DNA of 64,000 nucleotides, taken from the NCBI GenBank assembly GCA_051294905.1, contig CM119381.1:16058001-16122000 (forward strand), in the 5' to 3' direction. Below the pieces are notes generated by a model, which saw only the letters and a program-made list of their open reading frames with translations, was not told the DNA's origin and searched no databases. The position numbers and the translations under genes were made by a program. Below are positions 1-64,000 of the stretch, one piece after another (position 1 is the first letter of the stretch; the number at the start of each line of letters is the position of its first letter). The DNA is from Botryllus schlosseri (Eukaryota).

Positions 1-1104
1 TAATTTATATGCCGCACCTCAGAAGTTCTATATTGCTTGAGAAAGAAGCCTCACTGCCTCAGCGTCAAGGCGAAAAATGAAAGACAAAAGATCGAGAACA
101 AATAAAAGATCATTAGCCGCCTCAAAATTGAACTTTTCGATCTTTCGACGAAGCATAATCAGCGATAATATCTTCGAAATCAAGTGTTTGAACGTATAGT
201 CTCTTTCTATAGAAAGAATCGATACAGCTGATAGTCGATCCTCACTCACGTTGGTCGTGATTTGCCGTCTCTTCGTGCTGTGTGTACTGTGTAGTGTGCG
301 CCGAGACGTGAAGCATACCCATCGTCATGGGAATGCACGGTGATTTGATATGAACAGAACATTTTGTTGTATTCATTTCTCATTCATAATTTCATTCAAT
401 TTTCAAGTTTTTGCGAATTCAGTAATTGTAATCTAATTTGGAAAAATACTGTTGCCTGATCATCAAAGACGTTATATTGCGCTGTCGAGAATTCGCCTCA
501 ATGCCTATGTACTGCAGATGTCCAATTTCAGGCCGGATTCAAGAGTGTACCTGACCTACAATTCACACATCATCAAAAAGAGTTTTCAAAATACTTTAAT
601 TAAAAACATTTCCGGATTTCATTTTCTCCTGTTTCATTTTAAATACGGATAGCAACTTAACGCTATATTGCGCTCTCGGGAATTTCCCTCAATGGCTAGG
701 TACCTATGGGGCTCTCGGATTATCCACCAATCAAGGAAAATCCGAGAATTATCCACGTAAAACTCAAATAACTCCGCTTCCACTAGTTGGAATTGAGTCA
801 AATTTGTTTTACATCGTTTTTGAAGATGACTCAACGCATTCACGGGGTTGACAGAGAAATTTGATATAAAAAAAAATATTTTCCTTAATAACTTAAAATA
901 TAAATTGGCTCTGTGGCGGCGTACACTTGTTGGAATTGAACCAGGTTTGGTGTGCAGCGTGTTTTACGGTAACCTGACGATTTAATCAGTGAATGGCTGG
1001 AATCCGAAAAATATTTTTGAACAGCGCATATTGCCGCCCCTTGCACTTGCAGCCTGTCACCCCTGTCACAAAGCCAGAACCGCCAAGGGGGTGCTACGCC
1101 ACTG
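1..1104 (-). mobile_element. Degenerate hAT element, ZMYM1/THAP12-type transposase C-terminal relic at 122-250
   Basis: The minus strand reads SEDRLSAVSILSIERD, then after a frameshift LDFEDIIADYASSKDRKVQF*. A TIR-like end gctacgccactg lies at 1093-1104. The other end is outside the window. Confidence 0.65.
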
Positions 1105-1656
1105 CCTATAGGGTGTTCAGTTCACTGTTCAAACAAACTTGGATACTCTGATTGATTTGATGATTTAGAAAAATTAGGTAATATAATTGTACCTTACATG
1201 TATGTACTTGTACGGATGTCGTAAAGTACAGCCTAAGTTATGTTCATTGTTCATGTCACACGGCCAAGACTATATCTTCTTGCGCGAAAATGTTAGAGCC
1301 TTATAGGCCGAGACCAACGGGTTCAACATCCCCAGACTAAATCATCCTAGCGGCTCCAAGCCATGTACTACGAATATGCCGTTCTCTCACAATTAAGTCA
1401 TATTTACCAAATTATCTAGGGCCCCTTCGAGCTTGGGCCACAACTGGGGGGGATAAGGCTGTTACGGTCTTGAAAATAATACAATGATGCAGTGGTTCTT
1501 AACCTTTTCGACATCGCGGCACCCTTTGAAGATTAACAATAGTTCGCCGCACATTAGCACAGGGGTTCTCAACGTTTTTTGGCTTACGACACCTGTAAAA
1601 TACCTGCGTACTTGGCAGCACCACGTAGTCGCACAGAGGTGGTCCATGACGGATTA

Positions 1657-2615
1657 GGGGGAGATGTGGTACCGATGAATCAAAAATTGAAAAATGATCT
1701 CTGGCCCCCATATCTTCAGCCGAGAATAGCGGATCTTTTGCTGTCTCAACACTTTGACACAAGCTCCAACTATCGCGGGCATTTACGTGGATATCCTCCT
1801 TTTCATAAATTTTTCTATAAACGTTTAGAATTTGTTGCTCGAACGTATCATCGGTCCCCACCCGGTGGGTCCAATAGCACACGACCATGGGACCTATGAG
1901 ACATACGCTCAAAACTCGAATTTTTCAACTTGTTTTGTTGTGTACTATAATTTAACCTGCAGCATGCCAACGAACAATGTTTTCGTCGCCACCTACAAGG
2001 ATAAAATACATTATATCAACTCAAATGTTGGAATAAAATCACGTTTGGATTTCCGCCGAAACTTACAAAATTATTGCCACATACATCTTGCCGGAAAATC
2101 GACATTTTGTCTTTCAAATACCCCGTAATAGCGATAAAACACCACAGGTAACTATATGATTTACAGCCTCTATATATGTAGGCGTGTTTCTGTTGTAAGT
2201 GATTAGTTGGTCAAACTATTTTGCTTGATTTGGCTATGGTGCCATAGGTCCCCCACCCTATAAATATTGTGATTGAATTGAAAATAGTCCCCTCGAGGAT
2301 GGTATTGATCCAAAAAATATGTGACATTATATCCCTGATAGAAGCTCTATAATTCACATTAAAAATTATTGTGGGTTTAGTAGTCTGAAAGGTGATATAG
2401 AAAAACGTGTGGATCCAAATTTACTTTGCACCCCCTAAAACCTAAATCATTTGTCACAGATCCCATAACTCACGCAGGTCGAAGTTTTTTGCATGTGAGG
2501 AAAGATTTTGCCAGCATGCCATTGTAGACAAAGTCGCGTACTGGAATCATCGGATTATCACGGAGAATTTTTCAAGTATTTTCGGTCTCAGTGTCTCATC
2601 GGTACCACTTCTCCC
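1657..2615. mobile_element. Non-autonomous TIR element flanked by TA (Tc1/mariner-like target site; superfamily unassigned)
   Basis: TA|gggggagatgtggtaccgatg ... catcggtaccacttctccc|TA. Confidence 0.7.
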
Positions 2616-3526
2616 TACTTCTACTTATTAGACACACTCAAGTAGGCTTTGCTCTGCTTAAAATAAGATATTACGGTATATTCTATATCTGCAAACATGT
2701 CACAAATTTGTCTACGAATGGAATCATTTGACATGGGAATCGTTTTCAATCCCTCCGCCTCTGTGTTCCCAAACATTTATTTTACAATTCTAGTGCAAGC
2801 CGGAAGAATAAATTTCTTCCCGTCCATGTGCGGTTTTGAATTTTTAGCTATTACCTCTGGTACCCTTGCCTGCACGATCTCGTTGAAACTTCGAGCTGCG
2901 CTTTGATACTATTTCATAAGATTCGTTTGATGACAATACACTCTGCCCACTACCGCATTCTCGATGTAATTAACCATTGCACCAAAAAGGCCAATCACGG
3001 TCGCCGCTAACCAATACAGAACAGAGGGTCAGAGGCGTAGGCCAATGATGCTAAGCGCATTACCACGCAAATCGCTCGCATTAGTTCCGACAAACCGAGA
3101 TAATGACCTCAGCGGCGGGGAAATTTGCTAACTGAAATAATTTGATCAACTTTACATTCTCAATTCGCCTGCAACATAACGTTGCGCTCCGAGCCTACAT
3201 TTTAACCGCAGTCCCGGTACGCTGACTGGCTGAATAATTATCGAAATGTGGATGGCTTTTCGAATTTGTAAACGTGAACATCACTTCCAAAGGAGTTCAG
3301 AAAGGCAAAGAGGATTTGAAAACTGCATTTTCGCACAGGCGCCGCATTGTCCGCTCTTCTCTGCGATCAATCAACGTATTGATATTGTGCAAAACAGCAT
3401 TGAGTCTTCAAGGCACGGGATATGTCGTTGTCGGGTGAAGCGAATTCGCGGGGGATATTGATTGCGTGCATGACAACAATTTTGATGTTTCAAATGTGCA
3501 AACTTCACACCGAGCATGATTTATAT

Positions 3527-3990
3527 CAGGGGCGGGCAACTTCTCCGGTCGGCGGGTCGGATATGGGAAAATGAAGTACTTGATGGGCCGGATTACAGAA
3601 TTAATCGCGTATTTATTTACCTATACAATGAATAAATCGTATCTAATGTAAACTTTAAGTTTAAAGCATAGAGACCAAAATCAGTATTAATGAATTTATT
3701 AGCAAACGATGATGAAGTCAATCAGAGAACTTTGCTCGATCAAAGTTGTCAACGAGTTCTTTGAAGTCTGGCTGCATGTCGTATGTAGAAACTGCAGGTG
3801 AGATGAACATCAGTTATAGTGGAGCGCAGCCTTGTCTTGTTAATGTTCGTGGTCGAAATGTATGCTAGCAAATGCATGTAGACCCGAACAGAGCAAGTAG
3901 TTTCATGATCATCTTTCTCAGGTTGGCAAACTTGGATTCATTCTGTGACGCATAAAATTTGTCGATACTTTCGTACGTTGCCCGTCTCTG
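3527..3990 (-). mobile_element. hAT deletion derivative with a GTF2IRD2/SPIN-like dimerisation-domain relic at ~3800-3942
   Basis: TIRs caggggcgggcaac / gttgcccgtctctg; perfect TSD ATTTATAT (3519-3526, 3991-3998); minus strand KFANLRKMIMKLLALFGSTCIC*HTFSTTNINKTRLRSTITDVHL. Confidence 0.9.
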
Positions 3991-4281
3991 ATTTATATTA
4001 TTGATTGTTTGCTAGAATATAATAATTTTGCGCATTCTTCAAAACTTCGAAGGAGTCTATCGCGGCACCCTTGCGAGACGTAAATGGCACACTGGTTGAG
4101 AACCAGTGGTATAGTGCATGGTAATGGTCAATGATAAAAATTTTCACCTGGAAAACTTCTCCAACCGTGAGCCTCATTTTGATAAACTATGCATCTGACC
4201 GCCGGATCACTGGGCAAATATCTTTTCAACAATGACTTGACGAATTGTCGAATCAACTATATGCGGTATTTGTCTGTTCAG

Positions 4282-4391
4282 GTAACAGCGTCATGCATTT
4301 ACGTCGCGGAACATTGGAAGACTACGCCGAGCTGTCGGAACTGAGATTGGCGAATAATAAGATATATTCGATTCAAGCTGGAACATTGAAG
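4282..4391 (+). CDS. LRR gene, first visible exon (starts phase 1 inside an LRR)
   Basis: ttcag|gt...aag|gtaata; NSVMHLRRGTLEDYAELSELRLANNKIYSIQAGTLK. Confidence 0.85.
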
Positions 4392-7300
4392 GTAATAGCC
4401 TATACAGGTCATGCAATTAAATTCTGTGGTCGGCTTGCAAATATGTGAACTCGTAACGCTTAATACCGGTGGTACATCAACATCGTTAAAGCAGGAATTA
4501 TGTAGGCCTACTACTGAGCACACGTAATAGCAAATGATGAGTAGGGCGATTTTTTTGACATGTCAAAAAATGACAAAATTGTTTACAAATTCAAAATTCC
4601 TTTGCACCCTGCATTTCGTTTGTCTCGTAGATTTTTCATTGTCGGTGAACTTATCATTTCACATTTTACAGCTTGTAGCCTACCTTATAGGCCAACCGTT
4701 GTAGACGGCCCATCGTCTGCTCACTGTGAATGATAAACATTCAAATGAGACAAATAGGTTGGCATGGTGTTACTATCGAATGTTAACATTCGATAGTGTT
4801 ATGTTCAATGTACCGTAATATCCTAACTGCAGCAGACTGCGTGCTGGGCATCGCATGGTTCTTATATTAAGAAGCGCGTGGTGAAAAATTATAATGTATA
4901 CACCATTGTCAGAATGAAGCAAAACGGTGTGTCACCAGCAGTGTACACATATCTTCAGTGTTGTCAGTCAACAACTGCTGCTGAACGTTCTTTCTCCATT
5001 CTTTGCAAGCTACTTAGTAAAGACAGCTACTTTCTACCCGATAATGTAGGAAAGTATCTTTGGTTGAACTACAACAAATTTTAATTATTTCTACCATACT
5101 ACGTGATGTAACTACTGGGATTCTTCATAGGGTCAGATTTCGTTGAAATATATTTTTTTCATGTTATAATTTGACAGTTTTTGAGTCAAAAAAGTTTTTT
5201 CAAGTCAATATCTTCACTTCGTGAGGACAAACAGTTTCAACCAGAGTTGAAGATAAGTAGTACAATTTTAACATTATGCGGGAAGACACCTAATTTGCAT
5301 ACGTTAGGTCAAAATTTGGTCGATCTTTCTGTTTTTAGGTTAATAAATCGTCCTAATGATGGGCCATTGTGTATACAAATTTCATATTGGATGACATATC
5401 TTGCCTGCAATTTTGCAACTTAACTATGTCACTGTAAACTGAAAAATGGATATTCCTGATTTTCAGCGTGCGCTGCAATGTAAACGAAAATTTTATATTT
5501 CGCTGATTTCCCCCCTAATGTATAGGGTGTAAATTCGGTAAACGGCCCTTTCATGAACCACATTGTGCTTTCACACCCTCTCAATGGTTGAAACATGAGT
5601 CAAATACACCGGAACGTTTCATAAAGGGGATTTAGAACATCACAGAACCTAGACTACGGCCCCGGCATACACTAAAATTACACATAGTTTCCATCCTTGG
5701 ATGTTTCGAAATTATAACCAGTTTCCAGCCCAGCCCCCTATTTAACTCGCGCAAGTCGGAGTAACGATTGAGGATAGCTTCTGCCGGCTTGCCATTATTA
5801 ACAAATTTACAGAGTGGAACGATTGGTTTGTCCTAGTGTTTTCGCCCTAAGGTGTTGTTGTAACTAATGTGCATATGTATTAAACCAGGGGCAGGTAACC
5901 TATTTCAGCAAAAAGAACCATATTGGACCAATATTTTCAACGAGCAGATTATGTATCCACCGCAGGCTCCTTAGTCGCAGATTATTTAATAGCTCATGCT
6001 CAATTTTTCATCTTTGATAGAGGAATTAATTACTGGAAGTGAAGCCAGTATATGATGTCGTGGCACATGATACAGAGGTCATTTCGCATGAGATGAATGA
6101 GGATTAGGCATATACATCGTGCATGGCGTTCGTCAACTTTCATGGAAGTTGCTATAACTATATTTTTCAGAACAAAAACATGGAGAAGTTGAACTTAGAG
6201 GATAACAATATCCATTTTCTCGCAAACGAGACGTTTATTCATCTGCCGAATCTGCGCTTCGTCAATATCAGTAATAATCGCCTTAAGGAATTCCCAAATT
6301 TTGAGGAAAATATAGAATTAGAAGTTCTATCAATATCGAACAATAAAATATCTGCAGTAAAAGATGGAGCATTGAAACGTAAGACACATAATAATGCAAT
6401 TATACCTCGGACACGCATTCATTGGTGATGCTCTTCTTACAGATAACACAAACCTGCGCGAGATTTATCTAAGCTCTCTGAGTATCAAATACCTGACGAA
6501 GACTGTGCTTCCCGATGACAAGTCTAACTTTACGGTGGTGGACTTGAGGGATAATCAACTGTGGACAGTACCTAGCGTCATTAAAGAAATGAAAAACCTC
6601 GAAAAACTATATCTGTCCTCCAATCCTATCAAGGTACAGTATATACTACAGCATGGGTATTGAAATAATGTGGATACAGAATGCTTTTCTACAGCAGATC
6701 ACATCGACAGTTTCCACCGTACGGCTATACCTAGTCTAAAAGTGGCGAGATGCTTAGACCCAGGTAGACTTCAGAATCTCAACCTGAGCGTTGAAGGATT
6801 ATCCTCTCTCCTCTTCCCTAATCAAACCGCGTAAGCTAGGTGTTCTTAAAATATGATCCACGAACGCCAAAGCGGCCCGTGAACTAGTTTTACGGGTCCG
6901 TGAAAGGGTAGTGTTGAACTGCAAGAAACTAGAAATCCCGATTCCTATCCTTTGACAATGACGCCGTGAGTGCTATTGTGACTAATACCTTTTCTAGTGA
7001 TAGTCGTGGAATAGCCTTAATACCGTTGAGCTTAATGTGATGACCTTCCTATTTATTTTAGTCATAGGCTTCTGAAATTCTATGGGTACGCGAAACCGCC
7101 CACAGAATTTGAGGGGGTCCGCGATCAAAAAGTTTAAGAACCCCTGGCGTAAGCTGGTCACGTGTTCAAAGTCTGCAGCTCATGAATCACAACGAAGAAT
7201 ATCGGCTTGGTGTTAAATTAAAAAACGACCAATGTACTTATGTTTTTGAAAGACCATGAATACGAAAAAAACTGCAGCCCTATACCTAAACTGAAAGGAC

Positions 7301-10300
7301 TTGTACTGCCACCACTGTCCACAATATTTGTAGTGCTTTGCCCAGCAGGAACCCTCGTTGAAACCAACTAGAGTAGCCTATATTAATTAAAATGATTGAG
7401 TCGAGTGTGAAAATTCGAATGCGGGGAAGCTTATTATAATATCGGTAACATATAGGTGGCGCGATGCAATCTCGAATTTATGGTTACTTGGTCAGATAGT
7501 CGTGTGAATGAGATTGGTGTAGGCCTACTACTGTTGACAGGCATAATGAAATACGGGACTACAATTGTATTCAGTGTTTGCTAAAGGTTGTAACTACCAA
7601 GTCCCCCTTCACGAAGTCAGTTGGGGGAAATTCAACTATATGGTGAGACTGAGGCCCCCTTTGAGTGGTACTTGAATACTTAGGCTTATAGGACTCGACT
7701 GGTAAGCTATTACACTCGACTTCTAAACGATCCTGTATAACCGTGCCGGGAAGAGGTAGGATTACAATGCAATAAAAAAAACTACTACTGCAGTAGATAT
7801 CTGTTAGTATAATCAAATCGATTAAAAACGTGTGGGCGTTTCTTTTCAATGCGAGCACGCAAACCCAGAGGTGGTCGGTAACGAAGTACTTCTACTTTTT
7901 GGAAGTACTCAAGTAGTTTTTATCTACTTCTGGTACTTACTCAAGTAGACCTTATTTTCTCGACTTCTGCTTGGTAATTAGTGATCTACTTACTTACTTT
8001 ACGTTATTTTCAGTTTGTCAAGTAGAAGTAGTTTAATCCCCCAATACGAAAGATATCCTGAGGAATTTAGGGGCTGTTTTTACGGAGTACCAACATTTAA
8101 TAGTCATAAATGTCAAGAAAAGCTCATAAATTTTGTTGCGCTCCGCGCACAGCAGTTATGGAGTGGCAAATATGTTTTCACGAAAGTATCAGTGAATAAA
8201 ATTTAGGTACCGGACTGCTTGGTTCCGCTCACACCGCATTGTCGCCTATATCAAATATTTCAATACAATAAATAGGGTCCACCATAACGTTTGAAACTAC
8301 CGTTTTGCAATGTAGCAATTACCTACCATATAATAATCTATCAGCCGATAACGTGTCCTGCTAATCTGGAAAATCCGGCTTTTTTAAGGTTACACCTGTT
8401 TCAGCAGATCACCTTTGAAGCTTTATGGACAAAAGCCACGAAATATATTTCCCGCTTTTTATGTAGTGGCATTTGTATTTCAGTTTCAATTTTTTCAACG
8501 AACACAACAGTCATATTCGCAATTTATCCACTTAAAGCTTTTCAACTGACCCTCGTCGGGAGTGGCCGTCAGTAAATACGGAGATTGCAACTCGAAATAT
8601 AAAGATGAAATATAGGTAGTGTGACGTAAGAATGGTATAACAACAACAACAACAGCAACAACAACAACAACAACGAGAGAATTCACAAAACGCGAGCGTT
8701 GAGCAAAAATGCAATTAGTGCTATGCAAATTGAGTATCATACTTTAATTTCTAATTACTTCAATTCTTTTGTCTACAGAACATACATGTTGAAGCATAAA
8801 AGCAAGTGTTGTAATGCCTCTATTTTTCGAAAATAAAGCTACACTAAATATTAATTTTACGATTCACAATATTTGTTATTAACGTATACTAATCGCGCAA
8901 AATATTGATACCATATCCGATACAACTAGCTTATCCGTATTGCTCTCCGCGCCATGCCACGATATTGTCTAAAACCGGGCCTTCTAGCAAGCAAAGGGTT
9001 AGTACCGCATTTCCATATCAATACTATAATTCGCATCCCATGATGCGAAAGAATGCTTATTCTGCCGAAAATCGATTCCTCCTGGGTGCATCAATATACG
9101 AATCAAGTTCTTTGCACCTATACCGCATAGCTCAATTTGCAGCTTTTGTCAGTCCATGCGAACGAATTAAGACTGTTTTCAATACTACTTACTTACTTGA
9201 GTAGATTTAAAGTCAGTCAATTCTACTTCTACTTAAAGTAGTTTTAGGTGACTCATGAAACAAGTACTTCTACTCGTACTTGAGTATATTTTTTTCGTCG
9301 CTACTTCAACTTCTACTTGAGTAACTTTCTTGACTACTTTGACATCCTCTGCGCAAACCACGTACTTTCAACTGCAGACGTTCGCGTCTCAAGATTTTCG
9401 ACCACTCGGCAAGCTAAGAGCATTGGAGATGGCGAACGTCGGAATGAAGGAAGTACCGGAAAATTTATTTTGGTTGCCGCTACTGAAGCATCTTGACATA
9501 AGCCGTAACCAGATCAGTGGGAGTTCTCTGCGAAATATTCAGTTCTCCAACCTCGCGACCCTAAAAATGGATGGAAATCGTATTGGAATAGTTGGTTAGC
9601 AGTGATTTTATGAGAGTATCTTCTCGGTCAATCTTCTTATCAACCTGTATATTTCACTGAACAGCTGATGATGCCTTTGCGGGAATACCAAATTTGGAAG
9701 TGTTGGCCGCTAGCTCGTGTGATATATCCGTTGCGCAAGCCCGTGCATTCACCACGTTACTGAAGTTAAGAATATTGGATCTTAGTAGTAATAAGTACGC
9801 ATCGTAATGGCAATAATGATTTACAATTGCAATCAGTAGTAATGAAGTTGAAGCCTATATCTACTATCGGTTGTCGATCAAGGTTCATTTTGGGCTCTGT
9901 AAACATTTCAGCTTGAATACCCTCCCGACATTGCAAGAAAACAGATACCTTGAAGAGCTATTTCTCGACAATAACGAAATACAAGCACTGAATTTTAACA
10001 GTTTCAAGTAAGTTTTTTAAAAATATGTTTTTCTTTTTTTTCAACATCATTTGGTAGGTTATTATGGAGGAGCACATCAGTATATACTATGGGTCTACAC
10101 TGCAGTCAACATATTGATTATAATTTATAAATTATAATCACAGACACTCAAACTTTTTTGGACACCCCCCTTGATGACAGTGACAAAATTCGCGCCCCCT
10201 TATCGTCATATCAAAAAGTATTTAAAAGAGCAACCATGAATGTTTGCAATCCCAACGCATACTTTGATGGCATGAAAGGTTATCATTAGTGCAAGTTTTT

Positions 10301-13300
10301 GTCGCAGTTAAATCCGTGGAAAGTTGCATTTATTTTTCACAAAAGTTGCAGTAAAAAGTTGCATTTATTTTTTTCACAAAAGTTGCACCGAAAGACCACA
10401 TTTTGGTCGGTTGACTAAAAAAGGGTCAACTTTTCGGCTCAGCTCCCGAAATACGTTAGAGCGTTACTTCAGTGCTGATTTACGGTATTTCAGTCGAATT
10501 TGGCCGTATATTTCACCAAAATTCTCAAAAAAACAGTGACATAATCAAGCGATCTATTTACATATACTGCCAAATATTCCAGTAAAAAGTTGGTTGTATG
10601 ACGAAAAAACTTTCATGAAAAATCGAAAAAGTTGCATAATGTTGCAATATAAGATTCCTTCAAACAGCTTAAAACAGCATTCTACAAAACTTCCGAGTTT
10701 TGAGAAGCTGTAAAAAAAGTTGCAAAAGTTGCAAAATCTTGCCCTAGTTATCACTGTTGAGAGAACTCTCGATTATGAAATCCGGACTAGACTCGGGGCA
10801 ACAACTATGAGATGAAAGCAAATCGCACCGAGCGTGAAATTAATTTCAGTTGAATAGTTTGTCAAGAATGATCATGTTTAATGGTAGCATGTATAGCGCT
10901 AGCAGACACATTACAGATAGGCCTATTTAAGCGATTTTGGTGTCTGTTCCCTTCTATTTCTTAATTAGGTTTGGTTGAAACGTATAGCTGACCATAAGCT
11001 GAATCAAAAACCAATGGCGCTAGCCAGCACACGCCATTCAATCTCGGCCCTTCTTAGCGGGACAATTAATAATAATCTTTCTGTTCGGCAAGAGAATCAT
11101 TAGTTTGATCACTTTCGGGCCGCCATAAAATGAGCTGCTTAAGAGCTGCATTCCACAAAATGTGTCCTAATTGAGTATACTCGGAGGGGCTACACCGACG
11201 TTCTAAGCCACTTCGTTTTAAATCCATGTATCTTCTTTCAAAAAGCATATTATACATGATATATGGCTTGGTCCTAATAGCAAATATCTTATTTCTCCAT
11301 AAGTTTGTGTCTTTCTAAGTAATCGATCTGCATAGACATACAGACTGACAGATAGGTCACAGATGACCACAGATGCTTGACAGACAGGCCATAAAAGCAT
11401 CATCTAACTACACGCATTCACCAGCTAATCTTATTTCAAAAACATCTTCTGATCGGTTTAAGGTCCGGTTTCAGTCATAATCTAGCGTCAGTGTATGGGT
11501 ATTGCGACGCCACTATGACATTTAAATCGCAATTTAACTGGGACTAATGCCGTTATTTAAACTTGTAACTCTCAGCGAAAATTAAACTAATTACAAGTTC
11601 ATAAAATTTACTTCTCTCAGGTGACTTTTCGCGCCTCCTTCAGATGCTTTCACATTCCTCTACCAGTATGAGAACCACTGCTGTAGATTGTGACCTGAAA
11701 GGATAAGTCCGAAATACTCGGTGAAGTAGTCTATAAGTATATCAAACACTAACTTGTCAGCAAGTAGATAATAAATCAAGTTGATCAGAGGCAAGCACAA
11801 CACTTGCACCTGCACCGCAAATGAAAAACTGTTGAATTAAATTTACTCATGATGCAGGTCGACCTTCATTAAGTACAATTTATAAAAATGTGTTGACACT
11901 TCTCGATCACAAAAAATAAAACAGCACATCTAGGATTCAAACTCTCATAAGTAACAGAAAATTCACTATGAATTGTGATCTCGACTTCAGTTCGGTTTAT
12001 TAGCAACTTTTATCAGTTCAATACACCAGAAAAATTGCGACATAATGAAAAGATAGGAAGGTGTCGAAACGACTTGGAGTAGTTTTCGGAATCAGACGCC
12101 AACCTGGGCCTAGTCGATTTAAAGGGGAGGCATGCACACTGAATGAAAAGTAAAAGAAGATAGTATAGAAGTAAGCGACAAAATACGATGATTCGGGTCA
12201 TTCCTGCTACACAAAAGAGCTATAGTTTTTCTGCTCAATATTTATCACGTATTGTCATTTTCACTGCAGAAGAATGGAAAACCTAAGGCTGTTGTCGCTA
12301 GCTAACAACTCGTTAACTACTATTGGGAGATCATACCTTCCCGGCGAATTGACTATTACAACGCTTAACCTTTCCGGAAACAAATTTCAATCGCTTCCTG
12401 GGGCGATAGTGGACGAGTTGACTCGTCTGAAATCTCTCGACATGTCCGCGAATTCAATATACGGCGAATTTCCTCTTACGTCAATCTCAGGTGAACTACA
12501 TAATTTTGATGTATAACGAGTGTTTGTAATTTTTATGGTTAGTTCTTAACTCTTGACGTTCTTCAGATCTTGAAAACTTGCAAAGCTTCGATTTGAGGCG
12601 CAATAACATCAGCAAAATTTCGCCCGACACAGATACAATATTTTGGAGCATAGAGAAATTGTATCTTTGCGAGAACAATATCACCGAATTGGACAGCTCG
12701 GTTCTTGACAAGTGAGATATATACCTGCGATTATGTGTAGAACTTCATATGTCACTATGTATTGTAGGCCTATATGTATTGAAACATTCAGATTTCCCCA
12801 ACTTGAAGAGTTGTACGCTGACGGCAATTCAATCGAGACGATTTCAGATTCGAGTTTCTACTACAATCCGTTTCTTCGAAAGTTGTTTTTGAATAGCAAT
12901 TCAATCAAGGAAATTTCGGGCGATGCATTTTCACAATTAACCGAACTTGATGAATTGATGCTGATGGATAACAGTGTGAAGGTGTGTGGATCGGCGGTAA
13001 ATACGCGACAGAGGTGGTCCAACGTATTCGTTGACGTTAACTCAAATAGGAGCGGGATCGTGTTTACCAACGCGTATAGAAGTGGAAAACCGTAGATTTG
13101 AAAAGTGAACAATTGTAAATAATTCTGGAAAAGAGTCTTTTGAGTAATGATTCCAACTAACATGTGGCGGATTTCAAAGTTGCAGTTGGTAACGCATCTA
13201 CCAAACGAACACATAGGATGTCTAATATTGCGAAGAGGTGCACTTTCCAACTAATTTTTGGAAATAGTTGCGATGAGGAGCTATAGTTGCCAACAAAAAA

Positions 13301-16300
13301 ACTGTCATCCGCCAAGGGGGAATGTGACTTGGAAAATTGTTCAATGTTCATACTTGCTAGTATTATAACAAACATAACTGAATATGCCACAACCAATTTT
13401 CATAAGTCATTGAGCATTGCCGCTTTCAGTAGGACTTAATTATTGTTGAAATATTTTTTGTAATTTCGGTGTCTGAGGAAGACAACGGGATGGTGCTAAC
13501 CCCAAACAGGTTCTGGTTCGTGCGAAAACGAATGTACACAACACATTAAAATTTCAAACTGTTGTGATGATACTATATGTACGTGGGATACTCTCACAGG
13601 GTAGCGGAACCGGAGTCGTGGTGCTTTAGTTTCATTAAAGTTTTTCTTGGTGGAGTCGGAGTCACAAAAATTGTGTAACCCGATTTGGAGTCGTCGTTAG
13701 GACTATACATGTACTAGCTGGAGTTGCTAAAATGCTGACCCCGGCGACTGTAAATTCAAATCAAATGTTCTCAAATCTTACTAAAAAGTGCCATTGAAGT
13801 TATTTATATATATCAGGGATGGCTATTCACGGTCGAATTTCGATTACTTATGTAGCCTAAGGCAGCATTTCCTGGACATAGTCGCAGCGAATTAGCTGGA
13901 CACCAAATACTCATGTTAAACTGTCCATGTCCATTTCCGGCGAACTAATCTACTTCTTCATATCGTCTTACAATGCGCATCGAAATCACTATGGTGGTCA
14001 TGTAATGAATAGTTACTGGGAGTGGTTATAGTCGCGCGATGCGCGAAAAACTTTTCAGATTCTCGAATGAATTTCGCCAATAATATATTAGCATTTTCAC
14101 ATATCACTATCAAATATTTATCCTTTATCAGCCGATGTGATCAGATTCACCGGTAGAGTTAATGGAGGGAGTATTTTCGAAAATTTAGGGCAAGTTATAA
14201 ATCAGTGGTTCCTAACGTGGGCGATTTTGAGAAACGAGGGGGCGAAAATGCCAAAGGGGGCGAATGGGGGGCGATGGGGGCGAAAATGTTAAGACGTTCA
14301 GTGAGATGTATTTAAGGAAGTGTCTATAGGGGTCCGGTACCGAACGAATAGACGTAGACGCTTTCTCAGGCTATTTGACCGGCAGATCTGTAAGCCACCC
14401 TAAATGTTATAGTGTTCCCGAATCAGACACTTAAATATATATGTAGCAGATGCTTGGATGTGGGGAGTTACCGAGATGCGGCACCATGCCGGTAGTTATG
14501 TACCGCATAGCGGTGGTTTGGTACGTTGTACGCCTCTTTTACAGCGTCGAGTCCCGCAGGACAGATCAGTAACCAGACCTGGGTAGCGAATAAATGACAG
14601 TCAACCGAGGTCTCTAAAATGGTTCACATTGTCCCAACGGTCCGTGGACACATGATCATGTCAGCATTTGACACTTCAGCGTACTACGATTGGGCATGCG
14701 ACGCTTCATAATGTGGGTAAAATTTGGGTTTAGGGTCGGGTAAGGTTTAGAACAGCGGTTCTTACACTTTTTAGACACGCCCCCCTTTATGGTAGCGAAA
14801 AATTTCGCGCCCCCATTATTGTCATATAAGAAAATGCAACTAGAATGCTCGCAATCCTAACGGATATTCTGATGGCATAGAAGGTTATGAGTGGTGATGA
14901 GAGAATTCAATAATATGATATTCGGATGATACACAGGGCAAAAACAATAAATTGGAGGTAAATCGCGCGGATTTTTCCGGTACCGGACGAGTAATCACTG
15001 CCTATATTTAATTAACACGGTCAAAAATGCACGTCAAGACGGCTCATTCTGCACATGACAAAATAAAAGGTCAACTAACTGGAGAGTAGACGCGGAAACC
15101 AGTTTTCCGAGCACCTACCACCTTGGAAAAAATGGGCTTTTTTCAGTAAATTCACCGCTCACCAGCGATCAGACTATATGTCCTCTTTTTTTCGAATCTG
15201 TAAATATGGGGGCGAAAATTTGTGTCGAGGTAGATAAGGGGGCAATCAGTCTAAAAAGGTTGGGAAACTTTGTTATAAATGATGATGCATATTAGGGTGG
15301 GCCAATTGGTGTTGGTCACTTTGTTTCATGCTGTTGTTTCTTGACCTCCCATCAAGATTGTCGGTATAGTGGTGAGATATTAGAATCTCCCAGACGTACC
15401 AGAAACTAATTTCTTTCCAGTGGAGCACACGATTCCGGATCTGTACTTTGGGGTTCAGAATGCAAAGGAGGGAATCAGCAATTATATTGCGACTTCAAAC
15501 TGGACACTGTAAATTGAACTCGCACCTCCAACGCATGGGTTGTCACGACAGTGGTCTCTGCGAAACGTGCAGCGTACCAGAAACTGTCGAACATTTTCTA
15601 CTGACGTGTCCTCGATACAATCACCAGAGACAATATTTAAAAAACGTAGCCGAACGTAGCAGTGTGAGCTTTTCGTTGGAATGTCTGTTAACTGATCCGC
15701 ACATGGTTAATGCGATCGTAGAATTTGCTGTCTTGTGTAGGCATATCTGATTCAACTATAGCTCCCTCAGGCCTGGTGCACAAGACCCTAGTAGTCGAGC
15801 ACCATAAAACCCCTTATACATACATACTATATATTTAAATTGAAAATGAAGTCGCATTGAATCGCGCCCCGAGCGAATAAAATTTCAAGATCAATTAGAT
15901 CTCTCAAAGAATAAGTAATCTCTCAAAAAATCGGGAGACAACTCGTAAATTCAATTTTCATGTCGACGAACTCCAACGCATACTAATTGAATTACGTGAC
16001 CACGGTCGCACAGATTTCGTTCTGCCTCGGCAGGCTGTTCACCCCTGATTATTAATTATTAATATATTATGCAGTTTTTCACGTAGGCGGACCTTCAAAA
16101 ACTTAATTTCTTTCTTAGAGCACATTTTTTAAATATATAAAATAGGTTGATTCTCTTGGTAATAATAATAATAATTAATAACCGAAAATTTAACAAACGA
16201 TAAAAAAACTTTTGAGTTGATTATTCCAGGAATGTTGGTGTCGGTATATTGAAAATGTCTGCAGTAGGAGTTGGAGTCGGTAGTCAAGTGAATCGACTCC

Positions 16301-19300
16301 ACAGCCCTGCCCTGAAATCATGTCATATATGTTAACCAATGAATGCTATTTTCGTGATGCAGGACGTTCCAAAGTTATCAAATAATATTGGACTCAAAGC
16401 TCTTGGTCTTTGCAATAACCCGATCGGAAGTATGGGGAGCGCAGCTTTATCCGGACCAAAAGGATTGGAGACCCTTCTCCTTCGTGGAACCGAAATCTCA
16501 ACATTGCAAGCGGACGCGTTTGGCGATGTTAGCAGCATTGAAAATCTGGATCTAGCGAACAATAATCTGTCATCAATTCCAAACGTGGTGAGCATGCCGG
16601 GCATTAACAAATCCGTGAAAAGGCAATGACATCCCATCGAGACAGTTAATTTTAAATTTAGAGTGTTTTATGGAGAATAATGTCAAATGGAGTCTTATTG
16701 CTAAAGAAATGCAAGAACGATGAAATATAAGATAAAATCCATTAATTCTTGTCATAGATCATTGGACCTGGACAGTGGACATGTTGTATGTATAATTGTA
16801 TATGTATGCATTAATGGTCACAACACAGTCGAGCTTATCGCCTTGTTAGGCCTTGTTCTCCACGACACGCATTTCATAGTGTTCACGAGTCTTTGCGTTC
16901 TTGTATTCCCGTGGACGTCTTTCAATCTCTCTAGCAGTCATTCTTCATTATCTCGCTCTCCCATGAGTCCCCATCGTGGACGTTGCTGCCGACTTGTAAC
17001 TTGGTTTACCTTACGTCTGGACTTTTCAATGCACTGAAGCAGTAGTGAGGTTGGCAACGAGTAGACCAGTTAAACCTCCGACACGTAGAAGTTGGTCAGA
17101 GCCGGGAATCTAAAGCGCTTTCATTGGTGTCGTGACCCTGGGAGTTCAACCAACTGTGCCATCTGAGCTTCCCTTCCCGGATAGGTTATTTGCTGTGGGG
17201 TAACCAAGTTCTCCGTTTTTCAAAAGGTACGCAGCATGACTTCACTTCGTAGTCTTGAATTGTCTGGAAATCCAATCGCAAAAATGCCGCCAGATGGTTT
17301 AACAGGACTAACGGGCCTTCGTGTCATGCACCTTGATAAAATGAAATTGTCCTCCTTGGATGTAACGGAGTTGGTATTCATTATGCCAGGACTCAGGTGA
17401 GTGCTCAATATCTGCGTTCCTCGGCTATCGAAATTTATATAGCAAATATTTTTTGTGAAGCTGTTTTGATATTTTACAATTGTAAAGGTGGACTGTTAGT
17501 TTTTTGAATTTAATTTTTATTGTTTATCATTCGTATACTCTTATCTAATAATATCTGGAGCAAAGATATCGCGTATTTACCTACCCCATGTTAGCTTCAA
17601 AATTTGGAAAGAACTTTCTGACATTTTGTCGTATCATCACAAGCTTGAAAAAGTTATATGTGTCGTAAATACATTTTTATCCAATTGTTGAAAATGTATA
17701 CTTATAACTAGGTCTGGGCACAATGATTCGAGTACTCGAATCTGAATCTAGTATTAATTTTAATGATAATAACACATTTCTGAAGTCATAATCATATCAC
17801 AACATTGTCACAAAGTGCAATGAAATCGGCATGGCCGAAAAATACCATAGGATCTTTAATGTGATGGAAAACAGGCATGCTATTCTTTGATGTGGCATAA
17901 AAGGTACATATTTCCACTTTGACATACTATATTTTGTTATGACGTCATAATGAGTGATACTCGAATACTCGACTCGACTCGAAGCATAATACGTGATTCA
18001 GAATCGAATCACTCAGGTATATCCGATTTTGCCCAGCCCTACATAAAACTGTGACTAGGGTTGCATTTAAAACAAAAATCAATTTGAAACAACCATGTTT
18101 AGAATATAGCCATCGCTTTATTGTGACGTCAGAGTGGATTGACCTAGACAATTGAAAATATATGGTAAATATGGCTCCTTCGACGAAAAGAGCTTCCGAT
18201 CACTGTCATAAACAGACTAAAAATATCTTTAATCAGTACTACATCGTTATGCAGCATTTTTACGGTCGGCAGTCTTCATCATCAGAACCCTCATTCTGAT
18301 ACCAATGATCTACATACGTGTCATAACTAGTGACCCAACGACGATTTCGAGGATGCCAGCCACCTAACATCGAATACGTCGTCCATATTGGGTAAAAATC
18401 GTCCGTAAAGACTCATACTTTATGTTTTTTCGGGAGTTATACACCATTAGGAAATAATTATGAAAAAAAAATCGTTTTAAAAATAGGCATTTCCCATCCG
18501 GAGACTGTCTATGCTCCGCCCTTGTAACCTTGTCCGCTGACGGAATGAAGAGTCATGACTTTTGTATCCCATCGCCGTGAGTGATGATATATGGGATTGC
18601 AAGTTAACTATTATATCTCAGGCTAATTTTTACAGAGTCACGCAAATTATTATTTTCAATTGATGATCATGGCGCACTGTAAAAAGATTTTCCAATCATA
18701 TTATTTTATTTTACTTGTGGTTGCGTGCGGGGATAACGAGCTCTATAGATATCCCTGGTCGCAAAGAGCAACATGAAATCAACTGATCTAAACTGAACCA
18801 TAACCGAGTTAAAACAAGAAATCAATAACATTAGTTTGTGTGCTGTTATTGATACACCACAACAAACTTTACCTCGAATTTTCATTGGGCTTTCACGGAA
18901 CCCTTGAAACTAGTGAAATGACCCCTGATATATGGTGCCTCTGGTCTTGAGGGCAGTTGAGATATTGGGTCTCTCTGTCCTAGTCTCGGTCAGGGATATC
19001 TAGAACTACGGAACTTCTAGAAATCACACCGTTAGTCGAACACCTTGCACATTGTACCCAGAGAACATACCCAGCAGTTGATGGAAGCGCACATTGACAG
19101 ACAACATTACTAAAGACTAGCGAAAAGAGTGTAGGCCTATTTCCGCCCGTGTACTACCCCGGATATAAGGGTGTGAATATACACCGATGTCACACGAAAC
19201 CAGAGCATACCTAAGACTTATACCGCTGTATAAATCGAGTAAAACATTTTCATCCAAATCAGACAAATGACACATGCATGGCTACCAGCACAGGGTCGCA

Positions 19301-22300
19301 AAATGAAGTTACCGCCGTTGCTATCGGAATGATCACCCATTTAATTGCGGAATTAAACTGCGAAAGACTTAATGACAAAAAACAACACACCGTTACCTAT
19401 CGAAACCCAATAAAGCTGAACCTATAGAACTCGGAAACCGTATACGTCTTACAGGCACGTCTTTCACGTCTGATAGCGGGATGAGTTTCGCCTTGTTTAT
19501 GCTCGTTTCGTGTGACGTTACACACTGGGTGCCCAATTCCGTAATTCTAGACATCCCTGATGTCAGTATGAATATTATAAGTTAATATAATATTAACATA
19601 GTATGGTTATTGCTCCATATTTCTGCGCTTTTTGTACTTCATGATTGTCGAAATGAACAGGTCGCCTTTTCAATGTAACTCGTTGTATTTTCTCGCTGAA
19701 TAGCCTATGCAAACCCTACGAGAACGTATTATGTTTCGCTTTAAAAGATCCATGTGGCTAGCCGGAAATCCTTGGCGGTGTGATTGCGAGATGGAGGCCT
19801 TGGCACTGGGAATCGACATTGGTCGTTCTCACGTGGAGGTTGCTGATCGATCAAAAATGGTTTGCGTCTCTCCAAGCGGCGTCCACGGCAGATTTATGGA
19901 CACTCTGGATATGGGAGATTTTATGTGAGTAATGAAACTACACTTTTTATTTGCTGGAAGATCAATCTTTTCGTGGCAACTCAATGTTATGGCGTTTTGA
20001 ACAGAAAAGAATGAAAAAAATCACTATGGTGTACTGCAGGGGTGAGGACTCTTACCGTTTTTTCGTCGCTTGATGTCGTATTAACTACGAATCAACCGGT
20101 GTCCGGTCAATACCGAGAATGTTATTACCGAGAATGCTATTACCGAGAAGGACAATACCGAGAATGGACAATACCTAGAATGGACAATACCTAGAATGGA
20201 CATTACCGAGAATGGACACCACCGAGAATGGATATTACCGAGAATGCAATATATGCAATACAGGCATGTTACACATATGAACAGATCGTGTGTGTGCATC
20301 ACGGCGTTGCCACATTCGGTATCGATTCTCAGGTATAAACTTCTCGACAACGTCCGTTACAGTAAGCTAGATTCTTGGCATTGTCCATTCTCGGTAATGT
20401 CCATTCTCGGTAATGTTCGTTCTCGGTAATGTCCGTTCTCGGTAATGTCCATTCTCGGTAATAGCATTCTCGGTAATGTCCATCTCGGTAATAGCATTCT
20501 CGGTAATAGTATTGAACCGAATCAACCTATCGTTGTTACCAATGTACCATACCAATCTACGTATTCAATTCCAAATTGCTTTTCTTCGCTTGACAATTTC
20601 ACCAATCAATAATCGTTAGATTATATTTTCATCTGAACAAGACACACACACAATGTGATGTAATGAACAGATAGGAGGATGCCGAACGACCAGTTGTGGT
20701 CTCTTAAACTGGCATCCACCTCGGCCTAGTGCCCGGTGTGACAGTTCCTTTGCAGATGTTAGTCTCTATTCCGTGGCTCTATCTTGCTCTTTCCGTTCTT
20801 TGTGAGTGCGCTCTTTCATCGGGTCTTTTTCAGGACTTGTTTTGTCGCCGTAAGAACAGCGACGCGGGTGAAGAGGAACCCTACTACTATGCATGAATGC
20901 CTTATCCCTGGCATCACAGAACAGTTCCCGTCGCTATAAATCTATTCTTATATGCACTTTTTTATGCAGTAGCTCTAATTTTTATTCTATTAAAAGGCAA
21001 TGTACACCAAGCAGAATTATAAGTATACACGAAAACAGCGCTCTAATGCGAATTCCCGTATTTGGAGAGAACGTGTTGAGCACTGTATCCTACGCATCGA
21101 TCCCAGGAATAGAAAAAACTGTCAACGTTGCTGCTGGAATAAGGTATATAACTAAAACTTCATGCAGCTTACCCGGCTGTACAATTCACAAACAATTATT
21201 ATAATTTAAAATTATTCAGGCAAGTTAAGCTTCGCAACTTAATTCCGGATACCAATTATATCGCCTGCGTGTATGCGAAGCATCAAGAACGCTCCTCATT
21301 TATGATTAGCGAACAAGAACCTACAACGCGCAATCATAACTCACACTCAGAATCTTGTATCAAGGTGAGTCAGTTTGCATATGGAAGACTGAACGTGGGC
21401 GTGTGACTATAGGTGGGCTATAGGCGTCACTGATATCGATTCGAATGGTTTTGATGTCGTACGATTAGATTCAAGTCTTTCGAATTCGAACATCAAATCA
21501 GATCATTCGAAGCAAATTTGCCGATAGAAGCACATTGCAGGTACACTATATTTTCTGATTTGGCAAAGCGTTTCGTCTGACAGCTCCCAATAACTATGCG
21601 GACATGTCAGAGTCGATCACGCACTTAAAGATCGCGTAAAACCTGGATCGGTGGCGTAAAACATCATCGGTATTTTAATCCAATTGATAAAAATCATTAA
21701 AAATAACGATTCGATTGGGATGTGGACTTTGCTCATCCAACAGATTGAATTTATTTGGTCTTACCAGTAATTTTTAAAGGGCGGTCACAGTTGCGCATGA
21801 TCGATTTGCGATGAAATTGTGGGTCCATTCAGAATACATATTAACTATACGCCATAACTATATGCCACGATTTACTGTATCAAAATGGCGTCCCAACAAC
21901 ACTCCCAATATTTGAAATAACGAAGTGAACACTGTAGGACAGGGGCAGCGAACCCGTCGCTTGTAAGAAGTTTCTGAGTGACCCAAGCGGTAATTTTATA
22001 GAAATTCGTATTATTATCAAATTAATCGATGCCTTAATTTATTCTGAACTTGCCAGGTCAACCCAAAATCTGGTTAGCCTGACCGCGAAATTGGTGTGCT
22101 GATGATACTGATGACTTGGCTTTTAGTCATCAGCTACCTTTTCCGGCATGAACCTTTTTGTTCGACGGGCCACATGCGGTTTACGAAATATTGTGCGGGC
22201 GATTTGAGTGCCGTGGTCTGGATGGAAGCGATGACATTTTTTCAGTCATCAGCACTCAAATCGCCCGCACAATATTTCGTAAAGCGCATGTTACCTGTCG

Positions 22301-22869
22301 ACCAAATAGATTGGCCGCCGATCGATTGACACACGATGAAGCGCGGGCCACATATGGTATCGCGACTCGTGAAGCTGAACCAGCACGATCCCGTTTCAGT
22401 TCAGAACAACGCACCAGCGACTCGATAAGCCGTGGCTGAAAGGGGGATTCGGAGGCCCGGAATTCCGATCGCGTAATCTTCTGATCATCTATCTTGTTCT
22501 GAGCGGCGTAATTTTACTGTCACTCATGGTAGTATCGCTAACTTTCTCCTCCTGGTACAAAAGGTAAGACGCTGTGTGTTGGACTTTAGCGTGGGGTTGA
22601 AAGAAATGTATTCCGCTCTTTCAAGACGAAAGACTACGCTCAAAGACAATATCACTAGGAACGACGCAGTCGACTTTCATGACGTATTAGAGAATATTGA
22701 TTCGAGTCTCGATAAAGGTACAGAACCAGTTGAAGACAATAAAATCAAAAAGCCGAAACGAACACAAAAGGATAAGCAAAACGGTACTGTGATGGAAATG
22801 ACAAACGAAGGCGGATGCGATAACGAGGCGTGTGACGGCTCGACTACGCCGCAACGAACGAAACTTTGA
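4282..22869 (+). CDS. LRR-LRRCT-FN3-TM type I membrane protein, 5'-incomplete: join(4282..4391,6171..6378,6443..6633,9378..9594,9665..9794,9912..10007,12270..12490,12567..12711,12792..12981,16363..16587,17227..17396,19748..19924,20997..21143,21220..21364,22400..22563,22626..22869)
   Basis: All 15 introns are GT..AG with matching phases, and the 2780 nt join reads open to TGA at 22867-22869. It contains 27 LxxLxLxxNxL-type repeats, LRRCT (GNPWRCDC...CVSP), an FN3-like segment (KLRNLIPDTNYIACVYA), a TM (LLIIYLVLSGVILLSLMVVSLTF), a basic stop-transfer (YKRRK) and C-terminal RTKL. Confidence 0.88.
4920..5084 (+). pseudogene. hAT transposase C-terminal relic
   Basis: LQCCQSTTAAERSFSILCKLLSKDSYFLPDNVGKYLWLNYNKF* contains the hAT dimerisation ERSFS motif. 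Confidence 0.65.
6171..6378 (+). CDS. LRR gene exon
   Basis: ttttcag|aac...c|gtaaga; three LRRs (MEKLNLEDNNI, LRFVNISNNRL, LEVLSISNNKI). Confidence 0.92.
6443..6633 (+). CDS. LRR gene exon
   Basis: cttacag|at...aag|gtacag; follows a 64-bp intron; three LRRs. Confidence 0.92.
6837..7146. mobile_element. hAT MITE, 310 bp
   Basis: TIRs taggtgttcttaaa / gtttaagaacccctg; perfect TSD GCGTAAGC (6829-6836, 7147-7154). Confidence 0.9.
7866..9351. mobile_element. hAT-like non-autonomous element with TACTT/AAGTA subterminal repeats, 1486 bp
   Basis: TIRs cagaggtggtc / gacatcctctg; perfect TSD CGCAAACC (7858-7865, 9352-9359). Confidence 0.88.
8639..8674. repeat. (AAC)n microsatellite, about 12 units, one AGC variant
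   Basis: Read directly from the sequence. Confidence 0.95.
9378..9594 (+). CDS. LRR gene exon
   Basis: ctgcag|acg...g|gttagc; LRALEMANVGM, LKHLDISRNQI, LATLKMDGNRI. Confidence 0.9.
9665..9794 (+). CDS. LRR gene exon (absent from the ORF track)
   Basis: gaacag|ct...aa|gtacgc; ADDAFAGIPNLEVLAASSCDISVAQARAFTTLLKLRILDLSSN. Confidence 0.9.
9912..10007 (+). CDS. LRR gene exon (absent from the ORF track)
   Basis: tttcag|c...aa|gtaagt; LNTLPTLQENRYLEELFLDNNEIQALNFNSF. Confidence 0.92.
10141..11680. mobile_element. hAT MITE family X copy, expanded by nested insertions
   Basis: 10141-10286, 10747-10845 and 11620-11680 are collinear with the intact copy at 33463-33780; right TIR gagaaccactg; no TSD match. 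Confidence 0.7.
10287..10746. mobile_element. hAT-like MITE with AAGTTGC repeats, nested in the family X copy
   Basis: TIRs tagtgcaagtttt / aaatcttgcccta; TSD GTTATCAT / GTTATCAC (7/8). Confidence 0.8.
12270..12490 (+). CDS. LRR gene exon
   Basis: ctgcag|a...g|gtgaac; three LRRs. Confidence 0.92.
12567..12711 (+). CDS. LRR gene exon
   Basis: cttcag|at...aa|gtgaga; LQSFDLRRNNI, IEKLYLCENNI. Confidence 0.92.
12792..12981 (+). CDS. LRR gene exon
   Basis: attcag|a...aag|gtgtgt; three LRRs. Confidence 0.92.
14203..15272. mobile_element. hAT non-autonomous element with GGGGCGAA repeats, 1070 bp; contains a partial family X copy from 14753
   Basis: TIRs cagtggttcctaacg / ggttgggaaactttg; perfect TSD TTATAAAT (14195-14202, 15273-15280). 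Confidence 0.85.
15420..15827 (+). mobile_element. 5'-truncated I-group LINE (Nimb/I/Outcast-like): ORF2 C-terminal zinc knuckle and 3' end
   Basis: RRESAIILRLQTGHCKLNSHLQRMGCHDSGLCETCSVPETVEHFLLTCPRY; short 3' UTR with hairpin and (TACA)n tail. Confidence 0.88.
16363..16587 (+). CDS. LRR gene exon
   Basis: atgcag|gac...gtg|gtgagc; three LRRs. Confidence 0.92.
16785..17178 (-). mobile_element. tRNA-derived SINE, family B
   Basis: The minus strand has an A-box tggcacagttgg and a degenerate B-box. Central blocks are shared with SINE family A (acacca, tctgacc, ggaggttta, aaagt/gcc.agac/tgt, taca/taagtcggcag). TACA-like tail. Confidence 0.65.
17227..17396 (+). CDS. LRR gene exon (absent from the + ORF track)
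   Basis: ttttcaaaag|gta...ag|gtgagt; VRSMTSLRSLELSGNPIAKMPPDGLTGLTGLRVMHLDKMKLSSLDVTELVFIMPGL. Confidence 0.9.
17709..18041. mobile_element. hAT-like MITE, TAGGGCTGGGCA family
   Basis: TIRs taggtctgggca / tgcccagcccta; ACTCGA repeats; homologous to 30495-31005; degraded TSD (6/8). Confidence 0.85.
18056..18300. mobile_element. Partial MITE, TAGGGTTGCATTTAAAAC family
   Basis: The left end and interior match the 60349-60744 copy; right limit approximate. Confidence 0.65.
19748..19924 (+). CDS. LRR gene exon, LRRCT
   Basis: The phase-2 acceptor tttcgctttaaaag|a gives ...MPGLR-SMWLAGNPWRCDC; donor at|gtgagt. Confidence 0.85.
20098..20518. mobile_element. Foldback element with inverted tandem arrays of a 15-16 bp unit (TACCGAGAATG core)
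   Basis: About 9 units at 20111-20246 and about 8 reverse-complement units at 20381-20507; flanking direct repeat CGAATCAACC (20088-20097, 20518-20527). Confidence 0.85.
20997..21143 (+). CDS. LRR gene exon, end of LRRCT and FN3 N-half
   Basis: ctattaaaag|g...ag|gtatat; QCTPSRIISIHENSALMRIPVFGENVLSTVSYASIPGIEKTVNVAAGIR. Confidence 0.8.
21220..21364 (+). CDS. LRR gene exon, FN3 C-half
   Basis: attcag|g...aag|gtgagt; QVKLRNLIPDTNYIACVYAK...ESCIK matches the FN3 L..L.P.T.Y...V.A motif. Confidence 0.85.
22400..22563 (+). CDS. LRR gene exon, juxtamembrane and transmembrane helix
   Basis: cccgtttcag|ttc...ag|gtaaga; FRTTHQRLDKPWLKGGFGGPEFRSRNLLIIYLVLSGVILLSLMVVSLTFSSWYKR. Confidence 0.85.
22626..22869 (+). 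CDS. LRR gene terminal exon, cytoplasmic tail
   Basis: 62-bp intron ending ctctttcaag|a; RKTTLKD...GCDNEACDGSTTPQRTKL*. Confidence 0.8.
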
Positions 22870-23878
22870 CTGGGGTCAGACCTACTTCAACATTTCCCCG
22901 ACGAATTCCCTTCAGGCATAAACACATGAGTGCGCTGTTATGCATTTGTGGCGGCGTCCGGCGCCACAAACGACATGTAAATATTGTAGCGCGATGTTTT
23001 TGTTCGCGTGTATTAACAGATCATCGACATTTCGTAACTTTTTTCACGTCAATCTATGCGCCGAAAGTATTGGTAATCGGTGACCACCCAGCCTGCATGG
23101 TAAATAATTATACGTCGTTCATATACTCTATTAGAAAATAGAATGAATGAATGACCATGCGATATATGCTGGACCAAACTCCATGTCGTAGGAGGTACAT
23201 AGACAGAAAATACAAATGATGACAATCTTACTCTTATTCAAGATTAAGATGTCGCTAAAATTTGTATCATTTGAAAGAGGATGGTGAATACACTAATACC
23301 TTCTATAGTAGTTTGCGATTGATCTTCATCACAATCAGCCTGCAATCAGAATGCTTCGCATAGTGACATTGTCGCAGTTTTCACTGTTTACCGATATTTC
23401 TAGTGTCATTATCGGACATGAGCTCGTGTGGAACATGAATAAGAGAGCATGTCGGATCGCCCGTTGCAAAAACGCATTTCCATGTTCAACCTATTTGACT
23501 CGCCTTGATAAATAGGCGGGTCGTACATACGCCAGACAACATCGGGAATCCCAGAGTGCATGGATTTGAATTTGAGAAGCCATGATTTGAATTTGAGAAG
23601 CCATGATTTGAAGATTTTCACCGGATTACGTTCCAACTTGGATTTACGACTATCTTTGAATCTGGATTTATATTTGGACATGGAATTTCCTCACCCTTTC
23701 GCTACCCGTAACAAGTCTTGGTGGCTATGGTTCCGTTTCGTAAGTGCTATAGTATATGAATGGTTCGCCGTGCGTTCATAATATGAAACGTTATGACTTA
23801 GAGACGACAGCATTGAAGTAGTATAAAAGCAGAAAAGAATTACGTCTTGGGCTGGGTCAAAATAGCTGACGGGTCGGG

Positions 23879-25160
23879 CAGCACCGTAACTGCCGCACCC
23901 CAAACCCCCCAATTAGGGGGGGCTGAGCTCGAAGGGGGCCCCAAATTATTTCGTGAATTAGCATAAATTATAGAGTATTTTTTTTTTAAATTTATGCAAT
24001 TTTTTCCAAAATTTTTCGCGCTAGTCGCGATTTAAAGTTGCCAAATTTCTTGATTATTTGGTACTCTTCCCCCAAGAAAAAACACGCAAGATTTATAGAA
24101 GTGGACATATCGGCGTTGGCCATTAACACGCCACTACGCACCAAGATATATAACGATTTAGGACTTATTACATGCGACTCCAAGAAGTGTGCCAGAACGA
24201 TCGGCAGCGCGAAAAGCTTGGCCGAAACGGACTGCCCTTACGCAGACCGAAAACTTCGTTATATATACAGAATAATAGGTGTAATTGTCCAATGTCCATA
24301 GACACCTAAATGACTGGCGCCATATGTTCCTGTCTTGGCAATCTGAACCTCAGAAGACAAATACCATCCAGCAGGAAAAAAATATATGCCAGTGAAGAAA
24401 TACCAATATGAAATCGTGTGCGTCTTTTAGTTTAGTACGTTTGAGCGATTCTATATTTTTGATATAGCAGACGGGTCCGCCCGCCCAAGGATGTTTAATT
24501 ATTATTTACGGGCCCTACAGTTTCCGGTAAATCTGGTAACGTGAGCAGAGAGGACAAGATATTGATAGCAATATATATGCCATTCCCGATCTTATTGGCG
24601 GATTGTATCATGAATTATCGAAAATTTTCGCGCTTCGAGCTGGCTCACTAAAACAGTGCAGCTAATTTCGTGGCAAAAGCGAACACTGTGATGAGGGGTC
24701 GGTTTATCACCGTATGAGAACCCAAAACCCAAGTTTTTGTGGGGGGGGGGGCGGGGCTGACGAAGTGCTGTTTCGTTCCTGCCAACGGATATACGCCCGA
24801 AGATGTCTAATTATTATTGGGCGGTCCTACACTTTAAAACAGACCTCGCTCACCTCTACCGGTAAATCTGATTACGTGAGCAGAGAGAGGGTCGAAATTG
24901 ATAGCAATATATATGTAATTCCCGATCATATTGCCCGATTCAATCATGAATTACTGAAATTTTTCGCGCTTCGTGCGTCTAGGCGGGAAAAGCTGTCCCA
25001 CCGAACGGACACCCAATGTAGATGTGAAATAGTGTAAAAAAGAGGACAGCGAAAGGGGGGTCTCGGGGGCAAAGCCCCCTAGAAGTTAGGTTTATCACCC
25101 CATGGGGGGGGGGGCAAGGCCAACGTTTTGGGGGGCTGACGAAGTGCTGTTACGGCCCTG
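23879..25160. mobile_element. hAT-like non-autonomous element, 1282 bp, with an internal diverged ~170-bp duplication
   Basis: TIRs cagcaccgtaac / gttacggccctg; perfect TSD GGGTCGGG (23871-23878, 25161-25168); 24490-24637 is similar to 24800-24973. Confidence 0.85.
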
Positions 25161-28100
25161 GGGTCGGGTGAGACCCGCGTGCAGGCCGCCGAACCTTGAT
25201 CCACTGTTGTTGTTGTATGTTGGATACGGAAAGATAGGACGTTCAAGTCCTGGAATGTTAATTTGTACGACGGCGGTTGGGTTAAGCACTCGGCTGATAA
25301 TGGGTGAATGAGGTTGGCAAGGTGGTACAATGTCGGAATCGCTTCTTAGGATAGTAAGGGTGTCCGAAATATGTACATACTTATACGATCGAAGCAGGAC
25401 TATCTGCAGTTGTGTTTCATGTGCAGACCGTCGGTTACGTCACTATTGAACTATTCTTGTCCCCTTTTCATTGTAGCTATACGGACAATGTCCCGCGATA
25501 CGAGTCAGGATTATGAAGAGCAGTGAGTTTGCAAAATCGATTTCCGCCCGCTTGGCTCTTAGCTTGAAATAGATTGACATATTGTGTTATAGTGATTGTA
25601 GTACTGCAAGGCAAACGAGGCATTTATTGAATATGGGGGAATGTAGGCCTACTTATGGATACATTCCATGTATAACTCAGAGTTCCAACAAAAGTACAAT
25701 ATTTTGATTAACTCTTAGAAGGTGCTACCGGTAGAAGGCACTATTGCCCTGTCATTTAAATGGAACTTTGCTACGCCATATATCCTGTCAAAATACCCGC
25801 ATCGGTCAGCGGATCTCGGCAATGAGTCTGCCTCAAGAACATACCAAATACTTGACTGAGAATGCAACGTCGGAATATCAATATAATATCTACTCTTGAA
25901 ACTTTTTTGCGAATTCTGATTGAGAACGAAGGGTTAATTAGTAATAGTATATATACTGTCAAAGATGATTGATGATCGCATGCCACACACAGCCGCGACT
26001 ATATACAACGAAGTGTAAACTCTCTTCAATCGCGGACATGTTTTGATGTGATATAGTCATCAAAATCTACACGGATTATTTTGTTTACAGTCTCTTCATG
26101 ACAAATTGGCGTCTCTAAATTTGACGACTTCCTATATGGGAATATATGGTACACTAAATAACTACTAATTGATCGCACAATGCACGTGATTATCATATGA
26201 TGAGATATGCCACATATTGTTTGCAAATTCGCTTCGTTTCTTTATCTCTAGCGTATACAAGCGATGTCCTTATGAGAAACTACCCATATTTTGAACGGAT
26301 GCAACCAAAAGCACAATGTTGTACACTGATGTAAAGATAGCAACGGGTTCTTACGATTATCTGCATCACCAAACCGTAATTTCAGCATGATATGACGTTC
26401 GCGTATGGGGACTATCACTGTAGCGCACAATCGGTTTTCGAGTTTGCATGAAATCATCTTGTTCAATCATATTTACGGTATATTATTGTCGTAGTATGGC
26501 AAATAGCAACTAGAAATTACTTCTCAAAAACACGAGTGAATAATCACGACCACTGTCGGCGCTTGAGATTTGAGCACGAGCAGTCGAGCATGCTAGTAAC
26601 TCGGTATACAATAATGTTTGCATAAGGGGGGGGGGGGATAGGTAGGGGTTGGCATTTAGCGACCGATTTACAGTGCTAAAATATGCCAAAACGTCTCCCA
26701 ACTACAAGCAACCACGATGAAACATATCACGGCTGATGTGAGTACCGGCAATTCATAGTTCGTAAAGAGCTCGGCAAATATAGCATTTGTTTTCAGCAAA
26801 AGTCTGAGTAGTTCCAGATTCAAATTCAAATATCTTTCTAATGCATATATATTATGTTGTCTGATCACTCACCACCAACCAATATGCCATGTACTTAATT
26901 GTAGGGATCAATCAGTTGTGTGCTGCTCCAATCAGATATATTTTCTTCGAGTCCTTCGGTAAATGTAGATTTTGAGCGCTTCACGATTTTGCATCTCATC
27001 CTTAAGTATGAAGCGTCCTTGTCTCAATACCTTAATACCACTAGAATTAGCACGCGTTTACGACTAAGCAACCAATTCTATGTTAAAGCATTGCGCTGCA
27101 AACATTTCCGCACGCATATTTATACGTAGATTATTATCGTTGTAAATCGTGACGATGAGTATAAATGGTACATTTTTCGTCCCGTGGTCATCTGGCACAG
27201 ATGTCCCTAATTTTCCGATTGCCTGATCGTTATCATGTCCCTATATGTTTGGTATCACACTTATGAGATTTACTTCGCATGATCGAACAAAATGGCGGCT
27301 ATATGGCAAAGACATTTTCTTTGTGAAGGTGGTGCTATCAACATCATCGTATTTTCATAGTATTACAAATTGTCTTTATCCTATATAATATATCGTTGTT
27401 GTATTTTGGTTTCGTTCATGTGTTCGGTAAATATGACTGAAAATGAGTGATAGCTTCGATACGTGATGTTAATCTATTAAGTGCCCGCCTATTACAAATT
27501 CCTTCTGTGACATGATCCAAACATTTAGCCAACTTAATTTCAATTCACGACTAATTTAGGTCCGCGTGTATTTATGGATTGCATTTTATTATGGCATCAT
27601 CTCAACCTTGGTTCTTTTCAATAACTATTTTTTTTCACAACGTATAGCCCAATTTGCAGCATCCACTAATAAATTAACCTGATCGGCCACATTGAACAAC
27701 CCGGTGAAACGGTGTCTACTGATGAAAATAAACGAAGGATAGTAGGTAATGTGAGTTACCGGTAGTTCTTTATGCGATCAAAATTATGAATTTACATGAG
27801 CTGTTCAACTTGGTTAACATGCATCCAGATTACGCGGTGTATTTTGCAGTGGACTAATTGCTAGAAACTCTAAATAAAATTAACTCCGAAAAAATAATTT
27901 CCATCGTCTCAAGCCACCCTCGGTGATGTCTGAGATTTTGATAAAAGACCGCAAGAAGACAGAGAATGTTCGCAACGGGCGTGAAATCCACCATGGAAAT
28001 CAAACGTAAATTTCTGCACGATCGCTCGTACCCCGGAGCCACAACAAGCTCTTGTACACCTGTAAAAGCAGCGAAATTTCCCTGTAGGTCCTCGGCATGC

Positions 28101-29860
28101 GAACCGTGATTCAGGTATTTGTGTGCTCACAAACGAAATGCCGCTCTCGTCACATCCTGAAATTATCTTCACCTCTCTCGCGACAATGTGCCAGCGGACA
28201 GGTTTCGGCCGCAGATGCGAATCGGTGGTGGAAATAACTTCTTTTGTCGCGATGTAATTTGCGCTAACGTCGGGCCGCGGGGCGCCTTAACGAGCGTGCA
28301 AGTGTAAAATTTCATGATTGGGAACGTGCGGGTTCGAGGTGAATGACCGTTTTCATTGACTAGACGTGGTGGAATGCAACGCTGTGTTAACAAGCGCCAT
28401 ATCTCGGGTGACCCTTCGCACTTTATGTAAACCAAGAATGATATTTCCCTATCTTGGGGATGTGTTATTGATGCTATGCTCAATCGGGGCCGATTTCAAA
28501 GCAACTTCACTAGCATGCCTGCATCCCTTCGGAACATAAAAATGTTAACGCAAGCGGCTTCAGGTACAGCGCTCGACAGGACTTTCTACGGTCAAGTGTC
28601 TTCGGTAAATATTTCGACCTAGACTTTAATTCATCAAAGATTTTGGGTTAAAAATCGTAAAATCAGAGGTGGAAATTGGGCCCGACTTTTCAGGCTCCTT
28701 TTTTCGAAAAGATTTCAGCCTTGAAGCGGACCGAATGACCCCACCGCTATATAATTAACTCTATATAGTATGAGCCTGCTTTCGGGTTCCCGTCGCACTC
28801 AAATCGGACTGCAATATCGACATTCGGGTCCAGGACCAATAAACACGGCCCTGTTCAACCTTTGTTTCAAATATCAATCGGAATATTGAAGCCATTTTAT
28901 AGGACGATTTGGAACAACGAATATACAAACTAAATATCCATATGAAATCTCATTTATGCAAACAGTGTACAGATATATATTGTATTCAAGTTTCACTTAG
29001 ATGTATTGATTCATATTGATGTAGAAATATATTGCATGCCACACTGGCATACAAACTACATAGCTGTGTGGGTATACGCGGCATGCGAAGTCATGACCTC
29101 AATCTCTGTCTTCCGCGACGCGGAAATGCGACAACCTCGCGTCCAGCCGTTACGCAGCGAGCGCGCAAGAGGTCGACCTCCGGAGTGACAATGGACTTCG
29201 AGGTTAATATCAGCCTTCCAAACACTTCTGTTAATATTCCAATCTTTCTCAAATCGTATTTCGGTCCCTCGTTGACAGCTGCGCGGATTTGATTTCGCAT
29301 CCATCACTCGGAAGCAGCATTCGCAGCGTATCTCATCGCATTTCACGCCGTGTTTTCCGCTCCAAACGGCCAAAACCCGCACGGTACATAGCTTACTGGC
29401 CCAGCCGGGCTCTAGCACACTATTTCGCTTTGATTTTGTTGATACTCCTTTGATAGTGAAGGCGCGGCACTTTACTTTGATATCTTGGGAAGGCCTGGTG
29501 TTGATGTTCTCACTGTGGTTGTGCTGCGCCAAGTCGATTCGAGCACAGATGTGAGCGCTGAGCCTGGTACTAAAACAATGCGAAAGAATTAAGCTTAATA
29601 TGATTCGACCGTTGCAGTGTTATTATATCAAAACAAAGAAAATGTTATTGCTATATTTTTTCGCACAGAACTATAGTATAGAGAGAGTAATTATTCGATA
29701 CACAGTCATTATTTACGCTAAACGTTTTCCTCTCCTGGGTGCACAAGGCTGGAAACTGATAGGCGCTTCACATGTTCCACCATTATTAGTAATATTGTAA
29801 CATTTTGCTCTCACTCTGATATCTAATATTTGTGGATCTTTCGTATCTTAACCGCATGCT

Positions 29861-30056
29861 CTCCGGCTCTATAAAATATTAAGTACACCCGCGTAAACCT
29901 ATTATGTAATTATAATGAGGTGTTTACTATATTTGCAAACGAAAAACACGTACTCAGACTGTATTGCTCCAGCTCTATAAAAGATAAATACGCCAGCGTA
30001 AACCCATTACGCAATTATACAGTATTTACGATTTTCTAACGAAAAACAAGTACTCA
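29861..30056. repeat. Diverged tandem duplication of a ~100-bp unit
   Basis: ctcc[g/a]gctctataaaa...gcgtaaacc.atta...aacgaaaaaca.gtactca occurs at 29861-29956 and 29967-30056. Confidence 0.85.
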
Positions 30057-30412
30057 AAAACGATAGGACGAAAGGGATTTTGGACTGATCGAGACTATAA
30101 GGATCGATGACCTCATACAGTTACTGAAAAATTGTTGCACCCTGCCATTGTAAAATCACTTATTTAGTCCCGATATCAACCATTAACATTTCCCGAGATA
30201 CTCATTATACCCAAATCGTACACGCTGCCCGTTCCAGACCATTTAGTATAGCGGGAAGTTCATTTTTGCGGCCTAAATGTGCACATATAGACCCACACGA
30301 GTGACTTATTCACAGAAATGACTGCGAAACGTTTATGGGACCATCGATAATATATTTATCATGATAATACGATTATACATTACCGACCGAAAGAACAGTT
30401 CATTGTCGAAAT

Positions 30413-31464
30413 TAGAGGTCGACCGATTATCGACCTGGCCGATTATCGAGGTCGATATTTGGAACTTTCCCGGTTATCGATATCGGCCTATGAATAGGGC
30501 TGGGCACAATGATTGAGTACTCGAATCTGAATCGAGTATTAATTTCAATGATTCGAGTCGAGTAGCAAAAGATGATTTTTTCGAGTACTAAAATTATACG
30601 CTTCTCACCATTGAAAGTTAATTTATCAGCTAGAATTATAGCTACGATACTAATTTTCACTGTTGAAGCCTTGAAACCTTGATCAGCGGTATCGTAGCAT
30701 ACGAAATCTATGGTACAAAGCTACGAAGGTTACTGGACGTAGCACATTTCCAAAGTCATGATTATTCCACAACATTGCAACCAAGTGGAATGAATTAGGT
30801 ATGGTTGAAAAAATACCAAAGTAACTTTTAAGAGATGGATAACTAACATTATATTCTTTGTTGTGGCATAAATGATACATATTTGAACTTTGACGTATTG
30901 CAGTCTGCTATGACGTCATAATGAGTGATACTCGATTACTCGACTCGAAGCATATTACGTGATTCAGAATCGATTCACTCAGGTACTCGATTTTGCCCAG
31001 CCCTACCTAAGAATGCCGATATCGCGGCCGATATTTTATATATAAAAAAAATTCAAAAATAGTGGAAATTCAATGCTCCATGTTCTTCATCTCAAGAAAT
31101 CGACGACACAAAGGGTGAGTGATAGATTTATCCTTGCAAGACGAGCTTAACTGGATGAGCTTGCAGAGAAATTATGCTGCCTGCATTATAATGTACCTCT
31201 ACTGGACTGATTTGCAATTCTGTATCAAGTTTTGCTTTTGGGTTATCCCAAATTTCAATGTATGTGCACAATTAAGCAAGAATTCTTTTTAATTTCATTT
31301 TTCTCGTTTGTTGTTCAGCTTTCTGTGGCACGTACAAGTGCCATCTTGCCTAATGGTTCTCTGTTCCTTCCATATCGGCCTATGATGTCGGTTATCGGCC
31401 TTGTGAGAGTGTCGATAATCGGTACCGGCATCGGCCTGCAAAAATCAATATCGGTCGATCTCTA
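30413..31464. mobile_element. hAT-like element with ATCGGCC repeats, host of the nested MITE at 30495-31005
   Basis: TIRs tagaggtcgaccgat / atcggtcgatctcta; flanking direct repeat gtcgaaat, offset by 2 nt. Confidence 0.8.
30495..31005. mobile_element. hAT-like MITE, TAGGGCTGGGCA family, nested
   Basis: Perfect TIRs tagggctgggca / tgcccagcccta; TSD CCTATGAA / CCTAAGAA (7/8). Confidence 0.9.
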
Positions 31465-33179
31465 TAGTCGAAATGTCTTACGATATATTTTAAGTAAGTA
31501 CATATCCAGGAAAATTATCGTGTTTGATAAAATGGCGGTTTCGACAGATTTGCTAGAGAATACGTAATCCAACCTCATATCACGAAAGGCAAATAAAGTT
31601 CGATCGCAAATAGTTCCGGAAAAAGTCAAACATACACGCTCTAAAATTATGCATGGTTCCTTCTTCACGGTGAAATCGATTGGTCGTGTTAATAACTAGA
31701 TATCGATTCTTAATAACACCTCCACTCAACCAAATTCCCCAGTGTCTGGCATTAAATACAAAGCTACTTTCGGTTTGCGCACTGCATAATTGACTTCTGA
31801 GAATAGCAATCGAAAGGTACAAATCGAACAAAATCATATTGCCAAAGGAAGATAATATCTTATCAACTTATCGATACAATATGATCACAATCCATTGTCC
31901 AGGCTCGTAGTCTGATTGTGTAATATAGTATTGTGATGATGGTGTGAATTCAATTTACTTTCGGAGCCATTTCCTTCGTCGGAGGAGTGTCCGGACTGTA
32001 ACTGGAGCAAATACGGAATTTCTTCACTTGTTTATCGATGATACAGTATACGTTTCACCAGCCAACAAGTGCGCGTTTAACCAGCATTGTCCTGAGCGCA
32101 ATCGAAATAATATTCAGTCACTTAACAGATTTTGTAGAGATGGTATACACTGCAATGAAGAGATTGACGATAAAGTTTGAAATGATATCTTTCAGCTTCT
32201 TCGAGATAAAGCTGATTCCAAATTTGTTTGAAAGATTTGAGCATGACTTGCTTCGCTTCAGTTCCTGTCAAGACGGTATTTGCAGGATTCCGTCCTTCGG
32301 AAGTTGCTTCGAACTTTGCCAATTAGTGTGCCATCTCGTTGCCTTTAATATCGACGTGTGCTGGTATCCAAACGAAGATAAAATGTATTTTATGTAATTC
32401 AAGCTCGAGAAGATTAGTTGAAATTTCATTTGATAACTTACTCATCCCTCGGAAACGTGCTGTTTGTAGATGCTGCAATGCACTGCAACTATCAGATAGT
32501 ACTAAATATTTCTTGATTCTTGAGCTGTTTTCTAAAATCCACTTCAGTGCCTCGGAGATAGCAGTTAGTTCAGCTGTGAAGATTGAAGAATATGGAGAAC
32601 ATCGTTTGGTTATCAATGCGACGTTTGGGATATATACTGCGTATCCCGTTTCAAACTCGTTTTTTGATCCATCCGTATAATCCTACTTGTAACCAAGTAT
32701 TTTTCTGTCATATAAGACAGAGAGTCCTGGCATAATTGTTGTAATGAGATATTTGACCTCTCGAAATGTAGTAGATGAAAATCTACGCTTGGAACAGGAA
32801 TTTTCCACCGTTATACAATGTACAGTTATGTGTGGATATGTACCTATAGCGTGAAATGCTGGAACAATTCGATTTTTGATAGAAGGTAGGTTCGAAATCT
32901 TGGATTTGTCAAACTGTATATTTCGTGCCAAGTATCATCAAATATTTCGTTTGCTGGACTCTTTTCAGTGGAATGAGCAAGAAGGAAGCACCGATAATTA
33001 AGGTAGAGGCATAAATGTCGGGTGTGAAGCGGCATCTGGTTACACTCGGCTTCTAACGCATGACAAATTGGAGTGCTTCGCATTGCACCACAACATAACC
33101 TTAGAGCTTGATTTTGAATCATGTCCAGTTTATCCAAATGTCGCTTCGTGGCAAAAAAGTATGCTGGCATCGCGTAATC

Positions 33180-34517
33180 CAGGGGTGGGCAAGTATTTTC
33201 CTCCGCGGGCCAAATGCGAAGTAAAAAATACGTGGGCGGGCCGAGTGAACAATTTTAGTTATATTCTCCAGCGTATTTCAATTTTATTTCTAAATTACAT
33301 TGTTAATAAAGGCTGCTCGCTGTTGATGTTAGGTAATGAGAAAGTGGCGGTTAATTAAAAAAAAATATCTATTTGCCGTCACGATTCGAAACAATGTTAA
33401 ACATGATACAATTTTAACTCTCTTTAAACCCCTATCCACAACTTTCTATTAAGACACTAAAACAGTGTCTCTCAACGATTTTCTAGGTACGCCCCCTTTA
33501 TGATAGTGAAAAATTTCGTGCCCACCCCCATATCATGATACCACAACAAATTAAAAAGAGCAACCAAAATGATAGCAATCTCAACAGATAGTTTGATGGC
33601 ATGGAAGGTTATGTTTGTAGATGAGGGAATTCCGTAATATCAAAGTCGGACAATACACATAGCAATAACTATCCTATACGCTGGGGGAAATCGCGCGGAG
33701 CGCGAAAAACGTTTTCATTTATTTTCGGCTTCGCGCCTCTCTTCAGATGCTTTCACGCCCCTCCAGTTCGATAACCACTGCACTAAACTGTATATGGGAT
33801 AGTACAAAGCTTGTCTTGGTCGCTGCATTCCGAGCAGAGTACGGCTCAAATAGCCTTGATGCTGAACAAAGTTTGCAGTTTTTCCGAAATTAATCGCCCT
33901 CCCTTGACCGAGTGTTTCGTGTTTTGTCATAAATAAAATCCTTAATCTCGGCGACATGCTCGGCAAAAACTAAAGGAACAGGTTTATCCCTAACTGCAGT
34001 AAACAAATATTTAGTGCTCTAAACCTTCTTTGAATTTCAGCTTTCGGCTTTCTCTTTTGGAAACGCCCGTTCATTCTTTATGGGTGATAGAAATGATGAG
34101 TCATATAGTAATCGGAAGCACTGATTGACTTGTTATACGAATTAGGGATTTGGAAACACCTCACGTAACAATTTGAAAACATGTACCATAATATAATGCG
34201 CAGTGTGAAAATGGCAACAAAGGTTTCACCCAAACTATATGGAAAGAGTGATTTATTGTGAATTCAATAGTTACTCATGCTTTGCCACATTGCCTGTATT
34301 TTGAATATGGAGTACGCATGCAAGGTACGTAGGCAGCGTAATCGTGATAAATTAATAAACAGGCTTCGAAGTAAACGAATTTTCTGTTTAGTTGATACAG
34401 CCTATGGTTTTAGCCCACGCATCAACATCCAAAAAACAGGTTTAATGTTATAAATTCCAAGCAACCTTTCGCAGGCCGCACAGAATGGCTTCGCGGGCCA
34501 CACTTTGCCCAGGTCTG
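33180..34517. mobile_element. hAT non-autonomous element inserted in the LINE RT, 1338 bp
   Basis: TIRs caggggtgggcaa / ttgcccaggtctg; perfect TSD GCGTAATC (33172-33179, 34518-34525). Confidence 0.9.
33463..33780. mobile_element. hAT MITE family X, intact 318-bp copy, nested
   Basis: Ends cagtgtctctcaac / ttcgataaccactg; TSD CACTAAAA / CACTAAAC (7/8). Confidence 0.85.
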
Positions 34518-34695
34518 GCGTAATCAATCGTACTCCTAATCATGGCTCGATATACTTGTAATCGATATATACTATGTAAGGCTTAGTCCGATGAAAATAT
34601 ACCCACAATAGTCGGTGTATAAACACTCGAATGGGTCTGAGATTCGACACACACACACAGGGATATATGTAGATATCCCTGGACATATACATAGT

Positions 34696-35194
34696 TAGAA
34701 TTGCATTTTAAACAAAAGCCTTTAGAAATTTTTATTAAAGTTGTATAAATATGCCATAATTGTGTGAATACTTTCCTAAAACATGCTGTATGCGCCTGCG
34801 GACGATGATTACCACGCGATATAGCCGACATATACAATATGGGATGGTTGGAATCCTCGAAATTGTCGGTTCAACATCTATAGTATTTAGATATAGATCA
34901 TTGGTACCGAATAAATGTTCTGATGATGATGATCGCGACCGTAAAAATGCTGCAAGACGATGCAGTCATGGTTAAAGATATTTTTGATCCGTATATCACG
35001 GGCTTTGGAAGCCTATTTCGTCAAAGGAGCTTGTTTTCAATCGTGAATACATATCCACTATGACGTCACAATTGAAAATGCGAGACGTCATGGCTTAGAA
35101 AGAAAGAAAGAAAACAATAAAAACATGTTTTAAACAAGGGCCTTGTTTTAAACAGGTTTGCTTTAAATTGATTTTTGTTTTAAACACAACCCTA
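34696..35194. mobile_element. MITE, TAGGGTTGCATTTAAAAC family
   Basis: Ends tagaattgcattttaaac / gttttaaacacaacccta; interior is an inverted homolog of 60349-60744. Confidence 0.8.
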
Positions 35195-38100
35195 CACATA
35201 TAGTTTAGTATTGCCATTGTGGGGTGGTTTTTAAATTATGAAAGACACATTTAAGCTAATTCGATAAAATGTATTGCTTTCAAACTCAGTAATATAGCAT
35301 TGCTTGGATATCTCCGAATTAAATAATCGGTCTGCAACTTGGTCGTGCTCGCCTATATTATAATATAATCTTTGACGGCAGAAATGGCTTGATGGAGTTT
35401 ATCACTTCGGTTCCTTCCATCACATGTCATTATGTGGTTATTGTTTGCAGAGTGGTTGAATGACTATATTTTAAAGCCACGACTGAGCTCATTGAGGATT
35501 CCCGGCACAGCGTACCCATCATTATTACATTGGTAACAACACAAATTTGAAAATGTGCTGTACCAGCGCACTCTATTAAACGATGCAATTCATGATAGCA
35601 AGGCGTATCGAATCACTTATTGAAGTATCTGATGAAAATAACGCTGATTTACAGGAGAACGCAAACCTCGAACAAGCTATCTAACGCTAGCGTGAAATTC
35701 CCATCTCGGCACACCAAAATCGTATTGGAAACAACTTCACTTTTTGGCAACATTAACCCACGAATTACGTAATCCTGGTGATTCTGATAGTTCTTCAACA
35801 ATTAGTACTTCGCCCAATTGACATCAAACGGGTTAAGACTTACTTCCAGGTGTCGATGAAAAACATCTGTTCTAATAATATTTTGTGTCGCCTATTTGTT
35901 TGCCGTAATGTGAAATTTCGTCACGACAATGTACCTTATCGTGACCAGATAATTTTCGGATCTACAATCTCTTGATAGACGATGATCGGAACATTCAGTG
36001 ACTACATCGTTAGGTAATAATTATGACATGCATTTAAAACTGACCCACGAGTTTGATAACCACCCGTTTCTTGCATCAGTGTTTCGTGAGTGTATAGAAA
36101 AAAATAGGTAATTGTAATTTTATTTCAACCATCACTAGCAATGGAATTTCACGGTTAGCTACTCATTGAATAGAATATAGATGGTACGGGATTGGGGGAA
36201 TCTCAATGTAGCGTATGACATCACATATAAAACGTGACGAATACTTGTGATACAAAACTATTATCTGTTATTTCAGCACTCTGAAAACGATTCGCTTGTT
36301 CCGTTCACCTTACTCAAACACTTGCATACAGTCTGTCTAGTATAGTATCCTAATTATTACATTGATTTTGGTGCCAAGAATCACATGGTAGCACACATGA
36401 AATCCCTATAGTTCTTGTTTAATCAATTAAACAATCATTGTAGTGAGTAAAGTCGGATTTTCATCAAATTTTTCAATTGCAAATCCTAACCGAGCCAGAT
36501 GCAAATTCATTCGCGCTTCAAAGATCCAAATTTCAACTCCGACTCCGAACCACTTGAGAGATCTGATTATAAAATGCGAAAGTCCCCATTTCCAACGTTG
36601 ACAATATTATAAAATGAAAGGACCAGGTATGGCAAACTAGCAAACATACAATTGGGAAATAAGTCATGGATGAACATAGTTCGGAAAATTTCACTCAAAC
36701 AAACTCCGAGTGCAATGCTAACTACAATCCGAACCTGAATTTCGCTTATCTACATCATTTACTAATCACGAACTGGATTATTATTTCAATCGTTTGGATA
36801 TTTCGAGGCGAACGCCTCTCCCATTCCAAGCGCTAGAAATGCTATTTTTAATATCGATACTTTATAATTATTGATGCCATACCTATATGTAATCAGGCTA
36901 CAGGCTATCATTTAATCTGGAATGCGAGGTTCTGGCGTTTTACTAATTATCCGTCCAAGTCATGCGGCGACGCGCTGAATTTGTAACTGCTGTATTTCAA
37001 TTTACTGCGATTAATGATATTATCTTCCGTCACTTTGTGAGTGCATCCTCGTAATCAGGACTTCAGGAATTAAATAATACGCATATAACAATCATACATT
37101 CTGTTCACTAATTTTATGTTGCAGGCCGCGTTGAGCTTACCGCATGCCGCGATAAGCAAAGGTATATTACGATATTTACCTATGCGCGAGCCGCGACAAT
37201 TTCCTCAACGTTGAGCATTTTTCAGAAGTCTTTGCGAGGAACAAAATGGCGATATCCATAAGCTGTCTCGGAAATGTCAATACCTAAATACAACGCAATT
37301 GACGTCACAAATTTCATGATATGGCAAGGATTCTATACGCCCCGTATCTTGCATATGTTTGGTAACTGTGTACGCATAAAGTAATTTTATTGGACACTGT
37401 AAAGCCCCACTTCGCATTGATGTATCCGACACATTCAAATGGAAATCATTCCTCACTCGATGGAAGACTTGTTTAAAGTTTGTTTGAAATACTGTAAAGA
37501 CTATTTAACGAAAATTTTCTCTCCTTGTAAACAAATCAGCAGTTGGATATTACAATATTTATTTTAATTTCTCGGTGTCACGCTTTGTTGACGATATTTA
37601 ATTTAAATATTTTCGCTCCACTTTTAGTTAATTACACGGCCTCTTATGGTCATTGTAACTACTTCACATCACTCAAATATGGTTTGTCGGGAACAGAAAA
37701 AGGAAGTTGAGGAATAAATAAATTGGAACTTGCTGAATGGTAGAAAAATACCGATTCCACAGAGATATCAAAGCATTGCGAATTTAAAAAAAAATCTTGC
37801 TTGACGAAATTTATCTGCATTGATCGAAATAAATAATTATTTCACACTCTTGTTAATTTCTAACGTTTCGACGTCTAAAGTAAAAATTAAAATGCTCACG
37901 AAGACAATTCTATCTTCTTTATATTTTTCCCCAATATATTTTTGAGCGTCCCAATTTTTAATAAAGGAAATAGAAACACGGATAATCGGTCTCGTATAGC
38001 GCGACGTACAGACCAGTAAGACCACGAAGAAAGTCGTACAGGTGTCAATTTCACGGTCGTTCAAGACCTGTCCGTTCTCACGTCCTGCGTATTGTACATC

Positions 38101-39431
38101 GGTTTATTGGTTATTTTCGGAGCATAAACGAAGAGATTCCTGTTATCACATTATTATTACTGCTGCATTAACGCGTTACCCCGATCACAACGCATCCAGG
38201 CCTGCAGTATACAGGTTCTCACGGAATCATTGATGGCCACAAAAAGCGCGGGGATTCACTGGTTAATCTCAAATGCCTCATGATTCGAGGAGGTTTCTGC
38301 TTTCGTCACAGGCATTAACGGCTTCGCACTGATAAGAAATCTCACGACACCTCTCTTTTTTCTGTTACACGTAAAAAACCGCGCAAAAGCGCGGAACACG
38401 TAGCCCGGGGCGTCACCTAAAATTCCTTGGAAATAGTCCGGTCTCTCTGCCCGTTTATCTGATTTGTTGGTAAAATATTGACTCGCTAAGGTATTATACG
38501 AAAGATGTCGAGCTATATCGCATGGAAGATATACTGGTGCTATAATTGGTCGCGAAAACGGAATCTCTGTGTTCAAGCAGTCGTCCTATCGTGGTAGCCG
38601 TTTGCAGCGTCTAGCGGACGTTTGATCGCATTTTTGTACCTCACTACACTCTATTGAGTTGGCTCGTGAATCCTTAGCAAATATATGGTTCAATAACTTC
38701 GTTACAATCTTCTGTGGTGATCAACTGCTGGAGATAAAAGATTTCATGGTTATATTTTTGTATCACACTATTTTTGCCGTAATTCTCGCAGCTCAATTCA
38801 TAATAGTAGAGTTTAACTTTAAGTATACATGCTACACAAATTGAAATACGCATCCTTACTGCACACGAGCACATGCACAGCCGCACATCTTTTGTTGGCG
38901 GCTGTGAAATTTATCGCTTTATCAAATGCAAGCGGAATAAATACTGCTCCTATGATTTAAAGTGTGAATGAATCAAAGCGATATGCATAATCTAAAAAAG
39001 ATTCCTGTACATGCCTCACCTCTAAAGGTTTTTCATCCTTTGGTAATAAACACCGCATATTTTTTATTACGCATGTTACCGAAGTCTTGACCAAAAACGT
39101 CAGAAACGCCATATCATGATCTTAGAAGACATTTCTTAAAATGAAAAGATAGGGTATTGTATAGTCAATATTATATATAGATATATCATGTAGATAGGCC
39201 ATATAAGCCTTGTCTCAAATTTCTCTTGTATAGTTGTAAAGTAGGGTCGACAATAAAAAATAGCCCTGAATCTAGTCCGAATACAACGTGCGGAAAATTA
39301 AAACTTGGCATCTTAATTTCTCTGAAACAGAATTTTTTGTGATACATCCGTTTAAATGGCATCCTAATGACGAATCGCATAAATGTAGCATTATATGATC
39401 AATTTAAATTTCAGGGAACATGTACTCAGTG

Positions 39432-39658
39432 CAGGGGTCGGCAAACGTTTTTGCTCTGCAGACCGGTTTCCAACTGATTTTTTCTTCGTGGACCGATCTT
39501 GATCGCAGCTTATACACTGTTAAGTAAGGTCACGAAAGGGTGTCCACTCTATCCAGTGAGGCAGCAACATACATGTTTGCAAAAGCATACGAATATTTCG
39601 CGGGCCAGTAACGAACTCCTCGCGGACCGGACCGCATGTAGGTTGGTGACCAGCACTG
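39432..39658. mobile_element. Degenerate hAT MITE
   Basis: Left end caggggtcggcaaac, GGACCG/GCGGGCC subterminal motifs, degraded right end, no TSD. Confidence 0.5.
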
Positions 39659-41255
39659 CTGCTGTACTGCATATGGTTTGGATTTCGTATCTGAAGGTTG
39701 GTTGCTTTTGAATATGAACTTGTGTCTGTTGAGACGTCTTAACTGGCAACGTAAATTGTTGTTGATCATTGTGGTCTTATAAATTGTAACTGGACCAAAG
39801 ATGAATACCACTGATTCATTGACTCTTTGGTTGATATCTTAATCGATGCAAAACACTATACTAAAACATAGCGATTCAATGAAAATATAGCAAGGAGTCG
39901 AACTGACTTTGAATAGACCACTGATCAGACAACCGGTTTTGGGATATAGATAGTGATATATATAATGCTATGTTACGAAATGAATCATGCATACAAGAGT
40001 GTGTTTTACACCCTAGAGGTGGTACTCGTGCACATAGAGCTCAGAATTATACCGCGGTGTCAATCAAACACAACATTTTAATCTAAATGCTTGACAAACT
40101 AGAAGAGGTACAAAGGGAACACACAAACAAGGAAATGCTGTTGACTCGCTAACAAATCCGATGAAATATTCGATCGACACCCCGAGAATGGGCTTCAATT
40201 TTGAAGTAGGTACTGTTCGTTCTGTGTGAATACACACTATTTTCACTGTGAGTGTGAACATATTTATATTCACATACCACATTCATTTTTTCAAATTCTG
40301 CTTGAAATCTCCCACATAAGATTAATAAATATTGAGTAATTTTGATGTATTCATATTTACGTACCTTATTCAACAATCCTTTTCTCATATCCAAAATTTA
40401 CTCAAATCCCTTGAGTTCACATAACAATGGACCTGGGCGCCTTCTCCAAGTGTAACTCGCCTACAAAGGAACAAGAATCCGTGAAAGTGTGAAAGTGGGT
40501 CGGCCTCCATCAAAAGATACCGAACACGCAAAATCGTGATACATTCCGCGACCGATTCAACTGAGTACCCCTGCGACATGACGTCACTCGCGAAAATGAC
40601 TGGCAGCCAACTGTCATCACGGAGCAGAACTCTGATAGAATTGGACAATGCTCGACACCTTTATTTTGATTGTCAATACGTAATGATGAGTGCGCGATGT
40701 GAGGTCACGGATATGCAGCCAGGAATACTGAGTCCGCTTGGAGCCTTTGGTTTTCTCATAACATGACTATGAGAACTTCATAAAGTTCGCCGGCGAAAAG
40801 TACCTATTATGTCTATTTGCTTTTATAGTTAAACGTAAGGTGGAAAACGGCGGCCGTAACGCCGGTTGAATCCTAAAACAAAAGGTTTAACTTTACAAAC
40901 AAACCACACGGGATTAGTGTCCTTTAAGTGCGAACAAGTACAAGTTTAAGCTGTTGTGACTTGATACGCGGTGAGGAACTGTTCTTGGCGTAGTCAAACA
41001 ACGGTATTGACAGTCAATAATTGATATCTGAGTTAACCGGCGTTTAATGGCGTGACTCGCTGTGGAATTTTACCAGTTGACCTACGCCGCTGTATGATCC
41101 ACTGTCCACCCTAATGTCAGCAGTGCAACGATTCAACATCTTAACGTCAAAGCATGTTCGAAGCATACTCGATCTAAGTAAGTAGGCTATTACTTGAATA
41201 CGAATGTTGAATCTCATAAATCTGCATACTATACAGGCGGAAATTCCAATGCAAT

Positions 41256-41460
41256 TGGCGATGTTCATTTAGTGATATATATACTTCAACCTGAAGCATA
41301 TCTAATGTCACCCAGATGCCTAAGTGTTGCAGGTTTATCTGGGTCCTCCTCGCCACGTCACCCGCGTAAGTGGTGTCTGATAAAAAGCCTAGAAGTGGGC
41401 CGTGGTACAAGTCGGTATCTACGAAGTCAAAAATAAAGCATATCGGCGTGGTGTAATATA
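41256..41460 (+). mobile_element. tRNA-derived SINE family A, degenerate
   Basis: Collinear with 53459-53740 (aggtttatctggg..ctcctcgcc...aaaagcctagaagtgggccgtg). Confidence 0.8.
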
Positions 41461-43535
41461 ATAGGATTACCATATTTTGAGAATCTGAAAAGAGGAAACT
41501 TTTTCAAAATTTGCAGGCTTACAATACCGGGGTAAAATCCGGAAAAATTGGTAAATTTATTACGAGTTTGTAGTTGGTTGACTAAAAAAACTAAATTAAA
41601 AAAGTTCGTCTTTATGGTTCATCTCCATGAGTGCTGATTTTTATTACCTCAGTCCAATTTCCACATACATTTAACCAAACTTTTTCAAAAAGAATACAAA
41701 TTCTCTAAAAAGAGGACATTTGGGCGTCCTCCGGGGACACTTTCGACACTTGGTTGATATCGAATTATCAAATTCTTGATATGAAATTTTCCTCACTCTT
41801 AGCAGTTTATGACTCTTATGACTTTTTCAAGTACCATTAAAGATAGACGAAATGCCAATAGTTTGATAACTTTACTATTGTTCGAAATTACAATGAAATG
41901 CCTGTCTTGACCGTCCAAATTTCGAGTCATATGATTTGGTCGAGTCATGCACAATGACTCGAGTACAACTCGAGTCAATACACAAATTGACTGAAGTCAA
42001 GTCATTCTTGGTATTATAAGAAAATGACTCGAGTCGTTACAACCCTGGTATCAACTTCATAAACAATAAGATCTCAAATTTATTAGCCATTCATCTCACG
42101 ATGAAACATAATGTGGTAATATGATTATAGCTTATAGTTGCTACACAGTTTTTAGGTGTCAATTTATGCATGCTATATTTCAATTCTCAATGTATTTATT
42201 TCATCACATTAACCACAGATTGAAAGTATATCATAAATGCCTTCTATATTTCTAAATTATGACTGTGGCAAGCCTATTTTGGTGGAATAATCAGAATGTA
42301 TTTTATTTTTTATCAAGCCATGGTGATTGTAAGTTAATTACAACATATGTCATGTCTGCCAACTTGTATGTTTGGTATTTGGAATAAGTCCTAGACACGA
42401 TTTGTATATAACAAAAGCTTTTATAGTTTTGTATTGTAACCTTGTAGAGCTGTGTTTAGTCCGCTACGGCAGGCAGTTATCGGCTTAACGGGATTAACGA
42501 GCTGTTTGCACTGTCAATACAAATTTTGTGACGTTTAATGGCTCGCGTCATAGGCTTCTACTTTCTCACATATGGAACCATGTAGAAATTCAGGATCTTC
42601 AGCCGCCGCGAAATCAAATGACTGTAGGTAAAATAAGATACGTCACAAATGGAATATAACGTTATAGGGGCGCTCTAACGGTGTCAATCTCAACACTCCA
42701 CTTAAAATGGTTTGGTTTGATTTTTGGTAAGCATTACTGATGTTTGTACACTTTAATAGGATTTTAGTGAATTATGCTTCTAATAAGTCACGACGTTTTG
42801 GAAATTGTTAGACGCATATCGACGAAAAATATAGATTAGACATAATAGCACTGCAAATATGACCCTAATTTCGAAACTACATTTCGTGATCGTGATACGT
42901 AGAAGGAAGTCTAAAATCTATCTCAGGAAGTACTACGGAATTGCATATCACGAAATTTGCAGTTTTCTGACTAAAATTGCATTAGGTCCAGTAAAATGTC
43001 ATTTTCAATTTTTCGTGTTTTTCGCGATGTCGCATCTATGGTTCAAAGTAACTAACAGTACGTGGTCGTTAACGTTGGCGCTTCCGCCCCTCAAGGGAGA
43101 TTTTCATTTTGAAGGGGGGGGGTAACCTGGGCGAAATGGGGGCTCGTGCGGGGCAAATCGTCGAAATCTCTAGTCCGATCCCGATCTTGTTTCTTCAAAA
43201 TGGAATCTGACTCCAATCCGACTCCGGTCAAAATGAAAATATCCTGCCCCCCCCCCCCAGGTTCTGATTAAATCCTACTCACTCGTTAGTACTCCGGCAC
43301 CATCAGAAATAGTACAAATAAAGCTCCGGTCCCTATCCGGCATTATAAGTAAAATTCTGAATCCGAATACGATCCAACTCCGCACAAAATTAAAAAAAAG
43401 TCTGGCAGATACCCAGTTCATGGACTATCCATGCCCCGCTATAATGAGGGCGCTGGGACGCTACGGTGTCGGTATTCCAATACAGTTCTCATTGAAAGTG
43501 TATCTTGGGTCACAATGATTAACTTTGCAGATTTT

Positions 43536-43810
43536 TCGTCAGGCGAATGTATAGTGGTCATAATAATAACGCCAGCGGTTTTGCGGGATAGAGTCCGAAC
43601 GATGACTCCAGAATTCCAGCCCAAGTGTTGGAGGTTTATCTGGGCTTCTCCTCGTCACGTGATCCGAGTAAACGGTGTCTTATAAAAGCCTAAAAGTGGG
43701 CCGTGCTACAAGTCGGTAAATACGGAATAAAAGAGTAAGAGTATCGGCCTGGTGTAGATTGACCATTGCAGTCGAAACACCATGAATATCAAACAAACAA
43801 ACAAACAAAC
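43536..43810 (+). mobile_element. tRNA-derived SINE family A, near full length
   Basis: Collinear with 53459-53740; (CAAA)n tail. Confidence 0.88.
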
Positions 43811-46800
43811 GAGTAGGCTACATACTATAGTTATATCTGAAATTAGTTGAGTGGTCATTCGTTGGGATTCAAGCCCGAAATATTTTCAATAGTCAAGTCC
43901 CTAGGATTTCGACAATATGGGTATTTCGTGAATTCGAATAGGTTACCCCGCGGGCGTGAGCCTAACCCAAACCTAGGCAGAAACGCGAACACGGTCACTG
44001 TCATAATTATCTTTCAACGAATGATTAACCTAGCAGCTGAGCCTTCACAAATTCGGGAGGTCGTCGTGTTTTCAATTCATTACGATACCGCCCATTGGGA
44101 TGTCTCGATATTCATTCTCTGAAATATTCGATCTTGTAATCGATCGAGGGAATAACTTTCACTGAGCTTGACCTTATTGCTCACGTCTTGGGTGTAATCG
44201 AATTTTGAAAAGTACATTAGTTCCAAGCGGACAATACTAGTGGAAGACTGTTCATTGTCATTTTTTAATCAGAACCGTGGATTCAAACGGAGGATTAGAA
44301 GCTAAACCTATTGTAGTGTTGCGCATCGAACTCGATACCCTTAATGCGCTTTGTTATACTTGCTGCTGGTAATTTATTAACAACTTATTAAACTGTGTAG
44401 ATTTGTAGGAGCATGCAGGTGAGAGAAAAATTGACTACCGGGTGATAGGTAAAGAATAAACAAGTAATTTTATTCGATCCAGCGATGATTCTAAGCACCA
44501 AAGTAGCTCAATTCTCAACGACTTCAAAATTCGTTCATCGGTCAACTTTTACGGACAAGGAAAAAATCATCGATGCATTGCATCGCTATTGCCCTACGAT
44601 CACTCAAAGCGCAACGTACATGCAGCTGCATCGCGGCCACGTACACTCGTACAGCCTAGTTTTCCCGCTGACAAAACAGCTGGGTTATTGCTACAAATGT
44701 AAACTATCAATAGCCGAACGTATGACCGATGATAAGAAACTTGTCGTATAGGGATCATGAACACACGACGCGTGCGTTTAAAAGAAGCATTATGCACGCT
44801 AATTTTCACAAAGCAGTGAGGAATAATGTGTGTGTTATAGAAGCCCTATAAAGCTGACGAGTGACACGGGACCCCCGATGGTAAACTATTGACCTTCTTT
44901 TTCAAGGTTTTAAGCGCGAGTATTTCAATCTGGTGGCCTGCAATTAGTTATTCCAAATTGATACCCATAATGACGGGCGTTTGTTGCAAATATTCCAAAA
45001 ATTACTGAAAGCCTTCTGTCACGTTGCGATCCAATCGAAGTTAATATGGCTCATATTATTAGCTACTTCTTATTTCCGTCGTGCACAGGTCGCTCACGGA
45101 GAGCTAATACATCGAAAATATAACGTGATACTATGCTAGCAATATTTATCCAAAATGTTGTGAGCGATTTCCCGTTTTCAATGAGCGCCGCACTTCGGTG
45201 GCTTTAAATGGACTATAATGTTGGAGAACGCCGTTTAATTGTCGTAAATTTGTGCCGAAGTCATGGCTCTATGACGTTCGCGATCGACAAACGCCATGAT
45301 AAATTTGAACGGTCATTGTAGCCGGCTTTATTCGACGATAGCCTACTTCTCAAATCACTCGGCTCGAAGAACATGTTTTTATATAATCGCCACCCGAAAT
45401 ATATACTGTCCACACCTGATAATTTCTGCCTAGACCATCATGCAATGCGATCGGATACGGACGTAAGTATATATACGAAACTCGGAGATTAGCAAGTGAT
45501 ATTTGCAAGGAAATGCCATTGATCTGCATTGTACCATGATCGCATAGTTTCCGAAGTGAAGGGATCGTTGAAGGTGACAGAATATACTTTAACAGTTCTA
45601 AGTATAGGAAGCGTCCGTGGTTCAGAGCGATATGCATGCAATCAACTCATAAGAAAATGCAACTAGCTGAGGGGTCACATGTTTATAATTAGGCTCGATA
45701 ATACTAGAGTTTAGTTCATGCATACTTTGTTCGATCTTATAACGAAAAAAGGTAGCATTTGCAATGTAGTATTCTCATTGCTGCAATCCAAATTTCTCTT
45801 CGTGTATTGCACCGGGTACATCGTTTCCTAGTTTTACGGAAATATAGGTCGGTAGGTATGACCACGAACAGATAAATTCAGTGAATATATACCACCCATT
45901 TTATGTGGAAAGAAGCCAGCAAAAGTGGATTGTGAATTTGATAAATAAAAGCCTACATGGGCGGTTATACGAAAGTAACACTAGCTCCCAGTATTATTGC
46001 GCAGGTCGCAATTGATATGTATTTTGTATAATTTTTTATTACATATAATTGATATATATGACGATAATATTTAAAACAGCGTGTCATACTTGACCGTCCA
46101 TGAGTTACTCTCCGCGCATTTCGGAAATCTTATTCTGGTTATCTTGACTCGGCTGCTTGTACTATAATTGGATATGTGGTAGGGGCATATGATTATTTTT
46201 CTGTAGCATCACTTCCGCTTGATATTATGCACGGATGTTACAGATGGCAGTATGCTTGGATTGGTTTGGCTATTGAGATTCACCTATAATCTATTGTTAC
46301 AATATCGCTGAAGAATTAACTGAAAGGGTGGTCAATTGGAGTATATTTCCGTCACGTGACACGAGCAGGAAAGGCATCCTGTTGCAATGTAAAATGTCGA
46401 ACGGGGAACGATATACACAGTATAATGTGTCTTTAAAACAACCAACGGTAATCTACCCCGGCTACCTCACCTCACGAGGTACGTCAGCTGACAACGCACC
46501 TTTTACGCATGGGATATTGGTCCTCATCGTTTCGGCACACTTGCAATGATCATTGAATTATAAAAGTAGCATAGCCGCAGGCCCAAACTAACCACCCACC
46601 CAGAATTACAAAGCTTGCCGGATTATTCATAACAACACTGCGCTCAACAGATATTACACCTGGCGCCTTTCAACTCTTTAAAGTAGCTTTGAATATCCTC
46701 GCAAATGAGTAAAAGATATGCTAAAACGTGTTCCGCATTTCCTGAAGAGGACAGATATACGTTCAGATCGGCCTGGCCTCGCACGGCGGGAGATCAGCTG

Positions 46801-49800
46801 CTCATACGTCGACAAGTCGACGTAACCTCCACCCATATTGTCGAAGTTGAAAAGTGATCAGATCTCAGGGCATACTATAAAGATGCCGAAGTACCAGGGC
46901 ACGATAATTGAGTCTAAGATTATAAACGACAATTTGTAATTACCTTACCTATAGTTCTGCTACAGCTTGACTAAATTTCAACTTGCATTAATTACACCTT
47001 GAATGTTTTCGCAATGTACTTTTCCTCTCATTTGGACATTATTGCATAGTCGTCTAGTTTTAGCTCGCTTTGATCGTACCTTCGCTCTCCAGCCCAACCC
47101 GTTACTCCAAATTGTGTGCAGATTGTGAGCGATTTTTCAGCAATGAAATGCTTATTATATTGCAGGAGATTGAAGTTGTCTAACCCGTGAGTGTAAAATT
47201 ACAGTGTGACAACAATCTTCATGCCGCGTAAAATCAACGCGAAATTAGCGATTCCATGGTTTCTTATAGAACTGCCGTCCACGAGAAATTCCAGACGCAT
47301 TTTGATGCCATTTTTGTAAAGCGCAAAACGTTTGCAGCTTTACTGCATTGTCGGAGCGCGACACCCGCGTGCCATGGCGGAATCTTGCTAATTTGCAAGC
47401 AGTTAAATAGAATTTATTGCCACCTAACAAATATGACTGAAGCATTAAATCTTATAAAATTATACACCGACCAAACGTTGAAATGATCTAATAACAACAT
47501 AATTACATCCCTTTATCTTATTACTAAGCTAGATAATTCCTCTGCGAGACTTGGATTCTGAATCTGACTGGCGGTTAACATGCACGCTGATAACCGTCGT
47601 TGGGCTGCTCTGTTTGTCATTTTTGCAAACGTACCACTGGTATCGTGATGGTTAGTCATAAACGTCGTAAATGCGAAACGCTTTTCGTCCAGAATTTCCG
47701 TGTCGGTTGATTCGGTGTGACATGCTTTGAATGACTCTGGTTCCGAAATATCGACCGGTGGGGTCGAGAAACGATCATATCTCGCGCTCCGTAAAATTTT
47801 GTGACATTGCCAGCAATTATGTGCGGCAAACGCGTCTAGTCGCGATACGTTCATCGAAATATGAACCGACGAATTTCAAGGGCTATATCCTATCTGGTCA
47901 AAAGTGACTGAGAACAATTGCTTCGGGTGGAGGGGAGAACAATTTAAAAAAATATTGTCACCTGACATCAGTGCGTAACTGTGTAGTGTGTATACATGAA
48001 GCGATCAGAGATTGTAATTGCTATCGCGTCGTTGGGCAATTCGTATCGACCTTCGCGTGCATCCAAGTTTATTCCGTGAAGGTTTGAAAGACATTTGTGA
48101 ATTTGCGATTCAAGCCTGACAATTATCTGTCTGCATATAGGCGTTACAAGTGAATGTCGCAGACATCACTCTTGAACTTCCTACCCCAATAGCACACGAC
48201 GGCCGGTGATTTGTCGCGCTCTCCGCGGCAAGGCAGACGAGTCTTTGCGTGCAACAATGCGCCAGACAACTTTTGTTTTACACGGCGAAAATCGCATGTT
48301 AATTGATCTATAAAGGTGCGCTGTAATGGAGTTAACAACCACCACGCTTGCAAAACGTCATCTTCAAAGGATTAACTGAGTAAATAGAAATTATAGATTT
48401 TTTGTGTTCCTAATGGTGATTTCGGAACGTCGGGTGGGCGCGATCTCATCAAAAATCGAGTACTTTGCATGCGCACTATCGAAAACATGCTTCACAAGCG
48501 TATTATTGCATCGCATTGAGCGAAATCATATTGCGCTTTTTCGACGGAATACTTTGTTTCCCTCAAAATGGTCGCGAGCGATACAGATCACGCCGCACGG
48601 CTAATGAATTGCGAGGCTGCAAAAAGGCTTATTATCTCTAAATCTAGCGAAGAGCGATGCTTCGCCGTCGCGATGCGAGCGATCGTTGAAACGAGAGCGG
48701 TCGCGAGATCAAGTTCAAGCCTTGCGACCCGAGAGAAAAGCACGTACGCTCGGAAGTTCCTGTACTGATTCGAAGCAAGAGCTAATAAGTCTGGTTAATG
48801 AGTGATAATGGAGACGATCCTGGCTGGGAGATGTGTAGCTGTGGACGCTGCGACCACGCGCCGGAGAGAAAAAAGAGCGCATCTATCTTATATCAACAGA
48901 AGTCGTCCTGATTTCATATAATTATAGAGGAATGTATAGTATATGGATGTGTCCGCCCCAACGCGCGCGAGTACAGTGTGGAGGTGAGCCTTATAGCCGG
49001 GCACCGCTACTTGGAAGATCCTATTTCTAATTGACGTAACGGTGTATTAAGATGGAGGATCTCACACCGAACCGTAACAAATCGAAAATCGGAGGCTATA
49101 ACGATATATGTCGTCTAAATAGTAGTATCCAATCCGGAGACGGTAGTTTTTCGTATATCCTGGATTTGAAATACGCGTATACAGCTGTTACAATGATTCT
49201 TTTCGTCAGTTTTATTGATTATCATCATATTGTACGTCTTAGTTAGATCTGTTTTATATCATAACAATTCGTATTCCAGGCGACAGAGTTGCACAGCTGC
49301 CAAAGGGCAAAAATATTGAATTTCAACAGTGCGCATATAGTCGTTGCTTATGCAACAAAATTAGTAAGTGAAATCCAAAATGGCGCCTAGCGTACAACGT
49401 TAGCTGGATACCCTTTCAATCAAGCGTACGAAGGTCTGGTAGTAAATATAAATTTATATACGGTCCCTTGCACCAACTAATCCTTAGATAAACTTTTATC
49501 AAACAGATGAAAACTCCCAAGAAATTATGCTCGTAAAATACAGGAGTGCGCAGTTAGCAGTATTTTAAGCGCCAGATTGAAAGCTTAGATAGCTCTTGTG
49601 TTAGTTTCCAACTCTCTAGAAACTTGATTTCGTGTCCAAAATGATCATGGACAAAATCATCTCGAAATATTGATGTTATCGTATGGTTCGACTCCAAGGG
49701 TAATAAATCGTGTTGTAACAGGACTGCGGCGGAGTGCCGACGAATTGTAACATTTGTAATGTTCATTATACAATATGTAAATAAGTTTATTATCCAATGT

Positions 49801-51102
49801 TATCTTTAAGACTTTATATCTACTATTTTACGATATTGTTCTCAAACCCACTCCAATTTCGGAAGTTCAGTCAATGTCCAAAATGGCGGCAAGACATTTC
49901 CACGATCAGCATGCATGGATTGTAGTTTTCACAGAATAGATCCGTAACCTGAGTGAGTGTTCGAAGGCATATTACCTGTGCGATATCTAAATGATTCGTT
50001 TTACAGATATTAACTTAACTAGGCCGACAGAGGCCCTATTTATTTTCTGCCGACATTTCGAACTTCAAACGCCAATTTGGACTTTACAACAGCACGATGA
50101 TGCACAGACCGGGCACCTTCCGTCCCGCATTTCCACTAGAAGGTAGGGAGATGTTATTTTCTTGATATTTAACTCCATCTGAATGTATAGCTCATTTTAA
50201 TACATTTCACAGTAATCCGCTGTTTCAAGTTCGTTTGAGGATGCCATGGGCGAAACCGCTTTGATAAATTTACGCATGTTGACGCCTTGCAGTCTCCCGT
50301 CTTCGTCAATTTATGCCTGTCTGTTTTTGTTAACTAGTTATCTACATTATCTCAACTATTTCTCGAGATACACCCGTCGAATGTATTCGGAATATCCCAG
50401 TATCGATGATTCTAAGATAGCAAGCGTTAGCATAGCAAGGTTGTACAAGTCTTTGTGGGCTGGATTAGCAAGATTGACGGGCAAATGATCCACTAACGTA
50501 TAGTATCTCGCGATACGAATCTTCCGCGTGAACTTGCGATGCACCCGATTCCACCCCATAATATTGTTAGCACGCGGATAATACCCACCATGCATCTGTA
50601 GCTGCATGTGCATTTGGAATTTGCGTTGTACACGGTGAACTTTTCCTGACTCCTTTGTAACAATTGTATATTTTTGTTTACCTTAAAACGGTTGATCGCG
50701 TGGATTGATCGGAAAAGTGAGCGATGTAAAACTTGAAATTTTCGCTCGGCACTGTGACGCCGTGAGGTCTTGTATTTCTGATTTGTTTGATGACTGACAA
50801 ACAAACAACCTCTATAAAATAGCGCAAACTCATGTTTGTGATAGAATTGGATGTTTCCTGTAATAAAATGGTTATAGCACTAAAAGTAAAGTATCTCGAT
50901 TTTTGTATGAGTGTATTTATATATTGTGTTTAATTACGCGAACTTCCGATAGTTATCATGCAGCTATGCTACTACAAATCTATAAAGGAGGTATTTTCAG
51001 GACCTTTCTTCTCAAGTCATGTCAAATTTTGCGCCATGCATCAACCATTGCGGTCATTTGTCACTGTGTGCAATTCGACAGCATAAAACACATGTGATGA
51101 GA

Positions 51103-51206
51103 GTATTGTTGTTTTAGTACTGTGTTTCGGCTATACAATGGTCATTCACACCAGGCTGATATTCTTTGATTCCGTATCTGCCGAATTATAGCACGACCCA
51201 GATCTA
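51103..51206 (-). mobile_element. SINE family A, 3' fragment
   Basis: The reverse complement matches the family A 3' third and its tail. Confidence 0.75.
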
Positions 51207-52851
51207 AAATTTTTAAAACAAATCCTGGGCGAGGACAAGCCTATATAAACTTCTAACACTCAATAAGGAATTCCGGAGCCAACCTCGATCGGACCCGAAG
51301 TCGCAATCCATTAACGTTGCAGATGTAGAGTCCGGACTCCGGACACACATCATTAATTTTCAAGCTACACACCTAAGTTCATTCACTTCAAACGGAATAT
51401 ATGGGTTTCCGTTACAGTCGCTACGAAACGACTTAGTTGAATAAGAAAAGGTTATAGCGATCCAGAGATTTTGCAGTTTAACCGGTTTTAAGCTTTGTCC
51501 GGACATTGCCTTCGCACTTTCTTGTACTTCCACGTGTGATTAATATTTCATTCGGTTTCTGGTCTATTAGAAAATCACGTTGATTTCAATAAAAGTACCA
51601 TGCCATGTATGAACACTATAGTTATCACGTGTATTACATAGCTTACTCGTTGTTACAAAATCCGATAACCACTTCGGCGGTTTTTGTATGCCTAGAAGTA
51701 TTGTTATGGTTATGTTGTCGATTTTTATGTTAACAGCCGAAAAAAATTTCTCACTCTCTCTCGCGCGCGTATACATGTATATCTAATATTTAGTCAATCG
51801 CAGTTAACAGTCACATCACTAAAAACGCGTCCCGGATCATGTCCAAAATTCATGCTATGCGTCTGTATGGATGGGACGCATTTTCATTTAAGGATTGCCA
51901 CTGCTGGCTTTAATTTCGTAGGAAATTTGATATGATGTTGGATTCAATATAGTGTTATATGCTGAATGTGCGATGTCTGATGTCCAGTGAATTTGGCAAT
52001 AAGCGCCAACGGTCAGCAGCGAACATAAACGTGTATACCGGGTTTACCGGGTTTGTTTGGTTTCTATCGGAGATTTCGCTGAATTCGCGTTCGAATCATT
52101 AATCAGTAATTGCCACACTAACCTGCTTAGACGATTGGTTTCGCCTCAGACGTCTGGATCATTTCAACAGTGGCTAATTATCAGAAGCAATCGCGGGTAC
52201 ATTGCGGATCATTAGGAAATCCGTGAGAATCTCACGTCGCACTACCGTGAAAATTGTGGGGAAATAGACCAACTCTCATTACCCATTTGATACGCTTTTT
52301 ATTAAACTGTTTGACAATATTGAAAACGCGGATCAGGAGCAAAGGCACAGTAGTTTTATGACTTGTCAGGCTGACGTTTTTAGTGTTGTTATTTCCGTTT
52401 TCCACATGCCTCCCTTGAATCTGTGTCTTCTTTGTCGTACCGCGGTGTTATTGTCGTAGCGGAACTTGGTTTCTCGCCATAAGTTAATTCTGGCGATTCG
52501 TCTGTCTCGATAGGCTGGATTAGGAAATGCCGGTACGTTTTTCGCGAATTTCAGCGCAAAGGTCTTCACATCTGCGGCGCTGTATGATTCAAAGCGATTA
52601 TACGCGGACTCTAAACTTTACTTATTGGTAGCCGACGTAATTTTTCATGACTGTAAACTGATACCGACACGTAATTGATCATTATTTACAAATGGTAATA
52701 TAACACGATTGGTAAGGCTCGCCGCAAATCTACCATCCGCCGCCGGGCAACAGGTGAAGCGTCGCTTCCACATCAAATGCTTGCTGGATCCACTCTTCTG
52801 TTATGCCATAGCGAGGATTGTTGCCTTGTGTTCTACTTCTACGGACACAAT

Positions 52852-53060
52852 ATGGGAGGACTGGAATTGTATTCACAACTATCGTATCAAACAGGACAAG
52901 GACGGGTTAATCAACTGGGCGGGGTGTTCATCAACGGTCGTCCGCTACCGAATCACGTGAGGCACAAGATTGTGGAAATGGCAGCCGCCGGAATCAGGCC
53001 TTGTATGATAAGTAGGCAACTCAGAGTCTCGCATGGATGCGTCAGCAAGATTCTGTGCCG
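52852..53060 (+). CDS. Pax3/7: Pax3/7 exon, paired domain N-part (5' limit uncertain)
   Basis: [10 protein letters not shown]...SKILC-cg|gtaagc. Confidence 0.95.
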
Positions 53061-56000
53061 GTAAGCAAAATATTTTCGCCTCTCCACAACGCTTTAAAAA
53101 TAATCAATGCCTTTTTTCTTATTACAAGACTTGACCTAGTTCAACGTTTATCGCCTGTGTTTGTAGGTATCAAGAAACCGGCTCCATAAAACCGGGAGCT
53201 ATCGGTGGAAGCAAGCCGAAAGTCAGTAACGCCGAAATCGAATCCAAGATAGAGCAATATAAAAAAGAAAATCCGACGATGTTTAGCTGGGAAATTAGAG
53301 ACCAGCTAATCAAGGTAAAATCACTTTCACCGACTCTACCTCATGATCAGTCCAACTATAGTCAACGAAAGTATTACCGTATTCCGAGGTTGTATTGGAT
53401 ATTCAAATCAAGATGACTTGTATGCCCTGAAGTGAATCATAAGTTCATAACCCATCCCGTCGTGGCGAGGTAGCGTAGTGATATAATCCACAGCTGCAAC
53501 ACCAAGGGGTTGCGGGTTCGAGTCTGACCAAAGTCGACACTAGAATACCTGCACAAGTCTTGGAGGTTTATCTAGGCTCCTCCTCGCCATTTCATCCGTG
53601 TAAGCGGTGTCTTAAAAAGCCTAGATGTGGGCCGTGCTATAAGTCGGCAGTTACGGAATAAAAATGAAGAATATCGGCCTGGTGTAAATGACCATAGTAG
53701 TCGACAAACACCATCAATACCTCAAAAACAAACAAACAAACCCTGAATACCCACAAAACAAACAAATATAAAACAGCCCGTCAATATTTCTCCAGGCTTT
53801 GCTCATTGCTGAAGCAGACCGAATCCAGACCCATATGGATTAATATTTTTATGCCCCAAAATTCAGGTAGTTTAATTTAGGAATCGACTTTCTGTCGCAG
53901 ACTTCTAACCAGAAAATCAATTTTGAATCAATGACCCTATTAATCCGCAGGTTGTAATGCTATTCTTATACGCGCATATAAGTGGTCGAAGACAAGGGCT
54001 GGGTTACCTAGGTACAATGATTCGAGTTATTATAAACGCCATAATATGATTTTGTTAATTAATATCAATTATTCGAATATTTGAATCTGAATCGAATGTA
54101 AATGCCATTGACTCAGATCGAGTTGTGAGACATATCTGTTTTTCGAATACTTCCACTTGCCACAGTTAACTTGTCAACGGAAATTCTAGTCTCAATAGTA
54201 TTGTATGCCGTGGAAGCCACCAATCCTAGATTGTCGGTAAGAGGATACGAAACATTTATTACAAAGCCACACGCATTTTTGAAAATGACTATCTGTGCAG
54301 TGTGCAGTAGGGTTATTCAAAAATAACTTCTTTCCCAGATTTCGGGGATTCACTGATTAAATTGTTATAGGTTGCCTAAGAAAGGCTGCACACCAAATTT
54401 GGCTCAATTCCAATCAGCAGATGCCGCCACATAGCCAATTAAAATTTTTGAATCTAGTAATAATTTTTTTTTTCAAATTTCACTGTCGGCCCTGTCAAAT
54501 TGTTAAGTTGTCCACAAAACCAATACGAAAGAAATTTGACGCAATTCCAACCCGTATAAGCGAAGGTATTAGAGTTTTTGATCAATAATTCTGGGATTAC
54601 CCACCATCAATGCTATTTTTCCAAATTCAAAACTTTCAGCTGCAATAACTTCGCTTCTACCGGTTGGAAGTGAGCGAAAATTGTTATGCATTATTCTTTT
54701 AGGCAACTTAGCAATTTCAAGGGGTTGACAGTTAAATTTGGCAGTTCTTTGTGATTGAGATTCGCCAATGCAGAATATTGAGAAATATATGTCCAGTCAT
54801 ATCTTGTGGGAAAAATCTTGTGAATTGCAAGAACAGATTAAAATAAGGCAAGGCATTTCATGCTCTTCAGTCGTTTGAAAGTGTCGTTCTCTTAAATGCG
54901 ATTTTCCTATCTCCGTCGTTACTGTACAGGATTATAATATTCCAAAATATCCCTGAAATTCGCTTACAAAACGACGCAAATTATCTCTAGTCAAAATAAT
55001 CATCACCGTCGCAGTCGGCAAACACGTGTAAATGGGCTAGACAGGCGGCGTGTTTGGAATGGACAGCTATCCAAGACTCGTGAAACGTTCTTCGCCGGCC
55101 GCTTCATACAACTCTGTCCAGAAATTTGCAATCCCATCGGATTGATGCAAAATTTATGTGTTGCAGGACATGCTTTGCGATCGAGCGTCTGCCCCAACTG
55201 TAAGTGCAATCAGTAGAATTTTACGAGCGAAAGGATGTGACACGGAGAACGAGACCACAGAAGGCGATAACGGAGATGCAGGTTCTATTGTATTTCAATT
55301 TCCAATCAATATTATATGGTGAAATAATATAACTTTTATTACCAGAGCGTTTGTTACACACGCAAGCTGGTTTGTAATGGGGATATTGTGTTGGTAATAC
55401 TATGATGAAAATATTGAGAATAACTAGTCCATTTTTATAATAGTATGCAATTTACCATTTTTGAACTAGCTCAGACTGTAGGTCACAGTCTTGTAGCCGT
55501 CCTATGACAGCAGATCGCGAATTGTCTCGCAACAACGTTCAGTGCAGTGATGCACGATTACATAACCCTGGAGGAAAGCCTTCATCAAAATCAAACAATA
55601 TTCATTCGCGACATGATAATCCAAGTTATTAGGGACTTCACATGACATCACCCTACATCAATACTTCTCTGTCGCAGTCAAGTTGGGCGCATATGCCATA
55701 TGCCATCGTGGTCGTGATTGATTTGACGTAAACGATTCGCAGCCTGGAGAGAGCACTCGCTTATGATAGATATGTTCCACTGTTATTTGTCCTTCTCGGC
55801 CTGTCATGCAAACCCTATTTGCAATGTCAGTTTTCGTGCAACGTGTGCCATTGCCATTCAACTCGAAGTTGAAATATGATAGCGCGTTGAGCCTCAGGGA
55901 CTTGTTACATACCGGGCACACCGATAGATAGATCCCGGCTTAATAAAGCTAGGTACTTCCAGCTGTGTGTCACATCAAAAATGACAGTCCACAAGGCATT

Positions 56001-59000
56001 GCTGAGCGACGAGAGGCTTAATTCCATGAAAAGGCCTCTTAGTTATAAACCGCCATTTTGTTTTACATACGTCAAAAGAGTGAGTTACATGTAAATCACG
56101 CCTTTGCCCCTGAAAACGGAGCAGATATCTTCAAATTAGGTTGAAACTAGCGAGCCAGCAGTGCGCGCTATCTAATTAGTGACTACTGTGGTGGCATTAG
56201 ATTAAATTGTTTTTGTCCATTGCGTATCGCTTCAAACGATCAAAGGTTCTAAATTCAAATCTCTCGAAAATAACTTTCTCGATTTTTGTCCAAATTGGAA
56301 AGACACGAGGACTTGTAATTTAATATTTCAGAAAAGGAAACAGCTTCAGCTGTTTCAGTGGCAAAGGTTGTGCTATGGTCGGTTTGGGAATGTGTTTTAT
56401 GATTGATATTCGTTTGATCTCGCTTAGCTATCCCGCTGCGTTCACAGAATGCTACGTTACCACACCGGTTTATTTCTCCCGACTTGATCAAAACTTTGGT
56501 CCCGTCGATAATCTCTACAGTGTACAGCGCTCCTAAATATTAAAATATATATATACATACATATATATATCGCGATTAAAATAGAAAGATGAATGTTACA
56601 AGCACAGTCAGTCCTGATAATACCTCACACCATTGCGTTCGTACATGTGAAACTTTTGTTACCACATCCTAATGTGTTTTAAAGGGAAGTGTCCGAGAGA
56701 TTATCTTGGTAGGGGGGACCTTATGCGAAGGGTATTCTGTTTAACTGTTTAAGACCACACCTGCTGCGGACTTTTGAAAAGACAAAATGTTTCTTAATCC
56801 TCGAATATTCCGCGAATATACGAGGATAAATTTTCAGTAGTTCATATTTATCGGCCGATTTCGTAGCATACAAGCCGAGCGATAATACCGCGAATTTTCG
56901 ATCATGTGTCAACGATGTGTTGCCATTGCGAAGGTGTTTCGACGGTGGTTCCGTGACATCAAATCCATATCCATAAACTGGGAGGTTTGCCTGATTAAAT
57001 CTGCCCAGTATTTATCTGTTCGATGTTGATTTCTGTGACACGAAGGGCCACATTTTGAAAACAGTCTTGATTTTCTGATCGCTCCTTGTTTTAGGTACGC
57101 ATTGCATCATTCACAAGAAGAGTTTTTTGTTTGTTTGCAAACGACACGCCCCGTAAGCGAGATCGACTATAGCATGTTATAAAATATAGTCAGTTTCGTC
57201 AGTGACCCGTCGTGACTCCAACCCCGAACGGCATAAGTGATTGTGATATGTGACCTAGTCGTCTGTGTCAACCTGTTTTCAAAGCAAGTCGTTTTGCAGT
57301 CTTACGACGCGGCGTATGTGCGTACTGAACTTCATCATTGGCAGTTTGTTGACTGCCGCTATAGGTCTGCGTTCATTTCCGAGATCAATACAAGTATGAA
57401 CATAGATTCGCCACCCTGTCCATCAAGGTTTTCATGAGATTACGTCTTTACATGTTCGCTGCTGAATGTTGAGCAAAGCATGAAAGGAATGCATCGAGCT
57501 TAGTGGCTTGTCCTTCACATTGAACGGGGAGCGCACAATGGCCACAGATGTGCATGAAATCACAATGCCATTATTACCCATCAATTCGCGCGGGAATTGT
57601 GCAAATACGCGACCTTTTCAACCACACTTCCATTCAACTCGCCATAATGCTTAGGAAGATTTGCATTCGGATAATCCCTGTACTTACACATCCTTCCTGT
57701 GACTATGTAAGATAACTTTTTACTGACAAAATAACGGATAGGGCCAGTCAAGCGTAAAGAGCCACAGCCTGAAATGGTACACGTGGATATTTCTCGTTAA
57801 CGTTTGTAAATTAGATCATCAGATTTCGGTTATAAAGATTATTTCAATATTGGATTCGTCATTATCTCGATCTTTACGTCTCTGTCTTTATGTGCTAGGA
57901 TTTTCCAAGGCGGTTCCAGTGATGGTTCTCTCGCCGAGTGACTCATTAAAATCATTGTGCGGATTTGCCTGACTCAACGGTACTGCAAATTACAAACAGG
58001 AAAACATAACACCTTCAAACAGAGAAAAATACTTGAATGTGACGCCAATGTAATATGTATTTTGCTGTATCGCATCAACAGATATCGGAATTTATGTGGC
58101 GTCACCATTATTCAATGGAAACCTATATATACGGAAACAATTCCTCAATTCCTCAAACAATTCCTGTAACATAAAATACACAAATACATTAAGTGTCTCC
58201 GCCAAAAAGCATAAAGCGATACGATGGCACCGCAAACCGGATATCCAACAATAAAAACGGTATCCGGAAAAGCTAATAAAGAAAGCACGCCTAACCCTAA
58301 ATTACCCACAAAAATTACGAATGACTGGTTAAGGTTTTATATTATAAAGGGTATTGCACGTTATCCGTTTCCGGCACCACTGGACTACCTCAGATGTGTA
58401 AAACTTACATTCATGGCAATCCAAATCACTGCCACATTAGCCATGGCAGATATAGGACAGAGGTGATATAAATTCACCTCAGGAGTTCGATCTCGTTTAA
58501 GATAGTAATCGGACCGCGGGTTATGCAGTTTGGATCTGTTGCAATGAACACTTCCGCCAACCCATCAATCACACGAGTGTGTCGGATATTTTGCTGTTCG
58601 TATAAAATGTAGCGGGTTGGAGATTGGTACGCACCAGCCGTGCTTACTAGGGATGGTGTGAACGTGAGGTTCACGTTCGCGTTCTGTGTGTGAACCTCGG
58701 AAATTTAGAGGTTCACGTTCACAAACGAACCTTGGTAGGTTCTGCACTGTGAACCTTTTTCATATATTACAACTTTCACTTCATTATGACAAATTTATTG
58801 CATTTCAACTGCGGACAACTCTATGCATGGCGCTGGCAGCATAAATAAAATCAACACTAAACGAGTTTGCACCTTGACAATCTCAAAAATTGCTTTGTTA
58901 CTAATGTTTGCTCCAAATATTCAACTTTCCGTTCGTGAATATTTATTCTGCTGTGAGCTTGACCCACAATCACACAACATCAATAGCGAAATACACTGCA

Positions 59001-62000
59001 TGTAAGACGGAGGTTGTGAGCGAATGATGCTTATTCAACCAATCAATGACATTGATATCGTTGTCTAATGTAAAAAACCTAGCAGGCGTACGGGGCAATC
59101 TTGACTTCATATGTTTATTGTATCATAAAAACCAAATCCGTGCGATTGGGGTGATGGCTACTGCTGTATAACTTGTTGATGGGGTAATATCGGTAACAAG
59201 TATAGGCTATAGAAACCCGTTTTATACTCTGCTAAATATCAACGTAGCAATGCTCGGACGCCGAATACATTGTCCGGTCTGGCCTAGACCGTTCCCTCGC
59301 AAGTCATCGTCAAAATTGCTGGCAAAACGACGGAAGATATTGATTTTATGGTATCATTATATCATTTGATTGCCCCAATTTGATACATTTGGCGTCGTTT
59401 AAACTTCAATATGTACTTTAGCATTGTGGCCCGAGTCGTCGTTAGGTATCGTGTGCATTGTACATTAATATAGGCTATGACTTCACTGAAATGTAGGGTT
59501 GGAATTTGCAATATGACGTCACGTGACGTCATGAGGTTCACGTTCGTGTTCACACAGAACCTTTCAAAAAGGTTCGCGTCCACACGAACCTGAACCTTTC
59601 AGAGGTTCACACCATCCCTAGTGCTTACCCCTCATCCGTTGATTGGGTCTTTCATATTGTTTTACCGAATTAAGTGAGTTAGGCTAAAATGAATGTCGAT
59701 AACTTCTGACTGAAGAATTTTTTTGATTTTGAACATTGTATTTCTCAAGTATAATTCCGTCACGGCTGGGCCGACGCACTTGACTTGCATTGTTGAAGTA
59801 TATAGCTCCTATTTTACTTATTGTATCATAACCTTTTACTTTACACCAGCTCGTATGAAACTAGACCCATGAACGGTATCACAGTCAGACCATTTCGGGT
59901 TTAAGATAATTATCAGCAAACGTAAATGAAGCAAGAAACATATTTTACATATTTTGCTGGATTTACAAAGTCCGCTTCCCGTCGGCCTTTCAACGAATTT
60001 GACCCCGTTGTTCCCTTCATTTTCGTATTGTTGAAAGATAGTCCATACTAGCAGGCACATCACGCTTGTCAACCTATGCATTACGCGACTTTGCCGGTTT
60101 ATATTTGGCTTTACTGTAGTGTCAAGTGCACACCTTCGGTTGTTGTTTGTAGAGATCATGGTGTTTTTCGACTATACAGTGGTTATTTACACCATTCTGA
60201 TATTATTTTCTGTTATCATTCCGTATCTGCCGAGTTGTAGCACGGCCCACTTCTAGGCTTTCTGTACGAGACCGCTCACGCGGATCAGAGTTGACCTCGG
60301 TCAGACTCAACCAGGCAACCTATTGGTGTTGCAGCTGTGGATCATACCTAGGGTTGCATTTAAAACAAAAAACAATTGAAAACAAATATGTTTAAAACAA
60401 GGCCCTAATTTAAAACATGTTTTATATTTTTTTAATCCAAGACGTCACGAATATTCAATTGTGACGTCATAATGGATTGACATTGACAATTGAAAATATA
60501 GGGTAAATATAGCGCCTTTGACGAAATATCTACGTACTAGAGCTGTTGAACAGACTATTTTGAGGTTTCCAACCATCCCATATCGTATACGTCGGCTATA
60601 TCGGGTGGTAATTGTCTGTGTGGTCATACAACATGTTTTTGGAAAGTATTTACATAATGATGACATGATTTTACTACGTAAAAAAACACAATTTTTCATT
60701 TTTTGTTTTGTTTTGAAAAGGCCTTTGTTTTAAATGCAACCCTAATCACACCACTGCGCTATCACGTCACTTGCACACCTTCGAGATAGCAACAGTAAAA
60801 TATATAACCGATATCCAATGTACCTATCGGCATTCGACTGTATTTGTCGGGCTGTTGACACTTCTCTGTGTTACAGCCTACAAGCCTATCGAAAGTACGT
60901 CGTGAAGCGGTCAGCATCGTTTGACACAATAATAATTGAGTTTATGAATTATAGTTAATTCAACTTGAGGTTTTCCTAAGCTGATGTCAAACAACACGTT
61001 GGTGTTACCCGTATATTGTAAACACCCAGTGACGGAGCCTTAGAAGTCGTCAGAAAACAAATCAGTGCTAGAGGTCGAAAAGTCATGATACCGCGTCTGC
61101 GTCGCCATCACATTGAAACGAATTATCAAACCAGCAACCGGCCTAAGGCAGAGATGTGTTATTCTATAATTTCTTCATTAAATAGCGTCGTAAGGCTATT
61201 AGATATAACGAATATCGTCGAGTGTGTCTTTTTAAACCGCGGAATTCCGACATTTTCTGTGCAAAGTCATTATCTATTCTTGATAGGTATCACCAGGTTG
61301 TAGTTTAATTCATGACACTGATGTTATCGAAATTCTGGTACATAACCGGTCTAAGCATATGTTGAAACAGTACGGGGTACAGAATGAAATTTCAAATAGC
61401 TGCATAGCCACCAGAGTTTTTTCCTATAGCCTACACTACACATTTCCATCCCAATCAGTGCTACGTTGCTGACATTGTGATGATATCGGAATTCCGTTTC
61501 CCAACTTTCAGAGTGCCAACTGACCAAACCAACTTGTTAGCAATTTGAAAATTTCAATATAACTTAAACCAGTCCTTGAAGCGCTACCGCCACCCACGCG
61601 AACCTCGGTGGGCGTGTTGTAGGTGCAAAAATGAAGTCCTATTTATCGCAAGCGATGTAATAAATAGAAATTAAAGCACCTATATATAATTTACAGACAT
61701 TTCGCTTAAATAAAGTAAATTACAATTGCAAACAATTTTGATGAATGGGCTATATATTTCATGGGGTTGGAGAAACGAAAATCCCATATAGAATCATACC
61801 GAGCAAGATTATAGTACGTAACTATAAATGTAAATATCGAGTGATCTCGCAACTCATGACGTGTCGGTAATCCGACTTATTGGCGGTCACTTTCACCATC
61901 TGGATATGAAAGTTCTCACTTCGCGATGAATCTTCTTTGTTGATGATTCACGTAACAGATTACCTCGATTTCAAGGCCTCTTCAATGAACAATCGACAGT

Positions 62001-62909
62001 CAGACGAATGTAGTTCAGCGGAAAAATATTCTTCTATCAGCAATATATCGTGTTTGCCATTTCCCAGAGGGATATTATCGATAATATTGGAACACTGTTG
62101 GAGTTTGGTTGGCTGTAATCTACGTTTGTTCATGAAATCCACAACTCAAATCAAGCGCGGATTGTGCGTAAAATTGTATATAGTATAAGCGGAAGTTGTC
62201 CGGTGTAATTGATTGGTTTTACCGGGAACAAAGTCACCGCATGATGCATTATATGTGGTTTGCAGCACACTTCAAGTTATAGATTGCTGTGTAAACTTTC
62301 ATCTTGAAATAATCCAAAGGAAATTATATGAACTGAATATATAGTTAGTGTAGTTACCGGAATTATAAAAATATATTAGCAAAGCGATTTTAAATATACG
62401 AATATACAATTTGCTATTTTTATTAACAGCTAAGCAATTATGTTATCAACTGTGAGGGGCATGGTGACAGTTACATTGCCACTTGCGCACACTCCTCATT
62501 GTCTCATTCTATTTATTAGTTAGTTCCGCGTAACCTCTCAATGCAAATTCTCTTCCGCCTTTTTTTTCATTACATTGAGCACGCTCATGATACAGCATGT
62601 ACGTAAAATAGAGGATGTCACTTGTTTACATACTTCCGTTAACGCGTTGCCTGCTTTGTAGCTGCGTCGGTGTCCGACGCCGGTAGCAACGGGAGCGTGG
62701 AGAAGGCGGAACCTGGCGACGGTGCGGAATCAGAATACGGATCCGAGCCGGATTTGCCGTTGAAGCGAAAGCAGCGACGCAGCCGAACGACATTCAACGC
62801 CACGCAGCTAGACGATCTCGAAAGGTGCTTCGAACGAACGCACTATCCCGACATTTACACCCGTGAAGAATTGGCGCAGAGAACGCAATTAACAGAAGCG
62901 CGAGTCCAG
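52852..62909 (+). CDS. Pax3/7: Paired box protein Pax3/7, 3'-incomplete: join(52852..53060,53167..53314,55167..55281,62662..>62909). The start is uncertain: ATG at 52852, or an acceptor at 52894/52895 with an upstream exon.
   Basis: Paired domain [56 protein letters not shown]|[18 protein letters not shown]...[12 protein letters not shown]|[20 protein letters not shown]. Homeodomain [18 protein letters not shown]...[26 protein letters not shown]| with the conserved Q|V intron. The VWF exon was not found in the window. Confidence 0.97.
53167..53314 (+). CDS. Pax3/7: Pax3/7 exon, paired domain middle (absent from the ORF track)
   Basis: ttgtag|g...aag|gtaaaa; [49 protein letters not shown]. 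Confidence 0.96.
53459..53740 (+). mobile_element. tRNA-derived SINE family A, full length, in a Pax3/7 intron
   Basis: A-box tagcgtagtga, B-box ggttcgagtc, central domain, LINE-like 3' hairpin, (CAAA)n tail. Confidence 0.9.
55167..55281 (+). CDS. Pax3/7: Pax3/7 exon, paired domain C-end and linker
   Basis: ttgcag|gac...g|gttcta; [38 protein letters not shown]; the donor is weak but phase-compatible with the next exon. Confidence 0.9.
58648..59620. mobile_element. Young hAT-like non-autonomous element (GTTCAC/GAACC repeats), 973 bp, in a Pax3/7 intron
   Basis: Perfect 16-bp TIRs tagggatggtgtgaac / gttcacaccatcccta; perfect TSD GTGCTTAC (58640-58647, 59621-59628). Confidence 0.93.
60139..60771 (-). 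mobile_element. SINE family A split by a MITE insertion
   Basis: Body and tail at 60139-60348; the tRNA head resumes at 60745-60771. Confidence 0.82.
60349..60744. mobile_element. MITE, TAGGGTTGCATTTAAAAC family, inserted in the SINE head
   Basis: Perfect TIRs tagggttgcatttaaaac / gttttaaatgcaacccta; TSD ATCATACC / ATCACACC (7/8). Confidence 0.9.
62662..62909 (+). CDS. Pax3/7: Pax3/7 exon, homeodomain helices 1-2 and start of helix 3
   Basis: ctttgtag|ct...cag|gtgatt; [56 protein letters not shown]. Confidence 0.96.
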
Positions 62910-64000
62910 GTGATTGTTCCCTATCCGATACCCGCACCATCCGGAAGATTTTCCGCTAAAGAAAAGGTGTATTTCCCGCAATAACGACCCGTGACGAATT
63001 CGTGTTATTCTAGAGTCCAGGGCGACCCGGTAGCCGCGTTTAAACATGTGTTAAAAGCCTATAATTCAATTAACACCCTCTGATACAGTGCCGCGAGTGG
63101 AAAACACAGACGCTAGTCTTTTTCATGCGTCGAACAAAACACGAGACTCGACAGTATTCAAAATCAAGATAGATATGAATGCTGAGGGAATATCGACACC
63201 GAGACGTTGTTAGTATGACTTCCATAGAATTGAGAATGGGTTTTTGGCATTGGAATCGCCACTTTATCTGCACGAAGTGCGCATAGGCGAAGCGGCCAGT
63301 CTTGAATGATTTATGAAGCGTATATCGTGCAGCGCCTTTAAACTGAGTGATGTCTCCGGATGAAGAAATTGCAATCTTTGACTACATCAAAGTAAGGCCT
63401 GCGCCGTGTCGACCGCCAAGTCGCCAGTTGACAAACGTAAATTTCCTCTGTCTTACTCCTACATCTGACAAGTATCTTACGCTGTGGGGATGACGAGAGT
63501 TGTAACTCTTGCGCGCGTCCGATAAATACGGTTGATTAAGCGGATTTGTAATGTGTCCGCGCTAACCTGTTACAAGTTCGCGTCTACAAATGGCGAATTG
63601 AAAGTCCCCCGCGCTCGGTTTTGATGGTCATTGTTTATTCTCGAGGGGAAAACATCGAGACAGTATTTTCCCAACAAGTTTAATCCGTCTTTGTTTAAAA
63701 AGGAGAAAACCATCCAAAGCGTCGTTTGTCTCGGATCGGTCGCGTGGGATTGAGCGTTGTTCGGAGTTTTCACTTGTGAGCAATGTATTGTCGGAAATGG
63801 CCTTGTTTAGCGTACCGATTTCTGTTACAACTTCAATCGCCGTTCCTCTTTAAAGTACAAATTTATTTACGTTGACAACTCGGCAAAAATAAACTCTGCG
63901 GAGGACCAGTATTGAACCGCCGTATGCATATTATATAGTGAGGGCGGACAATGCCGATGAGTTTTTTTTTTCGGAAGTGATCGCAGATTATAGTTCTGTG

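What the first reader, a model, noticed from the sequence alone, without database searches (positions are those of the whole stretch)
4282..22869. Very long LRR-FN3 single-pass receptor (at least 27 LRRs) with no Ig or TIR domain and a PDZ-binding tail
Seen: the reconstructed 16-exon frame gives at least 27 LRRs plus a partial one, LRRCT, one FN3, a TM, and an ~85-aa tail ending R-T-K-L (class I PDZ motif S/T-x-hydrophobic). Established: vertebrate LRR+FN3 receptors (FLRT, ELFN, TRIL) have this domain order but far fewer LRRs, roughly 5-13. Several synaptic LRR adhesion proteins end in PDZ ligands, and Toll-like receptors need a TIR, which is absent here. Inference: a lineage-specific expanded adhesion, guidance or immune-recognition receptor that may have no one-to-one ortholog. 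Five exons are invisible to the ORF track.
Basis: partly seen in the sequence, partly recalled or inferred. Interest (0 to 1): 0.7.

Follow-up and report, generated by a model that had tools for sequence, protein, structure and literature searches.

The report
Long LRR-FN3 membrane receptor gene
A real, transcribed sea-squirt gene encodes a 992-residue single-pass surface protein with 28 leucine-rich repeats, one fibronectin-III-like domain and a short tail; its architecture is a known kind but unusually long, and I found no close relative and have no evidence of its function.

Summary
On the + strand, 16 GT-AG exons between 4282 and 22869 join into one open frame. I also found the missing first coding exon 234-432 nt upstream of the window start (L005:9568-9766). 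It carries a signal peptide, an LRRNT cap and the start of LRR1.

The complete CDS has 17 exons, 2979 nt and 992 aa. Its order is signal peptide, LRRNT, 28 uninterrupted LRRs (22-25 aa each), LRRCT, one divergent FN3-like domain, a TM helix and an 84-aa tail ending RTKL. There is no room for an Ig or TIR domain.

Spliced contigs from a public run confirm the last five junctions. They also removed an FN3 exon I had guessed wrongly.

The gene appears single-copy in this genome. No relative above 45% local identity appeared in a 1.84-billion-protein library. An 84%-identical copy of the LRRCT exon exists in one other public run.

The same domain order with a long LRR array exists in arthropods (about 43 LRRs, auto-named artichoke-like or chaoptin-like) and in vertebrate TRIL. 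My protein matches the arthropod C-terminal module only weakly (45.7 bits against 95-358 for members).

The PDZ reading rests on three residues and is untested. Verdict: a new member of a known kind, of modest interest.

The parts
1..4281 (+). 3' part of intron 1. The first coding exon lies outside the window, 234-432 nt upstream of base 1 (L005:9568-9766 = G000:C11:16057568-16057766). It encodes Met, a signal peptide, the LRRNT and the start of LRR1.
   Evidence: LRRNT pattern scan and translation. Donor TGACAG|gtaagc in phase 1 fits the phase-1 acceptor at 4282 and restores a 24-aa LRR1. The full CDS is open. There is no RNA evidence for this junction. A dispersed repeat of about 960 bp lies at 1658-2615.
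4282..4391 (+). Coding exon 2: end of LRR1 and LRR2.
   Evidence: Acceptor ttcag|GT, donor AAG|gtaata. Pfam LRR_8 E 0.025.
6171..6378 (+). Coding exon 3: LRR3-5.
   Evidence: Splice sites. Pfam LRR_8 E 2e-11.
6443..6633 (+). Coding exon 4: LRR5-8.
   Evidence: Splice sites. Pfam LRR_4 E 1.5e-7.
9378..9594 (+). Coding exon 5: LRR8-11.
   Evidence: Splice sites. Pfam LRR_4/LRR_8.
9665..9794 (+). Coding exon 6: LRR11-13.
   Evidence: Splice sites. Pfam LRR_8 E 4e-6.
9912..10007 (+). Coding exon 7: LRR13-14.
   Evidence: Acceptor tttcag|C, donor CAA|gtaagt. Own LRR HMM E 1e-4.
12270..12490 (+). Coding exon 8: LRR14-17.
   Evidence: Splice sites. Pfam LRR_4 E 7e-10.
12567..12711 (+). Coding exon 9: LRR17-19.
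   Evidence: Splice sites. Pfam LRR_8 E 7e-7.
12792..12981 (+). Coding exon 10: LRR19-22.
   Evidence: Splice sites. Pfam LRR_8 E 7e-14.
16363..16587 (+). Coding exon 11: LRR22-25.
   Evidence: Splice sites. Pfam LRR_8 E 2e-11.
17227..17396 (+). Coding exon 12: LRR25-27.
   Evidence: Splice sites. An X1 contig covers 17226-17393 and joins to 19746. Pfam LRR_8 E 4e-5.
19748..19924 (+). Coding exon 13: LRR28 and LRRCT (NPWRCDC ... C ... C).
   Evidence: Junctions 17396|19748 and 19924|20997 in RNA contigs and reads. PDB LRRCT matches at E 1e-4. An 84%-identical copy exists in another run.
20997..21143 (+). Coding exon 14: first half of the FN3-like domain.
   Evidence: Junctions 19924|20997 and 21143|21220 in an X1 contig. 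Aligns to the fn3 A-C strands of the arthropod module HMM. No Pfam hit alone.
21220..21364 (+). Coding exon 15: second half of the FN3-like domain (VKLRNLIPDTNYIACVYA) and the juxtamembrane Cys motif (SCIKFRT).
   Evidence: Junctions in an X1 contig. Pfam fn3 E 0.02, profile positions 51-76. 20.3 bits to the arthropod module for the FN3 part alone. Language-model neighbours are all fn3 clusters.
22400..22563 (+). Coding exon 16: juxtamembrane stretch and the transmembrane helix (residues 884-907).
   Evidence: Junctions 21364|22400 and 22563|22626 in an X1 contig. Hydropathy scan gives one helix only.
22626..22869 (+). Coding exon 17: cytoplasmic tail ending R-T-K-L, then the stop codon. The 3' UTR runs on past 22999.
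   Evidence: The X1 contig runs from 22623 through 22999 and has 282 nt more. No Pfam family on the tail. No paralog in the genome.

Best explanation
Shown. This is an intact gene that appears single-copy and is transcribed at least across its last five junctions. It encodes a 992-aa type I membrane glycoprotein of the extracellular-LRR class. The order is signal peptide, LRRNT cap, one uninterrupted solenoid of 28 typical LRRs (consensus LxxLxLxxNxIxxL), LRRCT cap, one divergent FN3-like domain next to the membrane, a conserved Cys-basic juxtamembrane motif, one TM helix, and an 84-residue tail with no Tyr and no catalytic, TIR or death-type domain.

Inferred. It most likely works the way TRIL works. 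The large curved LRR surface binds an extracellular ligand or a partner receptor. The FN3 holds it off the membrane and may add a second contact. Having no signalling domain, the protein passes information through the receptor it pairs with or through adaptors on its short tail. The terminal T-K-L may be one such docking site.

The architecture is shown. Ligand, partner and cell type are unknown.
For: - Open 2979-nt CDS over 17 GT-AG exons.
- Five junctions in spliced contigs of X1 and in raw RNA reads of X20.
- 28 repeats of 22-25 aa with Asn at position 9 in 23 of 28.
- Pfam LRR families on 10 of the 11 in-window LRR exons, six at gathering score, and LRRCT matches in PDB.
- FN3 supported.
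- A single TM helix and a tail without Pfam hits.
- No paralog of the LRRCT or tail exon in the 495-Mb genome.
- The C-terminal module (LRRCT-FN3-Cys-TM) aligns colinearly with arthropod LRR-FN3-TM proteins: 45.7 bits, against at most 6.2 for 200 shuffles, and pairwise z = 18 to P0115.
- TRIL is described as a single-pass protein with multiple LRRs, one FN3 and a small intracellular domain lacking obvious motifs. Both its FN3 and its intracellular domain are needed for signalling (PMC6004582).
- Dolan et al. place KIAA0644 (TRIL by my identification) and the FN3-bearing fly CG40500 in the Toll-related LRR group (PMC2235866).
Against: - No functional or expression-pattern data exist. Depth in the laid runs is low (about 10-15 in contigs, a few raw reads).
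- Similarity to the arthropod family is weak: members score 95-358 bits on the same model. 27 of my 45.7 bits come from the generic LRRCT.
- TRIL itself could not be compared, because no sequence was reachable for a spliced query.
- The exon 1 to exon 2 junction and the ten junctions between exons 2 and 12 have no read evidence here.
- Long LRR arrays also serve pure adhesion, as in chaoptin.
Confidence: 0.45

Rival explanations
1. A PDZ-anchored adhesion or guidance molecule. The LRR array would bind a partner on another cell in trans. The C-terminal T-K-L would dock the protein to PDZ scaffolds at junctions or synapses, as in the LRFN/SALM, NGL or FLRT type of action.
For: The tail ends R-T-K-L, which fits the class I pattern S/T-x-hydrophobic. 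LRR-FN3 single-pass proteins of vertebrates (FLRT, ELFN, LRFN) act in neural adhesion (PMC2235866). The fly FN3-bearing relative CG40500 is expressed only at the CNS midline (PMC2235866).
Against: A three-residue motif is expected by chance in roughly 3% of proteins (my estimate from residue frequencies). The arthropod look-alikes I inspected end ..TEC and ..FAC. No ortholog tail was available to test conservation. Known synaptic LRR organisers carry 5-12 LRRs, not 28. TRIL, which has the same architecture, did not mediate homophilic adhesion (PMC6004582).
Confidence: 0.25
2. A TIR-less Toll-type recognition protein of innate immunity. It would be a decoy or accessory chain for the true ascidian TLRs, in the manner of RP105/CD180 or TRIL with TLR4 and TLR3.
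For: It has an uninterrupted array of 28 typical LRRs capped by LRRNT and LRRCT, a size in the range I recall for TLR ectodomains (about 19-27 LRRs; from memory, not tested here). One of the best PDB matches of the LRRCT is Drosophila Toll. Ciona has TIR-less TLR-like LRR membrane genes expressed in hemocytes (PMC12816324). CD180 lacks a TIR and regulates TLR4 (PMC2235866).
Against: No TLR has an FN3 domain. LRR similarity is generic: the best PDB and library hits are designed LRRs, plant receptor kinases and giant LRR proteins. No expression data place it in blood cells. The gene appears single-copy and shows no sign of diversification.
Confidence: 0.2
3. The gene is not functional as modelled. 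It could be a decaying gene, a mis-joined model, or a protein that is mainly shed or secreted, like the matrix protein Artichoke.
For: Low read depth. The FN3 lacks the usual B-strand Trp and misses Pfam's threshold. No polyadenylation hexamer was found within 630 nt after the stop. Eleven junctions are unverified by reads.
Against: 992 codons are open across 17 exons with all-canonical splice sites. Spliced transcripts were found. An X1 contig differs from the genome at a synonymous site. The LRRCT exon is 84% conserved at protein level in another run. The TM helix is strong.
Confidence: 0.05

Closest known systems
[quoted passage not shown]
   Same: Signal peptide, LRRNT, LRR array, LRRCT, one FN3, one TM, and a small cytoplasmic domain without recognisable signalling motifs. 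No Ig and no TIR (PMC6004582). Grouped with the Toll-related LRR proteins (PMC2235866).
   Different: TRIL has about 13 LRRs (from memory) against 28 here. Sequence relatedness was not tested, because no TRIL sequence could be reached with a single-exon query. TRIL's tail is not reported to end in a PDZ ligand.
Arthropod long LRR-FN3-TM proteins, auto-named 'artichoke-like' or 'chaoptin-like' (e.g. XP_050690603.1 from Eriocheir, P0115; probably the group of fly CG40500)
   Same: A very long uninterrupted LRR array, LRRCT, one fn3 (Pfam E 7e-13 in P0115), a Cys-x-basic-x-R-T motif after the FN3, one TM and a short tail. The match to residues 700-920 here is colinear.
   Different: They are about 1330-1550 aa with about 43 LRRs. 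My protein scores 45.7 bits on their C-terminal module against 95-358 bits for members. LRR identity is about 25%, which is generic. The tails I inspected end in Cys (..TEC..FAC), not S/T-x-L. Function is uncharacterised.
FLRT1-3 and ELFN1/2, vertebrates
   Same: LRR block with caps, one FN3, one TM, no Ig (PMC2235866).
   Different: 10 LRRs (FLRT, from memory) and 6 LRRs (ELFN, PMC2235866). ELFN has a long Tyr-rich tail, while this tail is 84 aa without Tyr. Sequence relation not tested.
Chaoptin and Artichoke, Drosophila
   Same: Long uninterrupted extracellular LRR arrays. Automatic names of the nearest library proteins point here.
   Different: Chaoptin is GPI-linked and Artichoke is a matrix protein (from memory). 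Neither is defined by an FN3 plus TM.

Membership tests
Extracellular LRR superfamily, LRR_Ig/FN3 or Toll-related class of Dolan et al. 2007 | Signal peptide plus an extracellular LRR block with Cys-rich caps | tested here: met
   The signal peptide and LRRNT (first exon) were found by pattern scan only; Pfam and PDB searches of that exon found nothing. 28 LRRs (Pfam). LRRCT.
Extracellular LRR superfamily, LRR_Ig/FN3 or Toll-related class of Dolan et al. 2007 | FN3 domain between the LRRCT and the membrane, type I TM | tested here: inconclusive
   The TM helix is clear. The FN3 falls below Pfam's threshold (E 0.02, 15.5 bits against a cut-off of 25, on half the domain). It is supported by 20.3 bits to Pfam-verified fn3 of arthropod proteins and by fn3-only language-model neighbours. 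The whole domain could not be scanned or folded because it is split by an intron.
TRIL | Domain order LRRNT-LRR-LRRCT-FN3-TM-short tail, without Ig or TIR | tested here: met
   compared with the description in PMC6004582.
TRIL | Orthology by sequence (reciprocal best hit or phylogeny) and about 13 LRRs | not testable with these tools
   Searches accept only unspliced references. Single exons cannot reach full-length proteins (length filter), and the one unfiltered search was swamped by giant LRR proteins. The LRR number differs (28).
Arthropod long LRR-FN3-TM family (artichoke-like / CG40500-like) | C-terminal module LRRCT-fn3-Cys motif-TM at family-level similarity | tested here: inconclusive
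   Colinear match of 45.7 bits, with shuffles at most 6.2. Members score 95-358 bits, and unrelated LRRCT proteins reach 20-47 bits.
Arthropod long LRR-FN3-TM family (artichoke-like / CG40500-like) | About 43 LRRs and 1330-1550 aa | tested here: not met
   28 LRRs and 992 aa, against LRRCT positions near residue 1085-1200 in members.
Toll-like receptors | Cytoplasmic TIR domain | tested here: not met
   The tail is 84 aa with no Pfam family. That is too short for a TIR of about 140 aa.
LRFN/SALM, LRRN, LRIT, LINGO, LRIG | Ig domain after the LRRCT | tested here: not met
   LRRCT ends at Cys762, the FN3-like domain covers about 763-857, and the TM starts at 884. No residues are left for an Ig domain.
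Class I PDZ ligands | C-terminal S/T-x-hydrophobic, conserved in orthologs and bound by a PDZ domain | tested here: inconclusive
   The pattern is present (T-K-L). Conservation and binding are not testable here. The arthropod look-alikes I inspected lack it.

The most novel reading that the evidence does not exclude
The gene is a deuterostome survivor of an ancient bilaterian lineage of long-array, TIR-less, Toll-related LRR-FN3 membrane proteins (arthropod CG40500 / 'artichoke-like' proteins). Vertebrate TRIL would then be a shortened descendant. Tunicates would keep a near-ring-sized recognition ectodomain that works beside their few true TLRs.
Probability: 0.2. Interest if true: 0.5.

Novelty: new member of a known kind. 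Interest (0 to 1): 0.3.

Why it matters
If the model is right, ascidians carry a cell-surface protein that appears single-copy and has an uninterrupted LRR array about as long as I recall the longest TLR ectodomains to be. It is coupled to an FN3 domain and has no signalling domain. That gives one more data point on how the Toll-related LRR-FN3 architecture (TRIL in vertebrates, uncharacterised long forms in arthropods) is distributed among bilaterians. It also gives a candidate partner chain for the very small ascidian TLR set. In itself it is an uncharacterised member of a large and well-known receptor class. The main practical gain here is a complete, partly RNA-verified gene model that includes the first exon the window had cut off.

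Tried and rejected
1. FN3 first exon. I guessed an exon at 20659-20801 (...LLNWHPPRPS...), and 20970 as an alternative acceptor. RNA contigs join 19924 directly to 20997, and that stretch is a high-copy repeat.
2. More LRR exons upstream, prompted by the arthropod proteins aligning my residue 1 to their position about 410-470. None was found in 40 kb upstream or in the rest of the window by phmmer or a repeat HMM. A first scan for a phase-1 donor after an LxxLxL pattern found nothing convincing. The LRRNT pattern scan then found the true first exon.
3. Library search with exon 16363-16587. There were 8748 hits, but the top 150 were giant LRR proteins. The best local identity was 45%, so no ortholog was recognisable.
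4. Word-indexed searches. The C-terminal region of P0115 returned crustaceans only. An alignment of four arthropod proteins plus my 17 exon translations aligned poorly, and the top 120 hits were almost all arthropods.
5. A metagenome scan with the LRRCT exon found no relative.
6. PDB search with the first exon found nothing. With an LRR exon it returned only generic LRR hits.
7. Atlas search with P0067 returned only arthropod-type LRR clusters.
8. No AATAAA or ATTAAA within 630 nt after the stop.
9. Not done. 
Full report
**What is there.** The window is G000:C11:16058001-16122000 of a 495-Mb assembly. All open segments with LRR signatures lie on the + strand between 4236 and 17397. I took the best AG and GT sites that keep the frame. 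The segments then join into a chain in which every junction restores the 22-25-residue LRR period.

The chain runs on through an LRRCT exon, two FN3 exons, a TM exon and a tail exon to a stop codon at 22867-22869. That makes 16 exons, all GT-AG, with 925 codons open.

A repeat HMM built from the gene hits only these exon segments in 104 kb on both strands. The exon hits have E 5e-4 to 8e-16 and the best noise hit has E about 1. Pfam calls LRR_8 or LRR_4 on 10 of the 11 in-window LRR exons, six at gathering score. The LRRCT exon matches the caps of GPIb-beta, a VLR-like protein and Drosophila Toll.

**The missing start.** No further LRR exon exists in 40 kb upstream. A scan for the LRRNT cysteine pattern found one open segment 193-477 nt before the window start. 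It holds an ATG, a signal peptide (MSCAMARAKSLYYVMLIMLFTKSAES), a C-x3-C-x-C-x7-C cap and VPDLPENTTVLDLTG. It ends at a CAG|gtaagc donor in phase 1.

Joined to 4282, this exon completes a 24-residue LRR1. The full CDS is 2979 nt in 17 exons, giving 992 aa with no internal stop. The exon is L005:9568-9766. The junction is inferred from phase, motif and period, not from reads.

**Transcript evidence.** No indexed run is on record as RNA. Even so, several runs hold 0.2-0.26 of the sampled words of 17000-22999, which is about the exonic share. I laid X1, X13, X20 and X24 on that stretch.
- One 810-nt contig of X1 joins 17226-17393 to 19746-19903. With the single extra T, this is junction 17396|19748 plus a synonymous C>T at 17394.
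- One 1132-nt contig of X1 joins 19924|20997, 21143|21220, 21364|22400 and 22563|22626, and runs into the 3' UTR.
- Two raw RNA reads of X20 also show 19924|20997.

This disproved my own guess of an FN3 exon at 20659-20801, which lies in a high-copy repeat. The 810-nt contig has 483 nt lying upstream of the laid stretch. That is consistent with exons 9-11 but was not examined. Depth is low.

**The protein.**
- Signal peptide at about residues 1-26, and LRRNT at 29-59.
- 28 LRRs at 60-723, with consensus LxxLxLxxNxIxxL. Asn is at position 9 in 23 of 28 repeats. There are no insertions and no internal Cys cluster.
- LRRCT cysteines at 712, 714, 740 and 762.
- FN3-like domain at about 763-857, and a Cys855-basic motif (SCIKFRT).
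- TM helix at 884-907.
- An 84-aa tail without Tyr, holding a basic cluster and ending RTKL.
- Nine N-glycosylation sequons in the ectodomain (derived).

Nothing is left over for an Ig or a TIR domain, and the tail has no Pfam hit.

The FN3 is the weakest element. Pfam gives E 0.02 on its second exon only and nothing on the first. Three other lines support it:
- The second exon's language-model neighbours with a Pfam family are all fn3 clusters.
- The whole region aligns strand by strand to Pfam-verified fn3 domains of arthropod proteins.
- The FN3-only piece scores 20.3 bits on their model.

**Relatives.** The LRRCT and tail exons have no paralog in the genome. The one unfiltered library search (exon 11 against 1.84 billion representatives) returned giant LRR proteins. 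The best local identity was 45%, so no cluster representative at 50% identity or more exists there.

Comparing the joined protein locally with the fetched proteins singled out P0115 and its kin. These are arthropod proteins of 1330-1550 aa, auto-named artichoke-like or chaoptin-like. They have about 43 LRRs, an LRRCT, a Pfam fn3, a TM and a short tail.

An HMM of their C-terminal module matches residues 700-920 colinearly at 45.7 bits, with shuffles at most 6.2. However, true members score 95-358 bits, and 27 of my bits come from the LRRCT alone. I therefore read this as the same architecture and possibly distant kinship, not membership.

One 45-aa ORF from another public run is 84% identical to the LRRCT exon and reads into the same intron stop. 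So a related ascidian or a divergent haplotype carries the gene. A metagenome scan found nothing.

**Literature.**
- Dolan et al. 2007 (PMC2235866) place KIAA0644, which I take to be TRIL, and the fly gene CG40500, both with an FN3, in the Toll-related LRR group.
- Kim et al. 2018 (PMC6004582) describe TRIL as a single-pass protein with multiple LRRs, one FN3 and a small intracellular domain without obvious motifs. Both the FN3 and the intracellular domain are needed for signalling, and TRIL shows no homophilic adhesion.
- Shiraishi et al. 2026 (PMC12816324) show that Ciona has TIR-less TLR-like LRR membrane genes expressed in hemocytes. I could not test whether one of them is the ortholog.

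**Reading.** The architecture is settled and the function is inference. The most economical model is a ligand-binding or accessory chain that signals through partners, in the TRIL manner (0.45). The rivals are a PDZ-anchored adhesion molecule (0.25), a TIR-less Toll-type immune accessory (0.2) and a non-functional or shed product (0.05).

The PDZ idea rests on T-K-L alone. By my estimate that is about a 3% chance pattern, it is absent from the arthropod look-alikes I inspected, and it is untested in orthologs.

**Verdict.** This is a new member of a known kind, notable mainly for its 28-LRR array among deuterostome LRR-FN3 proteins. Interest is 0.3.

Noticed in passing
window 52699-53061 and 62643-62981, + strand: A Pax3/7-like gene lies about 30 kb downstream of the LRR gene. 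It has a paired-box exon (Pfam PAX E 7e-31) and a paired-type homeodomain exon (Pfam Homeodomain E 2e-14). It could serve as a synteny anchor when looking for the LRR gene's ortholog in other ascidians.
   Followed up: partly
window 1658-2615: A dispersed repeat of about 960 bp, with at least 40 copies across the chromosomes at 86-90% identity. It sits in intron 1 of the LRR gene. An overlapping 141-aa open segment has no Pfam family.
   Followed up: partly
window 20000-20900 and 17600-18400: Intronic repeats with summed word depth in the thousands to tens of thousands in runs X1 and X13, and many loose-ended RNA reads. The first holds two inverted arrays of a 16-bp tandem repeat (20108-20246 and 20371-20507).
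   Followed up: no
window 15376-15747 (+) and 32326-32682 (-): Retroelement remnants. One is a zf-RVT-like zinc-binding piece inside an intron of the gene (Pfam E 8e-5, below gathering score). The other is an RNase H piece downstream (Pfam E 1e-10).
   Followed up: partly
L003, L004 and L006 (13.9 to 32.5 kb upstream of the window start): A cluster of long retrotransposon-type open frames that read as integrase- and reverse-transcriptase-like by eye (not scanned against Pfam), including one of 1219 aa on the + strand. No cellular gene was seen between them and the LRR gene's first exon.
   Followed up: no
P0271 (Logan run SRR25569784, contig of 1766 nt): A 45-aa ORF that is 84% identical to the LRRCT exon and ends at the same intron-encoded stop. 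It is genomic DNA of a related ascidian or a divergent haplotype.
   Followed up: partly
G000:C4:23966878-23967042: The only other genomic match to the LRRCT exon (31% identity, E 0.008). It lies in a 716-aa uninterrupted open frame, which suggests an intronless LRR gene.
   Followed up: no
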